Shown here: positions 1-64,000 of the stretch, one piece after another
Numbering within the stretch: the stretch's first letter is position 1
Layout of the letters: each line of letters opens with the position of its first letter
DNA from: a virus
Lineage: Duplodnaviria; Heunggongvirae; Uroviricota; Caudoviricetes
Direction: 5' to 3' (one strand)
Virus record (IMG/VR): IMGVR_UViG_3300023371_000005
Length of the DNA: 64,000 nt
Notes under the pieces: generated by a model
Told to the model about the DNA's origin: nothing
The model's input: the letters and a program-made list of their open reading frames with translations, nothing else
Database searches by the model: none
Program-made: the position numbers and the translations under genes

Positions 1-244
1 ACATATTTACCATTACCAATCATTACACAATCTGCGTCCTTTTTGGATAATAGCTTTTTACAGTAAGCACAAGTCACATTGTCTGAGGGGTCAATAATTT
101 CTACTTTCAGAGCTGGGTTCTTTGCTGCTTCACGAAGCATACAGGCGGCATGAGCATAACGACGAGCACCCACTAAGGCATACTCTTCCTTATCTCTATC
201 AAACTTAGCTTTACAATATGGACAGATGACAATATGCGCCACTA
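1..244 (-). CDS. Cys-rich zinc-ribbon protein; 3' end runs off the window start; probable GTG start after AAAGGAG
   Basis: Minus-strand ORF with two CxxC pairs (CPYCK...CAYCKK); no homolog recognised. Confidence 0.35.
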
Positions 245-276
245 TTATGCTCCTTTCTTTTCATTTCTTATATTAT

Positions 277-305
277 ATTATACCAAAAAATATAAAAAAA
301 ATCAA
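277..305 (-). promoter_or_regulatory. sigma-70-type promoter TTGATT-17-TATAAT (minus strand), serves the partial gene 1..244
   Basis: Plus strand carries 'attata' and 'aatcaa' spaced 17 nt apart; on the minus strand these read TATAAT and TTGATT. Confidence 0.6.
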
Positions 306-327
306 GTCGGAGCGGATCGCCCCGACT
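303..327 (-). terminator. rho-independent terminator for gene 339..1310
   Basis: Hairpin agtcgg-agcggatcgcc-ccgact followed by a T-run on the minus strand. Confidence 0.6.
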
Positions 328-338
328 TGACATAAATA

Positions 339-1310
339 TTACATCAGGTCAGCCTTAATATCGCTAACGATTAGGCTTACAAACTCAGCCTGCTCGGGAG
401 TGGTATCACTTACCTTCTTGCCCTTACCAAGATACTTCTCAACAACAGCAGTGATCTTGGGGCCATTGGTAGTGCCCTTGCTCATCAGCTGTCCAACCAG
501 ATCCTGGAACTCACCCATCAGAGCCTCATAATTATAAGAAACTTCAACGGGAGCAACAATGCGCTCATTGGTTACGAACTGACCAGCAGTTTCGACTGCT
601 TCCTTATCGATAGCTTCATTTAGAGCATCGATCAAGTTCTTATAGCTCATAGTAATCTCAACAGGCATATGCTTGAAGCGGCAGCCGCACTCAATAATAC
701 CAGAGCCATCACGCAGAGTTAGAACAGACATTTCACCGGCGGCCTTCTGATGAGCATAACCATAAATGTCAGCCATACCAGCGATAACGGTCTTGGTAGA
801 ATTGCTCAACTGAGGACGAATCTTGGTGGTCTTAGTACCATCAGGATTATCAATACTCTCCAGCTTTTCGTGTCCGATGAAGAACACAGCATAACCCAGT
901 TGAGTTAGTCCACGGAAGACTTCGTTGAATTCATCCTTGAACTTAGTCCAGCCCTTGCCGTAACCCATATCACCCAGGTCTTCGATGCCATTCTGATTGC
1001 AGATATACTTTTTACAACGATCAGCGGCAATATCGATAGTATCAACGATAACACAGTTATACATTTCCTTGACCTCAGGCATCTTCAACTGACGATAAAC
1101 CTGCTTCATTTCGGCCCAAGAAGTAATATCCTGTGCCATGATACCAGGCAGTGCGTGGTAACCAGGCTCGAAAGCCAGCAATAGAGGCTTATCCATCTGG
1201 GCGGCAAGAGTGGTCTTGCCGCACTTAGGAGCGCCATAAATATAAGTAATGTAACCACTTAGGTCACGAGAAACCTTGTGAGGCTTCAAAGCCAATAAAT
1301 CAATAGCCAT
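339..1310 (-). CDS. Sak4-like RecA-family ssDNA-annealing ATPase (AAA_24)
   Basis: P-loop YGAPKCGKTTLA plus Walker B; architecture typical of phage Sak4/AAA_24. Confidence 0.7.
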   Translation of the reverse strand: MAIDLLALKPHKVSRDLSGYITYIYGAPKCGKTTLAAQMDKPLLLAFEPGYHALPGIMAQDITSWAEMKQVYRQLKMPEVKEMYNCVIVDTIDIAADRCKKYICNQNGIEDLGDMGYGKGWTKFKDEFNEVFRGLTQLGYAVFFIGHEKLESIDNPDGTKTTKIRPQLSNSTKTVIAGMADIYGYAHQKAAGEMSVLTLRDGSGIIECGCRFKHMPVEITMSYKNLIDALNEAIDKEAVETAGQFVTNERIVAPVEVSYNYEALMGEFQDLVGQLMSKGTTNGPKITAVVEKYLGKGKKVSDTTPEQAEFVSLIVSDIKADLM

Positions 1311-1334
1311 ATTTTATGTCCTCCTCAGATTTGA

Positions 1335-2279
1335 TTAGAAATTGAAGCCACCAGCGGCAGGAGCAGCAGCGCCAGCCTTAGGAGCAGCGTTACGGGATGC
1401 CTTGTATTCATCCTGACGCTTCTTCATAGCAGCCAAATCAACTTCACGCTTCTGGATAGCCTCGTTCAGTTCAGCAACGGTGATAGAACCTTCATCGTCC
1501 CAAACATAAGGCTCCTTAGCAGCGCCAGTAATAACGAAGTCACGACGAGTGTTCTTTACCTCACGAACTTCATCTTCACCGAAGGCGGATTCAGTACGAA
1601 TCTGCTTTACAACAGTCTCAGAAACCTGGCGGCCCCAGACACAGGTGAAGACAGGATTCTTCTGAGAAGCTTCCAGACCCTCAAAGTATCTCATAGCATT
1701 GGGGTTGGTAGCACTGAATTCGATAGGCATCAAATCCTTACGGAAGTTGAAGATAGCACCCTTGACAACGCACTTTTCAGGCAAGCTCTTCTCTTCATCA
1801 GCGTCAACGTGAGTAACGCAGGTGATAATCATATCAGCCTTGAAAGTGTTACGGACCTTTTCGTCCTCGTCCAGAGCGTCAACCTTGTGAACGAAACCAC
1901 CCTCGTTACGCTTTGCAGAAACCAGCTCTTCCTTACCATTACGGTCAGTATAGAACTCATTCAAGCCCAGGGCAGAATCAACACGAAGCTTAACAGCCTT
2001 ATCGGCGCCATCCTTCATATAAGTACCAAAAGTACCATTGATGATATTAGAAAGAGTGGTGTAAGTGTCGTTAGGCTTACCAGAACCAAAAGTGGCAGTC
2101 ACATAAGTGAAGTGAACAGGAACAATGTTGGTCATGGCATCATCAGTTGCGATACTGATAGTACCGGTGATGAAGGGAGTGCCAGGATTCTTGGAAGTAT
2201 CACCAGAAACCTTGGCTTCCAAAGCGTGTTCGTACAATACACCCTCGATGTGAGTCTGATTAATCATAGTCTTTTTCAT
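1335..2279 (-). CDS. putative ssDNA-binding protein partnered with Sak4 (hypothetical)
   Basis: Sits next to Sak4; Ala/Gly-rich C-terminal tail ending GGFNF is reminiscent of SSB tails; call is weak. Confidence 0.3.
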   Translation of the reverse strand: MKKTMINQTHIEGVLYEHALEAKVSGDTSKNPGTPFITGTISIATDDAMTNIVPVHFTYVTATFGSGKPNDTYTTLSNIINGTFGTYMKDGADKAVKLRVDSALGLNEFYTDRNGKEELVSAKRNEGGFVHKVDALDEDEKVRNTFKADMIITCVTHVDADEEKSLPEKCVVKGAIFNFRKDLMPIEFSATNPNAMRYFEGLEASQKNPVFTCVWGRQVSETVVKQIRTESAFGEDEVREVKNTRRDFVITGAAKEPYVWDDEGSITVAELNEAIQKREVDLAAMKKRQDEYKASRNAAPKAGAAAPAAGGFNF

Positions 2280-2296
2280 AATTAAAATAAATCTCC

Positions 2297-2656
2297 TTAT
2301 TCAATAGTAATATTCTTTCCATTTTCAGTAATAGAATAGATTACTGGGTCTTGGCCGACTTTCTCGACAAAACCATCAGTGACTAGCTTTCGCATAGCAC
2401 CAGACACCGCACGAGAACTGATAAATAGTCCTTCGGCAATATCTCTTGCCTTCCACATAGGAGTCTCCTGGTGATTCTGTAAGAACTGAAGAATCAGCTT
2501 ACCATTATCAGTGAATAGAGGCTTTTCTCCATTTTCGTCCAAGCCACAGAATGCAGTCCAATACAGCTGTGCTTCCTCATTCATAGGAACAGGATCTGCC
2601 TTGGTTGCATCAATCAATTCATTTACATACTTAATAAATTCTTGCTTTTTACTCAT
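2297..2656 (-). CDS. winged-helix (MarR/TrmB-like) DNA-binding protein
   Basis: C-terminal wHTH-like segment SSRAVSGAMRKLVTDGFVEK. Confidence 0.35.
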   Translation of the reverse strand: MSKKQEFIKYVNELIDATKADPVPMNEEAQLYWTAFCGLDENGEKPLFTDNGKLILQFLQNHQETPMWKARDIAEGLFISSRAVSGAMRKLVTDGFVEKVGQDPVIYSITENGKNITIE

Positions 2657-2697
2657 AGTTATTTATAACTCACTTTCTTTATTTACCTTATGTATAT

Positions 2698-2726
2698 ATT
2701 ATAACAATTTTATTTAGAAAAATCAA
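2698..2726 (-). promoter_or_regulatory. promoter TTGATT-17-TATAAT (minus)
   Basis: Conserved motif copy upstream of 2297..2656. Confidence 0.6.
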
Positions 2727-3214
2727 CTAATTCTATCATATTGCCAGAATTGATAAGATAAATCATTATATGTTCGAATGTCGCTACAACAAGCTGGCGC
2801 CCATTCATCCGATTCATCTAGATTCGGGAAATATGTATCAACATTTTCGTGGTCTTTGTAAATCTTAGTTACATATACTCGGTCACAAAGAGGCAGTAGT
2901 TCTTTATATATTTGCCCTCCGCCAATAACGAAAGAATCAATGGGATGATATAACATCATATTAACTCCCTCTTTCCAATCGGCAAACCATCTGTCATGTA
3001 GAGAAGGATCGTTCTCTGGATTGCGAGTTAGAACAAGATGGAAGCGATTTGGTAAAGGGCCTGGAAGGCTCTCCCAGGTTTTACGACCCATAATAATCAT
3101 ATGGTCATCTGTGAGAGCCTTGAAGTATTTCATATCTTCGGGGATTCGTTCCAAAAGCTGGCCATTATAACCAATTCCCCAATTATTATCCACAGCAACG
3201 ATTGCGGAAATCAT
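2723..3214 (-). CDS. folA: dihydrofolate reductase
   Basis: MISAIVAVDNNWGIG...MGRKTWESLP matches the DHFR N-terminal and substrate-binding motifs. Confidence 0.85.
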   Translation of the reverse strand: MISAIVAVDNNWGIGYNGQLLERIPEDMKYFKALTDDHMIIMGRKTWESLPGPLPNRFHLVLTRNPENDPSLHDRWFADWKEGVNMMLYHPIDSFVIGGGQIYKELLPLCDRVYVTKIYKDHENVDTYFPNLDESDEWAPACCSDIRTYNDLSYQFWQYDRIS

Positions 3215-4071
3215 ATACCCAACTCCAATGTCAATTGAGGTTTGATAGGATTATATGCGAACATAGTAAAATCATCGATAGTAAATTCGTAGAAATTACT
3301 TGTGCGGTCAGTGTTCAAAAACAGACTTGGAGTAGGGGATTTTACTTGCGCTCCCTCTGGATAAAATTCATCATATCTGCGGAGCATTTCATAAGCAGCA
3401 TTGATGTGTCTGTCATAGATATGCTCATTAGCTACAATATGAGTGAAAACACCAGGAGTCAAACCAGTGTCGGCCGCAGTCATCATCAGCAAAGCCGCAT
3501 ACTGAATTTCGTTGATTCCTCCTGGACCAGAAGCAGTAAGCATATCGCCACTACGCTGAACCAGCATCATATCAAGGAAGCCATCACGCACATTCCAAAT
3601 GGTCATGAATGCACATGGAGCCAATCCAGGAGTCTCTCTCAGGTCAGTTTCTTGCCACAAAGAACAAATCTTGCGACGACCATATGGATCTTTCTTAATA
3701 GAATCCAAAACATTAGTTTTGAATAAATCATAACGGTCAATGGTTGCACCATAACGCTGTCCGATAGTACCATCACCAATATCCCACTCATCCCACCAAT
3801 TTACACCCATTTCATGCATTTTAGCAATATTATTGGTTGGTTTTTGATAAATAGTAAAGATTTCTCTAATACCAGTTTTCCAAGCCATGGGACGAAGAGT
3901 ACAAATAGGAAATTCACCCTTACTCAAATCATACTGTCTGAAAGTATGGTTTACAAAATAAGTGTGTGCGGGAGTGCCATCCGCATATTTTGGACGAGGA
4001 TTTACATCTTTTGTTCCCTCAGCCAAAATTCTTTTTATCATATCATACATATACTTATCTGCTTTTGTCAT
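3211..4071 (-). CDS. thyA: thymidylate synthase
   Basis: ThyA motifs QRYGA, CSLWQ, active-site APCAF, LVQRSGDM...GPGGINEIQYALL. Confidence 0.85.
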   Translation of the reverse strand: MTKADKYMYDMIKRILAEGTKDVNPRPKYADGTPAHTYFVNHTFRQYDLSKGEFPICTLRPMAWKTGIREIFTIYQKPTNNIAKMHEMGVNWWDEWDIGDGTIGQRYGATIDRYDLFKTNVLDSIKKDPYGRRKICSLWQETDLRETPGLAPCAFMTIWNVRDGFLDMMLVQRSGDMLTASGPGGINEIQYAALLMMTAADTGLTPGVFTHIVANEHIYDRHINAAYEMLRRYDEFYPEGAQVKSPTPSLFLNTDRTSNFYEFTIDDFTMFAYNPIKPQLTLELGI

Positions 4072-4074
4072 AAC

Positions 4075-4350
4075 TTAATCCTCATTTGTTAGAGAGTAGC
4101 CTACGATGGAGGCATCAATATACTGCTTGACAAATTCTTCCAGTTCATCAATCAGAACATCTTCTTCGGTCCATTCGCCATTAAATAATTCACTATAACT
4201 GATAAAATCAATTCCAGTGATTCCATAAGCATATGCTTTTTGGCGCATGGCAGAAGGATTGGAGCAAGCGATTGCGGCATTTTTCTCCTTAGCCAGGAGC
4301 ATCAATCTACCGGTCTTGCCAGAACTGCGACCATCAATAATTCTGTACAT
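4075..4350 (-). CDS. hypothetical protein
   Basis: ORF only; GRSSGKTG resembles a P-loop but is weak. Confidence 0.3.
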   Translation of the reverse strand: MYRIIDGRSSGKTGRLMLLAKEKNAAIACSNPSAMRQKAYAYGITGIDFISYSELFNGEWTEEDVLIDELEEFVKQYIDASIVGYSLTNED

Positions 4351-4361
4351 AAAAACTCTCC

Positions 4362-5321
4362 TTACTTTATACTATATCCAAATTCTTTTGCTTTGAAATA
4401 ATCCTGCCAGTAGTCTTCTCGTTCATCCAAGAGCGCACGAGTGCATTCTTCAATGACTTCAAAGGTGAAATTTTCTGGACCTGCCGCAATCATTGCAGGA
4501 TAAAGTTTATTGCGGGTTGGGGCATCTGCGCCGACGCCACGCTTGATATGTTGTTTCCAACGGTCTGCTAAGTTAGCAGCTTGACCAACATAACATTTTC
4601 CAGTTTCAATTTCAGTTATTTTATAAATGCCGGTATGGATTCCTCCGCCAATTACTCTGCCAATCAAATCAGTGGTTGGTTTTTCGTAATAACATTTCCA
4701 AATAACTTTATTCAAAGGCTCTTTATCTCTCAATAAATGTTCAATTGACCGCAAGGCTTTGATTTCCTCAACGTCAATATCATTTAGTTGAATACGATAA
4801 AAATCCTTTGCTGTTTTCATTTCTTCTGCTCTTTTGGCGGCCAGGACGGCGGCATCATTAATCGCACGCATAGCACTAACGTTATCAGCCATTTGGCGAT
4901 ATTGTTCCATAAAGTGTGCGACAGTTTCTTCATATTGTCTTTGAAATGCTTCAACATTTTCTTGATGCTCCTACGCTGCGCGAACTGCATCTTTCGCGAA
5001 GCAATCTTTCATAGCATCCATCTTAGACTTATATAGAGCATTTGCGGCCTCAGTAGCTTGTTCCTCAGCAACTTTTATTGTTGAACGCAAATTTTCAAGA
5101 CGGTCATTTTCACGACCTCTTTCAAGAACAAGTTTTGTGTGCTCTTGGTCCAAAATGGAATTTGATTCAATGAGTTGTTTATTTTCTAACTCAAGTTTTC
5201 TATTCTATTCAATAATTGAACTATTGATTTGAACAGTCTATCGTAATTTTGGTTTTAGAGTTAGATAAACAACTAATCCACTTATAATTGCCGCAAGTAG
5301 AAAAATAATTATATAACTCAT
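4362..5321 (-). CDS. GIY-YIG nuclease with N-terminal transmembrane helix and long coiled coil; three in-frame TAG codons (about 4971-4973, 5205-5207, 5238-5240)
   Basis: C-terminal GIYKITEIETGKCYVGQAANLADRWKQH is a GIY-YIG motif; the frame stays open from ATG 5321 through three TAGs into ORF 4362..4910 with no TAA or TGA; N-terminus MSYIIIFLLAAIISGLVVYLTL is hydrophobic. Confidence 0.6.
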
Positions 5322-5331
5322 ATCAAAAAAG

Positions 5332-5362
5332 AAGGCGTAAGATATATTTCAATCTTACGCCT
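5332..5362 (-). terminator. hairpin terminator after gene 5377..5652
   Basis: Inverted repeat aggcgtaagat...atcttacgcct. Confidence 0.5.
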
Positions 5363-5376
5363 GGTATATGTCAAAA

Positions 5377-5652
5377 TTACTCAGCAGCTTCAACAACGGC
5401 ATCGGGATCGAAAGCCATACCTGCGTCAGTCAGCTTCAGGAACTTGACAGGCTTGTGGGAGCCATCTTCCAGCTCAACTTCTGCGGGAATACGAACACCG
5501 TAGCCCTTTCTCTGAATAGCACTGGTGAAGATACCATCAACCTGACGCTTTTCCAGACCCAAAGCAGCAGCAACGTCAGCAGCAGTTACGTCAGCGCCAT
5601 TAATCTCCTTCATGTAATTTAGAACCTTCTTAGAATTATCGCTCATAGCCAT
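5377..5652 (-). CDS. hypothetical protein
   Basis: ORF with its own promoter and terminator. Confidence 0.4.
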   Translation of the reverse strand: MAMSDNSKKVLNYMKEINGADVTAADVAAALGLEKRQVDGIFTSAIQRKGYGVRIPAEVELEDGSHKPVKFLKLTDAGMAFDPDAVVEAAE

Positions 5653-5719
5653 AGTAAATAATCTCCTTTAATAAATAATATTTTTTAGTTAATTTTGTAA
5701 CCTGATTGGTTATGTAAAT

Positions 5720-5748
5720 ATTATATCAAAAAATTTTTGAAATGTCAA
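5720..5748 (-). promoter_or_regulatory. promoter TTGACA-17-TATAAT (minus)
   Basis: Plus strand attata ... tgtcaa with 17-nt spacer. Confidence 0.6.
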
Positions 5749-5756
5749 GAAATTTT

Positions 5757-5946
5757 TTAATTTTTTTCAAGCAATTCCATTACAAGTTCGTCAATAGCGA
5801 CCATATCTTCCAGACTGTGTACGCTACTTGAGATTCTCATAATTTCTTCTTCTGCCTGCTTGACAGCCTTAGGATCTTCATTCTTCATAATGATCCTCTC
5901 GCACTTAGCGATCTTGACCGCCAAGTTTTTCATTTCTTTTTTCTTC
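5757..5946 (-). CDS. small coiled-coil protein (start at internal ATG)
   Basis: ORF; the track start lies inside the -10 element, so the ATG at about 5946 is used. Confidence 0.35.
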
Positions 5947-5981
5947 ATTTGAAAATTTTCATCCTTAATCTTTACGATTTT

Positions 5982-6010
5982 ATTATACAAAAAATTTTTC
6001 GTTTTGTCAA
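5982..6010 (-). promoter_or_regulatory. promoter TTGACA-17-TATAAT (minus)
   Basis: Conserved spacing. Confidence 0.55.
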
Positions 6011-7999
6011 TTACACGATTCCAAATGTCTCAATGAAGTCGGTTTCTGACAAGATCGCAACCCCCAAAGACTTCGCAGCTTGATTCTTTGAAGAGGTCGA
6101 GTTCACATCATTATTGATAAGATAATTAGTATTCTTGCTAACAGAACCTGTTACCTTACCACCAAGAGCCTCAATTTTAGCTTTCAAAGCATCCCGATTC
6201 TTGAAATGAGTGAGCTTTCCAGTAATTACAAAGGTTTTTCCTGTTAAATCAACAGCACCTTCCGCAGTCTCCTCAACCTTTGCTTCTGGAGAATTAAATT
6301 GAATAAAATGGTCAGCAATATATTTTGCTTCGGAGTAATCAAAATCGATTAGATTACGATGCATCTCGCCTCCAAAACCGGAAAGCTGATAGAATGGATA
6401 CTTACTATCCACAGCCACTACAAAATCTTCCCAAGTCTTGAAATGCTTGACCAATTCCTTAGAAGCCGTTGAACCAATCAACGGAATACCAAGAGCCGCA
6501 ATGAACTGATGAAGTTCACAGTGAGAACCAGTACTAATGGCATTAAATACCTTCTCGACGGATTTGACACCAAATCCAGGTTTTTTAATCCATTCTTCTT
6601 TATGAGTAGCCAAATCAAAAATGTCGGAGCATTTACTTACCCAACCCCAATCAATCAATTTCTCTAGAGTGGCTTTAGAAATACCCTTCATATCAAGGCC
6701 CTTCTTACCACAGAAATGATCTAATCGGTTAATCAACTTACCAGGACATCCGGAATCAATACAAATCAACACAACGGAATCATTCACGCCCCAATGCTGA
6801 GTCATTCCGCCGCAAACAGGACACTCATGAGGAATAAGAATCTTATTCTCTTCATATAAGCCTTCCTTACTAGCAGAAGCAATCTGCGGAATAATCATAT
6901 TAGCCTTGAATACTTCAATCTCTTGATACTTATGCGGACCAAGAGGGGCAAAAATTCCTGCCATAACACTGATATTGTGTAAACTTGCTCTTTCTACGGT
7001 AGAACCATCAATATCGACTGGTTCAAAGATTGCGACGGGAGTCAAAACGCCTGTTCTACCCATCGTCCATTCGATATCCAAAAGCCTGGTAGTGTAGGTA
7101 TCATCATAGAACTTAAATGCCAACGCATTTTTGAAGTGATGTGTCGTTTCGCCAAGAGAACGTCCGTATGCACAGTCCGCAAATTTGAATACTACGCCAT
7201 CAATGGGATAAGAATGAATTTTTGCAGTATTTCTAATCGCATCAATTACGTGTTCAATGTTCACTTGATTAACTGCTTGACCTGTTAGTGGAACAAATGG
7301 GACAATTGTAAATCCAAAAGGACGAAGTAATTCAAGCTTTTGGTCTAACCGATATTCCACTCCATCTTCAAAGTAGATGGAAGAAATAACATCCCATACC
7401 ACAAATGTGAGCCTGCGGGCCGCACATTCCTTGGCATCTAATAGACGAATACTACCTGCAGCGAAATTTCTTGGGTTCCGATACTGATTACTGAACTCTT
7501 GGAAATCATCATATGTGCAAATAATTTCACCATCAATTACCAGTTCATCAGTATATGGGATTTTACGCGGAATAGAAGAAAGAACTCTTGCGTTATGTAA
7601 AATATCTTCACCAACTAATCCGTTGCCCCGAGTCTCCGCAGCAACTAATTCTCCATTACGGTAAGTAAGAGAACAAGTAAGACCATCCATCTTACACATT
7701 GCCAGGAATAATTTATTTCCGACAAAATCTAATACTTCCTTTGAAGATTTAGTTTTTTCTAAGGATAACATCTTATGATTATGTTCTGCTTTTGATAAAG
7801 CATTTACTACTTCATAAGTAATAACTTGAGTAGGAGAATTAGGAAGGACTAATCCAGTTTCTTCTTCTAATTGTTTCAACTCAAAATATTTATTATCCCA
7901 TTCTTCGTCTGTAATTATTGGATTTCCTTCATCATATTTTTTAGTAGCATCATTTAAGATAGCTACTAAATAATGAATTTTATCATAGATACTATCCAT
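6011..7999 (-). CDS. ligA: NAD-dependent DNA ligase
   Basis: Adenylation motif KMDGL (KxDG), Zn-finger CPVCGG, HhH region and C-terminal BRCT-like segment; 662 aa. Confidence 0.9.
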   Translation of the reverse strand: MDSIYDKIHYLVAILNDATKKYDEGNPIITDEEWDNKYFELKQLEEETGLVLPNSPTQVITYEVVNALSKAEHNHKMLSLEKTKSSKEVLDFVGNKLFLAMCKMDGLTCSLTYRNGELVAAETRGNGLVGEDILHNARVLSSIPRKIPYTDELVIDGEIICTYDDFQEFSNQYRNPRNFAAGSIRLLDAKECAARRLTFVVWDVISSIYFEDGVEYRLDQKLELLRPFGFTIVPFVPLTGQAVNQVNIEHVIDAIRNTAKIHSYPIDGVVFKFADCAYGRSLGETTHHFKNALAFKFYDDTYTTRLLDIEWTMGRTGVLTPVAIFEPVDIDGSTVERASLHNISVMAGIFAPLGPHKYQEIEVFKANMIIPQIASASKEGLYEENKILIPHECPVCGGMTQHWGVNDSVVLICIDSGCPGKLINRLDHFCGKKGLDMKGISKATLEKLIDWGWVSKCSDIFDLATHKEEWIKKPGFGVKSVEKVFNAISTGSHCELHQFIAALGIPLIGSTASKELVKHFKTWEDFVVAVDSKYPFYQLSGFGGEMHRNLIDFDYSEAKYIADHFIQFNSPEAKVEETAEGAVDLTGKTFVITGKLTHFKNRDALKAKIEALGGKVTGSVSKNTNYLINNDVNSTSSKNQAAKSLGVAILSETDFIETFGIV

Positions 8000-8024
8000 T
8001 ATTATTCTCCTTAATTACAAATAT

Positions 8025-8053
8025 ATTATATAAAAAATTTTTTCTTTTGTCAA
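8025..8053 (-). promoter_or_regulatory. promoter TTGACA-17-TATAAT (minus) for ligA
   Basis: Motif. Confidence 0.6.
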
Positions 8054-8059
8054 GTAAGT

Positions 8060-8431
8060 TTAGCCTATAAGCGTGGGTTCAAAATGCTCATAATCATGAT
8101 GTGGAATGGCTAAAATTTCACCAATTTTCAAAAAATTGAGTCTTGGTACAATATGCAATCCATCCATTTGCAATTCACTTGGAGCAACAATACTATTCAT
8201 TTTTACTCCTTTACTTTGACAGAGTAAATCAAAAGTATCTTCACTCATATAATAATCATAATTATGTGCATATTCATAATGGCGATTTAGAAAACCTTTT
8301 AGACTTTCTAAATTTACCACCTGAGATTGAACTCTGTCTTCATGATAAGAACTTACAAGCGCATCTTTATCATCTAGCTCGTCCCAACCAATAGAGTTGG
8401 GACGGCTATAATATTCACTCAAAATCATCAT
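8060..8431 (-). CDS. hypothetical protein
   Basis: ORF overlapping the gyrA stop by 4 nt. Confidence 0.35.
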   Translation of the reverse strand: MMILSEYYSRPNSIGWDELDDKDALVSSYHEDRVQSQVVNLESLKGFLNRHYEYAHNYDYYMSEDTFDLLCQSKGVKMNSIVAPSELQMDGLHIVPRLNFLKIGEILAIPHHDYEHFEPTLIG

Positions 8432-10803
8432 ACTTTACTTACAGAAAGAACCTTATTTCCTTTGATTACTTGATTACCGATTGAAGGACGGCCCAAAGTG
8501 GGAATTTCAGATGCTTCAATACAAATACTGCTCTTATCACCCAAAATCAAGATACTATCCCCATCCTCAATTAAGGTTGCCGCACTTACCATTCCAGTAG
8601 AATCAGTAGGCTTGTAGCACATTAGACCCTTACCTCCACGCTTCTGGATTGGTAATTCAGACAGGTCAAACTTCTTAGCCAGACCATTCTGAACAAAAAT
8701 TGCTAACTTATCAGTCTTATTGCGGATTGGAACTGCGCTGACTACCTTATCTTCGGCGCCCAAGGTAATACCCTTTACACCAGAAGTGGTTCTAGAAGTA
8801 GCTCCAATTTCCTTAGAATCAAAATGGATACCATAACCCTTTTCAGTTACGATAATCAAAGGTTCATCCTTGATTAGAGAAACAGCAGCCAGCTCATCGC
8901 CCTCTTTGATAGTGATTGCGGCAATGCCAGTCTTCTTCTTGGTCTTGACATATTCATCTAAAGCGGTCTTTTTGACCAAACCATTCTTGGTCACGAACAG
9001 GACATATTGAGCATCAGTATCACGATAGATAGAATACATCACCGCAGGCTGTTCATCCATCTCCATATTGATTAGAGATTTGATAGAAGTGCCCTTACTT
9101 ACATTAGTTCCTACTGGAACATCATTTACAAGTAGACGATACATCTTACCCTTGTTACTGAAAATCATCAGAGAATCAATAGTATTGGTGCGGATAACAG
9201 CATGAGTAATGTCATCTTGAGTCTTTACACCTTTACCATTTCTCTTCTGGGTGCGGAAACTGGTTGCGGGGATGCGCTTGACAAGACCACCTTCGGTCAT
9301 AATAACAACGCACTTTTCAGGTTCAACGAACTCAATTTCCTTTTCTTCCTTAGTGGAAGCGACCTGGGTTATAGTACTTCTACGAGCATCACCATAAAGC
9401 TTTTTAAGTTCGGTGAATTCTTCCACAAGTGATGGAGTTGGATTCTTAAGAATATTCTCCAATCGCTGGGACTCAAGAATTTTTTCATTTCTCTCAGTTT
9501 CAATTTCAACCTTCTCCAATTTAGCCAACTTAGAAAGCTTCATATCTAAGATTGCCTTTGCCTGGGCTTCAGAGAAGTTATACTGGCTCATAAGCGCAGT
9601 TTTAGCAGCGGCCGCACTTTCAGACTTTTTGATAAGTGCGATAATATTATCAATATTTTCTAGTGCCTTTAACAGACCCTCTAAAATATGGATTCGTGCG
9701 GCAATCTTATCTAATTCAAACTTTGTTTTTCTTAGTAGAACATCCTTTTGGTGATCAATATAAATCTCCAAAAGTTGCTTGATATTCAATAGTTGAGGCT
9801 TTTTATCCACAAGGGCAACTTGATTGAAACTGTAAGTATCTTCCAATCGTGTGAGCTTGAATAATTTTGCGATAATCGGTTCAGTAGAAACTCCTTTAGC
9901 AACTTCAATAACAAAGCGCACACCATCTTTATTGGATTCATCTCGAATTGCGGTAATACCTTCTAACTTACCTTCTTCGCAGAGCTTATCAATCTCTTTT
10001 ACAAGGTCTTCTTTAGAAACTTTGTAGGGAATGGAAGTAAAAACGATACTATCACTTTTCTTATCAGATTCAACAACATATTCGCCCCGAATCCTTGCTC
10101 TGCCCTTACCCATTAGGTAAGCTGCGGGCAGTTCGTCCTTATTGATAATTGTTCCGCCGGTGGGAAAGTCAGGTCCAGAAATGTAATTCAAAATTTCCTT
10201 GATATCACATTCAGGGTTCTGCGCGACATGGATAGCCGCATCCATAACTTCATTCATATTGTGAGGGGCGAAACTACAAGCCATCGCAACAGCAATGCCA
10301 GAAGTACCATTAACAATCAAGTTAGGAACTCGACCGGGTAGATAAATAGGCTCTTGCTCTTCATCAGTATAAGCGTTCTGCCAATCTACTGTATCTTTCT
10401 TGATGTCTGCTAACATTTCTTCGCCAGCCTTAGATAGCTTACACTCAGTATAACGATAAGCAGCGGGTTCATCACCATCTCTACTACCATTATTGCCATG
10501 GAATTGAATCAGCGGATATCGCATATTCCAAGGCTGACTCAACCAGACCAGCGCACCATAAATAGAACTGTCACCATGAGGATGGAAACGGCCCATGGTG
10601 TCACCGACGGGCTGGGCGCACTTTACAAATTTCTTATTATTCATATAGCCTTTGTCGAACATATCCCAAAGGATACGACGAGCAACAGGCTTCAAACCAT
10701 CTTCTGCGGAAGGGATGGCTCTGTCTGTGATGACACTCAAACTGTAATCAAGGAAACTTTGTTCAACTTCCCTGATGATCGGTGTCTGAATTATGTCTCC
10801 CAT
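8428..10803 (-). CDS. gyrA: DNA gyrase subunit A
   Basis: HPHGD quinolone-resistance region motif, catalytic Tyr region, C-terminal beta-pinwheel with GyrA-box-like QKRGGKG. Confidence 0.9.
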   Translation of the reverse strand: MGDIIQTPIIREVEQSFLDYSLSVITDRAIPSAEDGLKPVARRILWDMFDKGYMNNKKFVKCAQPVGDTMGRFHPHGDSSIYGALVWLSQPWNMRYPLIQFHGNNGSRDGDEPAAYRYTECKLSKAGEEMLADIKKDTVDWQNAYTDEEQEPIYLPGRVPNLIVNGTSGIAVAMACSFAPHNMNEVMDAAIHVAQNPECDIKEILNYISGPDFPTGGTIINKDELPAAYLMGKGRARIRGEYVVESDKKSDSIVFTSIPYKVSKEDLVKEIDKLCEEGKLEGITAIRDESNKDGVRFVIEVAKGVSTEPIIAKLFKLTRLEDTYSFNQVALVDKKPQLLNIKQLLEIYIDHQKDVLLRKTKFELDKIAARIHILEGLLKALENIDNIIALIKKSESAAAAKTALMSQYNFSEAQAKAILDMKLSKLAKLEKVEIETERNEKILESQRLENILKNPTPSLVEEFTELKKLYGDARRSTITQVASTKEEKEIEFVEPEKCVVIMTEGGLVKRIPATSFRTQKRNGKGVKTQDDITHAVIRTNTIDSLMIFSNKGKMYRLLVNDVPVGTNVSKGTSIKSLINMEMDEQPAVMYSIYRDTDAQYVLFVTKNGLVKKTALDEYVKTKKKTGIAAITIKEGDELAAVSLIKDEPLIIVTEKGYGIHFDSKEIGATSRTTSGVKGITLGAEDKVVSAVPIRNKTDKLAIFVQNGLAKKFDLSELPIQKRGGKGLMCYKPTDSTGMVSAATLIEDGDSILILGDKSSICIEASEIPTLGRPSIGNQVIKGNKVLSVSKV

Positions 10804-11045
10804 AAGGAACCTCCTTTACATCTACAAATTGATCGAAAAACTCATTCATCGTTTGAGGTAAAGTTCGATCTATAACATCTTCAATTATTTTAAGTAATGT
10901 CTCAGTTGGGTAACGCGCATCAAGCCAAGGTTTTTCTGTGGAAATGGCAGGAATTGGCATATATTTTCTTTCCAAATCTATTGACCAATCTTGACTTTTA
11001 GGCTTGACAAGTGTGCGTCTTTCTTTCCAATCAACTATATGTGGC
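10763..11045 (-). CDS. hypothetical protein (start approximate)
   Basis: ORF overlapping the gyrA start. Confidence 0.3.
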
Positions 11046-11507
11046 ATATGCTTCTTCCTCACTAATATATCCAGTAGCCAATTGGTCGGCTAGTTCATTC
11101 CACTCATGTCCATTATGACCTTTAATTTTTCTCAAATCAATGCGGTAACCTTCTTTGTACCAGTCATAATATGCTTGAATCAAATCCAGATTTTCTGGTT
11201 TTTGCTTATCACTTTTAATCCAGCCTCGTCTTGCCCAGTTGAACATCCACTCATTGAATGTATTCACGCAATATGCAGAGTCGCTATATACGATCGGTGG
11301 CTGGCCCCAATCATCGCACTTCTCTCCGTAATTGAGCATTACATATAAAATTGCTTTTAGTTCTTCTCGATTATTTGTGGTATCATTGGATCTCTTGGCT
11401 CGAACAAATTGAACAGAACCATTATCATCGACACCAACGATACCATAACCACCTTTTGCATTGGCCTTACCATTGCCAATACAGGAACCATCAGTGTAAA
11501 AAGTCAT
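11031..11507 (-). CDS. rnhA: ribonuclease HI
   Basis: FYTDGS ... HxGHEWNELAD matches the RNase H catalytic motifs. Confidence 0.85.
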   Translation of the reverse strand: MTFYTDGSCIGNGKANAKGGYGIVGVDDNGSVQFVRAKRSNDTTNNREELKAILYVMLNYGEKCDDWGQPPIVYSDSAYCVNTFNEWMFNWARRGWIKSDKQKPENLDLIQAYYDWYKEGYRIDLRKIKGHNGHEWNELADQLATGYISEEEAYATYS

Positions 11508-11961
11508 TTGGATGTCCTTTCAAAATATCGTCAATTATTTTATCAATATCTACTTCTTCAGCAATATCAACAATGGAACTAACTTCTTTAGTTCCTTTTA
11601 GAACAGTCATTCCCTTCAACACTTGCTCATTACAAAGCATTACAGTATTATTAGGAAATGCTTCTTGTAATTCTTTTAGAATGTTTTGGCAATCACTCAA
11701 TTTCATATTCGCAGAAATATGACATAACAGCACATCACCAGGGTCAAGAGATACTTTTTGAATTTTATATCCCTCCCAAGTTCCAGTTATTCCATCCTGC
11801 TTCACAGAAGCAGGCGGAATATAATTTGGATTTACTGCTGTTGTAGAGCGATTATTCAAATAACTATAAGGAGTGCCGGTACTATACGCGTTAGTTAAGC
11901 CAGCATAAATTTCTCTTTCTTTTTGGTATCCATTATACATCGATATTCGCCCTTTCTGCAT
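11491..11961 (-). CDS. hypothetical protein
   Basis: ORF. Confidence 0.35.
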   Translation of the reverse strand: MQKGRISMYNGYQKEREIYAGLTNAYSTGTPYSYLNNRSTTAVNPNYIPPASVKQDGITGTWEGYKIQKVSLDPGDVLLCHISANMKLSDCQNILKELQEAFPNNTVMLCNEQVLKGMTVLKGTKEVSSIVDIAEEVDIDKIIDDILKGHPNDFLH

Positions 11962-13828
11962 TGTCCTCGATAAATTTCTTACGAGGAGTGACTGATTCGC
12001 CCATCAAGCTCATGAAGACATTAGCAACGGAGGCCGCATCTTCCATAGTAATCTGCTTCAAGGTACGAGTGTTTGGATTCATAACAGTTTCTGCCATTTC
12101 TTCGGGGTCCATTTCGCCCAGACCTTTCATACGACCAAGTTCAAATTTCTTTGTATTAGTCTTACGGAAGGCTTCAAGAGCTGGGTCATCTTTCAGATAC
12201 TGAATCTTAGTTCCCATAGTAACCTTATAAAGTGGAGGAACTGCCGCATAAATATAACCCTTATCCAAAAGATCAGGACAGAACTTCCAAATGAAAGTTA
12301 AGAACAAAACACGAATGTGAGAACCGTCAACATCAGCATCAGCAGTAATGATAAACTTACCATATCTCAACTTAGATTCGTCAACAATGATTTTACCATC
12401 CTTGACCTCTAAGCCAAAAGCGTCAACCATACCGTTAATTTCCTTATTTTGAAGCGCTTTATGTAAATCGCATTTCAAAACATTTAAAGGTTTACCTCTT
12501 AGCTGGAATACTGCCTGAGTGCCACGATCTCGCGCTTCTTTAGTAGAACCCGCTGCGGACTTACCCTCAACGATAAATACTTCACACTTTGCACGATCCT
12601 TAGAACTGGCATCTGCCAGAACGTCAGGCATCACAACTCTGCGCTTGGCGTCAACCTTACGGACGGTTTCCTTGGCCTTCTTTGCCTTTTCGCGGGCCGC
12701 ACGTGCCAAGAGTGCTTTATCAACTATTGCTTTTGCATCTTTTGGATTTGCGTCCAGCCAAATTTTAATTTCCTTAGAAACTAAGCGTTGGACTGCGGTT
12801 CTTGCTTCACTACTGGAAAGAACATCCTTAGTCTGACCAGAGAAAACGGGGTCAGGCATGATGAAAGACAAGACCAGAACTAAACCTTCTTTCAATTCTT
12901 CGCCAGTGATATTAGCATCTTTTTCCTTCAATAGCTTATTTTCACGAGCATAATCATTGACAGTAGAAGTTAGTGCAGTTCTGAAACCTGTTAAGTGAGT
13001 TCCTGCGCTATTGGGAATGGAGTTAGTATATAATTTATATACATCGGTGTAAGTATCATTATATTGCATGGCAATTTTTACACCGATTCTATCTTCCATA
13101 CTTTCAGTATAAAATACGGAAGTAAGTTTAGTTCTTTCTCTATTGAGATCATCAATGTAATCTCTAATGCCATTTTTGGAGGTAATATATTCAGTTTCAT
13201 TACCCTCAAAATTCAAAACAAAATTCATACCAGGAGAGAGATATGCTAACTCCTGGATTTGCTTCTTTAAAGCAGTATAATCAAGATGAATACCCTCCTT
13301 GAAAATGGTTTCATCAGGAAGGAAAGTTACTGTAGTGCCAGTTTTTACTCCACGGGCAGTATTTTCATTATAACTTATCAATTCACCTTTCTTAAATTTA
13401 GCAATAGCCAATTTTCCTTCTCTCAAAGAACGAACTTCAAAAGTTTCAGAAAGGGCATTAGTTGCCTTAGCACCAACACCATTCATACCGCCAGAAGTAT
13501 TATAACCAGTTTTACCTTCACTATCGAATTTTGCACCAGTATGAAGTTTAGTATAAACATTTACAAGAACTTCACTACCATCTTCTGCTTTACCAAAGGG
13601 GACGCCACGACCATTATCTTCAATCTCAATGGTGCCATCTTTGCTTACGGTAATAGCACATTCAGTACAATATCCGTTTAAATATTCATCAACAGCATTA
13701 GAAATGATTTCGAGTGTAATATGTCTAACACCTGCAGGACCGACTGAGCCTACATACATACCTGGACGCAGGCGAATCGCTTCGATACCTTCAAGCGTTT
13801 TTATGTCTTTTACGCCATAATCTAACAT
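11933..13828 (-). CDS. gyrB: DNA gyrase subunit B
   Basis: GHKL ATPase motifs (GLHHLV-like, NGRGVP), Toprim EGKSA ... DADVDGSHI. Confidence 0.9.
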   Translation of the reverse strand: MLDYGVKDIKTLEGIEAIRLRPGMYVGSVGPAGVRHITLEIISNAVDEYLNGYCTECAITVSKDGTIEIEDNGRGVPFGKAEDGSEVLVNVYTKLHTGAKFDSEGKTGYNTSGGMNGVGAKATNALSETFEVRSLREGKLAIAKFKKGELISYNENTARGVKTGTTVTFLPDETIFKEGIHLDYTALKKQIQELAYLSPGMNFVLNFEGNETEYITSKNGIRDYIDDLNRERTKLTSVFYTESMEDRIGVKIAMQYNDTYTDVYKLYTNSIPNSAGTHLTGFRTALTSTVNDYARENKLLKEKDANITGEELKEGLVLVLSFIMPDPVFSGQTKDVLSSSEARTAVQRLVSKEIKIWLDANPKDAKAIVDKALLARAAREKAKKAKETVRKVDAKRRVVMPDVLADASSKDRAKCEVFIVEGKSAAGSTKEARDRGTQAVFQLRGKPLNVLKCDLHKALQNKEINGMVDAFGLEVKDGKIIVDESKLRYGKFIITADADVDGSHIRVLFLTFIWKFCPDLLDKGYIYAAVPPLYKVTMGTKIQYLKDDPALEAFRKTNTKKFELGRMKGLGEMDPEEMAETVMNPNTRTLKQITMEDAASVANVFMSLMGESVTPRKKFIEDNAERANIDV

Positions 13829-13873
13829 ATCGTTCTCCTTTCAAATTTCCTTAGATTTTTTTCTTATGTGTAT

Positions 13874-13902
13874 ATTATACCATTATTTTTTTGAAAAATC
13901 AA
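13874..13902 (-). promoter_or_regulatory. promoter TTGATT-17-TATAAT (minus) for the gyrB-gyrA operon
   Basis: Motif. Confidence 0.6.
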
Positions 13903-14169
13903 GTATTTTGTTAGCAAGGATTTGATAGGTCAAAAAATAATATTATAATGATAATAAATTTGATTTACAATGAAAGAAGATAAGGGAGGGGATTATATTG
14001 TCTTTATTAGAGAAAATATAGCTTATAGTAGGATGTTATTATTTATCAGACTTACGTTTTCAACCTTATAATTTAATTGCAAAATGGATTTTCAGGATTG
14101 TAAGTCTTGAAAATTACACGCAAAAAGAAATTGATGATGCATATAATTATATTTTTGAGTAAAAAAAAA

Positions 14170-14207
14170 TAAAGCCGAGTAGATAAAATATCTACTCGGC
14201 TTTATTG
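14170..14207 (-). terminator. terminator after the lysis cassette
   Basis: Hairpin agccgagtagat-aaaat-atctactcggct flanked by A/T runs. Confidence 0.6.
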
Positions 14208-14211
14208 TCAT

Positions 14212-14541
14212 TTAACCGCAGGCATCGTCTACGAATTCTTCTTCTGGGACAGGTGGGGCATTATCCTGAGTTAGTAATTGTTGCATTACGCTTTCATATT
14301 TTATGCCACCCTTAGTATTTTCTTTTTCGGCTTTTTTATAATATGCTTGTTGACTGATAGCATATGCGCCCCAAGGACAAGCTGCCATAGCAGTGACCCA
14401 AGGTAATTCACCGAAATATTGATTTATGATACAAACGAAGGCTAAAATAATGAAAGCAATAGTAACTAACCAAATAAGCGCTGATTCTTGAACCAGTAGC
14501 TTTTTGGAAAATTCCATTTTTTCTTTCTTCTTATCAGCCAT
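14212..14541 (-). CDS. holin-like membrane protein
   Basis: 109 aa with two hydrophobic helices; lies immediately downstream of the endolysin with overlapping ATGA. Confidence 0.5.
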   Translation of the reverse strand: MADKKKEKMEFSKKLLVQESALIWLVTIAFIILAFVCIINQYFGELPWVTAMAACPWGAYAISQQAYYKKAEKENTKGGIKYESVMQQLLTQDNAPPVPEEEFVDDACG

Positions 14542-16211
14542 TACTTTTTAGCTTCAATCTTCTTGGTGAAATCTAGGCAAATCCAGCCAGAACCATTTTT
14601 CATCTTGCCCCAGCCATCTTTTTCATCAATGATGGTGTATAACTGGTTCTGCTTTACTTGAGTATTAACTTTGTAATTAGTACCTGCGCCCGCACGTACA
14701 TTTACTACATCACCGGTAATCATTATGACGTAAGCTTCAAAACCAGGAGCAGTAGCTAATTCAGAATCATATTCTTTCAAATACTTCTTATCAACAATAC
14801 CGCTAATAGGACCGGTCTTTACAGTAGAAATAGTGATATTATCTCCATTGATCTTACGAACAAATAATTTTTTACCAAACATCCAAGAGGCTACAGATTT
14901 ACCATTGGTAAATACAGCATCATTAGTTAGCATGACTTCCATGCCAGGCTCTAATTTTAATTCCTCTTCTGGAACAATAATAGTATTTTCACTCATTTTA
15001 TTTACAGCCTCCTTAATAGCTTTTTTAGTTAAAGGTCCGACGATACCATCATCGTCTAGGTTATTCTTTCTTTGGAAGTCAATAACTGCGGCATATGTCT
15101 TAGAACCAAAATCTCCATCTGGTCCTTTAGAACCAACATTATAACCCAATTTAACTAACCATTCTTGTAACTCTCTTACGTCTTCACCAGTATCACCAAT
15201 GCTTAAAACATCATTGTTAATAGATGGAGTTGGAGTTGGTGTAGGAGTTACAGAGCTTCCACCGCCAAAAGTAGTACGAGGAGCTTCATTCTGTCCATAC
15301 CAGAAAGATTTCTTATCTCTAGTATCGACGTGAGTAAAATGTCCATCAGCACTGGTTTCATATAAACCAATACCTTTAATTCCAATACTTTCAGCATATT
15401 TTGCTACTTCTCTTGGAGCAACTCCCTAAACAACAATATCAGCAGCATCACCTTTAGAGTGACGAGAGCCAGTAGCGCCACCAATACGCTTATTGTGAAC
15501 TGGACATCTGTATCCACTAGTTACAGTGATAGATTTACCAAAATGGTCTCTAATTTTTTGAACATATTCAACTAATTTAGGGTTGATAATGGTCTCAGAG
15601 CAGCAGCCAGAACCATGACAATCGAACTCTAAAGAGTTGAAGTTTTCAGATAACTTAGTCTTTTGACCCTTTTTATAAGTATTAGTAGCCATAGTAGTAT
15701 TTTCAACTCCTTTTACATATTTATCATAATACACTTGGCCCATTGCGGCACGCTTGGATTTTTGAGCGGCTGCATTAGCAGGTCTTTCAAAATTCATAAG
15801 AACTACATCGGATGCTTGCTGAACTGTAGTAGCATTTACTAAAATATTATAAACTGAATTCTTATAAGAGGTTTTCAATTCCTTTATTAAAAATTCTAAC
15901 TACATTTCCAAATCTCCAATGGATTTCTTCTTGGACTTTGCATAGTTTAATAGATTTTCCTTACGAGACCAATAAGTCCATTGAGCCAAGCCATATCCTG
16001 CAGAGTCACGCACAAAGTTGGTATATGTTCCATTATCAACTTTTGCGGTATACTCGGCATCGCTTAGTCCCAAAGAACGACTATATGTATCTTGTAAGTT
16101 ATTGGGGCGAAGGGCAGATTCGGCGTCTAAATTTCCCATCAGACCGGCTACACCGAAATCGCTAAAGCCTTCTTTCTTTAGAAAATCCCAAATGATTTTA
16201 CTATTAGACAT
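14541..16211 (-). CDS. multi-domain endolysin: N-terminal lysozyme-like domain, peptidase M15, PG_binding_1, SH3-like C-terminus; two in-frame TAGs (15900-15902, 15426-15428)
   Basis: Track ORFs 15900..16211, 15426..15878 and 14541..15149 share one frame and are separated only by TAG. The M15 motifs SGYRCPVHN...HSKGDAADI and FTHVDTRD lie on opposite sides of the second TAG. The PG-binding motif (DGDFGSKTYAAVIDFQRKNNLDDDG) and an SH3-like tail follow. Confidence 0.8.
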
Positions 16212-16270
16212 TCCTCTTCCTCCTTTAGATATGAAATATCCCCAATGGGAAGACCCATCGGGGATAATAA

Positions 16271-17515
16271 TTACATTTTTTCAGCAATACGAGCGATTTT
16301 AGAACGATGAATATTTTTCAAAGTAATTTCACCGTATATATCTTCGCCACGATAAACTTGAGAAGCTCGCTTCATACCATTACTACTACCAGCAAAGTGA
16401 ATATCATCAACCTGTGCTTTACAGTCACCATCAATAATACAAATGCTATCTTCACCGATACGTTGTAATGTTAGTTTCATCAGCTCAATATCTAAGTTTT
16501 GAGCCTCAGAAATATAAATGCCAGCTTTCATTCCAGTAGTATCATAACCACGAATATCAGATAGTGGAAGCAAAATTAATTTTTCGTCGTTAATCATTTG
16601 TTCAACAGCAATACGACCACCAAATTTACTAATTAAAAGATTACCAATTTGAGAATCTAATAACTTTTCATCCCTGGTACCAGGATAATAACCCAATTTA
16701 GCAGAATTCTTAGTTGCTACAGTATTACAGAACACAATAATTTTATCAATGCGATTGCGTTCCAGCTTATGTAACAAGAAGCCTAGACTAATGAAAGTTT
16801 TACCGGTTCCCGCAGGTCCCTTAATCATAGTAATTTTGTTATTACTCAAGCTGTCGAAAGCCAAGGATTGATAAGCATCACTTTTCATTGGCTTGACATT
16901 GCCGAAATAATTAGAGTTGAATGAGTCATACGATAAATGACGATAACCTTCACCTGTCCAGCATAGTCTATCCACTAACTCACCTGTCTCTTGGTCATAC
17001 ACTAACAAATATTCATTTATATATAAGTCAAATAAATTCTTATTCATATTAGAATAAAAATTACTCATAGCTTCAGAATCTAAATATACCTCTTTATATC
17101 CGTCATAATCATATGCTTCTTCTTGATATGATTCAACGGGAATGGGTAATACAGTTCTTGCTAAATGCTTACAGCATAAATCATTTGTTACGAAAATTAC
17201 TTCATCGTCTTGGTGGTTACGAGCGAACCAGTCAGCGCAAGCAATAATTTTACCATCTTCATTAGACAATAAACTTAGTGCAAAATCACTGCTCCAAATA
17301 ACGATTTCATAATCTCCATAGTGTTGATCCAATTCATGGACTACTTTGCGGGCCGCAAACTTTACATCTGGGTCTTTATTTGCGGAAGTCTTGATATGTT
17401 CTAATTCTTCTAATGTAATGGAAGAAATGACCAAAGTACAATCTTCGTCCCATAAATGGTTTGCTTTTAGAAGTAAAGAACAAGTGTCATAAAATTTATA
17501 CATCATCTTCAATAA
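16271..17515 (-). CDS. phoH: PhoH-like ATPase with N-terminal PIN domain
   Basis: Walker A GPAGTGKTF; N-terminal PIN-like region; probable real start at MMYKF. Confidence 0.8.
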   Translation of the reverse strand, partial: LLKMMYKFYDTCSLLLKANHLWDEDCTLVISSITLEELEHIKTSANKDPDVKFAARKVVHELDQHYGDYEIVIWSSDFALSLLSNEDGKIIACADWFARNHQDDEVIFVTNDLCCKHLARTVLPIPVESYQEEAYDYDGYKEVYLDSEAMSNFYSNMNKNLFDLYINEYLLVYDQETGELVDRLCWTGEGYRHLSYDSFNSNYFGNVKPMKSDAYQSLAFDSLSNNKITMIKGPAGTGKTFISLGFLLHKLERNRIDKIIVFCNTVATKNSAKLGYYPGTRDEKLLDSQIGNLLISKFGGRIAVEQMINDEKLILLPLSDIRGYDTTGMKAGIYISEAQNLDIELMKLTLQRIGEDSICIIDGDCKAQVDDIHFAGSSNGMKRASQVYRGEDIYGEITLKNIHRSKIARIAEKM

Positions 17516-17786
17516 CCTCTTCTTCCTCTTGGTCGTCGTCAGGAACTTGGAAGCCAATCTATCTCGTAGGAGGGTCTTGGTCAGCAGAGGCAGCGTCCTG
17601 ACGCATCTTAATGTTCGCTTTGTTTACAATTTCACTTTGTTTGGATTTTTTTGCTTCAACCCAGGTTAAAAACCAGGCACTTACTCCATCAATAATAGGA
17701 ATGACGTATGAAACAAATATAATTCCAAGGATAAAATACAATAATTCCATATGTATATCTCCCCCTTGATTTATATAAGAATACAA
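17496..17786 (-). CDS. small membrane protein; annotated end is TAG (17559-17561), under code 15 it extends about 21 aa to TAA at 17496
   Basis: ORF with a transmembrane helix; which stop is used is ambiguous. Confidence 0.35.
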
Positions 17787-17798
17787 TCAATCATATTA

Positions 17799-18221
17799 TT
17801 AGTTTTTGGCCCTAAGTCTTTTATATAGCTTGTCTTTACCGTCGATATAATTTCTAATGAATGCTTTTTCATCAGCAATCATATTATTAACTTCAGTTAA
17901 TTCTCTTTCAAGAGCACGAATTTGACTTCTAATACGTCTAGATTCATGGCTCTTTGGATTATGGTTTTTACTGGTTTGAATATTAGAATATAAATGTTTT
18001 AACGCATTTAGTTCAAGTTTTACTTCATGATCACGAATAAAACGTAATACTTTAATATTAGCACGAGCTTCTGCGATTGTCAAACCAACTCGCTCATTAG
18101 CGAACTCCATGTCTTCTGGATGACAAGCAGCTCCACCTTCAAAACTCATACCATTATATGAAACTAAGCATCTTGCCCAGCCATTTTTTTCATCATAATT
18201 ATATTCAACTAATTTTACCAT
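17799..18221 (-). CDS. hypothetical protein
   Basis: ORF with a helical C-terminus. Confidence 0.35.
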   Translation of the reverse strand: MVKLVEYNYDEKNGWARCLVSYNGMSFEGGAACHPEDMEFANERVGLTIAEARANIKVLRFIRDHEVKLELNALKHLYSNIQTSKNHNPKSHESRRIRSQIRALERELTEVNNMIADEKAFIRNYIDGKDKLYKRLRAKN

Positions 18222-18255
18222 TAGGATTTCCTCCTTTTGAATTTAATTTATATTT

Positions 18256-18284
18256 ATTATACCTAAAAAATATGGAAAAGTCAA
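18256..18284 (-). promoter_or_regulatory. promoter TTGACT-17-TATAAT (minus)
   Basis: Motif. Confidence 0.55.
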
Positions 18285-18403
18285 ATTGAGGCATTTTGAA
18301 GAAAAAATTCCTATGGGCGATCGGAATTCCAGCAACGACCGATACCGAAGACAACGACAAATAGCCCCAGGAATTTCTTCCTGGGGCTGGAAATTACGTT
18401 ATA

Positions 18404-19936
18404 TTACTTGCTGTCGTTGTTGTCAACGATCTTGGCGCCGAGCATACCACCGACCAGAGAGGTCAGGTCCATGCCGGTTGCACCACGGAAACCTTCGGTA
18501 ATCTGAGTGATACCACTCATCATGTTACCAGCCAGCTGACCAGCATCGTTGCCAATCACGTGGATGTTAGCACCCTTATAGCCTTCGCCGATAGCGGTTG
18601 CAATCGCAGGCAGCTGCTCATACAGCACCTTGATAGCATCCAATTCCATCTGCTGCTTAGCAGCGTCACCGTACTGCTTCAGTGCTTCAGCCTTTTCCAG
18701 CATACCCTTTGCTTCAGCCTCAGCCTTAGCACGGATAGCTTCTGCTTCTGCAACACCCAGAGCCTGTGCGGCGGCAGCCTTAGCCTTACCTTCGGCCTCA
18801 ATAGCCTCAGCCAGACGCTTCTGAGCTTCTGCCTCAGCAGTTGCCAGAGCCAGGTCGGCCGCAGCCTTCTTCTCAGCCTCGATACGAGCGGCTTCTGCCT
18901 GACGCTCACGCTCAAACAGTTCAGCTTCCGCAGCCTTCTGAGCGGCGTAAGCACGTGCGTCTGCTTCCTGAGCCTCGGCATACTTCTTAGCTTCAGCGGT
19001 CTTCTTCACTTCAGCTTCCAGCTTACGCTCCTTGATAGCGACTTCACGCTCCTGGAGTTCGATAGCCTTCTCCTGACGAGCCAGGTTTGCTTCTGCTTCT
19101 GCGATTTCCTTTGCCTTACGCTGGTTCTCAGCCTCGATGGCCTTAGCAGCGTCAGCCTTTGCCTGAGCGGTGTCAGCCTGCTCCTGCATCTGAGCCTTTT
19201 CGATAGCGAACTGGGTCTGCTTCTTAGCGATCTCAGTTGCGGCCTCAACCTTGGCATCGTTAGCGGCCTTATCAGCCTTAGCCTGGGCGACAGCAACCTC
19301 AGCCTTTGCGTTAGCAGCAGCGATGGATGCTTCCTTCTTGATCTTCTCGATGTTCTCGATACCCAGGTCACGAATTACACCATTCTTATCAGAGAAGTTC
19401 TGAATGTTGAAGGTGGTTAGATCGATACCCATATCGGCCAGGTTAGGAGTGACGTTCTCCTGAATACGCTCTGCAAAGATCTTCTTGTCGCCACGGATCA
19501 GGTCCTCAAACATGGTTTGAGAAATGATTTCACGGATATTACCTTCCAGAACAGGGATTACAATATCACGGATCTGGGCAGTGGAATAGCCGGCGAACTT
19601 GGAAGCCGCAATAGCCTGACGTGCGGGATCAATGGAAATGCTCATGTTGGCAACTGCGTCAACCAGAACGTGAATTGCGTCCTTGGTGGGGATTTCCTGA
19701 CGAGAAGTGAAGTCAACCTGGATGTTTTCCAGAGTCATTCGCTGAGTCTTCTGCAGGATAGGTAGTACGAAGATACCGCCACCGGTGCGGGTCTTTACTC
19801 GACCCAGACCAGATACGATCAGAACTTCGTTAGTACCAGCGACCTTCCAGAAAGCCTTGAAGATAACGACGAATACGATGATTGCCAGAATCGCCAGACC
19901 AGCGATGGACAAAGTGGGAATCAAAAATGCGGGCAT
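18404..19936 (-). CDS. flotillin-like SPFH/band-7 membrane protein with long Ala/Glu/Lys coiled coil
   Basis: N-terminal transmembrane helix, SPFH core, then about 200 aa of AEAKA-type repeats. Confidence 0.75.
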   Translation of the reverse strand: MPAFLIPTLSIAGLAILAIIVFVVIFKAFWKVAGTNEVLIVSGLGRVKTRTGGGIFVLPILQKTQRMTLENIQVDFTSRQEIPTKDAIHVLVDAVANMSISIDPARQAIAASKFAGYSTAQIRDIVIPVLEGNIREIISQTMFEDLIRGDKKIFAERIQENVTPNLADMGIDLTTFNIQNFSDKNGVIRDLGIENIEKIKKEASIAAANAKAEVAVAQAKADKAANDAKVEAATEIAKKQTQFAIEKAQMQEQADTAQAKADAAKAIEAENQRKAKEIAEAEANLARQEKAIELQEREVAIKERKLEAEVKKTAEAKKYAEAQEADARAYAAQKAAEAELFERERQAEAARIEAEKKAAADLALATAEAEAQKRLAEAIEAEGKAKAAAAQALGVAEAEAIRAKAEAEAKGMLEKAEALKQYGDAAKQQMELDAIKVLYEQLPAIATAIGEGYKGANIHVIGNDAGQLAGNMMSGITQITEGFRGATGMDLTSLVGGMLGAKIVDNNDSK

Positions 19937-19971
19937 TGTGTGTTCTCCTTTTTCTCCAAATTATATATTTT

Positions 19972-20516
19972 TCAAGGTTCATATCCAAGTTTTTTGAGTA
20001 AATCAATCAACTTGGTTTGCTCTTGTAAGAGCCGTTGTGTTTGCTCCCAAGAGATAAAGTAATCTCTCAGAGCATAATCAATTTCAGTCAGCCTTTTGAA
20101 AATTTCTAAAGCTGATTTTTCTTCGTGAGGTAGCACTGTCCACTTAGTCGTCAACAGTGCCACTCTACTTTCACGAGCCAGTAAATCTTGCGGCCATTTC
20201 GATACCGCACTGCATGGTCATCATACCAACCTTTATCCATCTTTGTAATGGCTTCGGCGGCATCTTCTCTGTTTTTATAAACAGGCTCTTTATGGAATTT
20301 TAGATTTCCATGATAACCAGAACTCTCTTGCGGATCATAAGCAAAACTATTGAGTTCTTTTAGAATTGCTTTTTCACTTGTTGAGCAGTGATAATCTCGG
20401 TATTGAATTGCGTGTCCCATGATCAACCTCCTAGCAGCGGATCTGCAAGGTAATCCTTGCAGCGCTTTCCATCTGCACTTGCGGAGCATTGGGGGTTGTG
20501 GCCGCAGGTGTCGCAT
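19972..20516 (-). CDS. hypothetical protein; two overlapping ORFs (19972..20163 and 20151..20516) may be joined by a frameshift
   Basis: Adjacent ORFs in different frames overlap by 13 nt. Confidence 0.25.
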
Positions 20517-21103
20517 TCATTTTTCTGCTCCTCCTGGAGGCCAAGCATTTCAATACAAATTTCGGTTTCTTTCTTCATCATTTCAATTGCATCATCTAGT
20601 AGAACCGGAGTGCAATTATTGGAGTCCATACCAACATGGAACATATAGGGCATACTCATATAGAACTTGTTTTGCTGATGAGTATGACCAAACAGATTGA
20701 TTAGGTGCATCCGCAGATACGGAGCCTTTTCCAGATTAGAAGTAATGGTAGGATGATGACTCAAATAGAAGTTATACTTCTTATACTTGATCATTTCAGC
20801 CAAACCGAGAACTTCAACACGAGGGAGCTTCTTATAAAGTACCAAACGAGTTGCGGTGTCATGATTACCGGGGATAATCTTAATATTACCATTTAGCTCT
20901 GCTAAACAGTCCATACCATAAGAATTATCACCGAGCATTACATCACCCAAATGGAATACGGTATCATCGGGACCAACAACCTCATTCCATCGTCTGATAA
21001 CTTCATTATCATGCTCCATGTAATTCGAGAAACCTCTTGGACCCCATAGAAACTCTCGGTCATGACCGAAATGAGTATCAGAAGTCACAAAAATCCTTCC
21101 CAT
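20423..21103 (-). CDS. calcineurin-like metallophosphoesterase (candidate 3'-phosphatase partner of Pnk)
   Basis: DTHFGHD...GDV...GNHD motifs. Confidence 0.7.
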   Translation of the reverse strand: MGRIFVTSDTHFGHDREFLWGPRGFSNYMEHDNEVIRRWNEVVGPDDTVFHLGDVMLGDNSYGMDCLAELNGNIKIIPGNHDTATRLVLYKKLPRVEVLGLAEMIKYKKYNFYLSHHPTITSNLEKAPYLRMHLINLFGHTHQQNKFYMSMPYMFHVGMDSNNCTPVLLDDAIEMMKKETEICIEMLGLQEEQKNECDTCGHNPQCSASADGKRCKDYLADPLLGG

Positions 21104-21629
21104 CGGTTTTCACTTCCTTTCTTTCTTCACCAAATTCATTAATATGGATAATCATATCATAACCCTCATACAGAGAAGGAGCAATGAAACGCTTATTCAT
21201 ATCACGAATTACAGTCATAGGAACGTCCGCGCGTCCGACGCGGTTCTTGTTTCTTTCGACCGCCACATCAGTAGGAATTTCAAAAGAAACACCAATTACT
21301 TCAGCAGCGTTCTTCAGATTGATATTGCGGAACAGCTCTCTTCGAGCTTTAGGTGTCAAGTGGGTGGCATCAACATAAACATCAGAATGGAAGTAGTCAG
21401 AACTCAACTTGTTGTTGATTTCCTTATAAAACTCCCGCAGAACCTGATCTTCGTGAGAGAAATAACTTTCATTCTCTTCAACCAGAGAAAGACGAATCAA
21501 ATCTCTGGAAATCCAGTTGCCACCGTGAATCGCAATCTGCTTCTGAATCCAGGAGCTCTTGCCGCATCCACTAGGACCGGACATGACAAATAGACGTTTC
21601 CGCTTCATCCTTATACACCCCATTCTCAA
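21078..21629 (-). CDS. pnk: polynucleotide 5'-kinase (T4 Pnk kinase-domain-like)
   Basis: GPSGCGKSSW...ISRD parallels T4 Pnk GCPGSGKSTW...INRD; downstream RR/VP motifs are conserved. Confidence 0.65.
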   Translation of the reverse strand: MRMGCIRMKRKRLFVMSGPSGCGKSSWIQKQIAIHGGNWISRDLIRLSLVEENESYFSHEDQVLREFYKEINNKLSSDYFHSDVYVDATHLTPKARRELFRNINLKNAAEVIGVSFEIPTDVAVERNKNRVGRADVPMTVIRDMNKRFIAPSLYEGYDMIIHINEFGEERKEVKTDGKDFCDF

Positions 21630-21828
21630 AATTATAACGAAATTCTTCTACATCTTCCATTGTCTTACATTCGACATGATTGATTTCCATACGACAGGTC
21701 GGACAGTAGAGCTTCTTGCGATGCATCCGTCCATGTTGATGACCTTTGAGGCGCATCAGAGGAATACCCTTGTTGCCACAGCTGATACAATAAAAGCTGT
21801 GTTCGTTATATGCTTTCTGCTTTGCCAT
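21571..21828 (-). CDS. small zinc-ribbon protein; ends at TAG 21571-21573, under code 15 it extends to TGA at about 21478
   Basis: CxxC...CxxC pairs. Confidence 0.4.
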   Translation of the reverse strand: MAKQKAYNEHSFYCISCGNKGIPLMRLKGHQHGRMHRKKLYCPTCRMEINHVECKTMEDVEEFRYNFENGVYKDEAETSICHVRS

Positions 21829-21858
21829 TTCATATTCCTTTCTTTACCTTACACATAT

Positions 21859-21887
21859 ATTATATCATATTTTTTTATAAAAATCAA
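21859..21887 (-). promoter_or_regulatory. promoter TTGATT-17-TATAAT (minus)
   Basis: Motif. Confidence 0.6.
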
Positions 21888-21898
21888 TTAAGATCTAT

Positions 21899-22627
21899 TT
21901 AACTGAAAAATGAATAACTTTGGTAGGTGTTCAAATCCAAAAGACAGAACTCACCCATAAAGAATCCACCAGTGTCAATGCACACTTTATGGCCGTCCGC
22001 ATACCAGATGGGACCGGACTCCCAATCGATATACAAATCTTCACTGATATAACATACAGGAGTATGACCATGAACAACAAGGAAGTCATCATAACCACCC
22101 TCGTTCAGTGGGTCCCAGGGATCGAAATAGTCATCTCTGTTCCAGATAAGATGCTCATCATCGGGAATGATAAGCTCTTTATCTTCGTCAGCTTCAGGAT
22201 CACTCCAATAAGGAGTATAACCCGCATGACTCAGCAGAATTCTCATTCCAAGAGCATTAGTATACTCTACATGGGTAGGCAGGTCACGCAGATACTCATA
22301 CCACTTCATGCGGTCAGGGTCCCGCTCCCAAGCTTCCATTGTAGGTCGTCCACCATTGTGAGAAGAAAGAGAATAAGAGTGATAATCCCACATGAAACCA
22401 TCATCGAGATAATCTTTGATGGCCTTTACGAGCATATCTTCATGGTTGCCCTTAATGTAAACAAATCGAGGGTCTGCCGCAACTGCCTTGATACATTCAT
22501 AGGACTGCAGGCCGCGGTCGCACGCATCGCCCAGAAAATAGACCTTATCATCGGGCTTTAAAAATGCTTGAATCTTACGAAACACTTCTAAATGCCCATG
22601 CAGGTCGCCCAGCGCATATGTAGCCAT
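21899..22627 (-). CDS. Ser/Thr-phosphatase-like metallophosphoesterase (lambda PPase/PrpE family)
   Basis: GDLHGH...GDACDRG...GNHE motifs. Confidence 0.7.
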   Translation of the reverse strand: MATYALGDLHGHLEVFRKIQAFLKPDDKVYFLGDACDRGLQSYECIKAVAADPRFVYIKGNHEDMLVKAIKDYLDDGFMWDYHSYSLSSHNGGRPTMEAWERDPDRMKWYEYLRDLPTHVEYTNALGMRILLSHAGYTPYWSDPEADEDKELIIPDDEHLIWNRDDYFDPWDPLNEGGYDDFLVVHGHTPVCYISEDLYIDWESGPIWYADGHKVCIDTGGFFMGEFCLLDLNTYQSYSFFS

Positions 22628-22812
22628 TATTCTCCCTCCTTTATTACTACTGGAATAAGTGTAAACATATAATTCGTAATTCCCATTGCCGCAAATGTTT
22701 CATGGGCCTCGTCATGATCTTTTGCGAGAAGGCCATTCGGCAAAGGAATTCTGTGAATTACATTATCCTTTTCTGTAAATATAAAGCCTTTTACTGCATA
22801 CATATTTATCAC
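22627..22812 (-). CDS. hypothetical small protein
   Basis: ORF. Confidence 0.3.
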   Translation of the reverse strand: MINMYAVKGFIFTEKDNVIHRIPLPNGLLAKDHDEAHETFAAMGITNYMFTLIPVVIKEGE

Positions 22813-22827
22813 TCACTTTCTATATAT

Positions 22828-22856
22828 ATTATAACATATTTTTTATAAAAAATCAA
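22828..22856 (-). promoter_or_regulatory. promoter TTGATT-17-TATAAT (minus)
   Basis: Motif. Confidence 0.6.
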
Positions 22857-22866
22857 AAAAGAAAAA

Positions 22867-22893
22867 ATCCCCCGGATTTTATTCCGGGGGACT
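22867..22893 (-). terminator. hairpin terminator
   Basis: Stem cccccgga-tttta-tccggggg. Confidence 0.6.
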
Positions 22894-22897
22894 AAAT

Positions 22898-23842
22898 TTA
22901 GGGCATCTGAATGACGGGGGTATTATCGCCACCATAGATGGTAGGCAACTTACCGTCCCACTTTTCGTAGTACATCTTTTCGAGCAGATTACCAGTCAGA
23001 GATTCAGCCAGTAATCTGTTAGCTTCAGCCTGGGCCTCAGCCAACATAATCATAGCCTCAGCTTCGGCTTCAGCCTTAGCGATATTAGCTTCATTCTTAT
23101 TCTGCTGAATTACCAGTTCCTGCTCGGACGCAAACTTGGCATCGATTGCCCTCTGGATTTCGGGGTTCTCATAGGAAATGTCTTCCTTGATACCCAGGAC
23201 AGTAATGGTAATGCCGTATTCCTTGAAGTAAGGAATTACATATTCCTTGACAGCTTCCATAATCTTGCCCTTGTTGGCGCCCAGCTCAGTAGAAGTGTAC
23301 TTAGAAGTTTCAATGTTGAAACGGTCTTCAACCAGCTTCTTAATGTCGTTGTCAATAATCTGCTCCAGAGGAGTGTTATTGTAGCGATACAGGAACTTTA
23401 CGGCATCAGCTTCCTCGATCATGGTAGTACAGTTCATACCGACATAGATGCCGATGTTATCAGAACTACCGCCAAAGATGGCGCGGTTAGAAGAAGAAGC
23501 AGTGTCGTCGCCGGAATCCCAAGAGCGAGATACAGGCTTACGCTCAACGACAATCAGTTCTGCGGAAGGCTTCCATTCACCAGTCCAGCTCATGCGGCCC
23601 GTCTGGACCCAGCGGTGAGGAATCTGGACTTCTTTAGTGGCAACCTTGTGCTCAGCCAGCAGCTCTTCAGAAGCAAAGGCGGACTGAGAACTGGAATCAC
23701 CAACCAGAGGGATCAGGAAACCGGTCTGCGAGGGAGAAATCTTGGCGAACTCAGGCTTGTCATAGGGCTTTCGACAACCAGCCAGGCTCAAACACAGGAC
23801 CAGCATCAGGACGAGCAGAACCAACTTCTTTACCTTATTCAT
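22898..23842 (-). CDS. SPFH/band-7 family lipoprotein
   Basis: Signal peptide with lipobox LAGC; SPFH-like core; C-terminal AEAEAEA coiled coil. Confidence 0.6.
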   Translation of the reverse strand: MNKVKKLVLLVLMLVLCLSLAGCRKPYDKPEFAKISPSQTGFLIPLVGDSSSQSAFASEELLAEHKVATKEVQIPHRWVQTGRMSWTGEWKPSAELIVVERKPVSRSWDSGDDTASSSNRAIFGGSSDNIGIYVGMNCTTMIEEADAVKFLYRYNNTPLEQIIDNDIKKLVEDRFNIETSKYTSTELGANKGKIMEAVKEYVIPYFKEYGITITVLGIKEDISYENPEIQRAIDAKFASEQELVIQQNKNEANIAKAEAEAEAMIMLAEAQAEANRLLAESLTGNLLEKMYYEKWDGKLPTIYGGDNTPVIQMP

Positions 23843-24122
23843 TTGTAATATTTTCCTTTCTATCGTTGAAATATTTTACGAAATCTACTGCGATGGATGC
23901 GCCGCAAATAAGAACAACCAGCACTTCTCCACTTGCGACCATATTCTGGACATGACTTGCGGTTTCCATCGCTACAAAACCGAAGTTGTCATTTTCTAGC
24001 TGCCCCATTGCGACTTCATTCATCAGGATTGGGGCGAGTCCTGTGAGTAAGGCGGACAATATAGCACATATCACAATTGCGATAAATGCCTTTTTGACCG
24101 CCTTTCTAATTAGCGGTTTCAT
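23835..24122 (-). CDS. small two-TM membrane protein (possible NfeD-like partner of the SPFH protein)
   Basis: Hydrophobic segments; adjacent to the SPFH gene. Confidence 0.3.
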   Translation of the reverse strand: MKPLIRKAVKKAFIAIVICAILSALLTGLAPILMNEVAMGQLENDNFGFVAMETASHVQNMVASGEVLVVLICGASIAVDFVKYFNDRKENITNE

Positions 24123-24155
24123 TTCGCTTTCTCCTTTCCTTTACCTTACATATAT

Positions 24156-24184
24156 ATTATATCATATTTTTTTATAAAAATCAA
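24156..24184 (-). promoter_or_regulatory. promoter TTGATT-17-TATAAT (minus)
   Basis: Motif. Confidence 0.6.
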
Positions 24185-24199
24185 AGAAGATTTTTTGCG

Positions 24200-24433
24200 T
24201 TAGAAGGTTGGGCCTTTACGCTCGTTGAAACAGACATCTCTTGCTGGGTAAAGGTATTTCTGAAAAACAGGACAAAAATATTTTTCCTCGTAAGTTATAT
24301 CATAGTATTCTGGATGGTCTTTGCCAGCCCAGTAAAGTTTTCGTTCTTCCATGATAACTTTTGAGCCATCAAAGAATGGACATTTACGATATAAGCAGGT
24401 GTGCCACCAGAATTGTTCATCAAATTCTTTCAT
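24200..24433 (-). CDS. hypothetical protein
   Basis: ORF. Confidence 0.3.
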   Translation of the reverse strand: MKEFDEQFWWHTCLYRKCPFFDGSKVIMEERKLYWAGKDHPEYYDITYEEKYFCPVFQKYLYPARDVCFNERKGPTF

Positions 24434-24990
24434 TTGGCCTCCTGGATATACTGCCGAATTTCTTCTCGGTAGTTATAGACAAAAGACGGAACTAACTGTT
24501 TTACAGCATAGTCGCCACCCTCCATCTGGAATGCCTGCCGCACCAGAGTAGCGCTGATACCCTCATATCGGTCCAGGAATTTGAAGCGAAGTAACCATCT
24601 TTCATCCTGTGCGAACCAACCGAGCATGATGCGGGGATCGTCACTGTAGTAGATGGTCATATCAGAATCCTTGGTCTTGCCGAACATCTTGATGTAAAGG
24701 TATCGGCCCCAACCGTGACTGTTGTCGCTTTCATCAGTCATATCATCCAAGGGATAGACATGAATGTGTTTCAGATCTTCGGTAGAAAATTGCTCGTGTA
24801 AAGCACCTTCCAGGAGCATCAGACGAAAATCAATGGGCAGAGGATTGCGCTTGGTGCCAGACTTGTCTGCGGAACCCACGAAAATGTGCAGGTCGCAATG
24901 ATTTGCGGTGCAATCTTCATAAGCCTTCTTCACCATGTTCATATGACCATTATGAAAAGGCTGTGCGCGGAACAGAATTACTCCAACCAT
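24430..24990 (-). CDS. nicotinamide/nicotinate mononucleotide adenylyltransferase (NadM-type NMNAT)
   Basis: (H/T)xGH motif FHNGH and ISATLVR (SxTxxR); strong SD upstream of ATG 24990. Confidence 0.75.
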   Translation of the reverse strand: MVGVILFRAQPFHNGHMNMVKKAYEDCTANHCDLHIFVGSADKSGTKRNPLPIDFRLMLLEGALHEQFSTEDLKHIHVYPLDDMTDESDNSHGWGRYLYIKMFGKTKDSDMTIYYSDDPRIMLGWFAQDERWLLRFKFLDRYEGISATLVRQAFQMEGGDYAVKQLVPSFVYNYREEIRQYIQEAK

Positions 24991-25000
24991 ATAATCCTCC

Positions 25001-25327
25001 TTACTTGATTTCCAGTTCTCTTGCTTGTTCGCTAGTGATACCGAAGTACTCCTCAAACCCCTCAATGTCAGCGGGGTCGCAGGCACCTGAACAGATACAT
25101 TTTCCGTCATGAAGCACCCAGTACCACATACCATCGGGATACTCAACCAGGTGCTCCATAAGATTGAAAAAGTCTTTCAAATTGGAACAGCCATAGACCG
25201 CAACCAGACCTTTTCCGGTAAATTCTTCGGTAAAATAAACATACGGATCAAGTACTATACGATCCCTAATTTTGTCAGTAAAAGCTACAATGATGGGGGC
25301 ATCAATATTTACTGTCATTCTTATCAA
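25001..25327 (-). CDS. hypothetical protein
   Basis: ORF. Confidence 0.3.
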   Translation of the reverse strand: MIRMTVNIDAPIIVAFTDKIRDRIVLDPYVYFTEEFTGKGLVAVYGCSNLKDFFNLMEHLVEYPDGMWYWVLHDGKCICSGACDPADIEGFEEYFGITSEQARELEIK

Positions 25328-25575
25328 TCCCTCTCTTTAATTGTGTATTTATCCCAACCATATTTGGGAATCATTTTCATAAGTGTTATTGAATCTTTTA
25401 CGCTAAAAAGTTGACAATGCTCGCAAAAAGTCTTATAAAGAAAATCTTCTGTTAGAGATAAGACCATATCTTGAGCATCTTCCAGAGAGTCACAAAAACA
25501 TACAATATCATAGCTGTATCGCTCATCACGATAGACTTTTAATCTATTTTTCTCGTAAATAGCATACTTGCACAT
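25324..25575 (-). CDS. hypothetical protein
   Basis: ORF. Confidence 0.3.
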   Translation of the reverse strand: MCKYAIYEKNRLKVYRDERYSYDIVCFCDSLEDAQDMVLSLTEDFLYKTFCEHCQLFSVKDSITLMKMIPKYGWDKYTIKERD

Positions 25576-25604
25576 CTTTTCCCCTCTCTTTACTTTGTAT
25601 ATAT

Positions 25605-25633
25605 ATTATATCATATTTTTTTATAAAAATCAA
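25605..25633 (-). promoter_or_regulatory. promoter TTGATT-17-TATAAT (minus)
   Basis: Motif. Confidence 0.6.
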
Positions 25634-25635
25634 AA

Positions 25636-25658
25636 AGACCCCTCAAAATGAGGGGTCT
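25636..25658 (-). terminator. hairpin terminator
   Basis: Stem agacccctc-aaaat-gaggggtct. Confidence 0.6.
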
Positions 25659-25662
25659 CGTA

Positions 25663-26106
25663 TCACAGTTCGGAAATCAATTCTTTACGCTTTTCCATAA
25701 GAATTTCACCAAGCCAGTTTTTACCAGCAATTTCTGCACATTTGGGACAGAAGCAGGAACCCCAAGTATTGTCATGCCAAGAGTTGCCTTCAATAAGAAT
25801 GCAATCATTTGTAGCAATCAACTTACTTGCGAGTTTAGGGTGCGTATCAAATTTCCGCCCTACGCCAACGCGCATAGCAGTGTATTTGACCTGTTCCCAA
25901 TCCTCACGCAACTGAACTTGACGGCCCATTCGCTTAGCCTTACCCGGAGTTGCGGCGGCCGCAATCTTCTTTCTTTCCTCTTGGTCGAGGGTTTTCATTG
26001 CCTGAAAGAAGTGTTCGTTGGTAGGATATTCAATTCCATCATAGGTAAAAGGGGCATAATAGAAGTTACTTAGAAAAGCGTATTTTCCATCAAATTCAGT
26101 AATCAT
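25663..26106 (-). CDS. NADAR (YbiA-like, DUF1768) ADP-ribose-processing N-glycosidase
   Basis: Fold signature YAFLSNFY...NEHFFQAMK...GNSWHDNTWG. Confidence 0.75.
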   Translation of the reverse strand: MITEFDGKYAFLSNFYYAPFTYDGIEYPTNEHFFQAMKTLDQEERKKIAAAATPGKAKRMGRQVQLREDWEQVKYTAMRVGVGRKFDTHPKLASKLIATNDCILIEGNSWHDNTWGSCFCPKCAEIAGKNWLGEILMEKRKELISEL

Positions 26107-26115
26107 ACTTCCTCC

Positions 26116-26949
26116 TTAGAAATCAATAAACGGGGTATCTTCATGGAGGACTTCAAAGCAACCTCCATGTCGATTGGAACTACCTTCCCATTTTCTGGTG
26201 CGGGCACGAATATAGGGAATATTCAGCATACGCATTTTATGAGCATTTCGCTCATGACGCTCTTCAATTAGTCGCAGAGTTTCATAAGAAGGCGTCTTAT
26301 TGTCCAGAAGATAAGCATCGAGGACTTCATAAGTGAAGCCGAAATTATCTTCATCGGTTTTACCGGTCATGCCATCGCCAGGAGCCTTATGAACCAGCTC
26401 AGCAGGCAGATTCAGAGCATCACCGATAGCCAAAATTTCACGAACATAAAAGTCGTAAAAAATGGAGAAATCACCGGCCATATCGCCAAACTTAGTAGTA
26501 TAGCCGACATACATTTCAGATGCATTGCCAGTATGAACCACTCGACCGCCGATCAATGCGGCGATGCCATACAGAGTAGTCATGCGCAGGCGAGCAGGAG
26601 TATTAGTGTAGAATACATCATTGCCACCACCGAAATACTCTTCGGGGATTGCTTCCACCAAAGCATCCATGGTGGAGCCAATATTGACGACAGTATAGGG
26701 CATATGCAGATGCTCTACGACTTTGTAAGAATCTGCGATGTCAGCCTGTTCGCCACAGGGCATCAGAACACCGAAGACATTCTCAGAACCCAAAGCGCGA
26801 CACAACAGGGCAGCCGCAATTGTAGAATCCTTGCCACCGGAGATGCCGATAACAGCTTTGGTGGTTTTACCACCATTCTTCACGAAATACTTTTTGATTT
26901 CGGTAATCATATACTGGATTTCCAGTTCAGCGTCAAATGCTCTACCCAT
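26116..26949 (-). CDS. nadE: NH3-dependent NAD+ synthetase
   Basis: PP-loop GISGGKDS; NadE family length. Confidence 0.85.
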   Translation of the reverse strand: MGRAFDAELEIQYMITEIKKYFVKNGGKTTKAVIGISGGKDSTIAAALLCRALGSENVFGVLMPCGEQADIADSYKVVEHLHMPYTVVNIGSTMDALVEAIPEEYFGGGNDVFYTNTPARLRMTTLYGIAALIGGRVVHTGNASEMYVGYTTKFGDMAGDFSIFYDFYVREILAIGDALNLPAELVHKAPGDGMTGKTDEDNFGFTYEVLDAYLLDNKTPSYETLRLIEERHERNAHKMRMLNIPYIRARTRKWEGSSNRHGGCFEVLHEDTPFIDF

Positions 26950-26951
26950 TT

Positions 26952-27458
26952 TTACTCCTCCAAATAGTAGATATATACTTCATAGTCCTCATCAAGGACT
27001 TGCTCGATCATTGTCTTGATGACCTCCCAGTTGCCGCCACCCAGGCCGCAACCAATATGGGATGGGAAGCCAATTGTTGCGCCTTCTGGAACAAATTCTC
27101 GGATATGTCCGAGGCAGCTCCAGAAGCCATCATAAGAAGTGTATCTGCGGCCATCATAACCATAGTGCTCTTGGGCGAACATATTGATTACAGTATGAGT
27201 TTTATCCACCTGGACTAGTTGAATATCGCCTAAAAGCACTTCGCTGGTCTCGGGACAATGTTCAAAACCACCGCAGTTACGCAGAATATTATCCTCAGTA
27301 TCATTATACTTCTGGATATATTCGCTGTAAACTACGGGCCACTTATCTTTAATTGCCTTAGCGATGCCAGAGCCCATGCGACCCTGGCAATTCACCTGAT
27401 GGCAGTAATAGTCAACATCTGCATCAAGCAGACTACCTTTTACATGGTAAATACTCAT
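26952..27458 (-). CDS. macrodomain protein (ADP-ribose-binding/hydrolase)
   Basis: Macro motifs HQVNCQGRMGSGIA and IGCGLGGG. Confidence 0.8.
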   Translation of the reverse strand: MSIYHVKGSLLDADVDYYCHQVNCQGRMGSGIAKAIKDKWPVVYSEYIQKYNDTEDNILRNCGGFEHCPETSEVLLGDIQLVQVDKTHTVINMFAQEHYGYDGRRYTSYDGFWSCLGHIREFVPEGATIGFPSHIGCGLGGGNWEVIKTMIEQVLDEDYEVYIYYLEE

Positions 27459-29248
27459 TACTTACCCCACAGTCTTTCGCGGATTTCAGCCAGACTCTGT
27501 CTATTGGTCAATTTACCATTATAGAACACAGTCTGAAGCAGATTCTTTTCGCCCAGAGTATCTTCAAATGCGTGCTCGTCGGTATAGGACTCACCATCCA
27601 GAGCAACAACACAGCAACCCTTCTGGCTCTTTTTCCAAGCCAGAGCTTTAGGCTTCTTGAAGATATTGATACCATTACCAACGCAGTCTTCGGCATAAGT
27701 AGCCTTTACAGCAATGCCAAAAGTATCACGAGTATAAGGACCAGCATTGGTACCGTTCCACTTACCAGCGAACTGGAGAGTACCTTCATCGTCAGCACAA
27801 ACCAGAGCCATCATGAACATAGAACCAGCGCCCATAACGACATTATTGGCAGCGTAGCCCTGGGCGGCCAGACGCTTGTAAATTTCATTGGCATAGTCAG
27901 GCAGAATGCTGTCGCCGTAGATTGCCTTTAGATGGGGGTCCAGAACCTTATAGCCCTTTTCATTCACAGTATGACCGACAATCTGGTCCAATGCCCAAAC
28001 GGTGCCGAGCAGTTCCAGAGAAGGCTGAATTTCTTCCCACTCAAAAGCATAGTCTTCAACGTAGTAATACTTACGATCAGTCCATGCGCCACGCTCATTA
28101 GTCCAGTCAGGATAGACATTCAGAGCGTAGAACTTGTCATTGAAATGGAAATACAGGACAGTTTCTTCCTCAACACCGCAGTCACGGCAGAAATCATACA
28201 TCCAGTCCTTAGTGAATTCCTTGTCGGAAAACAGCTTTTCAGCTTCTTCGTCATCATAAGGAGTCAGCCAGTCAATGGGCTTACCAGCCAGGATTTCGAC
28301 AGGATTACCGGAATCGCCACGCACCAGAAGAGTACCATCATGAGCCATAATTTCTCTTTTGCACTGAGGAAGCAGGTTCATAACCAGATTTTCGTAGTCA
28401 TAAGAGTCGGAAACCATGGAGAAACTGTGGTGTAGATAAATTTCACTCAGCAGGCGCTTGATGTGAGTAATTTCATCACCATCAACGGCGAAGTTAGAAC
28501 ACATGACAGAGTGTTCGGTGGAGATAGCACCGAAGCCGACAGGCTCATTTTCGATGTTGCAATCATAATGCTTTTCCATCCACATGATTGCGGGAACAGT
28601 TGCAGTATTATGGTGGCTCAACAGCCATGCGCCAGAAGCCTTGATAGCAGATTCAGCGGAGTGCTGACCACGCATAGAGAAATCACCGATCATCTTCCAA
28701 GGACTTACAGAAGAGTCGCAGGTTTTTTCAACCCAAGTATTAACGACCTTGCGGTAACGATAACCGACTTCAGCCGCAATCTGCGTATGCCACATGGAGC
28801 AGGACAGCAGAGTTTCGATGGTATTTACCAGCCAGACGAAATTGGGATGAGTATTGGAAATCTCAATCTGAGGTACACCAACTTTAGTGCGAGACCCCTC
28901 GGGGACAGCACGAATTTCCAGGGGTAGATAACCCAACTCCCACAGGTCACGAATCTTACGATCCTCATAAGAACCGGGTCCCATGGTATAGGTCAAAACA
29001 CGGTTATACTCATACAGAACTTCATCCAGATCACGGTCAAAGAACCAAGTTCTGAAACCATTGATCAGATATTCGTCAATGAAAGCCTGCAGACCAAAGA
29101 AAGTGATATGGTCTACATCATCCAGGCGACTTATTCTGGGAGTGTAATAGGAAACCATCTTGGTCAGACCCTTGGGATACTGCTCATGGTGAGTAGCTTT
29201 ATAGAAGTCAATCAGCAGAAGAGGATTGTAATTATCCATAGTTATCAA
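27458..29248 (-). CDS. nadV: NAMPT-family phosphoribosyltransferase (NadV-like or Namat-like) with about 100-aa insertion
   Basis: N-terminus NPLLLIDFYKATHHEQYP and C-terminal PRTase regions match the NAMPT family. Confidence 0.8.
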   Translation of the reverse strand: MITMDNYNPLLLIDFYKATHHEQYPKGLTKMVSYYTPRISRLDDVDHITFFGLQAFIDEYLINGFRTWFFDRDLDEVLYEYNRVLTYTMGPGSYEDRKIRDLWELGYLPLEIRAVPEGSRTKVGVPQIEISNTHPNFVWLVNTIETLLSCSMWHTQIAAEVGYRYRKVVNTWVEKTCDSSVSPWKMIGDFSMRGQHSAESAIKASGAWLLSHHNTATVPAIMWMEKHYDCNIENEPVGFGAISTEHSVMCSNFAVDGDEITHIKRLLSEIYLHHSFSMVSDSYDYENLVMNLLPQCKREIMAHDGTLLVRGDSGNPVEILAGKPIDWLTPYDDEEAEKLFSDKEFTKDWMYDFCRDCGVEEETVLYFHFNDKFYALNVYPDWTNERGAWTDRKYYYVEDYAFEWEEIQPSLELLGTVWALDQIVGHTVNEKGYKVLDPHLKAIYGDSILPDYANEIYKRLAAQGYAANNVVMGAGSMFMMALVCADDEGTLQFAGKWNGTNAGPYTRDTFGIAVKATYAEDCVGNGINIFKKPKALAWKKSQKGCCVVALDGESYTDEHAFEDTLGEKNLLQTVFYNGKLTNRQSLAEIRERLWGK

Positions 29249-29451
29249 ATTCCTTTCTCAAATCCGCAAACGGAAATTTCAATGTCATTGGGAAATACAT
29301 CAGCCTGATGTGCTACATAATCGGTAACCGCTTCCATATAATTTTCAACTGCGGTTTCAAATTCCTCTTTACCGCAGTCATCTTCGAGACCGACTAATTC
29401 AGGCTCTATTGTGAAGAGGTATGTGACGGACACATAAGCAACTTTTTCCAT
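29245..29451 (-). CDS. hypothetical small protein
   Basis: ORF. Confidence 0.3.
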   Translation of the reverse strand: MEKVAYVSVTYLFTIEPELVGLEDDCGKEEFETAVENYMEAVTDYVAHQADVFPNDIEISVCGFEKGI

Positions 29452-29717
29452 TACTTATACCCTCTCTTCTTTCTTAGCTTACGCAGACCTTTGCTTTCCC
29501 ACTTATTCGGGACGTGTTCTCTGGTCGCCAGCTCAGCCTTGAGCTGGGCACGGTAGCAGTTCAACTGATCCCAATCTTCGTTCCCCCAACAATGCTGACA
29601 ACCCCAGGTGTAGGTGCTTCTCAGTTCAGCCAGTAGCTGACGAGTATGCATTTTAGTCATTTCTTCGGGAGTGTGGATATTGATATCTTTGAAACCTGTA
29701 TAACAGTAAAAACTCAT
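29451..29717 (-). CDS. hypothetical protein
   Basis: ORF. Confidence 0.3.
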   Translation of the reverse strand: MSFYCYTGFKDINIHTPEEMTKMHTRQLLAELRSTYTWGCQHCWGNEDWDQLNCYRAQLKAELATREHVPNKWESKGLRKLRKKRGYK

Positions 29718-29749
29718 TTTTTTTTCACTTCCTTACTTTTTGTATATAT

Positions 29750-29778
29750 ATTATATCATATTTTTTATAAAAAATCAA
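29750..29778 (-). promoter_or_regulatory. promoter TTGATT-17-TATAAT (minus)
   Basis: Motif. Confidence 0.6.
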
Positions 29779-29781
29779 AAA

Positions 29782-29805
29782 AGTCCCTCTGAACGCAGAG
29801 GGACT
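29782..29805 (-). terminator. hairpin terminator
   Basis: Stem agtccctctg-aacg-cagagggact. Confidence 0.6.
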
Positions 29806-29812
29806 CTCAATA

Positions 29813-30097
29813 TTACTTGATAAATGTTTCGCAGAACGTCTCATATAAGGATTTTGCGAAAATCCAACAAACTTTGAATACGAACCAAATCATCCAGCCT
29901 ATCCAGCCAATGACTACAATTCCGGCGATAACTACGCCGACAGAAGCAGGAATGACAAGGAATAGAGCTTCGAGAAAAGAGGCTACAAGCCAGATTGCTG
30001 CTCCGACTAGGGCAAAGCCAAAAATGGTACAAACCATTGCCAGACAGGCAAGTAAAAATTTAATCATTGGGAATTTCAATCCTTTCAAAGACCTCAC
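29813..30097 (-). CDS. small multi-pass membrane protein
   Basis: Hydrophobic ORF. Confidence 0.4.
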   Translation of the reverse strand: MRSLKGLKFPMIKFLLACLAMVCTIFGFALVGAAIWLVASFLEALFLVIPASVGVVIAGIVVIGWIGWMIWFVFKVCWIFAKSLYETFCETFIK

Positions 30098-30851
30098 AAA
30101 TATCTTCGGTAAAACGCAATTTTACGGGGAAATAACCTTTGCGCTCGACCTCATCACGATTGATTATTACGATATTATCAGAGTGGAACCAATCAGGTAA
30201 GAAATTTGCGGGAGCGACTGCCAAAGAAGTGCCAACGATAATCATAAGGTCAGCTGCAGATACATGAGCCATTGCCATTTGCCACTGAAGACCCGGTAAA
30301 CTTTCGCCATATAGGGTGATATCGGGGCGGATAGTGAACTCGCCGCCGCATAGAGGGCACCTCGGCACACCATTTTTATCATCATAGTTGCCATCCATTA
30401 CATCTTCTGGAATGAATGTCTCACATAAGCAGCCAGGGCAGTACCAGTCAGCCATGGTGCCATGAATTGTGTCAACTACTTTTGAACCGGCTTTTTCATG
30501 GAGTCCGTCAATATTCTGAGTAACCACAGACACAGTTCTTGCTTGCTGCAGCTCAGAGATTTTTTTATGAGCGATGTTCGGTTCAGCATTGCGAAAATCC
30601 ATATTATTTCGTAAATACTGGAAGAACCGCTCAGGTTCCATTTTGAGGCAGGTGTGGCTCAACATATATTCTGGCTCATCTTCTTCACTGGTATTGTATA
30701 AGCCATTATTGCTGCGGAAGTCCGGAATGCCGGAGCCGGTAGAGATACCAGCTCCGGTCAAAAATACGATACGCTTGGCTCCCGCAATCATTTCATTCAA
30801 TTGTTTTATGCGTTCGTCAAAGCTTTCCATTTTAGTTATCTCCTGTTCCAT
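30060..30851 (-). CDS. cobB: Sir2-family NAD-dependent deacylase/ADP-ribosyltransferase (sirtuin)
   Basis: GAGISTGSGIPDFR, Zn module CPGC...CPLCGG, GTSLAV. Confidence 0.85.
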   Translation of the reverse strand: MEQEITKMESFDERIKQLNEMIAGAKRIVFLTGAGISTGSGIPDFRSNNGLYNTSEEDEPEYMLSHTCLKMEPERFFQYLRNNMDFRNAEPNIAHKKISELQQARTVSVVTQNIDGLHEKAGSKVVDTIHGTMADWYCPGCLCETFIPEDVMDGNYDDKNGVPRCPLCGGEFTIRPDITLYGESLPGLQWQMAMAHVSAADLMIIVGTSLAVAPANFLPDWFHSDNIVIINRDEVERKGYFPVKLRFTEDICEVFERIEIPND

Positions 30852-31341
30852 TCAGCTGGGCTTCCAGAACGACGTCGCCCTGAGCCATAGCCTTATCCAC
30901 AGCCATCTTAGCAGACTTCATATCACAACCCTGCTTTTTCAAGAAAGGCATTACATTCTTTACGATAACGCCCTTATTGCCAGAAGTGATAGAAACAGCA
31001 TTGCAGATACCCCAGTAATTGACCATCTTGACGATTTCATCAACATCGTCAATGACCTTGGGAGCATATTCCTCCACAATAGCCAACTTTTCGCGGTATT
31101 CAGCCTTGCGGGCCGCATACTTCTCACCGTCGGGGCAGGTATCGATCATTTCTTTTACAGTCTTGACATACTTTGTCAATACTTCATCAACCAGTGTATC
31201 AGTGATTGCAACACGGGTTTTGTCGGCAGTAGCAGCCTTGTCAATGGAAGCTACCATATCGGCGATAGTTAGACGACGAAGTTTATTACCCTCTTTTAAA
31301 GCTGTCGTCATATCAGCTTTGAGGGTTTCATACTTATCCAT
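30832..31341 (-). CDS. GatB/YqeY-domain protein
   Basis: MDKYETLKADMTTALKEGNKLRRLTIADMVASI resembles the YqeY domain N-terminus; SD before ATG 31341. Confidence 0.55.
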   Translation of the reverse strand: MDKYETLKADMTTALKEGNKLRRLTIADMVASIDKAATADKTRVAITDTLVDEVLTKYVKTVKEMIDTCPDGEKYAARKAEYREKLAIVEEYAPKVIDDVDEIVKMVNYWGICNAVSITSGNKGVIVKNVMPFLKKQGCDMKSAKMAVDKAMAQGDVVLEAQLNGTGDN

Positions 31342-31358
31342 TGGAGTATGCTCCTTTC

Positions 31359-32189
31359 TTAGTGAAATATAGTAATCCAACCGCCCCAGCCAGCACCGTC
31401 ATAGGGACCATCAATCAGCATCTGGGGGAAAATGGATTCAGTGGTATAGATATGCTTGATCAGACCGGACTCGGGCAGATCGCCAAGAGTAACAGTTTCT
31501 TCCAGGTGGGTCACATACAGACTTACGCTCTTGGCACCTGCTTCCAGCAAAGCCTTTGCGGAGTGGTAGAAAGTGCCACCTCTGGAGCAAATATCATCAA
31601 CAATCAGAACATCTTTGTCTTTGATGTTCTCGGCATTGATAATATCTAGACCTAAAATCTTGCCAGTAGCCCAGTCTCGCTTTTTCATACCAAAAGCATA
31701 AGGTAGAGGGGACTTATCAGAGTAGCGCTTCATTGCGCCCTCATCGGGGAAGAACAGAACTTCAGCCTTGGAAGCCAGAGTAGCCTTATGAATATAAGGC
31801 TCAACACCAGTATCCTCTACTCGATCAAGCAGAGCCAGGCTCACGTTGCTATGGGCGTCCCGCACCCAAACAATCTTGAAGTTCAGAGAGTTAATAATCT
31901 CGCAGAAATACTTCAGAGTAAAGACGTCAGAATCAGACTTTACTCGATCCATGCGAGCGTGGGGAATGTAGGGCATATCCAGAACAACATCGGTGTTGCC
32001 AAAGTGGCGGTCGATATGACGCTTCACGCAGATTAGAGTGAAGAGTTCGCTATCGTCTTCATAAAGCCATTCCACCTTGATGGCGCCTCTGTTATCAAAC
32101 ATCTCTTCTGGATTGAGCTTGATAAGCAAAGAGTGATCGGGGAACATGGACTGACCGCTACGAATAGAAATATTACCTACTCTAATCAT
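31359..32189 (-). CDS. PRPP-synthetase-family pyrophosphokinase (Prs/Adps-like)
   Basis: PRTase type-I motif VLIVDDICSRGGT and N-domain segment PYIPHARMDR. Confidence 0.7.
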   Translation of the reverse strand: MIRVGNISIRSGQSMFPDHSLLIKLNPEEMFDNRGAIKVEWLYEDDSELFTLICVKRHIDRHFGNTDVVLDMPYIPHARMDRVKSDSDVFTLKYFCEIINSLNFKIVWVRDAHSNVSLALLDRVEDTGVEPYIHKATLASKAEVLFFPDEGAMKRYSDKSPLPYAFGMKKRDWATGKILGLDIINAENIKDKDVLIVDDICSRGGTFYHSAKALLEAGAKSVSLYVTHLEETVTLGDLPESGLIKHIYTTESIFPQMLIDGPYDGAGWGGWITIFH

Positions 32190-32201
32190 TGGCTATCCTC
32201 C

Positions 32202-32810
32202 TTAGATAATGTTGATCTGGCACAGCTTCATTGCTTCCAGGGCGGTCTTGTGGGACTCAGGAGTCACGCAAGCGCAGCAGTCAGCAACGACATTGACAGG
32301 AACTTCGGGCAGAGTTGCCTTACACAGAATTGCATTGGACAGGACGCAGATGCCAGTGCATACGCCCATCAGAGTGATTTCCTCGATTTCAAAGCGGTCA
32401 TTCATATCATACAGAATATTCTGCAGTTCAACAGAGCCAAAAGTAGGCTTCTTGACGCGGATGGGGTTCTCGTCATAAACGGGATATGCATCATAACCGG
32501 ACATATAGCGATTTTCGCCCTGGGCATGATGAATCCAGGCTTCAAAGACTTCATCGACGATGCCATAGCCAGCGGTGCCTTCGATGCAATGAGGAACGGG
32601 CAGGTTCTTACCTTCCAGAGTATTCATATAGTCATCGGTATGAGTATCCTTGGTGAAGATGATAGCGGTATTGGGATCAGCAAGTTGATGAATGGTTTCC
32701 GCAACCAGAGGAACGATAGCCTGGGCTTCGGGAGTACCCAGTGCGCCATCGATAAAGTCCCTCTGCATATCAACGACAATGACTACCTTAATCTTTTCCA
32801 TATTTTTCAA
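32202..32810 (-). CDS. pncA: isochorismatase-family hydrolase, probable nicotinamidase
   Basis: VVIVVDMQRDF and catalytic Cys segment LMGVCTGICV. Confidence 0.65.
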   Translation of the reverse strand: MKNMEKIKVVIVVDMQRDFIDGALGTPEAQAIVPLVAETIHQLADPNTAIIFTKDTHTDDYMNTLEGKNLPVPHCIEGTAGYGIVDEVFEAWIHHAQGENRYMSGYDAYPVYDENPIRVKKPTFGSVELQNILYDMNDRFEIEEITLMGVCTGICVLSNAILCKATLPEVPVNVVADCCACVTPESHKTALEAMKLCQINII

Positions 32811-32835
32811 TTCCTTCCTTATTCTTTATACATAT

Positions 32836-32864
32836 ATTATAACATATTTTTTTTGAAAAATCAA
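32836..32864 (-). promoter_or_regulatory. promoter TTGATT-17-TATAAT (minus)
   Basis: Motif. Confidence 0.6.
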
Positions 32865-32867
32865 AAA

Positions 32868-32892
32868 AGGCTCTCTTGTTCAGAGAGCCTTT
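32868..32892 (-). terminator. hairpin terminator
   Basis: Stem ggctctctt-gttc-agagagcc. Confidence 0.6.
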
Positions 32893-32896
32893 TCTT

Positions 32897-33529
32897 TTAG
32901 TTCATGCGCCAGTAGTTAGTGTTGCGGTTTTCCTCAAATGTGTCGCGCAGTAAAATCTCCTTGGAAGACCAAGTCAGATATACGAAGTCTGCGGTCATGG
33001 GGCGAGGAACGCCATTATGCCAGCTCTTTAGTTCGGTCAAAGCGATGTCATACAGCTTAGCCAGCACGGGGTTATCATCGGAATAACCCATCCACTGCTT
33101 AGCCTGCTGACATACAGCCTGGATTTCTCCGGGATAAGCTCTGTTGTCAACACGGTTCAGAATACACCAGACGATTGCGCGCAGGTCAGAATCCTTGTGG
33201 TCAGGCTTGTACATACCATACATAACCCGTGCGATCCACTCGGCTTCCAGTTCAATCTGTTCTACATCGCCACCATATTCGTAATATTTCTCAATCGCAG
33301 CGATTTCAGATTCATATTCATCTCGCAGCTCAATTCGCAGAGCAATCATGCCCTCCTGGTGGAGTTCATTCAGTTCTTTGATTTGATTTTTATACTTGAC
33401 TCGCTGGGAAATTGAAGTAATCATGATGGTGATTACGAGAATCAAGACATAAACTGTGATTCTCTGAATCTGGGCGATTTGACGACGACGGCGCTTAGTA
33501 GAATTACTCTTCTTAGTGTACTTACCCAT
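32897..33529 (-). CDS. membrane-anchored SleB-like cell-wall hydrolase (Hydrolase_2)
   Basis: N-terminal basic segment plus transmembrane helix; C-terminal motif WIARVMYGM...AIVWCILNRV resembles spore cortex-lytic/cell-wall hydrolase family. Confidence 0.5.
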   Translation of the reverse strand: MGKYTKKSNSTKRRRRQIAQIQRITVYVLILVITIMITSISQRVKYKNQIKELNELHQEGMIALRIELRDEYESEIAAIEKYYEYGGDVEQIELEAEWIARVMYGMYKPDHKDSDLRAIVWCILNRVDNRAYPGEIQAVCQQAKQWMGYSDDNPVLAKLYDIALTELKSWHNGVPRPMTADFVYLTWSSKEILLRDTFEENRNTNYWRMN

Positions 33530-33569
33530 AGTATCCTCTCCATTCATATCTCTTATTCTTTACATATAT

Positions 33570-33598
33570 ATTATAACATATTTTTTGTAAAAAATCAA
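33570..33598 (-). promoter_or_regulatory. promoter TTGATT-17-TATAAT (minus)
   Basis: Motif. Confidence 0.6.
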
Positions 33599-33600
33599 AA

Positions 33601-33621
33601 AGGACACTTTTTAGGTGTCCT
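33601..33621 (-). terminator. hairpin terminator
   Basis: Stem aggacact-tttt-aggtgtcct. Confidence 0.55.
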
Positions 33622-33814
33622 TTGGGAATAATAAACGGGTTCCGCAACGGAAACAATAACGCTTCTCATCGTCCCATATGACAGAGCCACCGGGCAGACA
33701 GTCAGGTTCAAGCATTCCGCAATTAGAACATATTCGATTACCTTCTGGAGTCCATTTCCACACTCCCACTTTAGCGGGAGGTGGAGGAGGAGGTGGAGCT
33801 TTAAGAATGTTCAT
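33611..33814 (-). CDS. small zinc-ribbon protein with poly-Pro segment
   Basis: PPPPPPP and CSNCG...CFRCG. Confidence 0.4.
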   Translation of the reverse strand: MNILKAPPPPPPPAKVGVWKWTPEGNRICSNCGMLEPDCLPGGSVIWDDEKRYCFRCGTRLLFPKDT

Positions 33815-34457
33815 TCTTATCTTCCCTCTTATAGATATACGCCCATCGGGTGTATTCATCATAACACTGAACTTTGATAGCCTCATTGAGAGTGCTAATA
33901 TTCGTGCGGAGAATAAATAAAATGTCCGCCAAGTCAGCATATCTCTCCTTTGCCCGTTTCAATACGGGGAGCAACAGAACCTCTGTTTCTGCGACATTTT
34001 TACCCATGGCATCTTTGGTAAAGGATATGGGCATATCGCCTAGGTTGTTGTATCTGTCAAGAGCCTTACAAATCAAAGCTTCCCGGCAGTCAAGGAGTTC
34101 ATTGAAATAACGGCATTTTGTTTCAATTTTATCTAAGTCAGTATCGAACTTAGTGATAGTCATATACTGAACCGCACGCTTAACAGTATCGTTTACCGGC
34201 AGATACTCGGGCCGCACACCGCAATCTTCTACGGTATCATGAAGTAGGATGGTAGCAATGATATTATCATCGCGCAAGCCAAGAGCCACGGCATAGCAGG
34301 CCATTGACAGGGGATGAACAATATAAGGCGTTCCATCTTTGCGAGTCTGCCCACTGTGATGTTCACGGGCGAACTGCAAAGCGGTGATGGACTGCTTCAT
34401 ATTTGCGCCGATTAGATAACCTCTGAGATAGGTATACATTTTTTCAACGTTAGCCAT
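33801..34457 (-). CDS. HD-domain hydrolase of the RelA/SpoT-type (small alarmone hydrolase-like)
   Basis: HHSGQTRKDGTPYIVHPLSMA...ILLHDTVEDCG parallels SpoT/Mesh1 HD motifs. Confidence 0.65.
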   Translation of the reverse strand: MANVEKMYTYLRGYLIGANMKQSITALQFAREHHSGQTRKDGTPYIVHPLSMACYAVALGLRDDNIIATILLHDTVEDCGVRPEYLPVNDTVKRAVQYMTITKFDTDLDKIETKCRYFNELLDCREALICKALDRYNNLGDMPISFTKDAMGKNVAETEVLLLPVLKRAKERYADLADILFILRTNISTLNEAIKVQCYDEYTRWAYIYKREDKNEHS

Positions 34458-34750
34458 TGTGCTACCTCCTTACTGAGCAACGATATGGGGTAAATCAATT
34501 AGAGCATTTTCGCCGTCTCCGACCTTTATCCACACAGCATCTAATTGGCGAATCCGAAATACATATATAGAGCCTTTTGGCACGATGAATTTCGGGTAGT
34601 TGTATAGATAGGTGGCATACTCCTCCATCAGGTCGAAAACCATATACTCGGGGGATTGTAGTAGATTCATTTTTCTTCACTCTTCCTCTTGGTACTGTGC
34701 CTGTGGGGAGGGGATGGGCGGCCGCCCAGGCAGCGACCGCCAGTGCTGGA

Positions 34751-36214
34751 TTACTCGCCTGCTTCATCTAAGCCATCAGCCTCTTCCATATCAGGTGCTT
34801 CGGCAGTGTCTTTGATAATGCCTTCCAAAACCTTGAAATTGAAGTTCTTATGCTTATAAGCAGTAAAAGTAGGACGATTGATTACACGAACTACGACACC
34901 CTCACGGATATGAGTGGGGTCGATAGGCTCGGGACCATCGAAGAACTGTTCAGCCTTTTCCAGTACGAACTGGCCTGCGTCAGTCAGCTCGCAAGAAGTT
35001 CCGGTGAAAACTTCCTCGTCGGGGATAAAACCGGCCCAGTGGACAGGCACAGTCTTGACGCCCATGTACATACAACGGTAACGCATAAAGTCGGGAGTGT
35101 ACTCCACAACCTGGCCATCTTCGTTGGTCATGGTCATACGGTATACGTAGATATCGCTCTGAGGCTTGGACACGCTGAATGCGGTATCGGGGTTAGAAGG
35201 ATCGGCAACTCCAGCAACCGCAACTCCCTTTGGATCGCAGCCGTAAGAGAAGGTAGTGACCTTACCATACTGCTTTACGAAAGCCTTATCCTTCAACTTC
35301 TCATTGGAGCAGGTGCTCATGATAGGAGTACCATCATGAGTAAAGCCAACGATTTCGTAGTAGATAGTTTCACCCTTCCACAGCTTACCCTTGAAGAAGT
35401 CATGGTACTGCTTACGGAACTCATTAGAGCCGTAGAAACCACCATCGAAGCTATCCAGGATAGTACGACGAGTGCCGGTTACGATGTCGTAATCAAACAC
35501 AGGAGTGCAGTGCTTTTCCGCAAACTTCTGAGCCTTTGCCGCAGGCAGAATCTTACCCAAGAACTTGTGGAAAATGTTATTGGTAGTATAAGAATGTCCA
35601 TCAAAAGACTGGACAAATGCAGTACGGCCAGAAGTGCCATGTAGCTTACGGGTGATTTCGATGTAGTCACCGGGCTTGAATTCGCTCAGATGGTAAACCA
35701 ACTGCTCAGTATCCTTGTGTTCGAAGAAAGTAGGTGCCATATTCTTACGCTTTAGCTTCTGGCCAGCGTGACGCTTCACACCATTACCCTTATTCTTGCC
35801 ACGAGGGATATATTTCTGACAGATTTCATGACCGTTTAGCACGGTGATAGGAGTGCCAGGAGTCAGTTCATCCAGCTTAGCGCCGGTGTAAGCCAGACAC
35901 TCGATAGGCAGGAACAGACCATCGGACTGCTCACCGCGAAGCTTGATTGCGCGCACATTGCGCTTGGCGGGGTCTAGGTATCCGCCGGAGATATTCTTGC
36001 CGAACTCATCATAGACTGCCAGCAAGCCGTTCTTTTCACAGAACTCCATAGACAACTGACCGTCTACGGGGAAGTAAACACCCAGCTGTCCTTCAAAATA
36101 CTTATCCTTTGCAACACAGACGGTGTTCTCAAAGCAGGTTGCTAGAACCAGATTATCTGCGTTGCCGTGCTCACGCACATTCATTAGATTGGTGATGTAT
36201 CCACAGTAAGACAT
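34751..36214 (-). CDS. putative ATP-dependent RNA ligase (Rnl-like nucleotidyltransferase)
   Basis: Candidate lysine motif (RKLHGT) and C-terminal EGVVVR motif V; 487 aa; weak match. Confidence 0.45.
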   Translation of the reverse strand: MSYCGYITNLMNVREHGNADNLVLATCFENTVCVAKDKYFEGQLGVYFPVDGQLSMEFCEKNGLLAVYDEFGKNISGGYLDPAKRNVRAIKLRGEQSDGLFLPIECLAYTGAKLDELTPGTPITVLNGHEICQKYIPRGKNKGNGVKRHAGQKLKRKNMAPTFFEHKDTEQLVYHLSEFKPGDYIEITRKLHGTSGRTAFVQSFDGHSYTTNNIFHKFLGKILPAAKAQKFAEKHCTPVFDYDIVTGTRRTILDSFDGGFYGSNEFRKQYHDFFKGKLWKGETIYYEIVGFTHDGTPIMSTCSNEKLKDKAFVKQYGKVTTFSYGCDPKGVAVAGVADPSNPDTAFSVSKPQSDIYVYRMTMTNEDGQVVEYTPDFMRYRCMYMGVKTVPVHWAGFIPDEEVFTGTSCELTDAGQFVLEKAEQFFDGPEPIDPTHIREGVVVRVINRPTFTAYKHKNFNFKVLEGIIKDTAEAPDMEEADGLDEAGE

Positions 36215-36217
36215 ACA

Positions 36218-36502
36218 TTACTCTCCTTTCTTCTGTTCTCTGTATGTTTTTTCACGGAGGCAAATGATAGGCTGTTTGCCCTCTCTGCCCCAATGCTCTT
36301 CAATGCGGGAATAACCCTTACAGTAATACGGGGACATATCGGAAATGATCCCGCACTCGTCGGGTTCAAGATGGGGTCCCGCAAGTTCCACAACCTCAAT
36401 AGCGAGGTCTCGTTCTTTGTCGATATCATAGACGAACACCGGCACATGAGGCGGATGCTCCTGAAGCTTGGCGATTAGCTCGCCCACAGTTATGGTTTTC
36501 AT
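36218..36502 (-). CDS. hypothetical protein
   Basis: ORF. Confidence 0.3.
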   Translation of the reverse strand: MKTITVGELIAKLQEHPPHVPVFVYDIDKERDLAIEVVELAGPHLEPDECGIISDMSPYYCKGYSRIEEHWGREGKQPIICLREKTYREQKKGE

Positions 36503-37413
36503 TACTTTTCACCACTTTCACTCTTGGCAACCATTGTGATTGCGCCCTCGGGATTATATTCCCAATAGCAGTTATATCGGCACTTACCGGTCTGAGGAGC
36601 AGACTGGATTGCGCTGATAACCTTCTTCATCTGCTCTTCCTTCTTGGGGGAGATATTGCGAGCGATATACTTGACAATCCACAGAGCAGCGATGTTCCAG
36701 TCAGGGAAATACAGGGTTGCACCATTGTCCTTATCGATAGCCTTGACTACCCAGTTATCCTTATTTGCGCCGGTGGTTGCCGCCCACTTCTTTTCACGCT
36801 CCCACTGAATGAATAGGGGATGAACCTTGCTTCCGCGAGGGAAGGGCTTGGGCTGAGAGGGCATGGACAGGATAGTTTCCTTATCCTCCGGCTTACACTT
36901 CTCATAAAGATGCTCAACAACGGTGCAGAGCATCCGAGCGTCTTCCAGAGCATCGTGCTTCTGGACCAGATCCTTTTCATCCTGGACCAGCATATAGACT
37001 TTCCGCAGAGCCAGATCATTCTTGGCAACGAAGAACTGTTTCACAGTAGAAGCATAGTCGATCAAATTACCGGCGAGTGCCTGTGCAAAGATGATAGCCT
37101 TGGGGATGGTCATTTTGCGAGCAGTCGCGTGGAGGAAAGAGCTGTCGCAGTTGCCATAAACATAATACTCGGGAGGCTCTTCATCAAAGTTAGAAACGAC
37201 GAAATCGTAAAAATCCAGAAATGCCTGATCGGCGCTGGGAGCATTTTCCAGCATTTCATTGGTAATGCCAGTCAGCTCGGTGATAAACTTATCAACCTTT
37301 TTCTTACCGGGATGAACCAGAGTTGAGAATGTGCTACCATTTTCGGCTACACAACCAATGCTGATAATGCGGTTAGAGAAACGGGTTGCTTCAAAGTCCA
37401 TGAAAAATTTCAT
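36502..37413 (-). CDS. DEDDh 3'-5' exonuclease (DnaQ-like) with C-terminal extension
   Basis: FMDFEATRF (Exo I) ... HDALEDARM (Exo III). Confidence 0.7.
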   Translation of the reverse strand: MKFFMDFEATRFSNRIISIGCVAENGSTFSTLVHPGKKKVDKFITELTGITNEMLENAPSADQAFLDFYDFVVSNFDEEPPEYYVYGNCDSSFLHATARKMTIPKAIIFAQALAGNLIDYASTVKQFFVAKNDLALRKVYMLVQDEKDLVQKHDALEDARMLCTVVEHLYEKCKPEDKETILSMPSQPKPFPRGSKVHPLFIQWEREKKWAATTGANKDNWVVKAIDKDNGATLYFPDWNIAALWIVKYIARNISPKKEEQMKKVISAIQSAPQTGKCRYNCYWEYNPEGAITMVAKSESGEK

Positions 37414-37452
37414 TTTTTATCAATTCCTTTCTTTTCTTACCTTTGTATATAT

Positions 37453-37481
37453 ATTATATCATATTTTTTTATAAAAATCAA
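37453..37481 (-). promoter_or_regulatory. promoter TTGATT-17-TATAAT (minus)
   Basis: Motif. Confidence 0.6.
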
Positions 37482-37496
37482 AAAGAAGGTTTTTGG

Positions 37497-37566
37497 TTAG
37501 AAAATTTCTAAATCGCTTTTAGATTTGGGGTGTCGGTTGTCTCAGTGTCAGCGGCCGGAGCAGATA
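37497..37566. repeat. about 65-nt GC-rich element between terminator and promoter; related copy at 63936..64000
   Basis: Shared core aaaatttctaaatc(g/a)ctttt followed by a GC-rich tail. Confidence 0.4.
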
Positions 37567-37574
37567 AAAGAAAA

Positions 37575-37594
37575 ATGGCTCCCGAAGGAGCCAT
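37575..37594 (-). terminator. hairpin terminator
   Basis: Stem atggctcc-cgaa-ggagccat. Confidence 0.6.
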
Positions 37595-37597
37595 TTA

Positions 37598-37957
37598 TTA
37601 TCCAAAAATCTTATTGAAATAATTACCAATCATTTCCTCGGTAATGCCCATTGCATAAGGCTTTGCGACAATTTGACCGTTTTCATATATGGCACCATAA
37701 ATTGCGCCGTCCTTATAAATCTGGTAAGGGGTTAGATAACCACCATGTCCAGCAGTTTCAATATAGAGTACAACTCTGGTATTGATATCATACACGACAT
37801 AATTGCCATATTCAATTTCCTCAATTATGGCAAAACGATTATCAATAACTTCAACCTCTGCGCCATCAACAACTTGAGTGGCAGAACAAGCAGCCAAAGT
37901 GCCAATACAGAGTACGATAATCAAAATTATCAGCCAACAAATAGTATATCTTTTCAT
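37598..37957 (-). CDS. lipoprotein
   Basis: Signal peptide plus LAAC lipobox. Confidence 0.5.
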   Translation of the reverse strand: MKRYTICWLIILIIVLCIGTLAACSATQVVDGAEVEVIDNRFAIIEEIEYGNYVVYDINTRVVLYIETAGHGGYLTPYQIYKDGAIYGAIYENGQIVAKPYAMGITEEMIGNYFNKIFG

Positions 37958-38034
37958 GTTATCTCCTTATCCTGCGCAGGCGGCCATCAAAACTAGGCCG
38001 ATAAAAATCCACGGAATTATTGCCCACCATTCCA

Positions 38035-38940
38035 TTATGCCATAGCCTCCCTCAGCATTCTCGCACGAGCGGGATGCCGCAACTTGCGAATTGCCTTATT
38101 TTCGATCTGACGAATACGTTCCTTGGTAATGCCGTAGACCTTACCAACTTCTTCTAGGGTCATTGCCTTCTCGTGGTCAATGCCGAAACGCATCTTCATA
38201 ATCTCACCTTCACGAGTGGGAAGAGTATCCAGAACCGCACGGACAATCTGGCTGTTAGCTTCCTTGACAAGGTTGCCGTAGCCACTTTCAGCATTATGGT
38301 CTGCTACCAGGTCACCAACACTGGTTTCACCGTCTTCATCAACGGCCACATCCAGAGAAGATACTGCCTGAGAAATGTCCAGAATGGTCTGAACCTTTTC
38401 CAAATCTTCATTCAGATACTTGGCGATTTCTTCATCGGTCGGCTGACGATGATTTTTCAGAAGTAGTTCATTGGTTGCCTTGCGGATTTTGCCCAGAAGC
38501 TCAACCATATTTGCGGGAATGCGAATGGTGCGAGACTGGTCACCGAGCGCACGAGAAATAGACTGGCGAATCCAGTAGGTAGCATAGGTAGAGAATCTCC
38601 AACCCTTAGTACCATCATACTTCTGAGCGGCCTTTATCAGACCGAGATTGCCCTCCTGGATGAGATCAAGCAGGGGCAGACCGCAACCATAATATCTCTT
38701 TGCGATGGGAACAACCAGAAGTAGATTACAGCTTACCAGTTCATTGATTGCGTCCTGGTCGCCCTTGAGCGCCTTTACGCTCAATTCTTTCTCCTGGTCA
38801 AAATTCAAACGGGGGTGATTACCGATAGACTTCAGATAGGCTTTTACACCATCGAGGACTACCACATCGGCAACAGTAGCCTCGAAATCATTGAGAGCTT
38901 CCTGGGCCTCATCTTCCATAATAATTACATTTTCTTCCAT
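38035..38940 (-). CDS. phage-encoded sigma-70 family sigma factor (regions 1.2 to 4)
   Basis: Region 2 LIQEGNLGLIKAAQKYD...TYATYWIRQSI; region 4 EEVGKVYGITKERIRQIENKAIRKLRH. Confidence 0.85.
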   Translation of the reverse strand: MEENVIIMEDEAQEALNDFEATVADVVVLDGVKAYLKSIGNHPRLNFDQEKELSVKALKGDQDAINELVSCNLLLVVPIAKRYYGCGLPLLDLIQEGNLGLIKAAQKYDGTKGWRFSTYATYWIRQSISRALGDQSRTIRIPANMVELLGKIRKATNELLLKNHRQPTDEEIAKYLNEDLEKVQTILDISQAVSSLDVAVDEDGETSVGDLVADHNAESGYGNLVKEANSQIVRAVLDTLPTREGEIMKMRFGIDHEKAMTLEEVGKVYGITKERIRQIENKAIRKLRHPARARMLREAMA

Positions 38941-38978
38941 TATTATGCTCCTCCCTTACTTTCTCATTTTCTATATAT

Positions 38979-39007
38979 ATTATATCATATTTTTTTATAA
39001 AAATCAA
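38979..39007 (-). promoter_or_regulatory. promoter TTGATT-17-TATAAT (minus) for the sigma-factor gene
   Basis: Motif. Confidence 0.6.
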
Positions 39008-39009
39008 AT

Positions 39010-39034
39010 AAGCCCTTCCGAATGGGAAGGGCTT
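39010..39034 (-). terminator. hairpin terminator
   Basis: Stem aagcccttcc-gaat-gggaagggctt. Confidence 0.6.
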
Positions 39035-39049
39035 ATATTTTATCGGGAC

Positions 39050-39604
39050 TTAGCCTTTTGCGGAAGTGTCAATGGTGAGAAGCATCAAAGGCTTACCATC
39101 AAAAGAAATCCAGGGAGCAACTTCAACTTCAACAATAGGATTATCGCTTCGCAAAGCGAAGGAAGTCATAACTTCAATGGTAGCACCAGGACGAATCTCA
39201 GTCATAGCATGATCATACTGCTTTGCAATGTCATCATCTAAAATCAAAATTGCAGGATCTAGACCAATACCATCCTGGAAAGCACTGACGCCATAAGTAG
39301 TAGCGAACATGGTGGTCTCTTCAGTGGTGTTAGTCCAAATTAGATATACGACCAGAGCAGGATTGCCTTCATAGTCTTCAACGATATCAAAACCGGTAAT
39401 GTCAAAGTCCAGAATCGGTGCTTCGGGAGAAGGAATGAACTCATTGGTTGTTTCGAGCGGCAGAGTAGTTTCTACAACCTCAACATACTCAGTAGTAGGC
39501 GGAGCAGTCATGGTTTCAGTTACGGTGATCGTTTCATCACCGCCGCAGGCAACCAGAGAGAATACCATACACAGGGCCAGGATAAATGCGAAAATCTTTT
39601 TCAT
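39050..39604 (-). CDS. lipoprotein (paralog A)
   Basis: MKKIFAFILALCMVFSLVACGG. Confidence 0.55.
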   Translation of the reverse strand: MKKIFAFILALCMVFSLVACGGDETITVTETMTAPPTTEYVEVVETTLPLETTNEFIPSPEAPILDFDITGFDIVEDYEGNPALVVYLIWTNTTEETTMFATTYGVSAFQDGIGLDPAILILDDDIAKQYDHAMTEIRPGATIEVMTSFALRSDNPIVEVEVAPWISFDGKPLMLLTIDTSAKG

Positions 39605-39622
39605 ATCTTTTACCTCTTTTAT

Positions 39623-39895
39623 TTATTCAGTGACATCCTGGAAGCCACGCTCCCATTCAGCCATAGTTTTATCATATTCAGCGAAAATTTCTGTCTTGGT
39701 TCGCTTTAGCGCTTTACGAGCTTCCAACCAATAGCCAAGCTGAGTCCAGGCATTATAAGAATCACAGCCAAAAGCCATCGCAGCGATTACTACGGCCCAG
39801 TATTCTGCGCGCGTCCACTGGGCGACTGCACATACAGCCATCAGAATTGCGAGCAGTGCCCACAGAATTGCAAAAATCAGATTGCGAGTTTTCAT
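39623..39895 (-). CDS. two-TM membrane protein
   Basis: Hydrophobic ORF. Confidence 0.4.
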   Translation of the reverse strand: MKTRNLIFAILWALLAILMAVCAVAQWTRAEYWAVVIAAMAFGCDSYNAWTQLGYWLEARKALKRTKTEIFAEYDKTMAEWERGFQDVTE

Positions 39896-39907
39896 TTCAT
39901 TTCCTCC

Positions 39908-40294
39908 TTAGAAACATTTATCACAAGAGTCATATCCTGCGGCGATTGTTTCAGATAAAAGCATGGGGATATCTCCCCAACGGCAAGATTCAGTATGGTA
40001 TTTTTCTCCAGATTTAGTGACATATACAATAGGGTCAATTACCTCTTCCTGATCCTCAGGAGGGAAAGTCTCTTCATCGGGAATTGTCGCCTCGGGAGAG
40101 GGAACAAATCCAACTGTTTCTTCTGTCGGAGCTTCTGTTATGGGAGGTAAAGTCTCTTCTACTACAGGTTCAGTAACCGCATATGCGATAGCTTCTGTTT
40201 CAGTCGGCTCAATTTCGATCTCAGGCTCGCCGCCGCAAGCAACCAGACTGAAAATCATACATAGCGCGAGGATAAAAGCGAAAATCTTTTTCAT
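39908..40294 (-). CDS. lipoprotein (paralog B) with C-terminal KYHxxxC...CDKC motif
   Basis: Signal peptide almost identical to paralog A. Confidence 0.55.
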   Translation of the reverse strand: MKKIFAFILALCMIFSLVACGGEPEIEIEPTETEAIAYAVTEPVVEETLPPITEAPTEETVGFVPSPEATIPDEETFPPEDQEEVIDPIVYVTKSGEKYHTESCRWGDIPMLLSETIAAGYDSCDKCF

Positions 40295-40687
40295 TTACTC
40301 ATCTACTCCTTCTGGAAATGTATAGTCTTCGGGGTGAATAGGTTCACCTTCGGGAATACCTTTATGTAATGTTTCATTATAGACGAGGGAGTATTTCACA
40401 CTACCATCATCATATTCGTGAGTAATTAGGTAACAACGAATAGTGCTACCTAAATTATCTTTGTATTGTTCGTGTACGCCCCATTCGTCAATCCATCGAG
40501 TTTTACAAGGGCCATATGCTACCCATACATAACGATAACCCCAATTATCGATGGAGCAGTCATATACGATAGCATCAACCGCTTCAGCAGTTGTATTTAC
40601 TACATTTGCGGTCCGTAGTTCACAACCGCATAGAGTCAATAGTAGACAGAGCGCCAGTAGGAGAGTGATTAGTCTTTTCATAATCAC
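40295..40687 (-). CDS. lipoprotein
   Basis: Signal peptide LTLCGC. Confidence 0.5.
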   Translation of the reverse strand: MIMKRLITLLLALCLLLTLCGCELRTANVVNTTAEAVDAIVYDCSIDNWGYRYVWVAYGPCKTRWIDEWGVHEQYKDNLGSTIRCYLITHEYDDGSVKYSLVYNETLHKGIPEGEPIHPEDYTFPEGVDE

Positions 40688-41466
40688 TCACCCACATAAA
40701 TCACGTCGTCAACATACTTGCGGTCCTCGCCTTTGAGAATGGGCATTTCATAGTCAACGCCGATGTCGCGTCTCCATGCGGTGCCACGCTTCCAGCGAGT
40801 GGGGTAATTACCCCAGATAATTCCTTTATCCACTTCCAGCATGGTCTTGATGTTCTGGCAGCACATACCCTGCAGGACAGCATGAGAATAATTTGCCTGA
40901 CCGACCATCTGAATGGAGTTGCGGGTGGCGTCCAACTGGCGCCAATAGACCAAGTTACAGGCTTCTTCCTTGGGAATGTTGAAGCATCGGGAGTCAAACA
41001 TTGCACCTTTTTCAGCGGCTCGAGAATAAGTATCAATCAGCTTGATCTCTTCATCAGTAATGAAGATTGGTTCAGTGCTGTCGATGTGCTTCTGAACTTC
41101 CTCCTGGAAATATTTATTGAAAGCCATGGTTGCCATAGAAGCAGAGATGGAACACATCTTCTGAATTTCATAATCAAACCAGGCGGAGCTGGTGAGTTTC
41201 TGGTAGTCAATCAGCAGGAGAGTGATTTCATCGGACTGCTGATAAGCAAAAACACATCCTTGAATATTTTTCGCTAAATATTCCATAGTTCTTACCATAG
41301 CATTTCCTAATACCTCATCAAAAGGTTTTTGAAATCCTCTGGTAAAAGTATGAAATGCTTTTCCATCTATACGAATTGCCACAGGCATCCGTCTTACGAG
41401 GCGATGTTTAGGCACCGCCTCGTAATAAGTTTTCATTCTATTTCCGAGATCATCATGAACTGCCAT
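40684..41466 (-). CDS. Thg1-like protein (tRNA-His guanylyltransferase family 3'-5' nucleotidyltransferase)
   Basis: N-terminus VAIRIDGKAFHTFTRGFQKPFDE parallels Thg1 VVRLDGKxF..F...KPND; about 260 aa. Confidence 0.6.
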   Translation of the reverse strand: MAVHDDLGNRMKTYYEAVPKHRLVRRMPVAIRIDGKAFHTFTRGFQKPFDEVLGNAMVRTMEYLAKNIQGCVFAYQQSDEITLLLIDYQKLTSSAWFDYEIQKMCSISASMATMAFNKYFQEEVQKHIDSTEPIFITDEEIKLIDTYSRAAEKGAMFDSRCFNIPKEEACNLVYWRQLDATRNSIQMVGQANYSHAVLQGMCCQNIKTMLEVDKGIIWGNYPTRWKRGTAWRRDIGVDYEMPILKGEDRKYVDDVIYVGE

Positions 41467-41479
41467 AATTAATTCTCCT

Positions 41480-42217
41480 TTATAACATAAAACGACTATT
41501 TTCTAATAAATCATCTATTTTAAGTGTAGATAAGTGAGTATAGGGTATTCTAATTAAATTAATCCCATTATCCTTACACCATTTAGTCTTAAAATTATCT
41601 TTTTCAATGGTTTTAAGATAATTTTCTTCTGTATTCCATTCATATCCTGTAAAATAGAAGTGTTGATAACCATCAAATTCAATTACTATATTATAGGTCG
41701 GTAAATAAAAATCAAATCGTGCTTTGGCTTGTGTATCGGGAAATATACAAGTATCAAAGGTTTTTTCTTTTTCAAATTCAATATTATAATATTCTAGCAA
41801 TTCTTGGATTTGATATTCACCTTTAGAGGTACCAATACATCCACAGGAAATGGTTAAACCTCGCTTAATATTTTCTCCATCTTTAATTAAAGAACTATTC
41901 CCACAATCACAATCACAATACCAAAAAGAATGTCTATTTTTTCCTCCTGTAGGATTTGGAGCCTTGCCTGTGACTACCAATTTACCAAATCGTTGCCCCG
42001 TTAAATCTATTACTCGCTTTTGGGCAGATTCTTTTTGCAGACAACCACAACTTAAAGTATGGTTGCGACGAAGATTGTCTCCCGATACGATGGTAGATTT
42101 TCCGCATTCACATTTACATATCCACTGAACAGAACCTTGTGGAGTGCGCTCAGAATGTTCTTTTATAACGGTTAATTTTCCAAAAACCTTTCCAGTTAAA
42201 TCAATTTTTCTTCCCAT
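41480..42217 (-). mobile_element. free-standing homing-endonuclease-like gene (paralog 1): N-terminal Cys-rich zinc-finger repeats plus C-terminal DUF559/Vsr-like PD-(D/E)XK domain
   Basis: Repeats WICKCECG...SCGC twice; C-terminal FDFYLPTYNIVIEFDGYQH. Confidence 0.55.
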
Positions 42218-42318
42218 AACATTTACCTCATTTCGTCATAGTATTTTTTCTCTACTATATATAAGTTTGACGAAATAGAAATTATAATGTTTCGTCCAAA
42301 GAATTGCGGAACTCCGGT

Positions 42319-43065
42319 TCAGCGGTCGGCTGACCTGGCTGCCGCAATCTTCTTACCACCGCGCTTTGCCTTACGCTCAATGGCGCCATCAATAGCCATG
42401 CGGTGAATGGAAGTGATTTTGGAAGAAATGCCGAACTTGTTGAGGAAGGAGTTCAGATGCAGAGGCTCATAGCCGCAAGCATCGGAACAAACATTGGTAT
42501 GGTTGGCACGGAAAGCGCCAGCATGGTCATGACCGTGGAAGTTCCACAGCCAGGGAATATCAACGGGTTCGTGGGTCAGAATAATCTTCTCACCGATAAT
42601 CAGAGCGCCCTCATAGACCTCGTCAAAGAGGCAGTTATCGGCATGAGCCACCCATCTCTGGAAAGGAGCATGGAACTCCCACTGCTCAGTAACCCAGATC
42701 TTCCAACCGGGATACTTCTTAGTCATATCGACAACAACCTCGTCCTGAGTCCACTCGTCCTGATCGTAGATTTCTTCGACGATCTTACGCTCATAGTTAG
42801 TGCGGCCCACATCATGATTGCCCATGACTAGAACCTTATAACCACGGAGCTGGCGCACGCATTCAATATCGCCTACATCACCCAGGAGAATCAAAGTATC
42901 CTTTCTACCAACCTTGGAATTGATCTTGGCGATATGTTCGGCGTCAGAAGGACGCTTCTTGATGCTCTTGGCGAGATCCTTATCACCGAAGTGAGGATCG
43001 GAATACATCCAGACGGTGTTCTTACACCAATGCTGGAACTGAGGATAAATTCCGGGAATAGCCAT
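42319..43065 (-). CDS. calcineurin-like metallophosphoesterase
   Basis: DPHFGD...GDVGD...GNHD. Confidence 0.65.
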   Translation of the reverse strand: MAIPGIYPQFQHWCKNTVWMYSDPHFGDKDLAKSIKKRPSDAEHIAKINSKVGRKDTLILLGDVGDIECVRQLRGYKVLVMGNHDVGRTNYERKIVEEIYDQDEWTQDEVVVDMTKKYPGWKIWVTEQWEFHAPFQRWVAHADNCLFDEVYEGALIIGEKIILTHEPVDIPWLWNFHGHDHAGAFRANHTNVCSDACGYEPLHLNSFLNKFGISSKITSIHRMAIDGAIERKAKRGGKKIAAARSADR

Positions 43066-43083
43066 AGTATCAAACTCCTTTTC

Positions 43084-43332
43084 TTAGTAGTCTAAACAAT
43101 CAATTGCGAAATGGGCATAACCCAAAAGGAAGGGAATTACCAGTAGATACAGGAAAATGCAATCCGGAGCATTCAGCCAAACGCATAATGCCTGCGGCAG
43201 AAGGAAAATTAAAAAGGCAATTAGTACCGCCATGATGATGAAAAACGATTTTGCCATTGTATGAAAGTAAGGATGATCGTATTTCAGTTTTCTGAACATT
43301 CTACTTACTTCATAAGGATTTATTTTTTTCAT
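43084..43332 (-). CDS. membrane protein
   Basis: Hydrophobic ORF. Confidence 0.35.
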   Translation of the reverse strand: MKKINPYEVSRMFRKLKYDHPYFHTMAKSFFIIMAVLIAFLIFLLPQALCVWLNAPDCIFLYLLVIPFLLGYAHFAIDCLDY

Positions 43333-43361
43333 TTCTTTTCCCTCCCTTATCTTACATAAAT

Positions 43362-43390
43362 ATTATATCATATTTTTTTATAAAAATCAA
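43362..43390 (-). promoter_or_regulatory. promoter TTGATT-17-TATAAT (minus)
   Basis: Motif. Confidence 0.6.
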
Positions 43391-43392
43391 TA

Positions 43393-43419
43393 AAGACCCT
43401 ATGGATGCCACAGGGTCTT
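43393..43419 (-). terminator. hairpin terminator
   Basis: Stem aagaccctat-ggatgcc-acagggtctt. Confidence 0.55.
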
Positions 43420-43423
43420 TATC

Positions 43424-43699
43424 TTACCAATAAGGGTCTTCATTGATTGAAGATATTGGTTCTTCTTCGATAGTCTTTTCCATGAGCTTTTCAACAAACT
43501 CAGTCATATGACGGCATTTGTTCTCTTGATAGAACTTGCGTCCTGCTTCAGCGACCGGATACAAGACCGCAACCAATATGCCCCACAATACACCATATCC
43601 CATAAGAGATAAAAATGCAATGCAGACAGTTAGCATTGTAGCCAGGAGCACAGAAATTCCCATGGACTTAATCGTTAGCTTCTTTACTTTTAGCTTCAT
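43424..43699 (-). CDS. membrane protein
   Basis: Hydrophobic ORF. Confidence 0.35.
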   Translation of the reverse strand: MKLKVKKLTIKSMGISVLLATMLTVCIAFLSLMGYGVLWGILVAVLYPVAEAGRKFYQENKCRHMTEFVEKLMEKTIEEEPISSINEDPYW

Positions 43700-44522
43700 T
43701 TTCTAAGTCCCACCATTCCATATAAGGACTCTTGGGCAGCCACCACTCAAGACAGTAAGTTTCTTTGTCGTACCACCGATTCCAGATGTTCTCCAAGTCC
43801 TCATAGTCGTTATAGAACTGTTCTACGCAAGGCCGTTCAATCCGGTCGGCATGATAATGACCAAAGCACCAGCATTTCCAAGTGAAGTTATCCTTCAACT
43901 TATCCATCCAGACTTCCATGGTCTTATCGACCATAGACTGGTCAATGCCGCCGATAAACAAGTCCCGAGGCTCCCAAGAGATAGGACAAGTGTGAGAGAA
44001 TACAAAGTCAAACTCTTTTCCGGTAGTATTGTTCATAATCGCCCGCATTTCAGCTTCAGTAAGCTGTTCATCGGGGAACCAGCCAGGATGTTCCTTTGTA
44101 CCTTCAACCCGCTTCAACCGATACCACTTGTCAACAGAATAAGCACCGCCAACAACCAAGCACTTATGATTGTTGAGAGTGTAGACATTACCATCAACAA
44201 AATACCGAATATTGGGGAAGTCTTTATCTACATAGACTGCGCCATCCACATTGGGATCATATTCTACTTTATAACCCAAGTTTTCAGGCCGCTCTTCATG
44301 ATTACCCCGAACGCAGTAGAAGGTATAGCCATATACGCAGGACAGTTTCTTATATTTTTTATCAGTTTTATTTAACCAAAAATTTAGACCACTATCGCCT
44401 AAAATAATGATTGCAGTTTCAGTGGGAGTAAAATTGGGCATATTCCGATTTATATTACCTGCCCGATTGACTACTCCCATGCCACCGTGACAGTCTCCTG
44501 TAATTATAAAATTTTTTATCAT
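43668..44522 (-). CDS. calcineurin-like metallophosphoesterase
   Basis: GDCHGG...GDSG...GNHEE. Confidence 0.65.
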   Translation of the reverse strand: MIKNFIITGDCHGGMGVVNRAGNINRNMPNFTPTETAIIILGDSGLNFWLNKTDKKYKKLSCVYGYTFYCVRGNHEERPENLGYKVEYDPNVDGAVYVDKDFPNIRYFVDGNVYTLNNHKCLVVGGAYSVDKWYRLKRVEGTKEHPGWFPDEQLTEAEMRAIMNNTTGKEFDFVFSHTCPISWEPRDLFIGGIDQSMVDKTMEVWMDKLKDNFTWKCWCFGHYHADRIERPCVEQFYNDYEDLENIWNRWYDKETYCLEWWLPKSPYMEWWDLENEAKSKEAND

Positions 44523-44526
44523 ATAT

Positions 44527-45250
44527 TACACTCCTAAATCTTGTAAAGTTAAAGTATCTCGTTTTTCATAAGGAATACGAATAAGTTTAATATTATGATT
44601 TTTACAGTATTCATTTTTTAACTTATCACGATACTATCTTTCTTCTAAAGTTTCGGAATTGTCCCATGGAGTATAATCGTTACTATGTTGACGTCCATCA
44701 AATTCTATTAAATGAGACAAGACATTATTACTATCAAAAATAGCAAAATCAAATCGTAGTCTTTTTTTATTTCTTAAATCTGAGAAGCTATATTCTTTAG
44801 CATAGTTAATATTATTTTCTCTTAATAATAATTCAATATTTTCTTCGCCAATAGAACGATTAGCACATCCACAACTTGTTGTATGTAATCTTGTTAGATT
44901 TGAGCCGAATATAGATACTATATTACCGCATTCACATTCACAAATCCACTTACTTTTCCATCCATTTTCTTCTGTGCTAATATAATTATTATCTGGACCT
45001 TTAACGGTAAGTTTTCCATAAACATTTCCCGTTAAATCATTTCTTTGAGCATGACATTTTCCACAACTCATATTTTGTCCAGATTTTATTCCACTATTTA
45101 GATTGCAGCTATTAACACTAGTCAAATTACCGCAAGAACAGCGACAAATCCAATAAATATTATGACCTTTTCCCCGAGGTTTTGTTTCATCTATATATAA
45201 TGGTTGTAGCTATCCTATTGTTTCAATAGAAAAATCTCTTGGTTTTCTTC
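44527..45250 (-). mobile_element. free-standing homing-endonuclease-like gene (paralog 2) with two in-frame TAGs (about 45212 and 44634-44636); TTG start
   Basis: Past TAG 44634 the frame continues into KLIRIPY, matching LIRIPY at the paralog-1 C-terminus. Upstream of TAG 45212 is another WICRCSCGN repeat and an MGRKPRD start, paralleling MGRKIDL in paralog 1. Confidence 0.55.
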
Positions 45251-45336
45251 CCAAATAATCAACTCCTTCTATAATAATTGAAAAAAGTCGGGGTTCAATT
45301 ATTATTCTTTGTCCATATTTTCATTTCTTTATATAT

Positions 45337-45365
45337 ATTATAACATATTTTTTTATAAAAATCAA
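45337..45365 (-). promoter_or_regulatory. promoter TTGATT-17-TATAAT (minus)
   Basis: Motif. Confidence 0.6.
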
Positions 45366-45368
45366 AAA

Positions 45369-45389
45369 AGGGAGCCTTGATGGCTCCCT
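45369..45389 (-). terminator. hairpin terminator
   Basis: Stem agggagcc-ttgat-ggctccct. Confidence 0.6.
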
Positions 45390-45679
45390 TAAATGTATCG
45401 TGGAGGAATAGGATCATCTGATCGCATTTCCTTTAGTTTCTGTGCGCTCGTGGGTTCTTGTTTTGCTCCTTTTGGCATAAAGAACGCATCAAAAATATCC
45501 GCATAGGTAGTTTTTTCTAATGCTTCTCGTGCGGCACGCGCTTCTCGTTTATCTTGGACATAGCAGGCAAGTGCCTGTTTGATAAGGCACTCGCCAGCTT
45601 CATCAGTTAGTTCACATTCATTACCCTTACAGACTGGCACATAACCATGCTGACTGCAACATAGGGGACAATAACTCAT
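45389..45679 (-). CDS. Cys-rich hypothetical protein
   Basis: ORF. Confidence 0.3.
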   Translation of the reverse strand: MSYCPLCCSQHGYVPVCKGNECELTDEAGECLIKQALACYVQDKREARAAREALEKTTYADIFDAFFMPKGAKQEPTSAQKLKEMRSDDPIPPRYI

Positions 45680-55431: not shown

Positions 55432-56313
55432 TTACCCTTTGATGCATTGACTTAATAAAGTTAGACGAACTTGATTTTGATATTCAGGTTTGACTAAATA
55501 ATAAATATAACTTTCCATAACTTGCGCGATTGGCATAGTGCGGCCTTCAATCTTAAAATGAGAAAAGCCCATGTCAGTATATTTACCATATAAATCATCA
55601 ACCTTAATAACAGAAGGGAATTCTAAAATATCATAGAAGCCTCTGCGGTAAGTGGGGCAACCGCCCGCAAGCTCTCCATCAGTTTCTGGATTCATCATTT
55701 CAAAATTAAGTTGATGCTTGGCAATAGTTTCATAATGCTTTTGTCGTAATTTACAATTAGGATGACAATAAGCATTTATAAGTAATTCAATTTTATCTTT
55801 ATGTTTAATGCCATCTAGGAAATCAAAATTATAGTTATCTCTATAATCAATAACTACTAAATCATATTGTTCAGTAGCTTCATTGATTTTACCTAAATCT
55901 CTTTCACATCTTGTTGTAGATAAAATATATTTGAAATCTGGATAATTTTTTCTTAGATACTCTTCTAATATGGGAGAGTTGATAATTACTTCATTCATTC
56001 CATTATTAGCTAATTCCATTGTTAGATTACAATAAGTATCATACAAATGCTTTTCTTCTAAGAGAGGATTAGTATAAGTATATCGTAAAGGAATATCAGC
56101 ATCATTGAGTAAAGCAATTGTTTCTTTCATGCGAGTAGAAGAAGTCGAACCACACAGTAAGCGACCTCCATTCCAAATTGCTCCTGGAAAAGTTCCATAG
56201 ATACCACCAAATTCAATTCCTTCGTGGAAATACTCTGGATGAAAATGATGTAACTGTAACAAAGATAAATTTAAGTGCAATAAAGTATCGAAATCAGGCA
56301 AATAAAATTTCAT
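55432..56313 (-). CDS. hypothetical protein
   Basis: 293-aa ORF with its own promoter. Confidence 0.4.
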   Translation of the reverse strand: MKFYLPDFDTLLHLNLSLLQLHHFHPEYFHEGIEFGGIYGTFPGAIWNGGRLLCGSTSSTRMKETIALLNDADIPLRYTYTNPLLEEKHLYDTYCNLTMELANNGMNEVIINSPILEEYLRKNYPDFKYILSTTRCERDLGKINEATEQYDLVVIDYRDNYNFDFLDGIKHKDKIELLINAYCHPNCKLRQKHYETIAKHQLNFEMMNPETDGELAGGCPTYRRGFYDILEFPSVIKVDDLYGKYTDMGFSHFKIEGRTMPIAQVMESYIYYLVKPEYQNQVRLTLLSQCIKG

Positions 56314-56349
56314 TATTTAAGCTCCTTTGTCATTATTCTTTTTATTACA

Positions 56350-56378
56350 ATTATATCATTTTTTTTCAGTAAAATCAA
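56350..56378 (-). promoter_or_regulatory. promoter TTGATT-17-TATAAT (minus)
   Basis: Motif. Confidence 0.6.
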
Positions 56379-56403
56379 CTCATGAAGGAGAGTAAATAAA
56401 AAA

Positions 56404-56451
56404 ATCTCCTTTCTCACTTATTTATTTTCTAAATAATATGAGAAAGGAGAT
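56404..56451 (-). terminator. terminator with 13-bp inverted repeat
   Basis: atctcctttctca ... tgagaaaggagat followed by a T-run on the minus strand. Confidence 0.5.
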
Positions 56452-56462
56452 AAATCAATTAA

Positions 56463-56648
56463 TCAATATTCACCAGTGTGATCAATACCACACAATTTAT
56501 CGACGCTCTCAGTTAAAGCATCAATCATTTCTCTTAACCAGTAGTCATTGTCATCTGACCACTTTCTTAAATATAGAAGCTCCTTTTCAAGAATTTCTAT
56601 TCTCTTCTATTGTTCTTTAATAATTTCATATAATTCTTCAATGGTCAT
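56463..56648 (-). CDS. small coiled-coil protein (61 aa) with one in-frame TAG
   Basis: SD AAAGGAGG before ATG 56648; the frame is open across the TAG to TGA at 56463. Confidence 0.45.
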
Positions 56649-56675
56649 AAACAATGACCTCCTTTATATGTTATT

Positions 56676-56704
56676 AGGGTAGAACCTAAATAAGACTCTA
56701 CCCT
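56676..56704. other. stable hairpin flanking the DGR TR2 module
   Basis: Stem agggtaga-acctaaataagact-ctaccct; a corresponding hairpin sits at 59715..59749 in the TR1 module. Confidence 0.5.
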
Positions 56705-56716
56705 TATTTTTATTTT

Positions 56717-56865
56717 TGATTACGAGAGCGTTCATTATAAAATAAATTACTAACACCCAATCATCGGAAGAATTTTGCCAAGAGGCAAGGTTTATATACT
56801 TGATAAAATACTGCAAATATATAAAACTCTCAAAGAGAGTTATAAATAAAGTCAATAACAAAACA
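56717..56865 (-). ncRNA. conserved about 150-nt element immediately 3' (minus-strand sense) of TR2; paralog of 59757..59900; candidate DGR spacer/priming RNA
   Basis: About 85 percent identical to the TR1-flanking element, including the hairpin aactctcaaagagagtt. Confidence 0.5.
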
Positions 56866-56867
56866 GT

Positions 56868-56994
56868 GGCCACCGATATTCGCATTCGCATTCGACGTGG
56901 AATTGTTCAAATTCAGATAGAAAGGACCAGTATTCAGCCTGTTATTCCAATTACTACTGAAGTTCGTGACGTGAGACGAATTGCAATTCGTATC
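56868..56994 (-). repeat. DGR template repeat TR2 (cognate of VR2)
   Basis: 127-nt near-copy of 57079..57204; differences fall at positions where this copy has A on the coding (minus) strand; lies outside any real gene. Confidence 0.8.
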
Positions 56995-57061
56995 GTGGAA
57001 TAAATATTTTATCGTATAAGTAACCCATATATTCAAAGAATTTTACTATTCTTTAAATTTT

Positions 57062-58255
57062 TTATAATTTTTGGATGCGGCCACCGACATTCGCACTCGC
57101 ACTCGACGCGGAATCGTTCAAACGCAGAAAGAAAGGACCAGAAGCCAGCCCGTTAGCCCAATAACCACCGAAGCGCGCGACGCGAGACGAATTGCAACCC
57201 GCATAATCAGAGAAGTAAGTTGTACCACTACCTCCTTTAGCCGTTATAACAAATCCGCCTTCACTAGTACCTAAACAATTGGTATAATATCCATAAGTAT
57301 TACTAGTGAGTCCAGAAGCATTGGTAAATTCATAATTAGTGCCAGAATCATCAAAAGCTCCAGTAGTAGTTAAATAATTTCTAGAAGCATCAGTAACAAT
57401 GCCATCACACCATTTAGAAATATTACCCCAAAAATTTTCAATTCCCGCAAATTTCATACCTTCAGTATCCGTTCCACCATAATCCAATCCTTGATTATTC
57501 ATTGTTCCAGTAATAATAGGAGCAGAATTAGAACTATTAGTATAACCATATCCGAGAGCAGTTTGTCCATTCAAAGATTTATATTTTATAACATACATGG
57601 CCTATAAATAAACTAATTGATAGTAAGCAAACTACTCATAACCATCGCCATTTAGTTGGGCTGCCGCACGAAACTCACTAATAGTTTTAGAAGCCGTAGG
57701 GGTTTTATTACTTAAACTACGTAATTTACCATCACTATCAATATAGCCATCATAAGCACCAGTATAAAATGTATCTAAATCTTTATTATGCGTATGTGCG
57801 TAATAAGTAAAATCTGTATTAGCAATATCATTTGTAAAACTAACAGTAACTTTATTATCGTCGCTTTTAGTAATTCTTAATCCTCTTCTTGGAAAAGCAA
57901 TCATTACATCTCCTGCACTTCCACTTTCAATATCTACTGGATTACCATTAATATCTTCAGCGTAATTATTAGGATTTAATTTTACAACTTCTACTCCATC
58001 TTTCATAAGAACGGGATAATGTCCGAAAAATTCATCCCAAGCAGAAGATTTTGCTTCCATGGTAAATGCGTCATCCTCATAAGAACAACAAGTGTCAGGA
58101 TTAGAATCATTTAAATCAATAATAACAGTCATTACTTTTACCGGCTCTTCATCTAGTTTTGTTCCAATTTCAATTAACGCATCTTCAATATGCTCCACAT
58201 GAGAAGCACACCACTTATCAACAAAATCATGTAAATTCATTCTTTCATAAGGCAT
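57062..58255 (-). CDS. DGR target protein 2 (FGE-sulfatase/C-type-lectin-fold, variable C-terminus), 398 codons with two in-frame TAGs (57632-57634, 57602-57604)
   Basis: Track ORFs 57632..58255 and 57062..57598 share one frame; the segment GDGYE-TAG-FAYYQLVYL-TAG-AMYVIKYK aligns to GDTYE-Q-FAWFQLIYL-Q-AMFIMKYK of paralog 60070..61296 (CAA at both positions); GN(I)W and RFGG(Y)W motifs. Confidence 0.8.
57079..57204 (-). repeat. DGR variable repeat VR2 at the 3' end of target 2
   Basis: See TR2. Confidence 0.8.
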
Positions 58256-58383
58256 AAATTCACATCCTATTCTTACTTATTTAATATTTTATCAATTTCC
58301 TCTTGTAAATTTGGAAATCTCAAAATTACTGCATCATAATCTAATTTTCCTTCTTTAATTCTCATAGCTAAGTATTCAGCCAT
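58256..58383 (-). CDS. small ORF (about 36 aa) between RT region and target 2
   Basis: ATG overlaps the upstream stop; weak. Confidence 0.2.
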
Positions 58384-58387
58384 AAAA

Positions 58388-58618
58388 TTACACCCCCATA
58401 ATAATAGCATCTAAAGCATTTTTCATAATCTCATTTTCATCAGACATTTTCTTTAGATACTCGTCTTTGCTATATTGAATCTCTTCATATTCATAATAAA
58501 CATGACCTTTTTCATCAACTTTTTCGATAATATTATTATGAATATAAACAGTAGTTTTTCCAATCACTAAAGGTTTTGCCTGCTCGGCACTACCTCGCAC
58601 GATACCCATATTTTTCAT
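58388..58618 (-). CDS. hypothetical protein (76 aa) overlapping the RT 3' end
   Basis: Good SD AGGAGA before the ATG; not Avd-like (acidic). Confidence 0.4.
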   Translation of the reverse strand: MKNMGIVRGSAEQAKPLVIGKTTVYIHNNIIEKVDEKGHVYYEYEEIQYSKDEYLKKMSDENEIMKNALDAIIMGV

Positions 58619-59681
58619 ATCTTTGTATCTCCTTTCCTTGAATAACGCATTTTTTATATATCTCCATAGAACGATAAAATGTTCTAAAATATTTATTAAT
58701 AAAATTAGACATTGTTGTCTAATCTATTATCCCTTTATAAGAGAAAAAAGCACAAAATTCGTGATAAGTTGGTAAAAATATTTCATCTCGATAATAAGAA
58801 TTATATAACATTTTTATTATAAATTTTCTCACCTTTTTATAAGTTCGTTTACGCAAAATAATTCTATTATGAAAATGTCTATATCCTACAAAATCTATTC
58901 CCCTAATATCTACAGGAAAAATCTAATAATTATCTTTTATTTCTAATTTTAATTCTTCTTGAAGATATTTTTTTATTTGATAAAAATATTTCCATAACTA
59001 TTTTTTATTATTTCCTAAAATTACTATATCATCCATATAACGAATAATATATTTAATTTTCAATTCTTCTTTACACCAATGATCAAAAAATGATAAATAA
59101 TAATTTGATAAATATTGTGATAGATAAGAACCAATAGGTAAACCATTATTACAACTTTCAATAATTTTATCTAAAAGCAATAAAGTCTATTTATCTTTAA
59201 TTTTTTTACGAATTAGTTTTTGTAAAATAGTTTGATTAATATTTGGATAAAATTTTTTTATATCAATTTTCAAGCAATACTAAGTATTTTTAACATCTTT
59301 TAGATATTTTTTAGTAAGATTAGTTGCTCGTGTAATTCCGGCATTTTTTATAGAAGCACAACTATGATAACAAAAATGTTTTACTAAAGTTGGTTCTAAC
59401 TATAACATAATGGCCCATTGAATAATTCTATCTGGATAATAAGGAAGTTTCATAATTTCTCGCTCTTTTCCACTATCCTAAATTATTGAATGCTTATAGA
59501 GTGAAACCTAATATTCATTATTTAATAATATTTGTTGAATCTATTTTAGATTATTATCTAAATCTTTTTCAACTTTTTTTACTGAACGATAATGAGATTT
59601 ATCCTATTTAGCCATTTTGTGTGCTAACCGCAAATTATCCATATTACATATTTTATCAAAAATATTATTTAGACGTTTCAT
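58536..59681 (-). CDS. DGR reverse transcriptase, 381 aa, with 11 in-frame TAG codons
   Basis: RT motifs across one open frame: DRIIQWA (motif 2), IDIKKFYPNI (3), DGR-specific GLPIGSYLSQYLSNYYL with SQ rather than QG (4), YIRYMDDIVIL (5), IFPVDIRGIDFVGYRH (7); only TAG interrupts it, no TAA or TGA until 58536; very AT-rich. Confidence 0.8.
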
Positions 59682-59714
59682 ATTAATTCCTTCTATAATT
59701 ATTGTTATTTTTAT

Positions 59715-59749
59715 AAGGTTTTAGTAAAAAATATTTTTACTAAAACCTT
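59715..59749. other. perfect 16-bp hairpin between TR1 module and RT start
   Basis: aaggttttagtaaaaa-tat-tttttactaaaacctt. Confidence 0.55.
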
Positions 59750-59756
59750 ATTTTAT

Positions 59757-59900
59757 TTTGACTGAGAGAACGTTCATTATAATAAAATAATTACTAATAC
59801 CCATTATCAGAAGAATTTTACCAAGAGGTAAGGTTTATGTATTTAGAAAAATATTATATATAAAACTCTCAAAGAGAGTTATAAATAAAATAACAAAAGA
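59757..59900 (-). ncRNA. conserved about 150-nt element 3' of TR1 (paralog of 56717..56865)
   Basis: See 56717..56865. Confidence 0.5.
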
Positions 59901-59906
59901 GTGCGT

Positions 59907-60036
59907 GCCGATATTCGAATCCGTATTGTCGGGTGTTTCATTCACATTGAAGATGAAAGGTCCAGTATTCAGACTATTATTCCAATAACCGCTGAAATTC
60001 GCTACGTTACTGGGATTGACATTCGAATTATCGGAA
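59907..60036 (-). repeat. DGR template repeat TR1 (cognate of VR1)
   Basis: 130-nt alignment to 60091..60220 with about 31 mismatches, all at positions where TR1 has A on the coding strand. Confidence 0.85.
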
Positions 60037-60069
60037 GTATATTTTTCCATACAATTAACCTATATTATT

Positions 60070-61296
60070 TTATAGTTTTTGGACGCGCGCGCCGATATTC
60101 GAAGCCGCATCGTCGGGCGTACCATCCACACCGAAGAGGAAAGGCCCAGCAACCAGACCATCATCCCAACAACCGCCGAAACGCGCCACGCGACCGGGAT
60201 AGACATCCGAAGCATCGGAAAAATAAGTTGTCTCGCTACCAGCACCGATCATTTTCTTTAACGCAAAACCGCCTTCAGAAGTGGCACAAGGATAAATTAA
60301 ATAATCCTCTAAATAACCATTTTCGGCAACTTGTTCTGTATCAACTTCCGCAGTAATTTCGTATCCTTCACCATAGTCGTTGAAATTATTAGTTGTAATT
60401 TTATAATTGCAATTATCATCAGAGACAATGCCATCAACCCAATTCCAAATATTACCCCAGAAATTTTCAATACCAGCAAATTTCATACCTTGAGTCATAT
60501 CTGTGTTATCTCCGTCATAGGGAATACCCCAGTCCAAACTGCAAGTATTCATAATGCCAGAAGCTATTGCTTCCTCTCCATTTACATTACCACATCCAAG
60601 AGAAGATTGGCCATTAATTGATTTATACTTCATAATAAACATAGCTTGTAAATAAATTAATTGAAACCAAGCAAATTGTTCATAAGTATCTCCATTGTTG
60701 TGTGCGGCCGCACGTGCTTCACCGATTGTTATATTACAAGCAGGAGTTTTACCACTCAAACTACGTAATTTATTATTTTCATCAATATACCCATTATAAG
60801 CACCGATATAAAATGTATCTAATGAATTATTATTAAAAGTATGAGCGTAATATTCAAAATTATCAGGATCTTCAATATTGGTAAAACTAATTCTTATTTT
60901 CATATCAATCTCATTTCCTGTAATTCTTAATCCTCTTCTTGGAAAAGCAATCATTACATCTCCTGCACTTCCACTTTCAATATCTACTGGATTACCATTA
61001 ATATCTTCAGCGTAATTATTAGGATTTAATTTTACAACTTCTACTCCATCTTTCATAAGAACGGGATAATGTCCGAAAAATTCATCCCAAGCACTTGCGC
61101 CCGCAGACATTTCGCTAGCATCATCCTCATAAGAGCAACAAGTTAATGGATCTGAATTAGATAAATCAATAACAACAGTCATAGTCTTACCAAATGCTTT
61201 ATTATATAATCTTACTAATTCATCTTCAATATGTTCTACATGAGAAGCACACCACTTATCTACTCCATCTTGAAGATTCATTCGTTCATAACTCAT
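60070..61296 (-). CDS. DGR target protein 1 (FGE-sulfatase/C-type-lectin-fold), 408 aa, no internal TAG
   Basis: FWGNIWNWVDG and RVARFGGCW motifs; VR at codons about 360-405; GC-rich IMH-like gacgcgcgcgcc at the 3' end. Confidence 0.8.
   Translation of the reverse strand: MSYERMNLQDGVDKWCASHVEHIEDELVRLYNKAFGKTMTVVIDLSNSDPLTCCSYEDDASEMSAGASAWDEFFGHYPVLMKDGVEVVKLNPNNYAEDINGNPVDIESGSAGDVMIAFPRRGLRITGNEIDMKIRISFTNIEDPDNFEYYAHTFNNNSLDTFYIGAYNGYIDENNKLRSLSGKTPACNITIGEARAAAHNNGDTYEQFAWFQLIYLQAMFIMKYKSINGQSSLGCGNVNGEEAIASGIMNTCSLDWGIPYDGDNTDMTQGMKFAGIENFWGNIWNWVDGIVSDDNCNYKITTNNFNDYGEGYEITAEVDTEQVAENGYLEDYLIYPCATSEGGFALKKMIGAGSETTYFSDASDVYPGRVARFGGCWDDGLVAGPFLFGVDGTPDDAASNIGARVQKL
60091..60220 (-). 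repeat. DGR variable repeat VR1
   Basis: See TR1. Confidence 0.85.
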
Positions 61297-61302
61297 TTAT
61301 TT

Positions 61303-61731
61303 TCACTCTCCTAAAATAAAATCACCAAGTAAACCTTCTCCAAGTAAAGAAGTTCCTCCAGTCAAAGCAACTGTAATTATCTAGCCATTTTGAATTGAAA
61401 GAGAATAAGGCTAATTTGTTATTGAATCAATAATAATTAATGACTTTGCGGAACGAGTAGTTACCATTCCATTTTCATCAATAATAACATATTCATTGGG
61501 ATTACCAATAATTTGATTCTATTTTTGATTCCAAGAATCTCTTTCTCCAACTTGTAAATGCACTTCCTAATTATTAATATGATTATTTACATATTCAATA
61601 TCAGCTTTAGTGTCATCAATAGCATTGATAATATTTACTAAGGTATCATTATTCGGATAGTCCTACATATTAATTTTAGACCATAAATAAATAAGACCAT
61701 CAAAGTCTAAAAATGATTTTGTTTTAGACAT
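61303..61731 (-). CDS. hypothetical structural-module protein, 142 aa, five in-frame TAGs
   Basis: SD AAGGAGGAAG before ATG 61731; frame open to TGA 61303 apart from 5 TAG. Confidence 0.5.
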
Positions 61732-61784
61732 AGAACTTCCTCCTTATATATTTTAACATAAAAATTTTATAAAGTCAATAAAAA

Positions 61785-61817
61785 AAGGGAGAGGGACAGT
61801 TATTTTATCCCTCTCCC
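61785..61817 (-). terminator. hairpin terminator
   Basis: Stem agggagaggga-cagttatttta-tccctctccct; a TTGACT-17-TAAAAT promoter lies just downstream on the minus strand. Confidence 0.55.
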
Positions 61818-61832
61818 TTAAATTATTTTAAA

Positions 61833-63062
61833 TTAAGCGTTAGCAATAGCAGCTTCAATTTCAGCAGTAGTTAAAGCAATTACTCTAGTATTAATTTCAT
61901 TATCAGTATATGCCTTAGCATCAATTAATGCTTGTGCGGCAGCACCGTATGCATCATAAGTATTGGCGGGAATAGTATCCTGCTTCTTTGCTAATTCCTC
62001 ATCAACATAAGTCTTATCGGCCTTTTTAGCAATTTCAGTAGCATTAGCGCTAACAGCATTCTGACGAGCAGTAACTTCAGCCTCTAAATCAGCCTGAGAA
62101 GCCTTTGAAGCGATAGCGTTAGACAATTCAGTCTTATCAGCAGTCTTTAGATAATCGCCTTCAACAACAGCCAAACGACTATCAACGCCATTAATAGCAT
62201 CAGACAATTCAGTCTTATCAGCAGCTTTTAGATAGTCATCTTCAACAGCCTTAACACGACTAGCCAAAGCAGTTAAATCAGCAGCCTTAGCATAATCACC
62301 AATAGACAAAGCAGTAATAGCGTCAGCAACATAAGCGCTAACAGTCTTATCACCAGTATCAACCTTACTCTGCAAAGCTGCAATAGCTTCATTCATTGCA
62401 GAAGCATCATCTGGATGATCCTGAATCCAAGCAGCGATTTCAGCTAGAGTATCTAGAGACTCCTTAGCGTCCTCTGTGATTAACTGCTTAGCCAATTCTT
62501 CGTTAGCAATGGCACGAACAGACTTACCAGCGTCATCGCCCTCTAGAGTAGCAACACGACCAACTAAAGCAGTGTCATCATAAGTAGCAGCAGCCTGAGC
62601 GTCAGCGATCATCTGTACAACAGTCTTACCATCAGCAACTTCACCGACCAAAGATTCTAGTGCGTCAACTTCACCCTGTGCAGTGACAGCCTTGTCATCA
62701 GCAGCCTTTGCGGCAGCAGCATTAGCTTCTTCTGCAGCCTTAGCACGAAGAATTTCAGTATCTAAAGCAGCTTTAACAGAAGCAGCAGACTCAGAAGAAC
62801 CACCATTAGCAGCATTTAGAGTTTCTTCTGCTTTCTTGTTAATATAAGCAACAATAGACTGTTGATCAGTATAACCTTCTGGAATTTCACCAACATAAGA
62901 ACGAAGATCTTCAATTTCTAATCCACGAGCAGTAGCCTCGCTTGCAATAGCTTCCGCAATTGCCTCATCTCGAGCAGTAGCTTCAGCAGCAATTTTTTCA
63001 GCGATCTTGGACCATAAAGTACTTACGCCCTATTGGTCTAAAAATTTCTTTAAATCAGCCAT
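61833..63062 (-). CDS. Ala/Glu/Lys-rich coiled-coil structural protein (possible fiber or decoration protein), 409 aa, one in-frame TAG at 63030-63032
   Basis: SD AAAGGAGAT before ATG 63062; same frame as track ORF 61833..62651; repeats (GD)YLK(A/T)ADKTELS. Confidence 0.55.
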
Positions 63063-63092
63063 TTTTATTATCTCCTTTATTTTTTATTTTTT

Positions 63093-63554
63093 TTATTCGC
63101 AAATCTCAAGAATTTCTGTATGAGTTAAAGGAACTAATTTATTGAATAATTCTTGAGCATATGCCTTTGTAGCGTATTCTTCCAAAGCAATTTCTGGAAT
63201 CTCAATTTTATTTAGAGCTTCTTGTAATTGTTCTTGAGTAACTAAGTCACTATCTACAAGCACTTCATACTCATATAGCTCTTCATTCCATTGATATAAC
63301 TTTTTCTCTTGGAATGCTTTATAGATGACATTTACATCACCAATTGCAGGAAAATTATAATGAGTATTAGCATTAATAACTAATACTTTATCTTCTCCAA
63401 GATACTTTAAATCCAACCATTCATTGACACCGTCTCCAATTTTTAATTTACCAGTATCAATTTCAAATCCAGGCTCACCAGGGGCTAAAACAGGATTTAA
63501 AGTGATCCAACTTGAAGCTTTACCTCTTTTTAATTGAATTGTATATGTAGCCAT
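63093..63554 (-). CDS. putative tail/structural protein
   Basis: N-terminus TYTIQLKRGKASSWITLNPVLAPGEPGFEIDTGKLKIGDGVNEW resembles a conserved phage tail-fiber N-terminal domain; SD GAGGAGG. Confidence 0.4.
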   Translation of the reverse strand: MATYTIQLKRGKASSWITLNPVLAPGEPGFEIDTGKLKIGDGVNEWLDLKYLGEDKVLVINANTHYNFPAIGDVNVIYKAFQEKKLYQWNEELYEYEVLVDSDLVTQEQLQEALNKIEIPEIALEEYATKAYAQELFNKLVPLTHTEILEICE

Positions 63555-63569
63555 ACTTTTCCTCCTCAA

Positions 63570-63860
63570 TTAAAAAGGATCAGAGCCATCAATAGAGCCG
63601 CCGTCATAAATAAGATCACCAGATGGGGGATTATTTCCACCAGAATTACCTCCAGAAGAGCTTGACATACAATATGGATTAATTTCAATCCATTGCTTAG
63701 AGCCATTTAACATATAATATTTAGAACTACTAATAATAAAAATAGTGCTACCAGGAGTTAATCTATTTTTATCTAATTGTTTTAAATCATCAATAGTATC
63801 TAAATCAAAATGCTTAATACCATATGTTATATGACCACTATTTGAATGAATATTAACCAT
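63570..63860 (-). CDS. small Gly/Ser-rich structural-module protein
   Basis: SD AAAAGGAGGG before the ATG. Confidence 0.35.
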   Translation of the reverse strand: MVNIHSNSGHITYGIKHFDLDTIDDLKQLDKNRLTPGSTIFIISSSKYYMLNGSKQWIEINPYCMSSSSGGNSGGNNPPSGDLIYDGGSIDGSDPF

Positions 63861-63935
63861 TATAACCCTCCTTTTTATGTAAGTAAATATCTTCATAATA
63901 TTATAAAAAATTCATTGAGCATCTTAATACTTTTA

Positions 63936-64000
63936 GTCCAAAAATTTCTAAATCACTTTTTACTTTTGGGTTTTCGGCACTTTCGACTGGCACCGACCGG
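63936..64000. repeat. second copy of the about 65-nt GC-rich element (see 37497..37566); truncated by window end
   Basis: Shared core aaaatttctaaatc(a/g)ctttt. Confidence 0.35.

Follow-up and report, generated by a model that had tools for sequence, protein, structure and literature searches.

In the DNA analysed here, a 64-kb window of the viral record IMGVR_UViG_3300023371_000005, a whole cassette of target gene, template repeat (TR) and non-coding flank is present twice, and only one reverse transcriptase (RT) is detectable. This raises the question of whether both flanking elements act as spacers (Sp), each within its own complete DGR RNA, such that the one RT could serve both modules, the second of them in trans. 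The evidence assembled below favours this reading, with a probability of roughly 85%.

Two TR and variable repeat pairs beside one RT

Between 56.6 and 61.3 kb the minus strand carries every gene, and the modules are read in minus-strand sense throughout. In this direction the order is target gene 1 with its variable repeat (VR1), TR1, element 1, a hairpin and the RT gene, after which come two small ORFs, target gene 2 with VR2, TR2, element 2, a hairpin and a 61-aa ORF. The main features are as follows:

61296..60070, minus strand: target gene 1, with VR1 at its 3' end
60085..60220, minus strand: VR1, 3' end of target gene 1
59901..60036, minus strand: TR1
58536..59681, minus strand: DGR RT, 381 aa, with 11 in-frame TAG codons read as Gln
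58255..57062, minus strand: target gene 2, with VR2 at its 3' end
57077..57201, minus strand: VR2, 3' end of target gene 2
56866..56990, minus strand: TR2

Each VR, lying at the 3' end of its target gene, departs from its cognate TR at adenines only. TR1 and VR1 are mismatched at 31 of 43 A sites and at 0 of 93 non-A positions, and TR2 and VR2 at 24 of 36 A sites and at 0 of 89 non-A positions. This A-only rule holds for the cognate pairs only, crossed pairs having many non-A mismatches, and no further VR was found in the window. Since the two TRs are only about 75% identical (74.6%), each VR needs its own TR. Judged by these mismatch patterns both pairs look active, and the 0/89 non-A mismatches between TR2 and VR2 argue for current or very recent activity of the second pair. 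The target genes are paralogs that share a 174-nt identical block, a sign of gene conversion between them.

The RT falls in the DGR clade, with an RVT_1 domain (Pfam, E 2.5e-19), the sequence IGSYLSQ corresponding to the GxxxSQ motif of DGR RTs, and 31% identity to the bRT of BPP-1 over 286 aa (E 2e-29). Because its gene has 11 in-frame TAG codons, it is readable only with TAG as sense; target 2 has two TAGs, both aligned to Gln codons of its paralog target 1, and a tRNA scan found no suppressor tRNA in the window. Avd, the accessory protein of most DGRs, had no Pfam match in the small ORFs adjoining the cassette, and BPP-1 Avd had no match in the window by tblastn, which is a low-sensitivity check.

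The observation that the RT follows TR1 only, made in the original prediction, is borne out by this layout. Element 1 ends 65 nt 5' of the RT ATG, with the terminal hairpin of module 1 inside the gap. Element 2 lies past the RT gene, about 1.7 kb from its stop codon, and the next gene, beyond the terminal hairpin of module 2, is an RBS-preceded 61-aa ORF and not an RT. Having no RT of its own, module 2 would thus be served in trans.

The duplicated elements and their RNA family

An element of about 85% identity had been predicted directly 3' of each TR, and this is what was measured: element 1 (59900..59757) adjoins TR1, element 2 (56865..56717) adjoins TR2, and 122 of 140 aligned bases are identical (87.1%, or 81.9% with indels counted). 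The elements are thereby more conserved between copies than the TRs (75%) and than the sequence between each element and the following ATG (64.6%). The prediction had itself named one simple way in which it could be wrong, namely that the elements are a duplicated fragment of a protein-coding gene, and mechanically called ORFs do overlap them, at 56664..56891 (75 aa) and 59835..60050 (71 aa). These ORFs, however, span non-equivalent parts of the two elements, the indels between copies (4, 4, 1, 2 and 2-3 nt) break any common frame and so leave no reading frame preserved, and the substitutions track base-pairing and not codon structure. The non-coding reading therefore stands, and a coding fragment can be given almost no credence. 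Three local structures were recognised in each copy:

59857..59887, minus strand: module 1 P1 hairpin, 12 bp, two U-U mismatches, UUU loop
59816..59831, minus strand: module 1 P2 hairpin, UUACC-UCUU-GGUAA, then AA (A-run)
59766..59802, minus strand: module 1 P3 stem-loop, GGG-U-AU / GU-U-CUC closing a UAGUAA...GAAC sarcin-ricin-type loop
56818..56848, minus strand: module 2 P1 hairpin, same as in module 1
56773..56788, minus strand: module 2 P2 hairpin, UUGCC-UCUU-GGCAA, then AA
56724..56758, minus strand: module 2 P3 stem-loop, UAGUAA...GAAC loop

P1 contains the internal hairpin aactctc-aaa-gagagtt that had been noticed earlier, which reads AACTCTC-TTT-GAGAGTT in minus sense and is found in both copies (59880..59864 and 56841..56825; the AAA loop is that of the plus strand). 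It extends to a 12-bp stem of -7.7 kcal/mol, a stability reached by 0-1 of 300 shuffles. In P2, A-U in module 1 is replaced by G-C in module 2 in a compensatory manner, and the same exchange is seen in P3, which in module 1 is thermodynamically weak (-2.4 kcal/mol). The linker between the A-run of P2 and P3 is 13-15 nt long.

Searches with the RT in IMG/VR and JGI metagenomes returned no close relatives of the phage (best RT 52-56% aa identity), and the exact DNA pattern of the P2 region had zero matches in IMG/VR. More distant relatives were informative. An nhmmer profile made from the two window elements, run on RT-homologous loci, gave weak matches in nine of them, all a short distance 5' of the RT gene. 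When the TR-RT spacers of 80 loci were inspected, they proved to have a common core, CCUUGCC-UCUU-GGCAAAA, followed by a linker and a stem that closes a UAGUA...GAA loop. R1, a covariance model made from the shared core, had 53 matches in 80 viral loci, all on the RT strand and 52 of them directly 5' of the RT. Across 39 distinct family sequences, the ten modelled pairs of P2 and P3 were paired in 90.9% of cases with 60 double-change cells, a level that 0 of 500 shuffles reached and that compares with 33-51% pairing in slid controls.

A second model (R2), built from the TR-RT spacers of other phages only, recognised just two places in the 64-kb window. One, at 56704..56800, scores 53.5 bits (E 2.3e-9) and the other, at 59746..59843, scores 46 bits (E 9.8e-8), against 12.7 bits for the next best match. 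In 80 further metagenome loci R2 had 72 matches, one per locus, and with few exceptions they adjoin the RT gene on its 5' side; in one exceptional locus (L098) the match lies about 690 nt upstream of the RT. Conservation of the core of the element in related DGR phages, on which the original prediction depended, is thus seen with both models.

The common core links the elements to a published class. The RT-1 to RT-19 motifs have been described beside RT genes, and no function has been assigned to RT-17 and RT-18 beyond possible action in retrons or DGRs; RT-10 was placed between the TR and brt of BPP-1, and others were speculated to serve DGRs (Weinberg et al., 2017; PMC5737381). At curated gathering thresholds Rfam has zero matches in the window. 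With relaxed thresholds, RT-17 (RF03020; gathering score 40.4) matches at 56704..56792 (35.1 bits, E 3e-4) and 59748..59835 (26.9 bits, E 0.035), and RT-18 (RF03021; gathering score 41.3) scores the same two elements at 33.3 and 29.7 bits. Among the relatives of the window RT locus, 8 of 12 tested pass the RT-17 threshold, and R2 derives from loci that reach it themselves. The RT-17 consensus features, a P2 hairpin with CUUG-type loop and A-run, a stem that closes a UAGUA/GAA loop and an A-rich tail, are all present here, and the likeness to RT-17/RT-18 extends over the whole series of CCuuGCC-UCUU-GGCAAAA, linker, stem closing UAGUA...GAA and A-rich tail. The RT-17/RT-18 motifs adjoin RT genes, as does window copy 1; copy 2 adjoins the 61-aa ORF. 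The window copies differ from the catalogued motifs in scoring below gathering, such that annotation at curated thresholds would miss them, and the published motif is without the two long-range helices described below. A sarcin-ricin internal loop has been assigned to RT-10, RT-14, RT-16, RT-17, RT-18 and RT-19, and the BPP-1 structures confirm this loop, with AUUA in place of AGUA (2026 JAR3D survey). The assignment of the elements as divergent members of a known DGR spacer RNA class, Rfam RT-17/RT-18, is supported by this sequence and covariance evidence.

Many RT-n motifs were speculated to belong to retrons (Weinberg et al., 2017; PMC5737381), and the elements could by that route be seen as a retron-type msr/msd RNA, or another RT-associated RNA apart from DGR templating. 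This is highly improbable for an RT that has the DGR GxxxSQ motif and its similarity to bRT, and for elements that both lie directly 3' of a TR with a perfect A-only VR partner; in all relatives inspected, moreover, the motif lies between TR-like A-rich repeats and the RT.

Long-range helices and terminal hairpins

In addition to the local structures, two long-range helices were identified, one of which joins the 10-20 nt directly 5' of P2 (stop-strand) to sequence just 5' of the TR (up-strand), and the other (P0) the 7-12 nt after the TR to the tail just 3' of P3. Their strands are:

60039..60053, minus strand: module 1 up-strand, TGTAT GGAAAAATAT, just 5' of TR1
59838..59854, minus strand: module 1 stop-strand, ATATTTTTCT AA ATACA, ending 6 nt before P2
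57003..57018, minus strand: module 2 up-strand, TATAC GATAAAATATT
56795..56812, minus strand: module 2 stop-strand, AGTATTTTATC AA GTATA
59892..59898, minus strand: module 1 P0 5' strand, UUUUGUU, 2 nt past the last TR/VR-homologous base, pairing with 59757..59751
59751..59757, minus strand: module 1 P0 3' strand, AAUAAAA, candidate primer strand
56852..56863, minus strand: module 2 P0 5' strand, UUUUGUU A UUGA
56708..56719, minus strand: module 2 P0 3' strand, UCAA A AAUAAAA

The up:stop duplex of module 1 is recovered by both RNAduplex and the MFE fold. The up and stop strands of the two modules align gap-free, and when the copies are compared, both partners of the duplex differ at 4 pairs, one partner differs in a wobble-compatible way at 2, and none is disrupted, with cognate energies of -13.8 and -11.3 kcal/mol against -7.4 and -7.9 kcal/mol for the crossed pairings. 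In nearly all relatives there is an up:stop duplex of unrelated sequence, always abutting P2, for example GGTTGTCTCC/GGGACAACG, GGACTATGGAT/ATCCATAGTT and GTTGCGGAGATC/GATCTCTGCAA. P0 pairs UUUUGUU with AAUAAAA in the same register in both window modules, starting 2 nt past the TR, and in relatives it is formed by strands such as TGTTTTTCA/TGAAAAACA, TGCTTAC/GTAAGCA, TGCTTGTA/TACAAGCA, CCATGTCA/TGACATGG and GAAATTACA/TGTAATTTC. An alternative 11-bp register of P0 in module 1 (59893..59883 with 59758..59748) was rejected, because it would encroach on both P1 and the terminal hairpin and does not match the register of module 2.

Over 35 non-redundant modules, cognate partners of both helices pair better than non-cognate ones, and 0 of 5000 permutations did as well. 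The long-range helices of the window are AU-rich, 11% and 34% of shuffles being as good, so that energy alone is not significant, and this applies to the window P0 on its own too. They are supported by between-copy and family covariation, and not by energies. The covariation in homologous phages that had been proposed as a check is thereby found for P2, P3, up:stop and P0 across the family. The earlier description of a self-contained module made of a TR and its 3' spacer holds as to self-containment and falls short as to extent, for the module also needs the up-strand 5' of the TR (60053..60039; 57018..57003). The functional unit exceeds the originally predicted element by this strand and by the A-rich tail that leads to the terminal hairpin.

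About 160 RT-anchored loci were compared, with flanks of at most 6-7 kb, and a second spacer copy was found only in L052 (IMG/VR contig IMGVR_UViG_3300000286_000005, 98 kb), so that the double-module layout is seen in 2 of about 160 loci. The second module of this contig, at L052:100-351, consists of a target-gene 3' VR, a TR and an RT-17-type spacer (43.9 bits, above the RT-17 gathering score) without an RT beside them. About 5.6 kb separate this module from the RT-linked one, and its TR/VR mismatches fall at A in 15 of 16 cases. Both long-range helices are compensatory between the two L052 modules, with up:stop strands of CTTCTC/GAGAAG vs TCTCTCC/GGAGAGA and P0 strands of GAAATTACA/TGTAATTTC vs ATAAATTA/TAATTTAT. 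L052 therefore resembles the window in having an orphan module without its own RT and helices that covary between two modules. It differs in the place of the orphan module, which is upstream of the RT there and downstream in the window, in the lack of a terminal hairpin on that module, and in its RT, which is only 48% identical to that of the window.

These findings bear on the possibility that the target-TR cassette was recently duplicated in tandem and that copy 2 is just its neutral remnant, with a functionless flank and a TR2/VR2 pair that is a fossil. The duplication of the entire cassette, the gene conversion to which the identical block in the target paralogs points, and the 100% identity of the P1 region between modules, which leaves P1 without a covariation signal, are all what such a remnant could display. 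Against this, six base pairs in up:stop, P2 and P3 have been altered on both sides between copies and are still paired, with none disrupted; the elements are conserved above the TRs and the sequence beyond (87%, 75% and 65%); TR2 and VR2 have no mismatch at any of the 89 non-A positions; and L052 independently has the same pattern. A neutral remnant is thus very unlikely, and the reading of each element as a working DGR spacer is preferred.

Each module ends in a terminal hairpin, located 1-3 nt past the P0 tail in both:

59715..59749, minus strand: module 1 terminal hairpin, perfect 16-bp stem, 18 bp with flanking A-U pairs
56676..56704, minus strand: module 2 terminal hairpin, 12-bp stem

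The strong hairpin predicted after each element is real in both cases, with -17.7 kcal/mol (0 of 300 shuffles as stable) in module 1 and -15.3 kcal/mol (1 of 300) in module 2, but the conserved family lacks it. The two hairpins have common sequence in their first few bases only, and the relatives have no counterpart, the RT start codon there coming directly after the tail. Downstream of the hairpins the minus strand reads AUAAAAAUAA and AAUAACAUAU, with no U-tract of the kind found in Rho-independent terminators. A U-run is present on the antisense (plus) strand, on which alone the module 1 hairpin is terminator-like; for module 2, the plus-strand U-run 3' of the hairpin was read from the sequence. 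Possible roles of the hairpins are to set or stabilise the 3' end of the RNA, to shield the module from downstream translation or to stop antisense transcription; we infer that they delimit or stabilise the RNA.

It could also be supposed that the elements are a cis-regulatory leader or attenuator of the downstream gene, with the hairpins as terminators, and not a substrate of reverse transcription. In relatives the motif tail ends about 0-30 nt from the RT start codon, such that P0 could occlude the RT initiation region, and both P1 and the module 1 terminal hairpin score as terminator-like. Copy 2 and the second copy in L052, however, precede unrelated small ORFs and yet retain every helix, and in the window the tail is about 70 nt away from the RT start, with a hairpin in between. 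The terminal hairpins have their U-run on the antisense strand and no U-tract on the sense strand, and the up:stop duplex encloses the TR, an arrangement that suits a template RNA but not a leader. A leader in place of a template RNA is accordingly unlikely; a dual role, as leader and template RNA together, is compatible with these observations.

Comparison with BPP-1 and a proposed mechanism

In BPP-1, the spacer has been described as an Avd-binding stem-loop, a primer strand ending in A56 and the avd:Sp 'cPRT Stop' strand, followed by a 2-bp UNCG hairpin, A80/A81 (A-minor contacts), the single-stranded Thumb Ring and the bRT-binding stem-loop (PMC6182149; bioRxiv 10.1101/2023.10.23.563531). 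This spacer is Rfam RF03022 (Phage_DGR, formerly RT-10), which scores 104.7 bits on BPP-1 and finds nothing in the window region when E values as high as 10 are admitted; R1 and R2 in turn do not match the BPP-1 spacer. As similarity between the two is not detectable by sequence or covariance model, their likeness lies in architecture and the common sarcin-ricin loop. In both systems the spacer measures about 140-190 nt and lies between the TR, which it directly follows, and the RT gene, and a hairpin comes right after the TR. The duplex with sequence 5' of the TR leads in both directly to a short tetraloop hairpin with adenosines, beyond which are a single-stranded linker and a stem-loop whose internal loop is sarcin-ricin-like.

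From the stop duplex on, the window modules are collinear with BPP-1, in the order up:stop, P2, A-run, linker and P3. The up:stop duplex, together with the P2 and AAAA directly after it, is the counterpart of the 'cPRT Stop', and the linker that of the 'Thumb Ring'; P3, the sarcin-ricin-like stem-loop after it, would by analogy be the counterpart of the RT-binding stem-loop, so that RT binding by P3 is predicted. P1 has the position of the Avd-binding stem-loop, the Avd gene itself not having been found in the window. The element order of the BPP-1 cryo-EM description, together with the R2 matches and the sub-threshold RT-17/RT-18 scores, agrees with the spacer RNA identity that the original prediction had put forward as a candidate.

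Other features differ from BPP-1, among them the extra terminal hairpins, the two RNA modules per RT and the lack of a detected Avd gene, Avd being a protein on which BPP-1 depends. A BPP-1-type primer strand 5' of the stop-strand is absent, there being just 1-5 nt between P1 and the stop-strand, and the relatives L038, L050, L013 and L066 have no consistent complementarity for such a strand, which was therefore rejected in favour of P0. The TR 3' flank pairs here with the tail 3' of P3, as P0, in a pseudoknot with up:stop, unlike in BPP-1. Also unlike in BPP-1, TR/VR homology and A-mutagenesis reach to within 3 nt of the TR end; since mutagenesis extends as far as the third-last base of the TR/VR homology, the cDNA must start at or beyond the TR end. 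It is because this is where P0 begins that P0 is proposed to be the template:primer duplex, with a priming A at about 59751 and 56708. P0 has been retained by module 2 and by the L052 orphan module, which are not followed by an RT, and this argues that it does not merely occlude the RT start. A fuller scheme can be offered tentatively, as a possibility that is open to considerable doubt: in Avd-less RT-17-type DGRs, self-priming may be circularly permuted, such that the A-rich tail 3' of P3 primes via P0, pseudoknotted with up:stop, and the cDNA starts 1-2 nt past the TR from a priming A near 59751 or 56708, with the terminal hairpins insulating the modules and one amber-gated RT serving both in trans.

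In the module as proposed, an up-strand 5' of the TR would be followed by the TR, the P0 5' strand, P1 and a stop-strand paired back to the up-strand, then by the 5-bp tetraloop hairpin P2 with its A-run, a single-stranded linker, P3 with its UAGUA/GAA loop, the A-rich tail (P0 3' strand) pairing with the TR 3' flank and, in this phage only, the terminal hairpin. We infer that the module RNA is transcribed and RT-bound; a sigma-70 promoter scan gave AT-rich matches too numerous to place its promoter. The single RT (59681..58536) would bind either RNA via the conserved elements and prime on the RNA itself, beside the TR 3' end, the TR would be copied with adenine-specific errors, and the cDNA would replace the cognate VR, TR1 giving VR1 and TR2 giving VR2. 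One RT thus probably serves two template RNAs and diversifies two tail-fibre-like genes. For a self-contained module used in trans, as first suggested, the A-only TR2/VR2 pair, the single RT of the window and the compensatory changes in three helices are all favourable, and trans action of the RT on DGR RNA has been established in vitro with BPP-1 (Handa et al., 2018; PMC6182149).

DGRs with several TRs have also been reported in Zeta crAss-like phages, with no spacer analysis and with their activity doubted. Like the window, these gut phages have one RT, several TR-VR pairs and in-frame amber codons in the RT. They carry Avd, none having been found in the window, and 2 of 3 of their pairs have non-A substitutions and are possibly inactive, whereas both window pairs are A-only; in the window, each TR has its own full spacer. 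As multi-TR DGRs and spacer RNA function have both been published, the layout is a rare form of a known system and is not unique.

The locus is of interest as a natural experiment on cis-priming in DGRs, in that a second template, distant from the RT, has kept its own up-strand and full spacer, with helices preserved by compensation. This matches what would be predicted if the spacer and TR must share one RNA while the RT may come in trans. The comparison also ties the function-unknown RT-17/RT-18 motifs to specific parts of the solved BPP-1 ribonucleoprotein and adds two long-range helices to them. Curated thresholds overlook AT-rich members in recoded phages, and searches for RT-17-type spacers could reveal orphan TRs that have been overlooked by RT-anchored DGR finders. 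Finally, the compact, Avd-less module of up-strand, TR and spacer is a candidate design for multiplexed DGR mutagenesis tools.

TAG codons in the reverse transcriptase gene and target gene 2

The single DGR reverse transcriptase (RT) gene of the window and target gene 2, which carries the variable repeat VR2 at its 3' end, both contain in-frame TAG codons:

59606, 59543, 59510, 59480, 59402, 59282, 59189, 59000, 58925, 58721 and 58592, minus strand: 11 TAG codons in the RT gene (58536..59681)
57634 and 57604, minus strand: two TAG codons in target gene 2

In an alignment with its paralog, target gene 1, which has no in-frame TAG, both target 2 codons lie opposite glutamine codons, and this, with the 11 codons of the RT, indicates recoding of TAG as glutamine that is concentrated in the RT gene. 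RT expression could be gated by such recoding. A tRNA scan of the 64 kb detected no tRNA, and hence no suppressor tRNA.

Organisation of the cassette and its target genes

61785..61819, minus strand: strong intrinsic terminator of canonical form (7 GC pairs in a stem of 14 bp, then TTTTTATT)
60143..60159 and 57135..57151, minus strand: within both VRs, a 7-bp hairpin and then a T-rich run (GGTCTGGTTGCTGGGCC TTTCC...)
60920..61093 and 57870..58043, minus strand: 174-nt block shared by the target paralogs
55432..56313, minus strand: ORF downstream of module 2, the second template repeat (TR)-spacer module

The intrinsic terminator at 61785..61819 is located a short way upstream of target gene 1, which suggests that a new transcription unit begins with the DGR cassette. 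The two VR hairpins were also scored as terminator-like in the terminator scan; they are present in the VR copies only, since the corresponding stem positions of the TR hold adenines. The 174-nt block is 100% identical between the target paralogs, as opposed to 60-80% elsewhere, which suggests recent gene conversion in their N-terminal part, perhaps the virion-docking part. The Peptidase_U32 match of the ORF lying downstream of module 2 is borderline (22.3 bits; cutoff 22.4).

Relationships to other phages

An RT-less second TR-spacer module is also found in another phage (IMGVR_UViG_3300000286_000005; L052:100-351), about 5.6 kb upstream of the RT-linked module of that locus, and covariation was seen between the helices of the two modules.

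GC content is 25-34% across the DGR region (56000..62000), with its minimum in the RT gene, against 40-48% in much of the remaining window (compared stretch 18000..50000). Such a difference would fit a cassette that was acquired horizontally.

48569..51070, minus strand: 833-aa ORF

The phage-database matches of this ORF are only to the huge phages LR756500, LR756501 and LR756503 (462-735 kb; 39% amino acid identity), and the closest DNA matches of the RT gene are crAss-like phages. The window may derive from a large recoded phage, with a DGR related to those of Crassvirales.

What the first reader, a model, noticed from the sequence alone, without database searches (positions are those of the whole stretch)
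58536..59681. DGR reverse transcriptase is heavily amber-recoded (11 TAG in 381 codons) and compositionally distinct
The RT gene has the highest TAG density in the window. It is also far more AT-rich than neighbouring genes, with long A/T runs and AAA/AAT/ATT-dominated codons. Under code 15 it translates to a complete RT; under code 11 it is a string of fragments. I infer that RT synthesis, and hence mutagenic retrohoming, is gated by availability of the amber suppressor, probably late in infection. The compositional shift also suggests the RT-TR module was acquired from another recoded genome. The RT 3' end overlaps a separate small gene (58388..58618) in another frame by about 80 nt.
Basis: partly seen in the sequence, partly recalled or inferred. 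Interest (0 to 1): 0.6.

Follow-up and report, generated by a model that had tools for sequence, protein, structure and literature searches.

The report
Amber-recoded, AT-rich DGR reverse transcriptase
This is a working reverse transcriptase gene of a phage hypermutation cassette, written with 11 "stop" codons that the phage's own suppressor tRNA reads as glutamine; it is a clear example of a known kind of recoding, not a new mechanism.

Summary
The minus-strand gene 59681..58536 has 11 in-frame TAG codons, no TAA or TGA, and 22.9% GC, against 40% for the window. It is the lowest-GC gene here. It holds a third of all in-frame TAGs in 2% of the codons. One detail is wrong: orf142 (61303..61731) is slightly denser in TAG.

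It is a genuine DGR reverse transcriptase, and it is active. Near-identical phages from two other samples differ in both variable repeats at 50 sites, all opposite template adenines. Both template repeats are unchanged.

TAG means Gln. It falls on invariant Gln positions and swaps with CAA among relatives. A tRNA(CUA) lies about 9.8 kb past the window end, on contigs 100% identical to the window where they overlap.

Dependence on the suppressor is real, but late timing and adaptive gating are untested. The RT's TAG:CAA ratio is about what its base composition predicts, so it may simply escape the TAG avoidance seen in other genes. Low GC is a family-wide trait of phage DGR RT genes (40 of 42 loci), so it is not evidence of recent transfer. 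The cassette does sit at a different position in a related phage. The 83-nt overlap with a small conserved gene is real.

The parts
58536..59681 (-). DGR reverse transcriptase gene: 381 codons plus TAA, with 11 in-frame TAG read as Gln
   Evidence: Translation and stop census. Pfam RVT_1 E 2.5e-19. phrog_1423 'Reverse transcriptase' E 5.9e-101. Best PDB match 8ub7_A 'Reverse transcriptase', 328 aa, E 2.7e-32. Invariant IGSYLSQ and DD motifs. TAG codon first bases: 59606, 59543, 59510, 59480, 59402, 59282, 59189, 59000, 58925, 58721, 58592.
58388..58618 (-). orf76, a small conserved gene that overlaps the RT 3' end by 83 nt (58536-58618) in another frame
   Evidence: tblastn finds it at 64-100% identity, starting 83 nt before the RT stop, in all 8 relatives. 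It carries in-frame TAG in L083, L085 and L089 where others have Gln. phrog_18126, function unknown. Homologues lie directly after the RT in the distant loci L001 and L008.
58273..58383 (-). orf36, a conserved 36-aa gene directly after orf76
   Evidence: Called as a gene in seven of the eight related loci and found by tblastn in seven, including L091 (47-100% identity); no match in L090. phrog_8908 E 3e-13. GC 22-26% in relatives.
59682..59902 (-). AT-rich spacer between TR1 and the RT, with a conserved box and hairpins; inferred to be the non-template part of the DGR RNA
   Evidence: The core ATAAACCTTACCTCTTGGTAAAA...GGGTATTAGTAA is nearly invariant in 7 relatives. A 78%-identical copy follows TR2 (family D8).
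59713..59751 (-). Perfect 18-bp hairpin just upstream of the RT ribosome-binding site
   Evidence: dG -18.7 kcal/mol, z -8.6. All 7 relatives have a 10-15-bp hairpin at the same place with unrelated stem sequences.
59903..60041 (-). Template repeat TR1
   Evidence: Repeat family D1. 31 of 32 TR1/VR1 mismatches fall at TR adenines. 0 differences against L081 and L082.
60087..60225 (-). Variable repeat VR1, at the 3' end of target gene 1
   Evidence: 26 sites differ among the window, L081 and L082. All 26 lie opposite TR1 adenines.
60070..61296 (-). DGR target gene 1, a tail protein of 408 aa with 0 TAG
   Evidence: phrog_5302 'tail protein' E 1.7e-49. ORF table.
61303..61731 (-). orf142, first gene of the cassette, with 5 in-frame TAG; the densest TAG gene in the window
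   Evidence: 5 TAG in 142 codons, GC 27.7%. 96% identical, with TAG at the same five sites, in L081. A gene of similar size (139 aa, 4 TAG) precedes the target in L083 and L085, but its homology to orf142 was not shown: tblastn found no match there.
57062..58255 (-). DGR target gene 2, a paralogue of target 1 (397 aa, 2 TAG)
   Evidence: Both TAG codons align with CAA-encoded Gln in target 1...YEqFAYYQLVYLqAM... against ...YEQFAWFQLIYLQAM....
57079..57204 (-). Variable repeat VR2
   Evidence: 24 sites differ among the window, L081 and L082. All 24 lie opposite TR2 adenines.
56868..56993 (-). Template repeat TR2, a second and distinct TR
   Evidence: 24 of 24 TR2/VR2 mismatches fall at TR adenines. 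0 differences against L081 and L082.
56757..56867 (-). Spacer-like element after TR2, with the same hairpin and conserved box as after TR1
   Evidence: An identical hairpin AACTCTCTTTGAGAGTT lies at 56841..56825 and at 59880..59864. The box is 78% identical, with a compensatory TTGCC/GGCAA change in place of TTACC/GGTAA.

Best explanation
The gene encodes the working reverse transcriptase of a diversity-generating retroelement. The element belongs to an uncultured jumbo phage, with contigs of about 200-210 kb, that reads TAG as glutamine.

Shown:
- The frame is kept open for TAA and TGA only.
- TAG sits at family-invariant Gln positions and swaps with CAA among relatives.
- The DGR is currently diversifying both of its target genes.
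- The same genome carries a tRNA with anticodon CUA about 14 kb upstream of the RT start, on the same strand.

It follows that each RT molecule needs 11 successful suppression events. RT output is therefore tied to suppressor-tRNA activity, and is probably held low, because yield scales as per-codon efficiency to the 11th power.

Inferred:
- The RT lies in a tail-fibre block where TAG is about 5 times more frequent than in the replication and metabolism block (excluding the RT itself), which is almost TAG-free. It is therefore probably made after the code switch, at low dose.
- The high TAG count is best read as an absence of TAG avoidance in a very AT-rich gene. The TAG:CAA ratio is about what base composition predicts. 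The sequence does not require positive selection for TAG.
- The AT-richness is a standing trait of this RT family and not a mark of recent transfer.
For: Frame and code:
- The frame is open by selection: 11 TAG, 0 TAA/TGA, P = 8e-15.
- TAG = Gln. TAG94 and TAG253 align with Gln that is at least 90% conserved in standard-code homologues. Invariant Q88 is CAA here and TAG in L083, L087 and L089.
- 12 of 14 Gln-conserved columns mix TAG with CAA or CAG across 7 clade members. This includes the hallmark SQ Gln189, which is TAG in L090.
- Both TAGs of target 2 align with Gln of target 1.

DGR identity and activity:
- RVT_1 hit, and the best solved-structure match is 8ub7_A 'Reverse transcriptase', E 2.7e-32.
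- TR/VR mismatches are A-specific: 31 of 32 and 24 of 24.
- Against L081 and L082 (98.3% nt identity), VR1 has 26 differences and VR2 has 24, all at TR-A sites. TR1 and TR2 have 0. The rest of the cassette up to TR2 has 0-1.2 differences per 100 nt.

Suppressor:
- L106 is 100% identical to window 60953-64000. L109 is 100% identical to L106 over 10,242 bp.
- L109 7673-7747 is a tRNA with anticodon CUA (ARAGORN; Rfam tRNA 51.5 bits).
- A CUA tRNA fills the same array slot in relatives L110-L114, and one lies between tRNA-Ser(UGA) and tRNA-Gly(UCC) in L102.

Distribution of TAG:
- 0.71 TAG per 1000 codons below 51200 (replication, nucleotide and NAD genes), 3.4 per 1000 above 51200 excluding the RT, and 28.8 per 1000 in the RT.
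- The RT TAG share exceeds that of its neighbours in 10 of 10 TAG-recoded DGR loci.

Neutral-share argument:
- The RT has 11 TAG, 10 CAA and 0 CAG. Composition predicts 0.49, 0.38 and 0.13.
- Pooled over the clade the counts are 65, 65 and 3.

AT-richness as a family trait:
- Clade RTs are 23-30% GC and below the rest of their locus in every case (six of them also). In 40 of 42 distant loci the RT is lower in GC than its flanks.
Against: - No expression data exist. Timing (late) and dose (low) are inferences from gene order and from the published model for recoded phages.
- The efficiency of suppression, and whether the phage disables host RF1, are unknown. If suppression is near-complete, 11 TAGs cost little and there is no throttle.
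- AT-richness alone does not explain the TAG count. Thirteen other genes with GC3 below 0.25 pool to 12 TAG, 74 CAA and 22 CAG. Against these the RT gives Fisher p = 6.5e-5. Something gene-specific is therefore at work, and it could be positive selection.
- The suppressor tRNA lies outside the window. It was seen only on contigs that match the window's right end at 100% identity. The region between the two varies among strains: L104 and L106 differ in gene content there.
- The amino-acid identity of the tRNA was not established directly. ARAGORN labels it 'Pyl' from the anticodon alone.
Confidence: 0.62

Rival explanations
1. Adaptive gate. Selection actively maintains many TAG codons in the RT. 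As a result, mutagenic retrohoming switches on only when the amber suppressor accumulates late in infection, and its rate is set by suppressor level.
For: - RT TAG share exceeds that of its neighbours in 10 of 10 TAG-recoded DGR loci, individually significant (p < 0.05) in 7.
- 6-11 TAGs are kept in every member of a clade that has diverged to 64% aa identity, even though individual positions turn over.
- The RT exceeds other low-GC3 genes, p = 6.5e-5.
- Replication genes are almost TAG-free. This matches the published model that recoding partitions early from late genes (bioRxiv 10.1101/2021.08.26.457843).
Against: - TAG:CAA is about 1:1, which is what composition alone predicts.
- Only TAG364 is strongly conserved in position. 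That codon is constrained by the overlapping orf76 frame, where GG[T AG]T encodes Gly-Ser.
- There are no expression data.
- Other AT-rich mobile-type genes are also TAG-rich: a GIY-YIG gene in L099 has 9 TAG in 251 codons. This points to a gene-class or composition effect and not to an RT-specific design.
Confidence: 0.3
2. Recent horizontal acquisition. The RT, or the RT-TR module, was imported from a more AT-rich, more heavily TAG-recoded genome and has not yet ameliorated.
For: - There is a sharp GC trough limited to 58273-59900.
- In L083 the cassette lies between homologues of window 17802-18209 and 18410-18649, about 40 kb from its position here. The cassette is therefore mobile, or the genomes are rearranged.
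- Heavily TAG-recoded DGR RTs exist in other phages: L054 and L061 have 12 TAG each.
Against: - The same GC deficit and TAG load occur in every clade member across 64-99% aa identity. It is a stable state and not a transient one.
- RT divergence from L083 (69%) falls within the range of backbone proteins (PhoH 81%, others 50-73%).
- The TRs and target genes that travel with the RT are not compositionally deviant.
- An RT with lower GC than its flanks is the rule in 40 of 42 unrelated phage DGR loci.
Confidence: 0.1
3. Degenerate pseudogene. The TAGs are real stops, and the RT is dead or made only as fragments.
For: Under code 11 the gene breaks into ORFs of at most 60 aa. No tRNA gene lies within the window.
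Against: - There are zero TAA or TGA codons in 381 AT-rich codons, P = 8e-15.
- All catalytic and DGR motifs are intact.
- Both VRs are being diversified at TR adenines in natural populations, while the TRs stay identical.
- A suppressor tRNA(CUA) is present in the same genome.
Confidence: 0.01

Closest known systems
Bordetella phage BPP-1 DGR (bRT, Avd, TR, Mtd), the prototype diversity-generating retroelement
   Same: - The RT is homologous. The best solved-structure match is 8ub7_A 'Reverse transcriptase' of 328 aa, E 2.7e-32, with the shared IGSxxSQ and YMDD motifs. From my own knowledge I take 8ub7 to be bRT; the tool output gives only the molecule name.
- The target is a tail protein with the VR at its 3' end.
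- The TR lies next to the RT.
- Mutagenesis is adenine-specific.
   Different: - No Avd homologue was detected.
- One RT serves two distinct TR-spacer units and two paralogous targets.
- Small genes orf76 and orf36 follow the RT, and orf76 overlaps it by 83 nt.
- The RT gene carries 11 TAG-encoded Gln and has 23% GC.
DGRs of stop-codon-recoded crAss-like phages (for example Zeta crAss-like phages, PMC12386605; window relatives L049, L054 and L061)
   Same: - A DGR and TAG or TGA reassignment coexist in one phage.
- Those RTs also carry many recoded stops: 8-12 TAG in L049, L054 and L061, and 7-10 TGA in L002-L007.
- The RT is more AT-rich than its flanks.
   Different: - In those phages TAG is spread over most late genes at 10-45 per 1000 codons. 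Here most genes have none and the RT alone holds a third of all in-frame TAGs.
- The host phage here is an unrelated jumbo phage of about 200 kb. Its best topoisomerase match in GenBank phages is 40%.
- RT identity to crAss-like RTs is only 44-52%.
Partial code-15 recoding as a proposed regulator of late and lytic genes (Borges et al., preprint 10.1101/2021.08.26.457843)
   Same: - Replication genes are in standard code, and in-frame TAG is concentrated in the structural and tail region.
- A phage-encoded suppressor tRNA(CUA) is present.
- The genome is low in GC.
   Different: - That study found lysis-related families to be the TAG-preferring ones. A search of the preprint text finds no occurrence of 'reverse transcriptase' or 'DGR'.
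- Here the top TAG users are the DGR RT and a small tail-module gene.
phAss-1 and the proposed genus Phassvirus, 136-kb gut phages with partial TAG-to-Gln recoding (PMC10607447)
   Same: - These are large gut phages with tRNA-Sup(CTA) genes among many tRNA genes (36 in phAss-1).
- TAG occurs in only a subset of ORFs, mostly virion genes.
   Different: - No DGR is reported there: 'reverse transcriptase' and 'DGR' each occur 0 times in the text.
- No sequence relationship to the window was found. Megablast of 13 kb found nothing in the phage collection.

Membership tests
DGR reverse transcriptase | RT (RVT_1) domain with the catalytic YxDD box | tested here: met
   Pfam RVT_1 70.3 bits, above the 29.6 cut-off. 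YMDD is present, with D217 and D218 invariant across 21 homologues.
DGR reverse transcriptase | DGR-type motif 4, [I/L]GxxxSQ | tested here: met
   I183 G184 S185 Y186 L187 S188 Q189 are invariant in alignment A1. They align with IGSLTSQ of PDB 8ub7_A.
DGR reverse transcriptase | An adjacent template repeat with a near-copy (VR) at the 3' end of a target gene, differing only at TR adenines | tested here: met
   TR1/VR1 has 31 of 32 mismatches at TR-A. TR2/VR2 has 24 of 24.
DGR reverse transcriptase | Ongoing adenine-specific diversification of the VR while the TR is conserved | tested here: met
   Window against L081 and L082: 50 variable VR sites, all opposite TR adenines. There are 0 differences in 265 nt of TR.
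DGR reverse transcriptase | An accessory protein such as Avd or an HRDC type (common in DGRs, not universal) | tested here: inconclusive
   Pfam, NCBIfam and PHROGs give no Avd hit for orf76, orf36 or orf142. orf76 and orf36 are conserved next to the RT but their function is unknown. No fold comparison was run.
Code 15 (TAG to Gln) recoded phage | In-frame TAG in conserved genes whose frames contain no TAA or TGA | tested here: met
   The RT has 11, orf142 has 5, the 1393-aa tail protein has 3, target 2 has 2, and others have fewer. That is 34 in-frame TAG in 80 minus-strand ORFs.
Code 15 (TAG to Gln) recoded phage | TAG positions correspond to conserved Gln in standard-code homologues | tested here: met
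   Q88, Q94, Q189 and Q253 of the RT family are each TAG in some clade members. The paralogous targets show the same. Gln is the commonest residue opposite TAG, 41 cases.
Code 15 (TAG to Gln) recoded phage | A phage-encoded suppressor tRNA with anticodon CUA | tested here: met
   It is not in the window. It is present on L108 and L109, which carry the same 99-aa protein as L106. L109 and L106 overlap the window at 100% identity. ARAGORN finds anticodon CUA and Rfam scores it 51.5 bits as a tRNA. It has a U1-U72 mismatch and G73. Charging with Gln was not tested.
Code 15 (TAG to Gln) recoded phage | TAG not used as a terminator | tested here: inconclusive
   Outside the RT, no in-frame TAG lies closer than 21 codons to the end of its ORF, so none looks like a true stop with a short spurious extension; the RT's own last TAG (codon 364) lies 18 codons from its end, and the tail beyond it is conserved in the clade. 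However, the ORFs were defined by TAA and TGA, so this is indirect.
Code 15 (TAG to Gln) recoded phage | Direct evidence of Gln insertion at TAG, for example by proteomics | not testable with these tools
   This needs metaproteomics, as was done for crAss-like phages in PMC9523058.
Group II intron, retron and Drt reverse transcriptases (considered and rejected) | A score above the curated family cut-off | tested here: not met
   NCBIfam group_II_RT_mat scores 112 against a cut-off of 300. Drt3a scores 66.7 against 200. Retron St85 scores 56.4 against 235.

The most novel reading that the evidence does not exclude
In TAG-recoded phages the DGR reverse transcriptase is systematically the gene, or among the genes, most dependent on the suppressor tRNA. 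Selection keeps it that way. The code switch would then act as a translational throttle that sets when, and in what fraction of progeny, tail-fibre hypermutation happens. This would be a regulatory link between genetic-code switching and targeted mutagenesis, and it has not been described.
Probability: 0.25. Interest if true: 0.65.

Novelty: new member of a known kind. Interest (0 to 1): 0.4.

Why it matters
It gives a clean natural case showing that an 11-fold amber-interrupted gene is translated and functional. The proof is the ongoing adenine-specific diversification of two tail-protein genes.

It extends the picture of partial code-15 recoding to a DGR enzyme in an uncharacterised jumbo-phage lineage.

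Two wider regularities came out of the checks, and I found neither stated in the papers I could search. First, phage DGR RT genes are almost always more AT-rich than their surroundings (40 of 42 loci). Second, in TAG-recoded phages they use TAG for Gln more than their neighbours do (10 of 10 loci). If the bias is selected, it ties the rate of targeted hypermutation to the phage's code switch.

On the practical side, gene callers run with code 11 will miss such RTs and so under-count DGRs in recoded phages.

Tried and rejected
- Megablast of window 51000-64000 against 50,697 GenBank phage records found no match. tblastn of the topoisomerase gave at most 40% identity, and the RT at most 52%. No named relative was found.
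- A scan of IMG/VR with the RT returned only relatives with at most 52% identity. The close clade had to be fetched through exact-protein look-ups.
- ARAGORN and Rfam found no tRNA in the window.
- Walking outwards first gave only tRNA-Cys, Met, Lys, Gly and Leu. A related phage's array of more than 12 kb had no CUA tRNA (L099).
- The suppressor turned up only after an IMG/VR scan with the 99-aa array protein.
A whole-genome TAG census of the roughly 210-kb genome could therefore not be made.
- NCBIfam has no DGR-specific RT model, and only sub-threshold group II, Drt and retron hits appeared.
- Pfam, NCBIfam and PHROGs gave no function for orf76, orf36 or orf142.
- An amino-acid composition comparison was wrong for P0002-P0007 and for the homologue mean (the values did not match the ungapped sequences; probably gapped rows of alignment A1 overwrote them). 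It was redone. FYMINK content is 44.7% in the clade and 40.4% in 113 homologues.
- The published version of Borges et al. is not held, so the preprint was used.
- Rejected readings: a pseudogene; group II, retron or Drt membership; and composition as proof of recent transfer.
Full report
**1. The observation**

The feature lies on the minus strand, 59681..58536. Translation gives 381 sense codons ending in TAA. The frame is interrupted 11 times, always by TAG and never by TAA or TGA.

GC is 22.9%, against 40.2% for the window and 37.1% for the local flanks. The 200-nt bins from 58600 to 59799 run at 18.5-25% GC. At this base composition, TAA or TGA is expected in 8% of codons. The chance of none in 381 codons is 8e-15, and none of 20,000 shuffles stayed open. 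The frame is therefore kept open by selection, and TAG is treated differently from the other two stops.

AAA, TAT, ATT and AAT are the commonest codons. TAG ranks tenth. There are ten A or T runs of 6-7 bases. Under code 11 only fragments of at most 60 aa appear.

Among 80 minus-strand ORFs (19,396 codons, 34 in-frame TAG) the RT holds 11 TAGs in 2% of the codons (Fisher p = 3e-11). It is also the lowest-GC gene.

One claim fails. By density the RT, at 28.8 TAG per 1000 codons, is second to orf142 (61303..61731), which has 5 TAG in 142 codons, or 35 per 1000.

**2. What the gene is**

With TAG read as Gln the protein matches the following:
- Pfam RVT_1, E 2.5e-19.
- phrog_1423 'Reverse transcriptase', E 5.9e-101.
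- Thousands of metagenomic RTs.
- PDB 8ub7_A, a 328-aa 'Reverse transcriptase', E 2.7e-32. It shares the IGSxxSQ and YMDD motifs. From my own knowledge I take this entry to be the Bordetella phage DGR enzyme.

Curated group II intron, retron and Drt models score far below their cut-offs.

The context settles the identity.
- Directly upstream lies TR1 (59903-60041). Its near-copy VR1 (60087-60225) ends a 408-aa tail-protein gene.
- Downstream lies a paralogous 397-aa target gene with VR2 (57079-57204) and its own distinct TR2 (56868-56993).
- 31 of 32 TR1/VR1 mismatches and 24 of 24 TR2/VR2 mismatches fall at TR adenines.

**3. Is it alive?**

Two contigs from other samples, L081 and L082, are 98.3% identical to the cassette.
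- VR1 differs at 26 of 139 positions and VR2 at 24 of 126.
- TR1 and TR2 differ at none.
- All other cassette segments, from orf142 through TR2, differ at 0-1.2 positions per 100 nt. The stretch downstream of TR2 (56434-56867) is more divergent, at 6.7 per 100 nt.
- All 50 variable sites lie opposite TR adenines.

This is the signature of current mutagenic retrohoming into both targets. The RT must therefore be made, and TAG must be decoded. The opposite is seen.

**4. What TAG means, and who reads it**

- TAG94 and TAG253 align with Gln that is at least 90% conserved in standard-code homologues.
- Seven clade members with 64-99% aa identity were fetched with their DNA. In 12 of 14 Gln-conserved columns they mix TAG with CAA or CAG. 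Invariant Q88 and the hallmark SQ Gln189 are among these.
- The two TAGs of target 2 align with Gln of target 1.

The window has no tRNA gene. Contig L106 is identical to window 60953-64000. IMG/VR contig L109 is identical to L106 over 10,242 bp and to window 63619-64000. L109 carries a tRNA array. In it, at L109 7673-7747, is a tRNA with anticodon CUA, scoring 51.5 bits on the Rfam tRNA model, with a U1-U72 mismatch and G73.

This places the suppressor about 9.8 kb beyond the window's right end. It is on the RT's strand, about 14 kb upstream of the RT start. A CUA tRNA holds the same slot, between tRNA-Ser(UGA) and tRNA-Leu(UAA), in relatives L110-L114. One lies between tRNA-Ser(UGA) and tRNA-Gly(UCC) in L102. 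The phage itself is an uncharacterised jumbo phage, with contigs of 179-211 kb.

**5. How unusual is the TAG load, and why is it there?**

- TAG is nearly absent from the replication, nucleotide and NAD-metabolism block below 51200, at 0.71 per 1000 codons.
- It is more frequent in the tail-fibre and DGR block, at 3.4 per 1000 excluding the RT.
- This is the partial-recoding pattern described for code-15 phages (preprint 10.1101/2021.08.26.457843; PMC10607447).

The RT's Gln codons are 11 TAG, 10 CAA and 0 CAG. Its base composition predicts shares of 0.49, 0.38 and 0.13. Pooled over the clade the counts are 65 TAG, 65 CAA and 3 CAG. All other genes in the window together use 23, 200 and 316.

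The RT is therefore not enriched beyond expectation. It is the gene that lacks the TAG avoidance shown by the rest of the genome.

AT-richness alone does not account for this. Thirteen other genes with GC3 below 0.25 pool to 12 TAG, 74 CAA and 22 CAG (p = 6.5e-5 against the RT).

The pattern generalises.
- Every clade member has 6-11 TAGs and 23-30% GC, with GC below the rest of its locus.
- In 10 of 10 TAG-recoded DGR loci the RT's TAG share exceeds that of its neighbours, individually significant (p < 0.05) in 7. Six of these loci are from the close clade and four are distant IMG/VR phages.
- Other AT-rich, mobile-type genes behave alike. The window's GIY-YIG gene has 3 TAG, and one in L099 has 9 TAG in 251 codons.

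**6. Mechanism**

Shown: the RT cannot be completed without 11 suppression events, and a phage tRNA(CUA) exists.

It follows by arithmetic that full-length yield scales as per-codon efficiency to the 11th power. That gives 31% at an efficiency of 0.9 and 0.05% at 0.5.

Inferred: the RT is made only after the suppressor is active, and at low dose. This would suit an enzyme whose product mutates a receptor-binding protein.

Sequence cannot decide whether selection maintains this as a gate or merely tolerates it because little RT is needed. I give the tolerated or neutral reading somewhat more weight, for two reasons:
- The TAG:CAA ratio sits near the compositional expectation.
- TAG positions turn over freely. 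The only strongly conserved one, TAG364, is constrained by the overlapping orf76 frame.

**7. The 'acquired module' idea**

The GC trough covers only the spacer, the RT, orf76 and orf36, about 58273-59900. The TRs and both target genes have ordinary composition.

The same deficit is present in every clade member. In 42 more distant phage DGR loci the RT is lower in GC than its flanks in 40, by 5.3 points on average. Low GC is thus a standing property of this gene family and not a trace of recent import.

RT divergence from L083 (69% aa) lies within the range of backbone proteins (50-81%).

Part of the idea does survive. In L083 the whole cassette sits between homologues of window genes at 17802-18209 and 18410-18649, about 40 kb from its position here. 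The cassette has therefore moved, or the genomes have been rearranged.

**8. The overlap**

ORF 58388..58618 (76 aa) overlaps the RT's last 83 nt in another frame. It is found at 64-100% identity, with the same 83-nt overlap, in all eight relatives. It carries TAG where others have Gln. It also recurs directly after the RT in two distant loci.

The RT's C-terminal tail beyond TAG364 is conserved across the clade. Both frames of the overlap are therefore coding. A 36-aa gene follows. Both small genes match PHROG families of unknown function. No Avd homologue was found.

**9. Comparison and verdict**

This is a member of two known kinds at once: a DGR reverse transcriptase and a gene of a partially code-15-recoded phage. 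DGRs in recoded phages are already documented for crAss-like phages (PMC12386605), and heavily recoded RTs exist there.

What appears to be unreported in the papers I could search:
- The RT is the outstanding TAG user in an otherwise sparsely recoded jumbo phage.
- The RT exceeds its neighbours in TAG share in 10 of 10 TAG-recoded DGR loci.
- The RT has lower GC than its flanks in 40 of 42 phage DGR loci.

I rate it a new member of a known kind, of moderate interest.

Noticed in passing
window 56757-61731: One RT serves two complete units. These are target 1/VR1/TR1 and target 2/VR2/TR2, with two different TR sequences (66-68% identical). Each TR is followed by its own spacer-like element. Both VRs are being diversified in natural populations. 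DGRs with more than one TR are uncommon.
   Followed up: partly
window 59682-59902 and 56757-56867; alignment A2: A conserved RNA-like element follows each TR. It has an identical hairpin AACTCTCTTTGAGAGTT (59880..59864 and 56841..56825). It also has a box, ATAAACCTTACCTCTTGGTAAAA...GGGTATTAGTAA, that is nearly invariant in 7 relatives. The TR2 copy carries a compensatory TTGCC/GGCAA change in place of TTACC/GGTAA. It is probably the priming or spacer part of the DGR RNA.
   Followed up: partly
window 59713-59751; same position in L083, L087, L088, L089, L090 and L091: A perfect 10-18-bp hairpin (dG -15 to -20 kcal/mol) sits just upstream of the RT ribosome-binding site in every relative. The stem sequences are unrelated, so structure is conserved but sequence is not. 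No U-tract follows on the sense strand, so it is not an obvious terminator. Its role is unknown.
   Followed up: partly
window 58273-58618; L001 11149-11361; L008 11206-11430: orf76 (phrog_18126) and orf36 (phrog_8908) form a conserved small-gene pair directly after the RT. orf76-like genes also follow the RT in phages whose RT is only 47-49% identical. They may be DGR accessory proteins standing in for Avd, or tail-fibre helpers.
   Followed up: partly
window 58590-58592: TAG364 of the RT lies inside the overlap with orf76, where it forms GG[T AG]T (Gly-Ser in orf76). It is the most conserved TAG position, present in 6 of 7 clade members. Standard-code homologues end near this point. Termination here would give an RT that is 18 aa shorter.
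   Followed up: partly
beyond the window's right end: L109 1-11345, L106 1-3661: A tRNA array longer than 11 kb holds 19 tRNAs, including Gln-UUG, Gln-CUG and the CUA suppressor. It lies upstream of the tail-fibre and DGR block on the same strand. The more distant relative L102 has 35 tRNAs in 20 kb.
   Followed up: yes
window 4362-5321 and 44526-45071; L099 8717-9469: Homing-endonuclease-like genes (GIY-YIG, DUF2726-like) are also AT-rich and carry TAG. The window's genes have 3 and 1 TAG. A GIY-YIG gene in L099 has 9 TAG in 251 codons. TAG load seems to track mobile, AT-rich genes in general.
   Followed up: partly
window 51200-55381 compared with L081 and L104: The 99%-related strain L081/L104 lacks the 1393-aa repetitive tail-fibre-like gene (3 TAG). 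It goes from a 291-aa gene straight to the vault-like 832-aa gene. L104 and L106 also differ upstream: radical SAM genes in one, and an EcoRI-like methylase plus GmrSD in the other. This region is a strain-variable island.
   Followed up: no
L092, L106, L093 and L107 contig ends (window about 60950-61300): Several metagenomic contigs of this phage, including one of 202,962 bp, end inside target gene 1. The assemblies probably break at the duplicated, hypervariable target genes.
   Followed up: no
window 61750-61819: A strong terminator-like hairpin (61819..61785, 14 bp, followed by a T-run) and a promoter-like site (61778..61750) lie just upstream of orf142. The DGR cassette may be its own transcription unit.
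   Followed up: no
window 18404-19936, 25663-33547 and 48569-51070: Gene GC is very uneven, from 23% to 53%. GC-rich genes include a flotillin/band-7-like protein and a major-vault-protein-like 833-aa protein. There is also a full NAD salvage set (NAMPT-like, NadE-like, nicotinamidase-like, sirtuin-like, PRPP-synthetase-like), a sigma-70 factor and a Thg1-like gene. These names were read from the translations by eye, apart from the vault-like Pfam hits. They were not checked against a family library.
   Followed up: no
L002-L007 and L058 (IMG/VR): Related DGR RT genes in other phages carry 3-10 in-frame TGA codons instead of TAG. DGR RTs therefore occur in TGA-recoded phages too.
   Followed up: no
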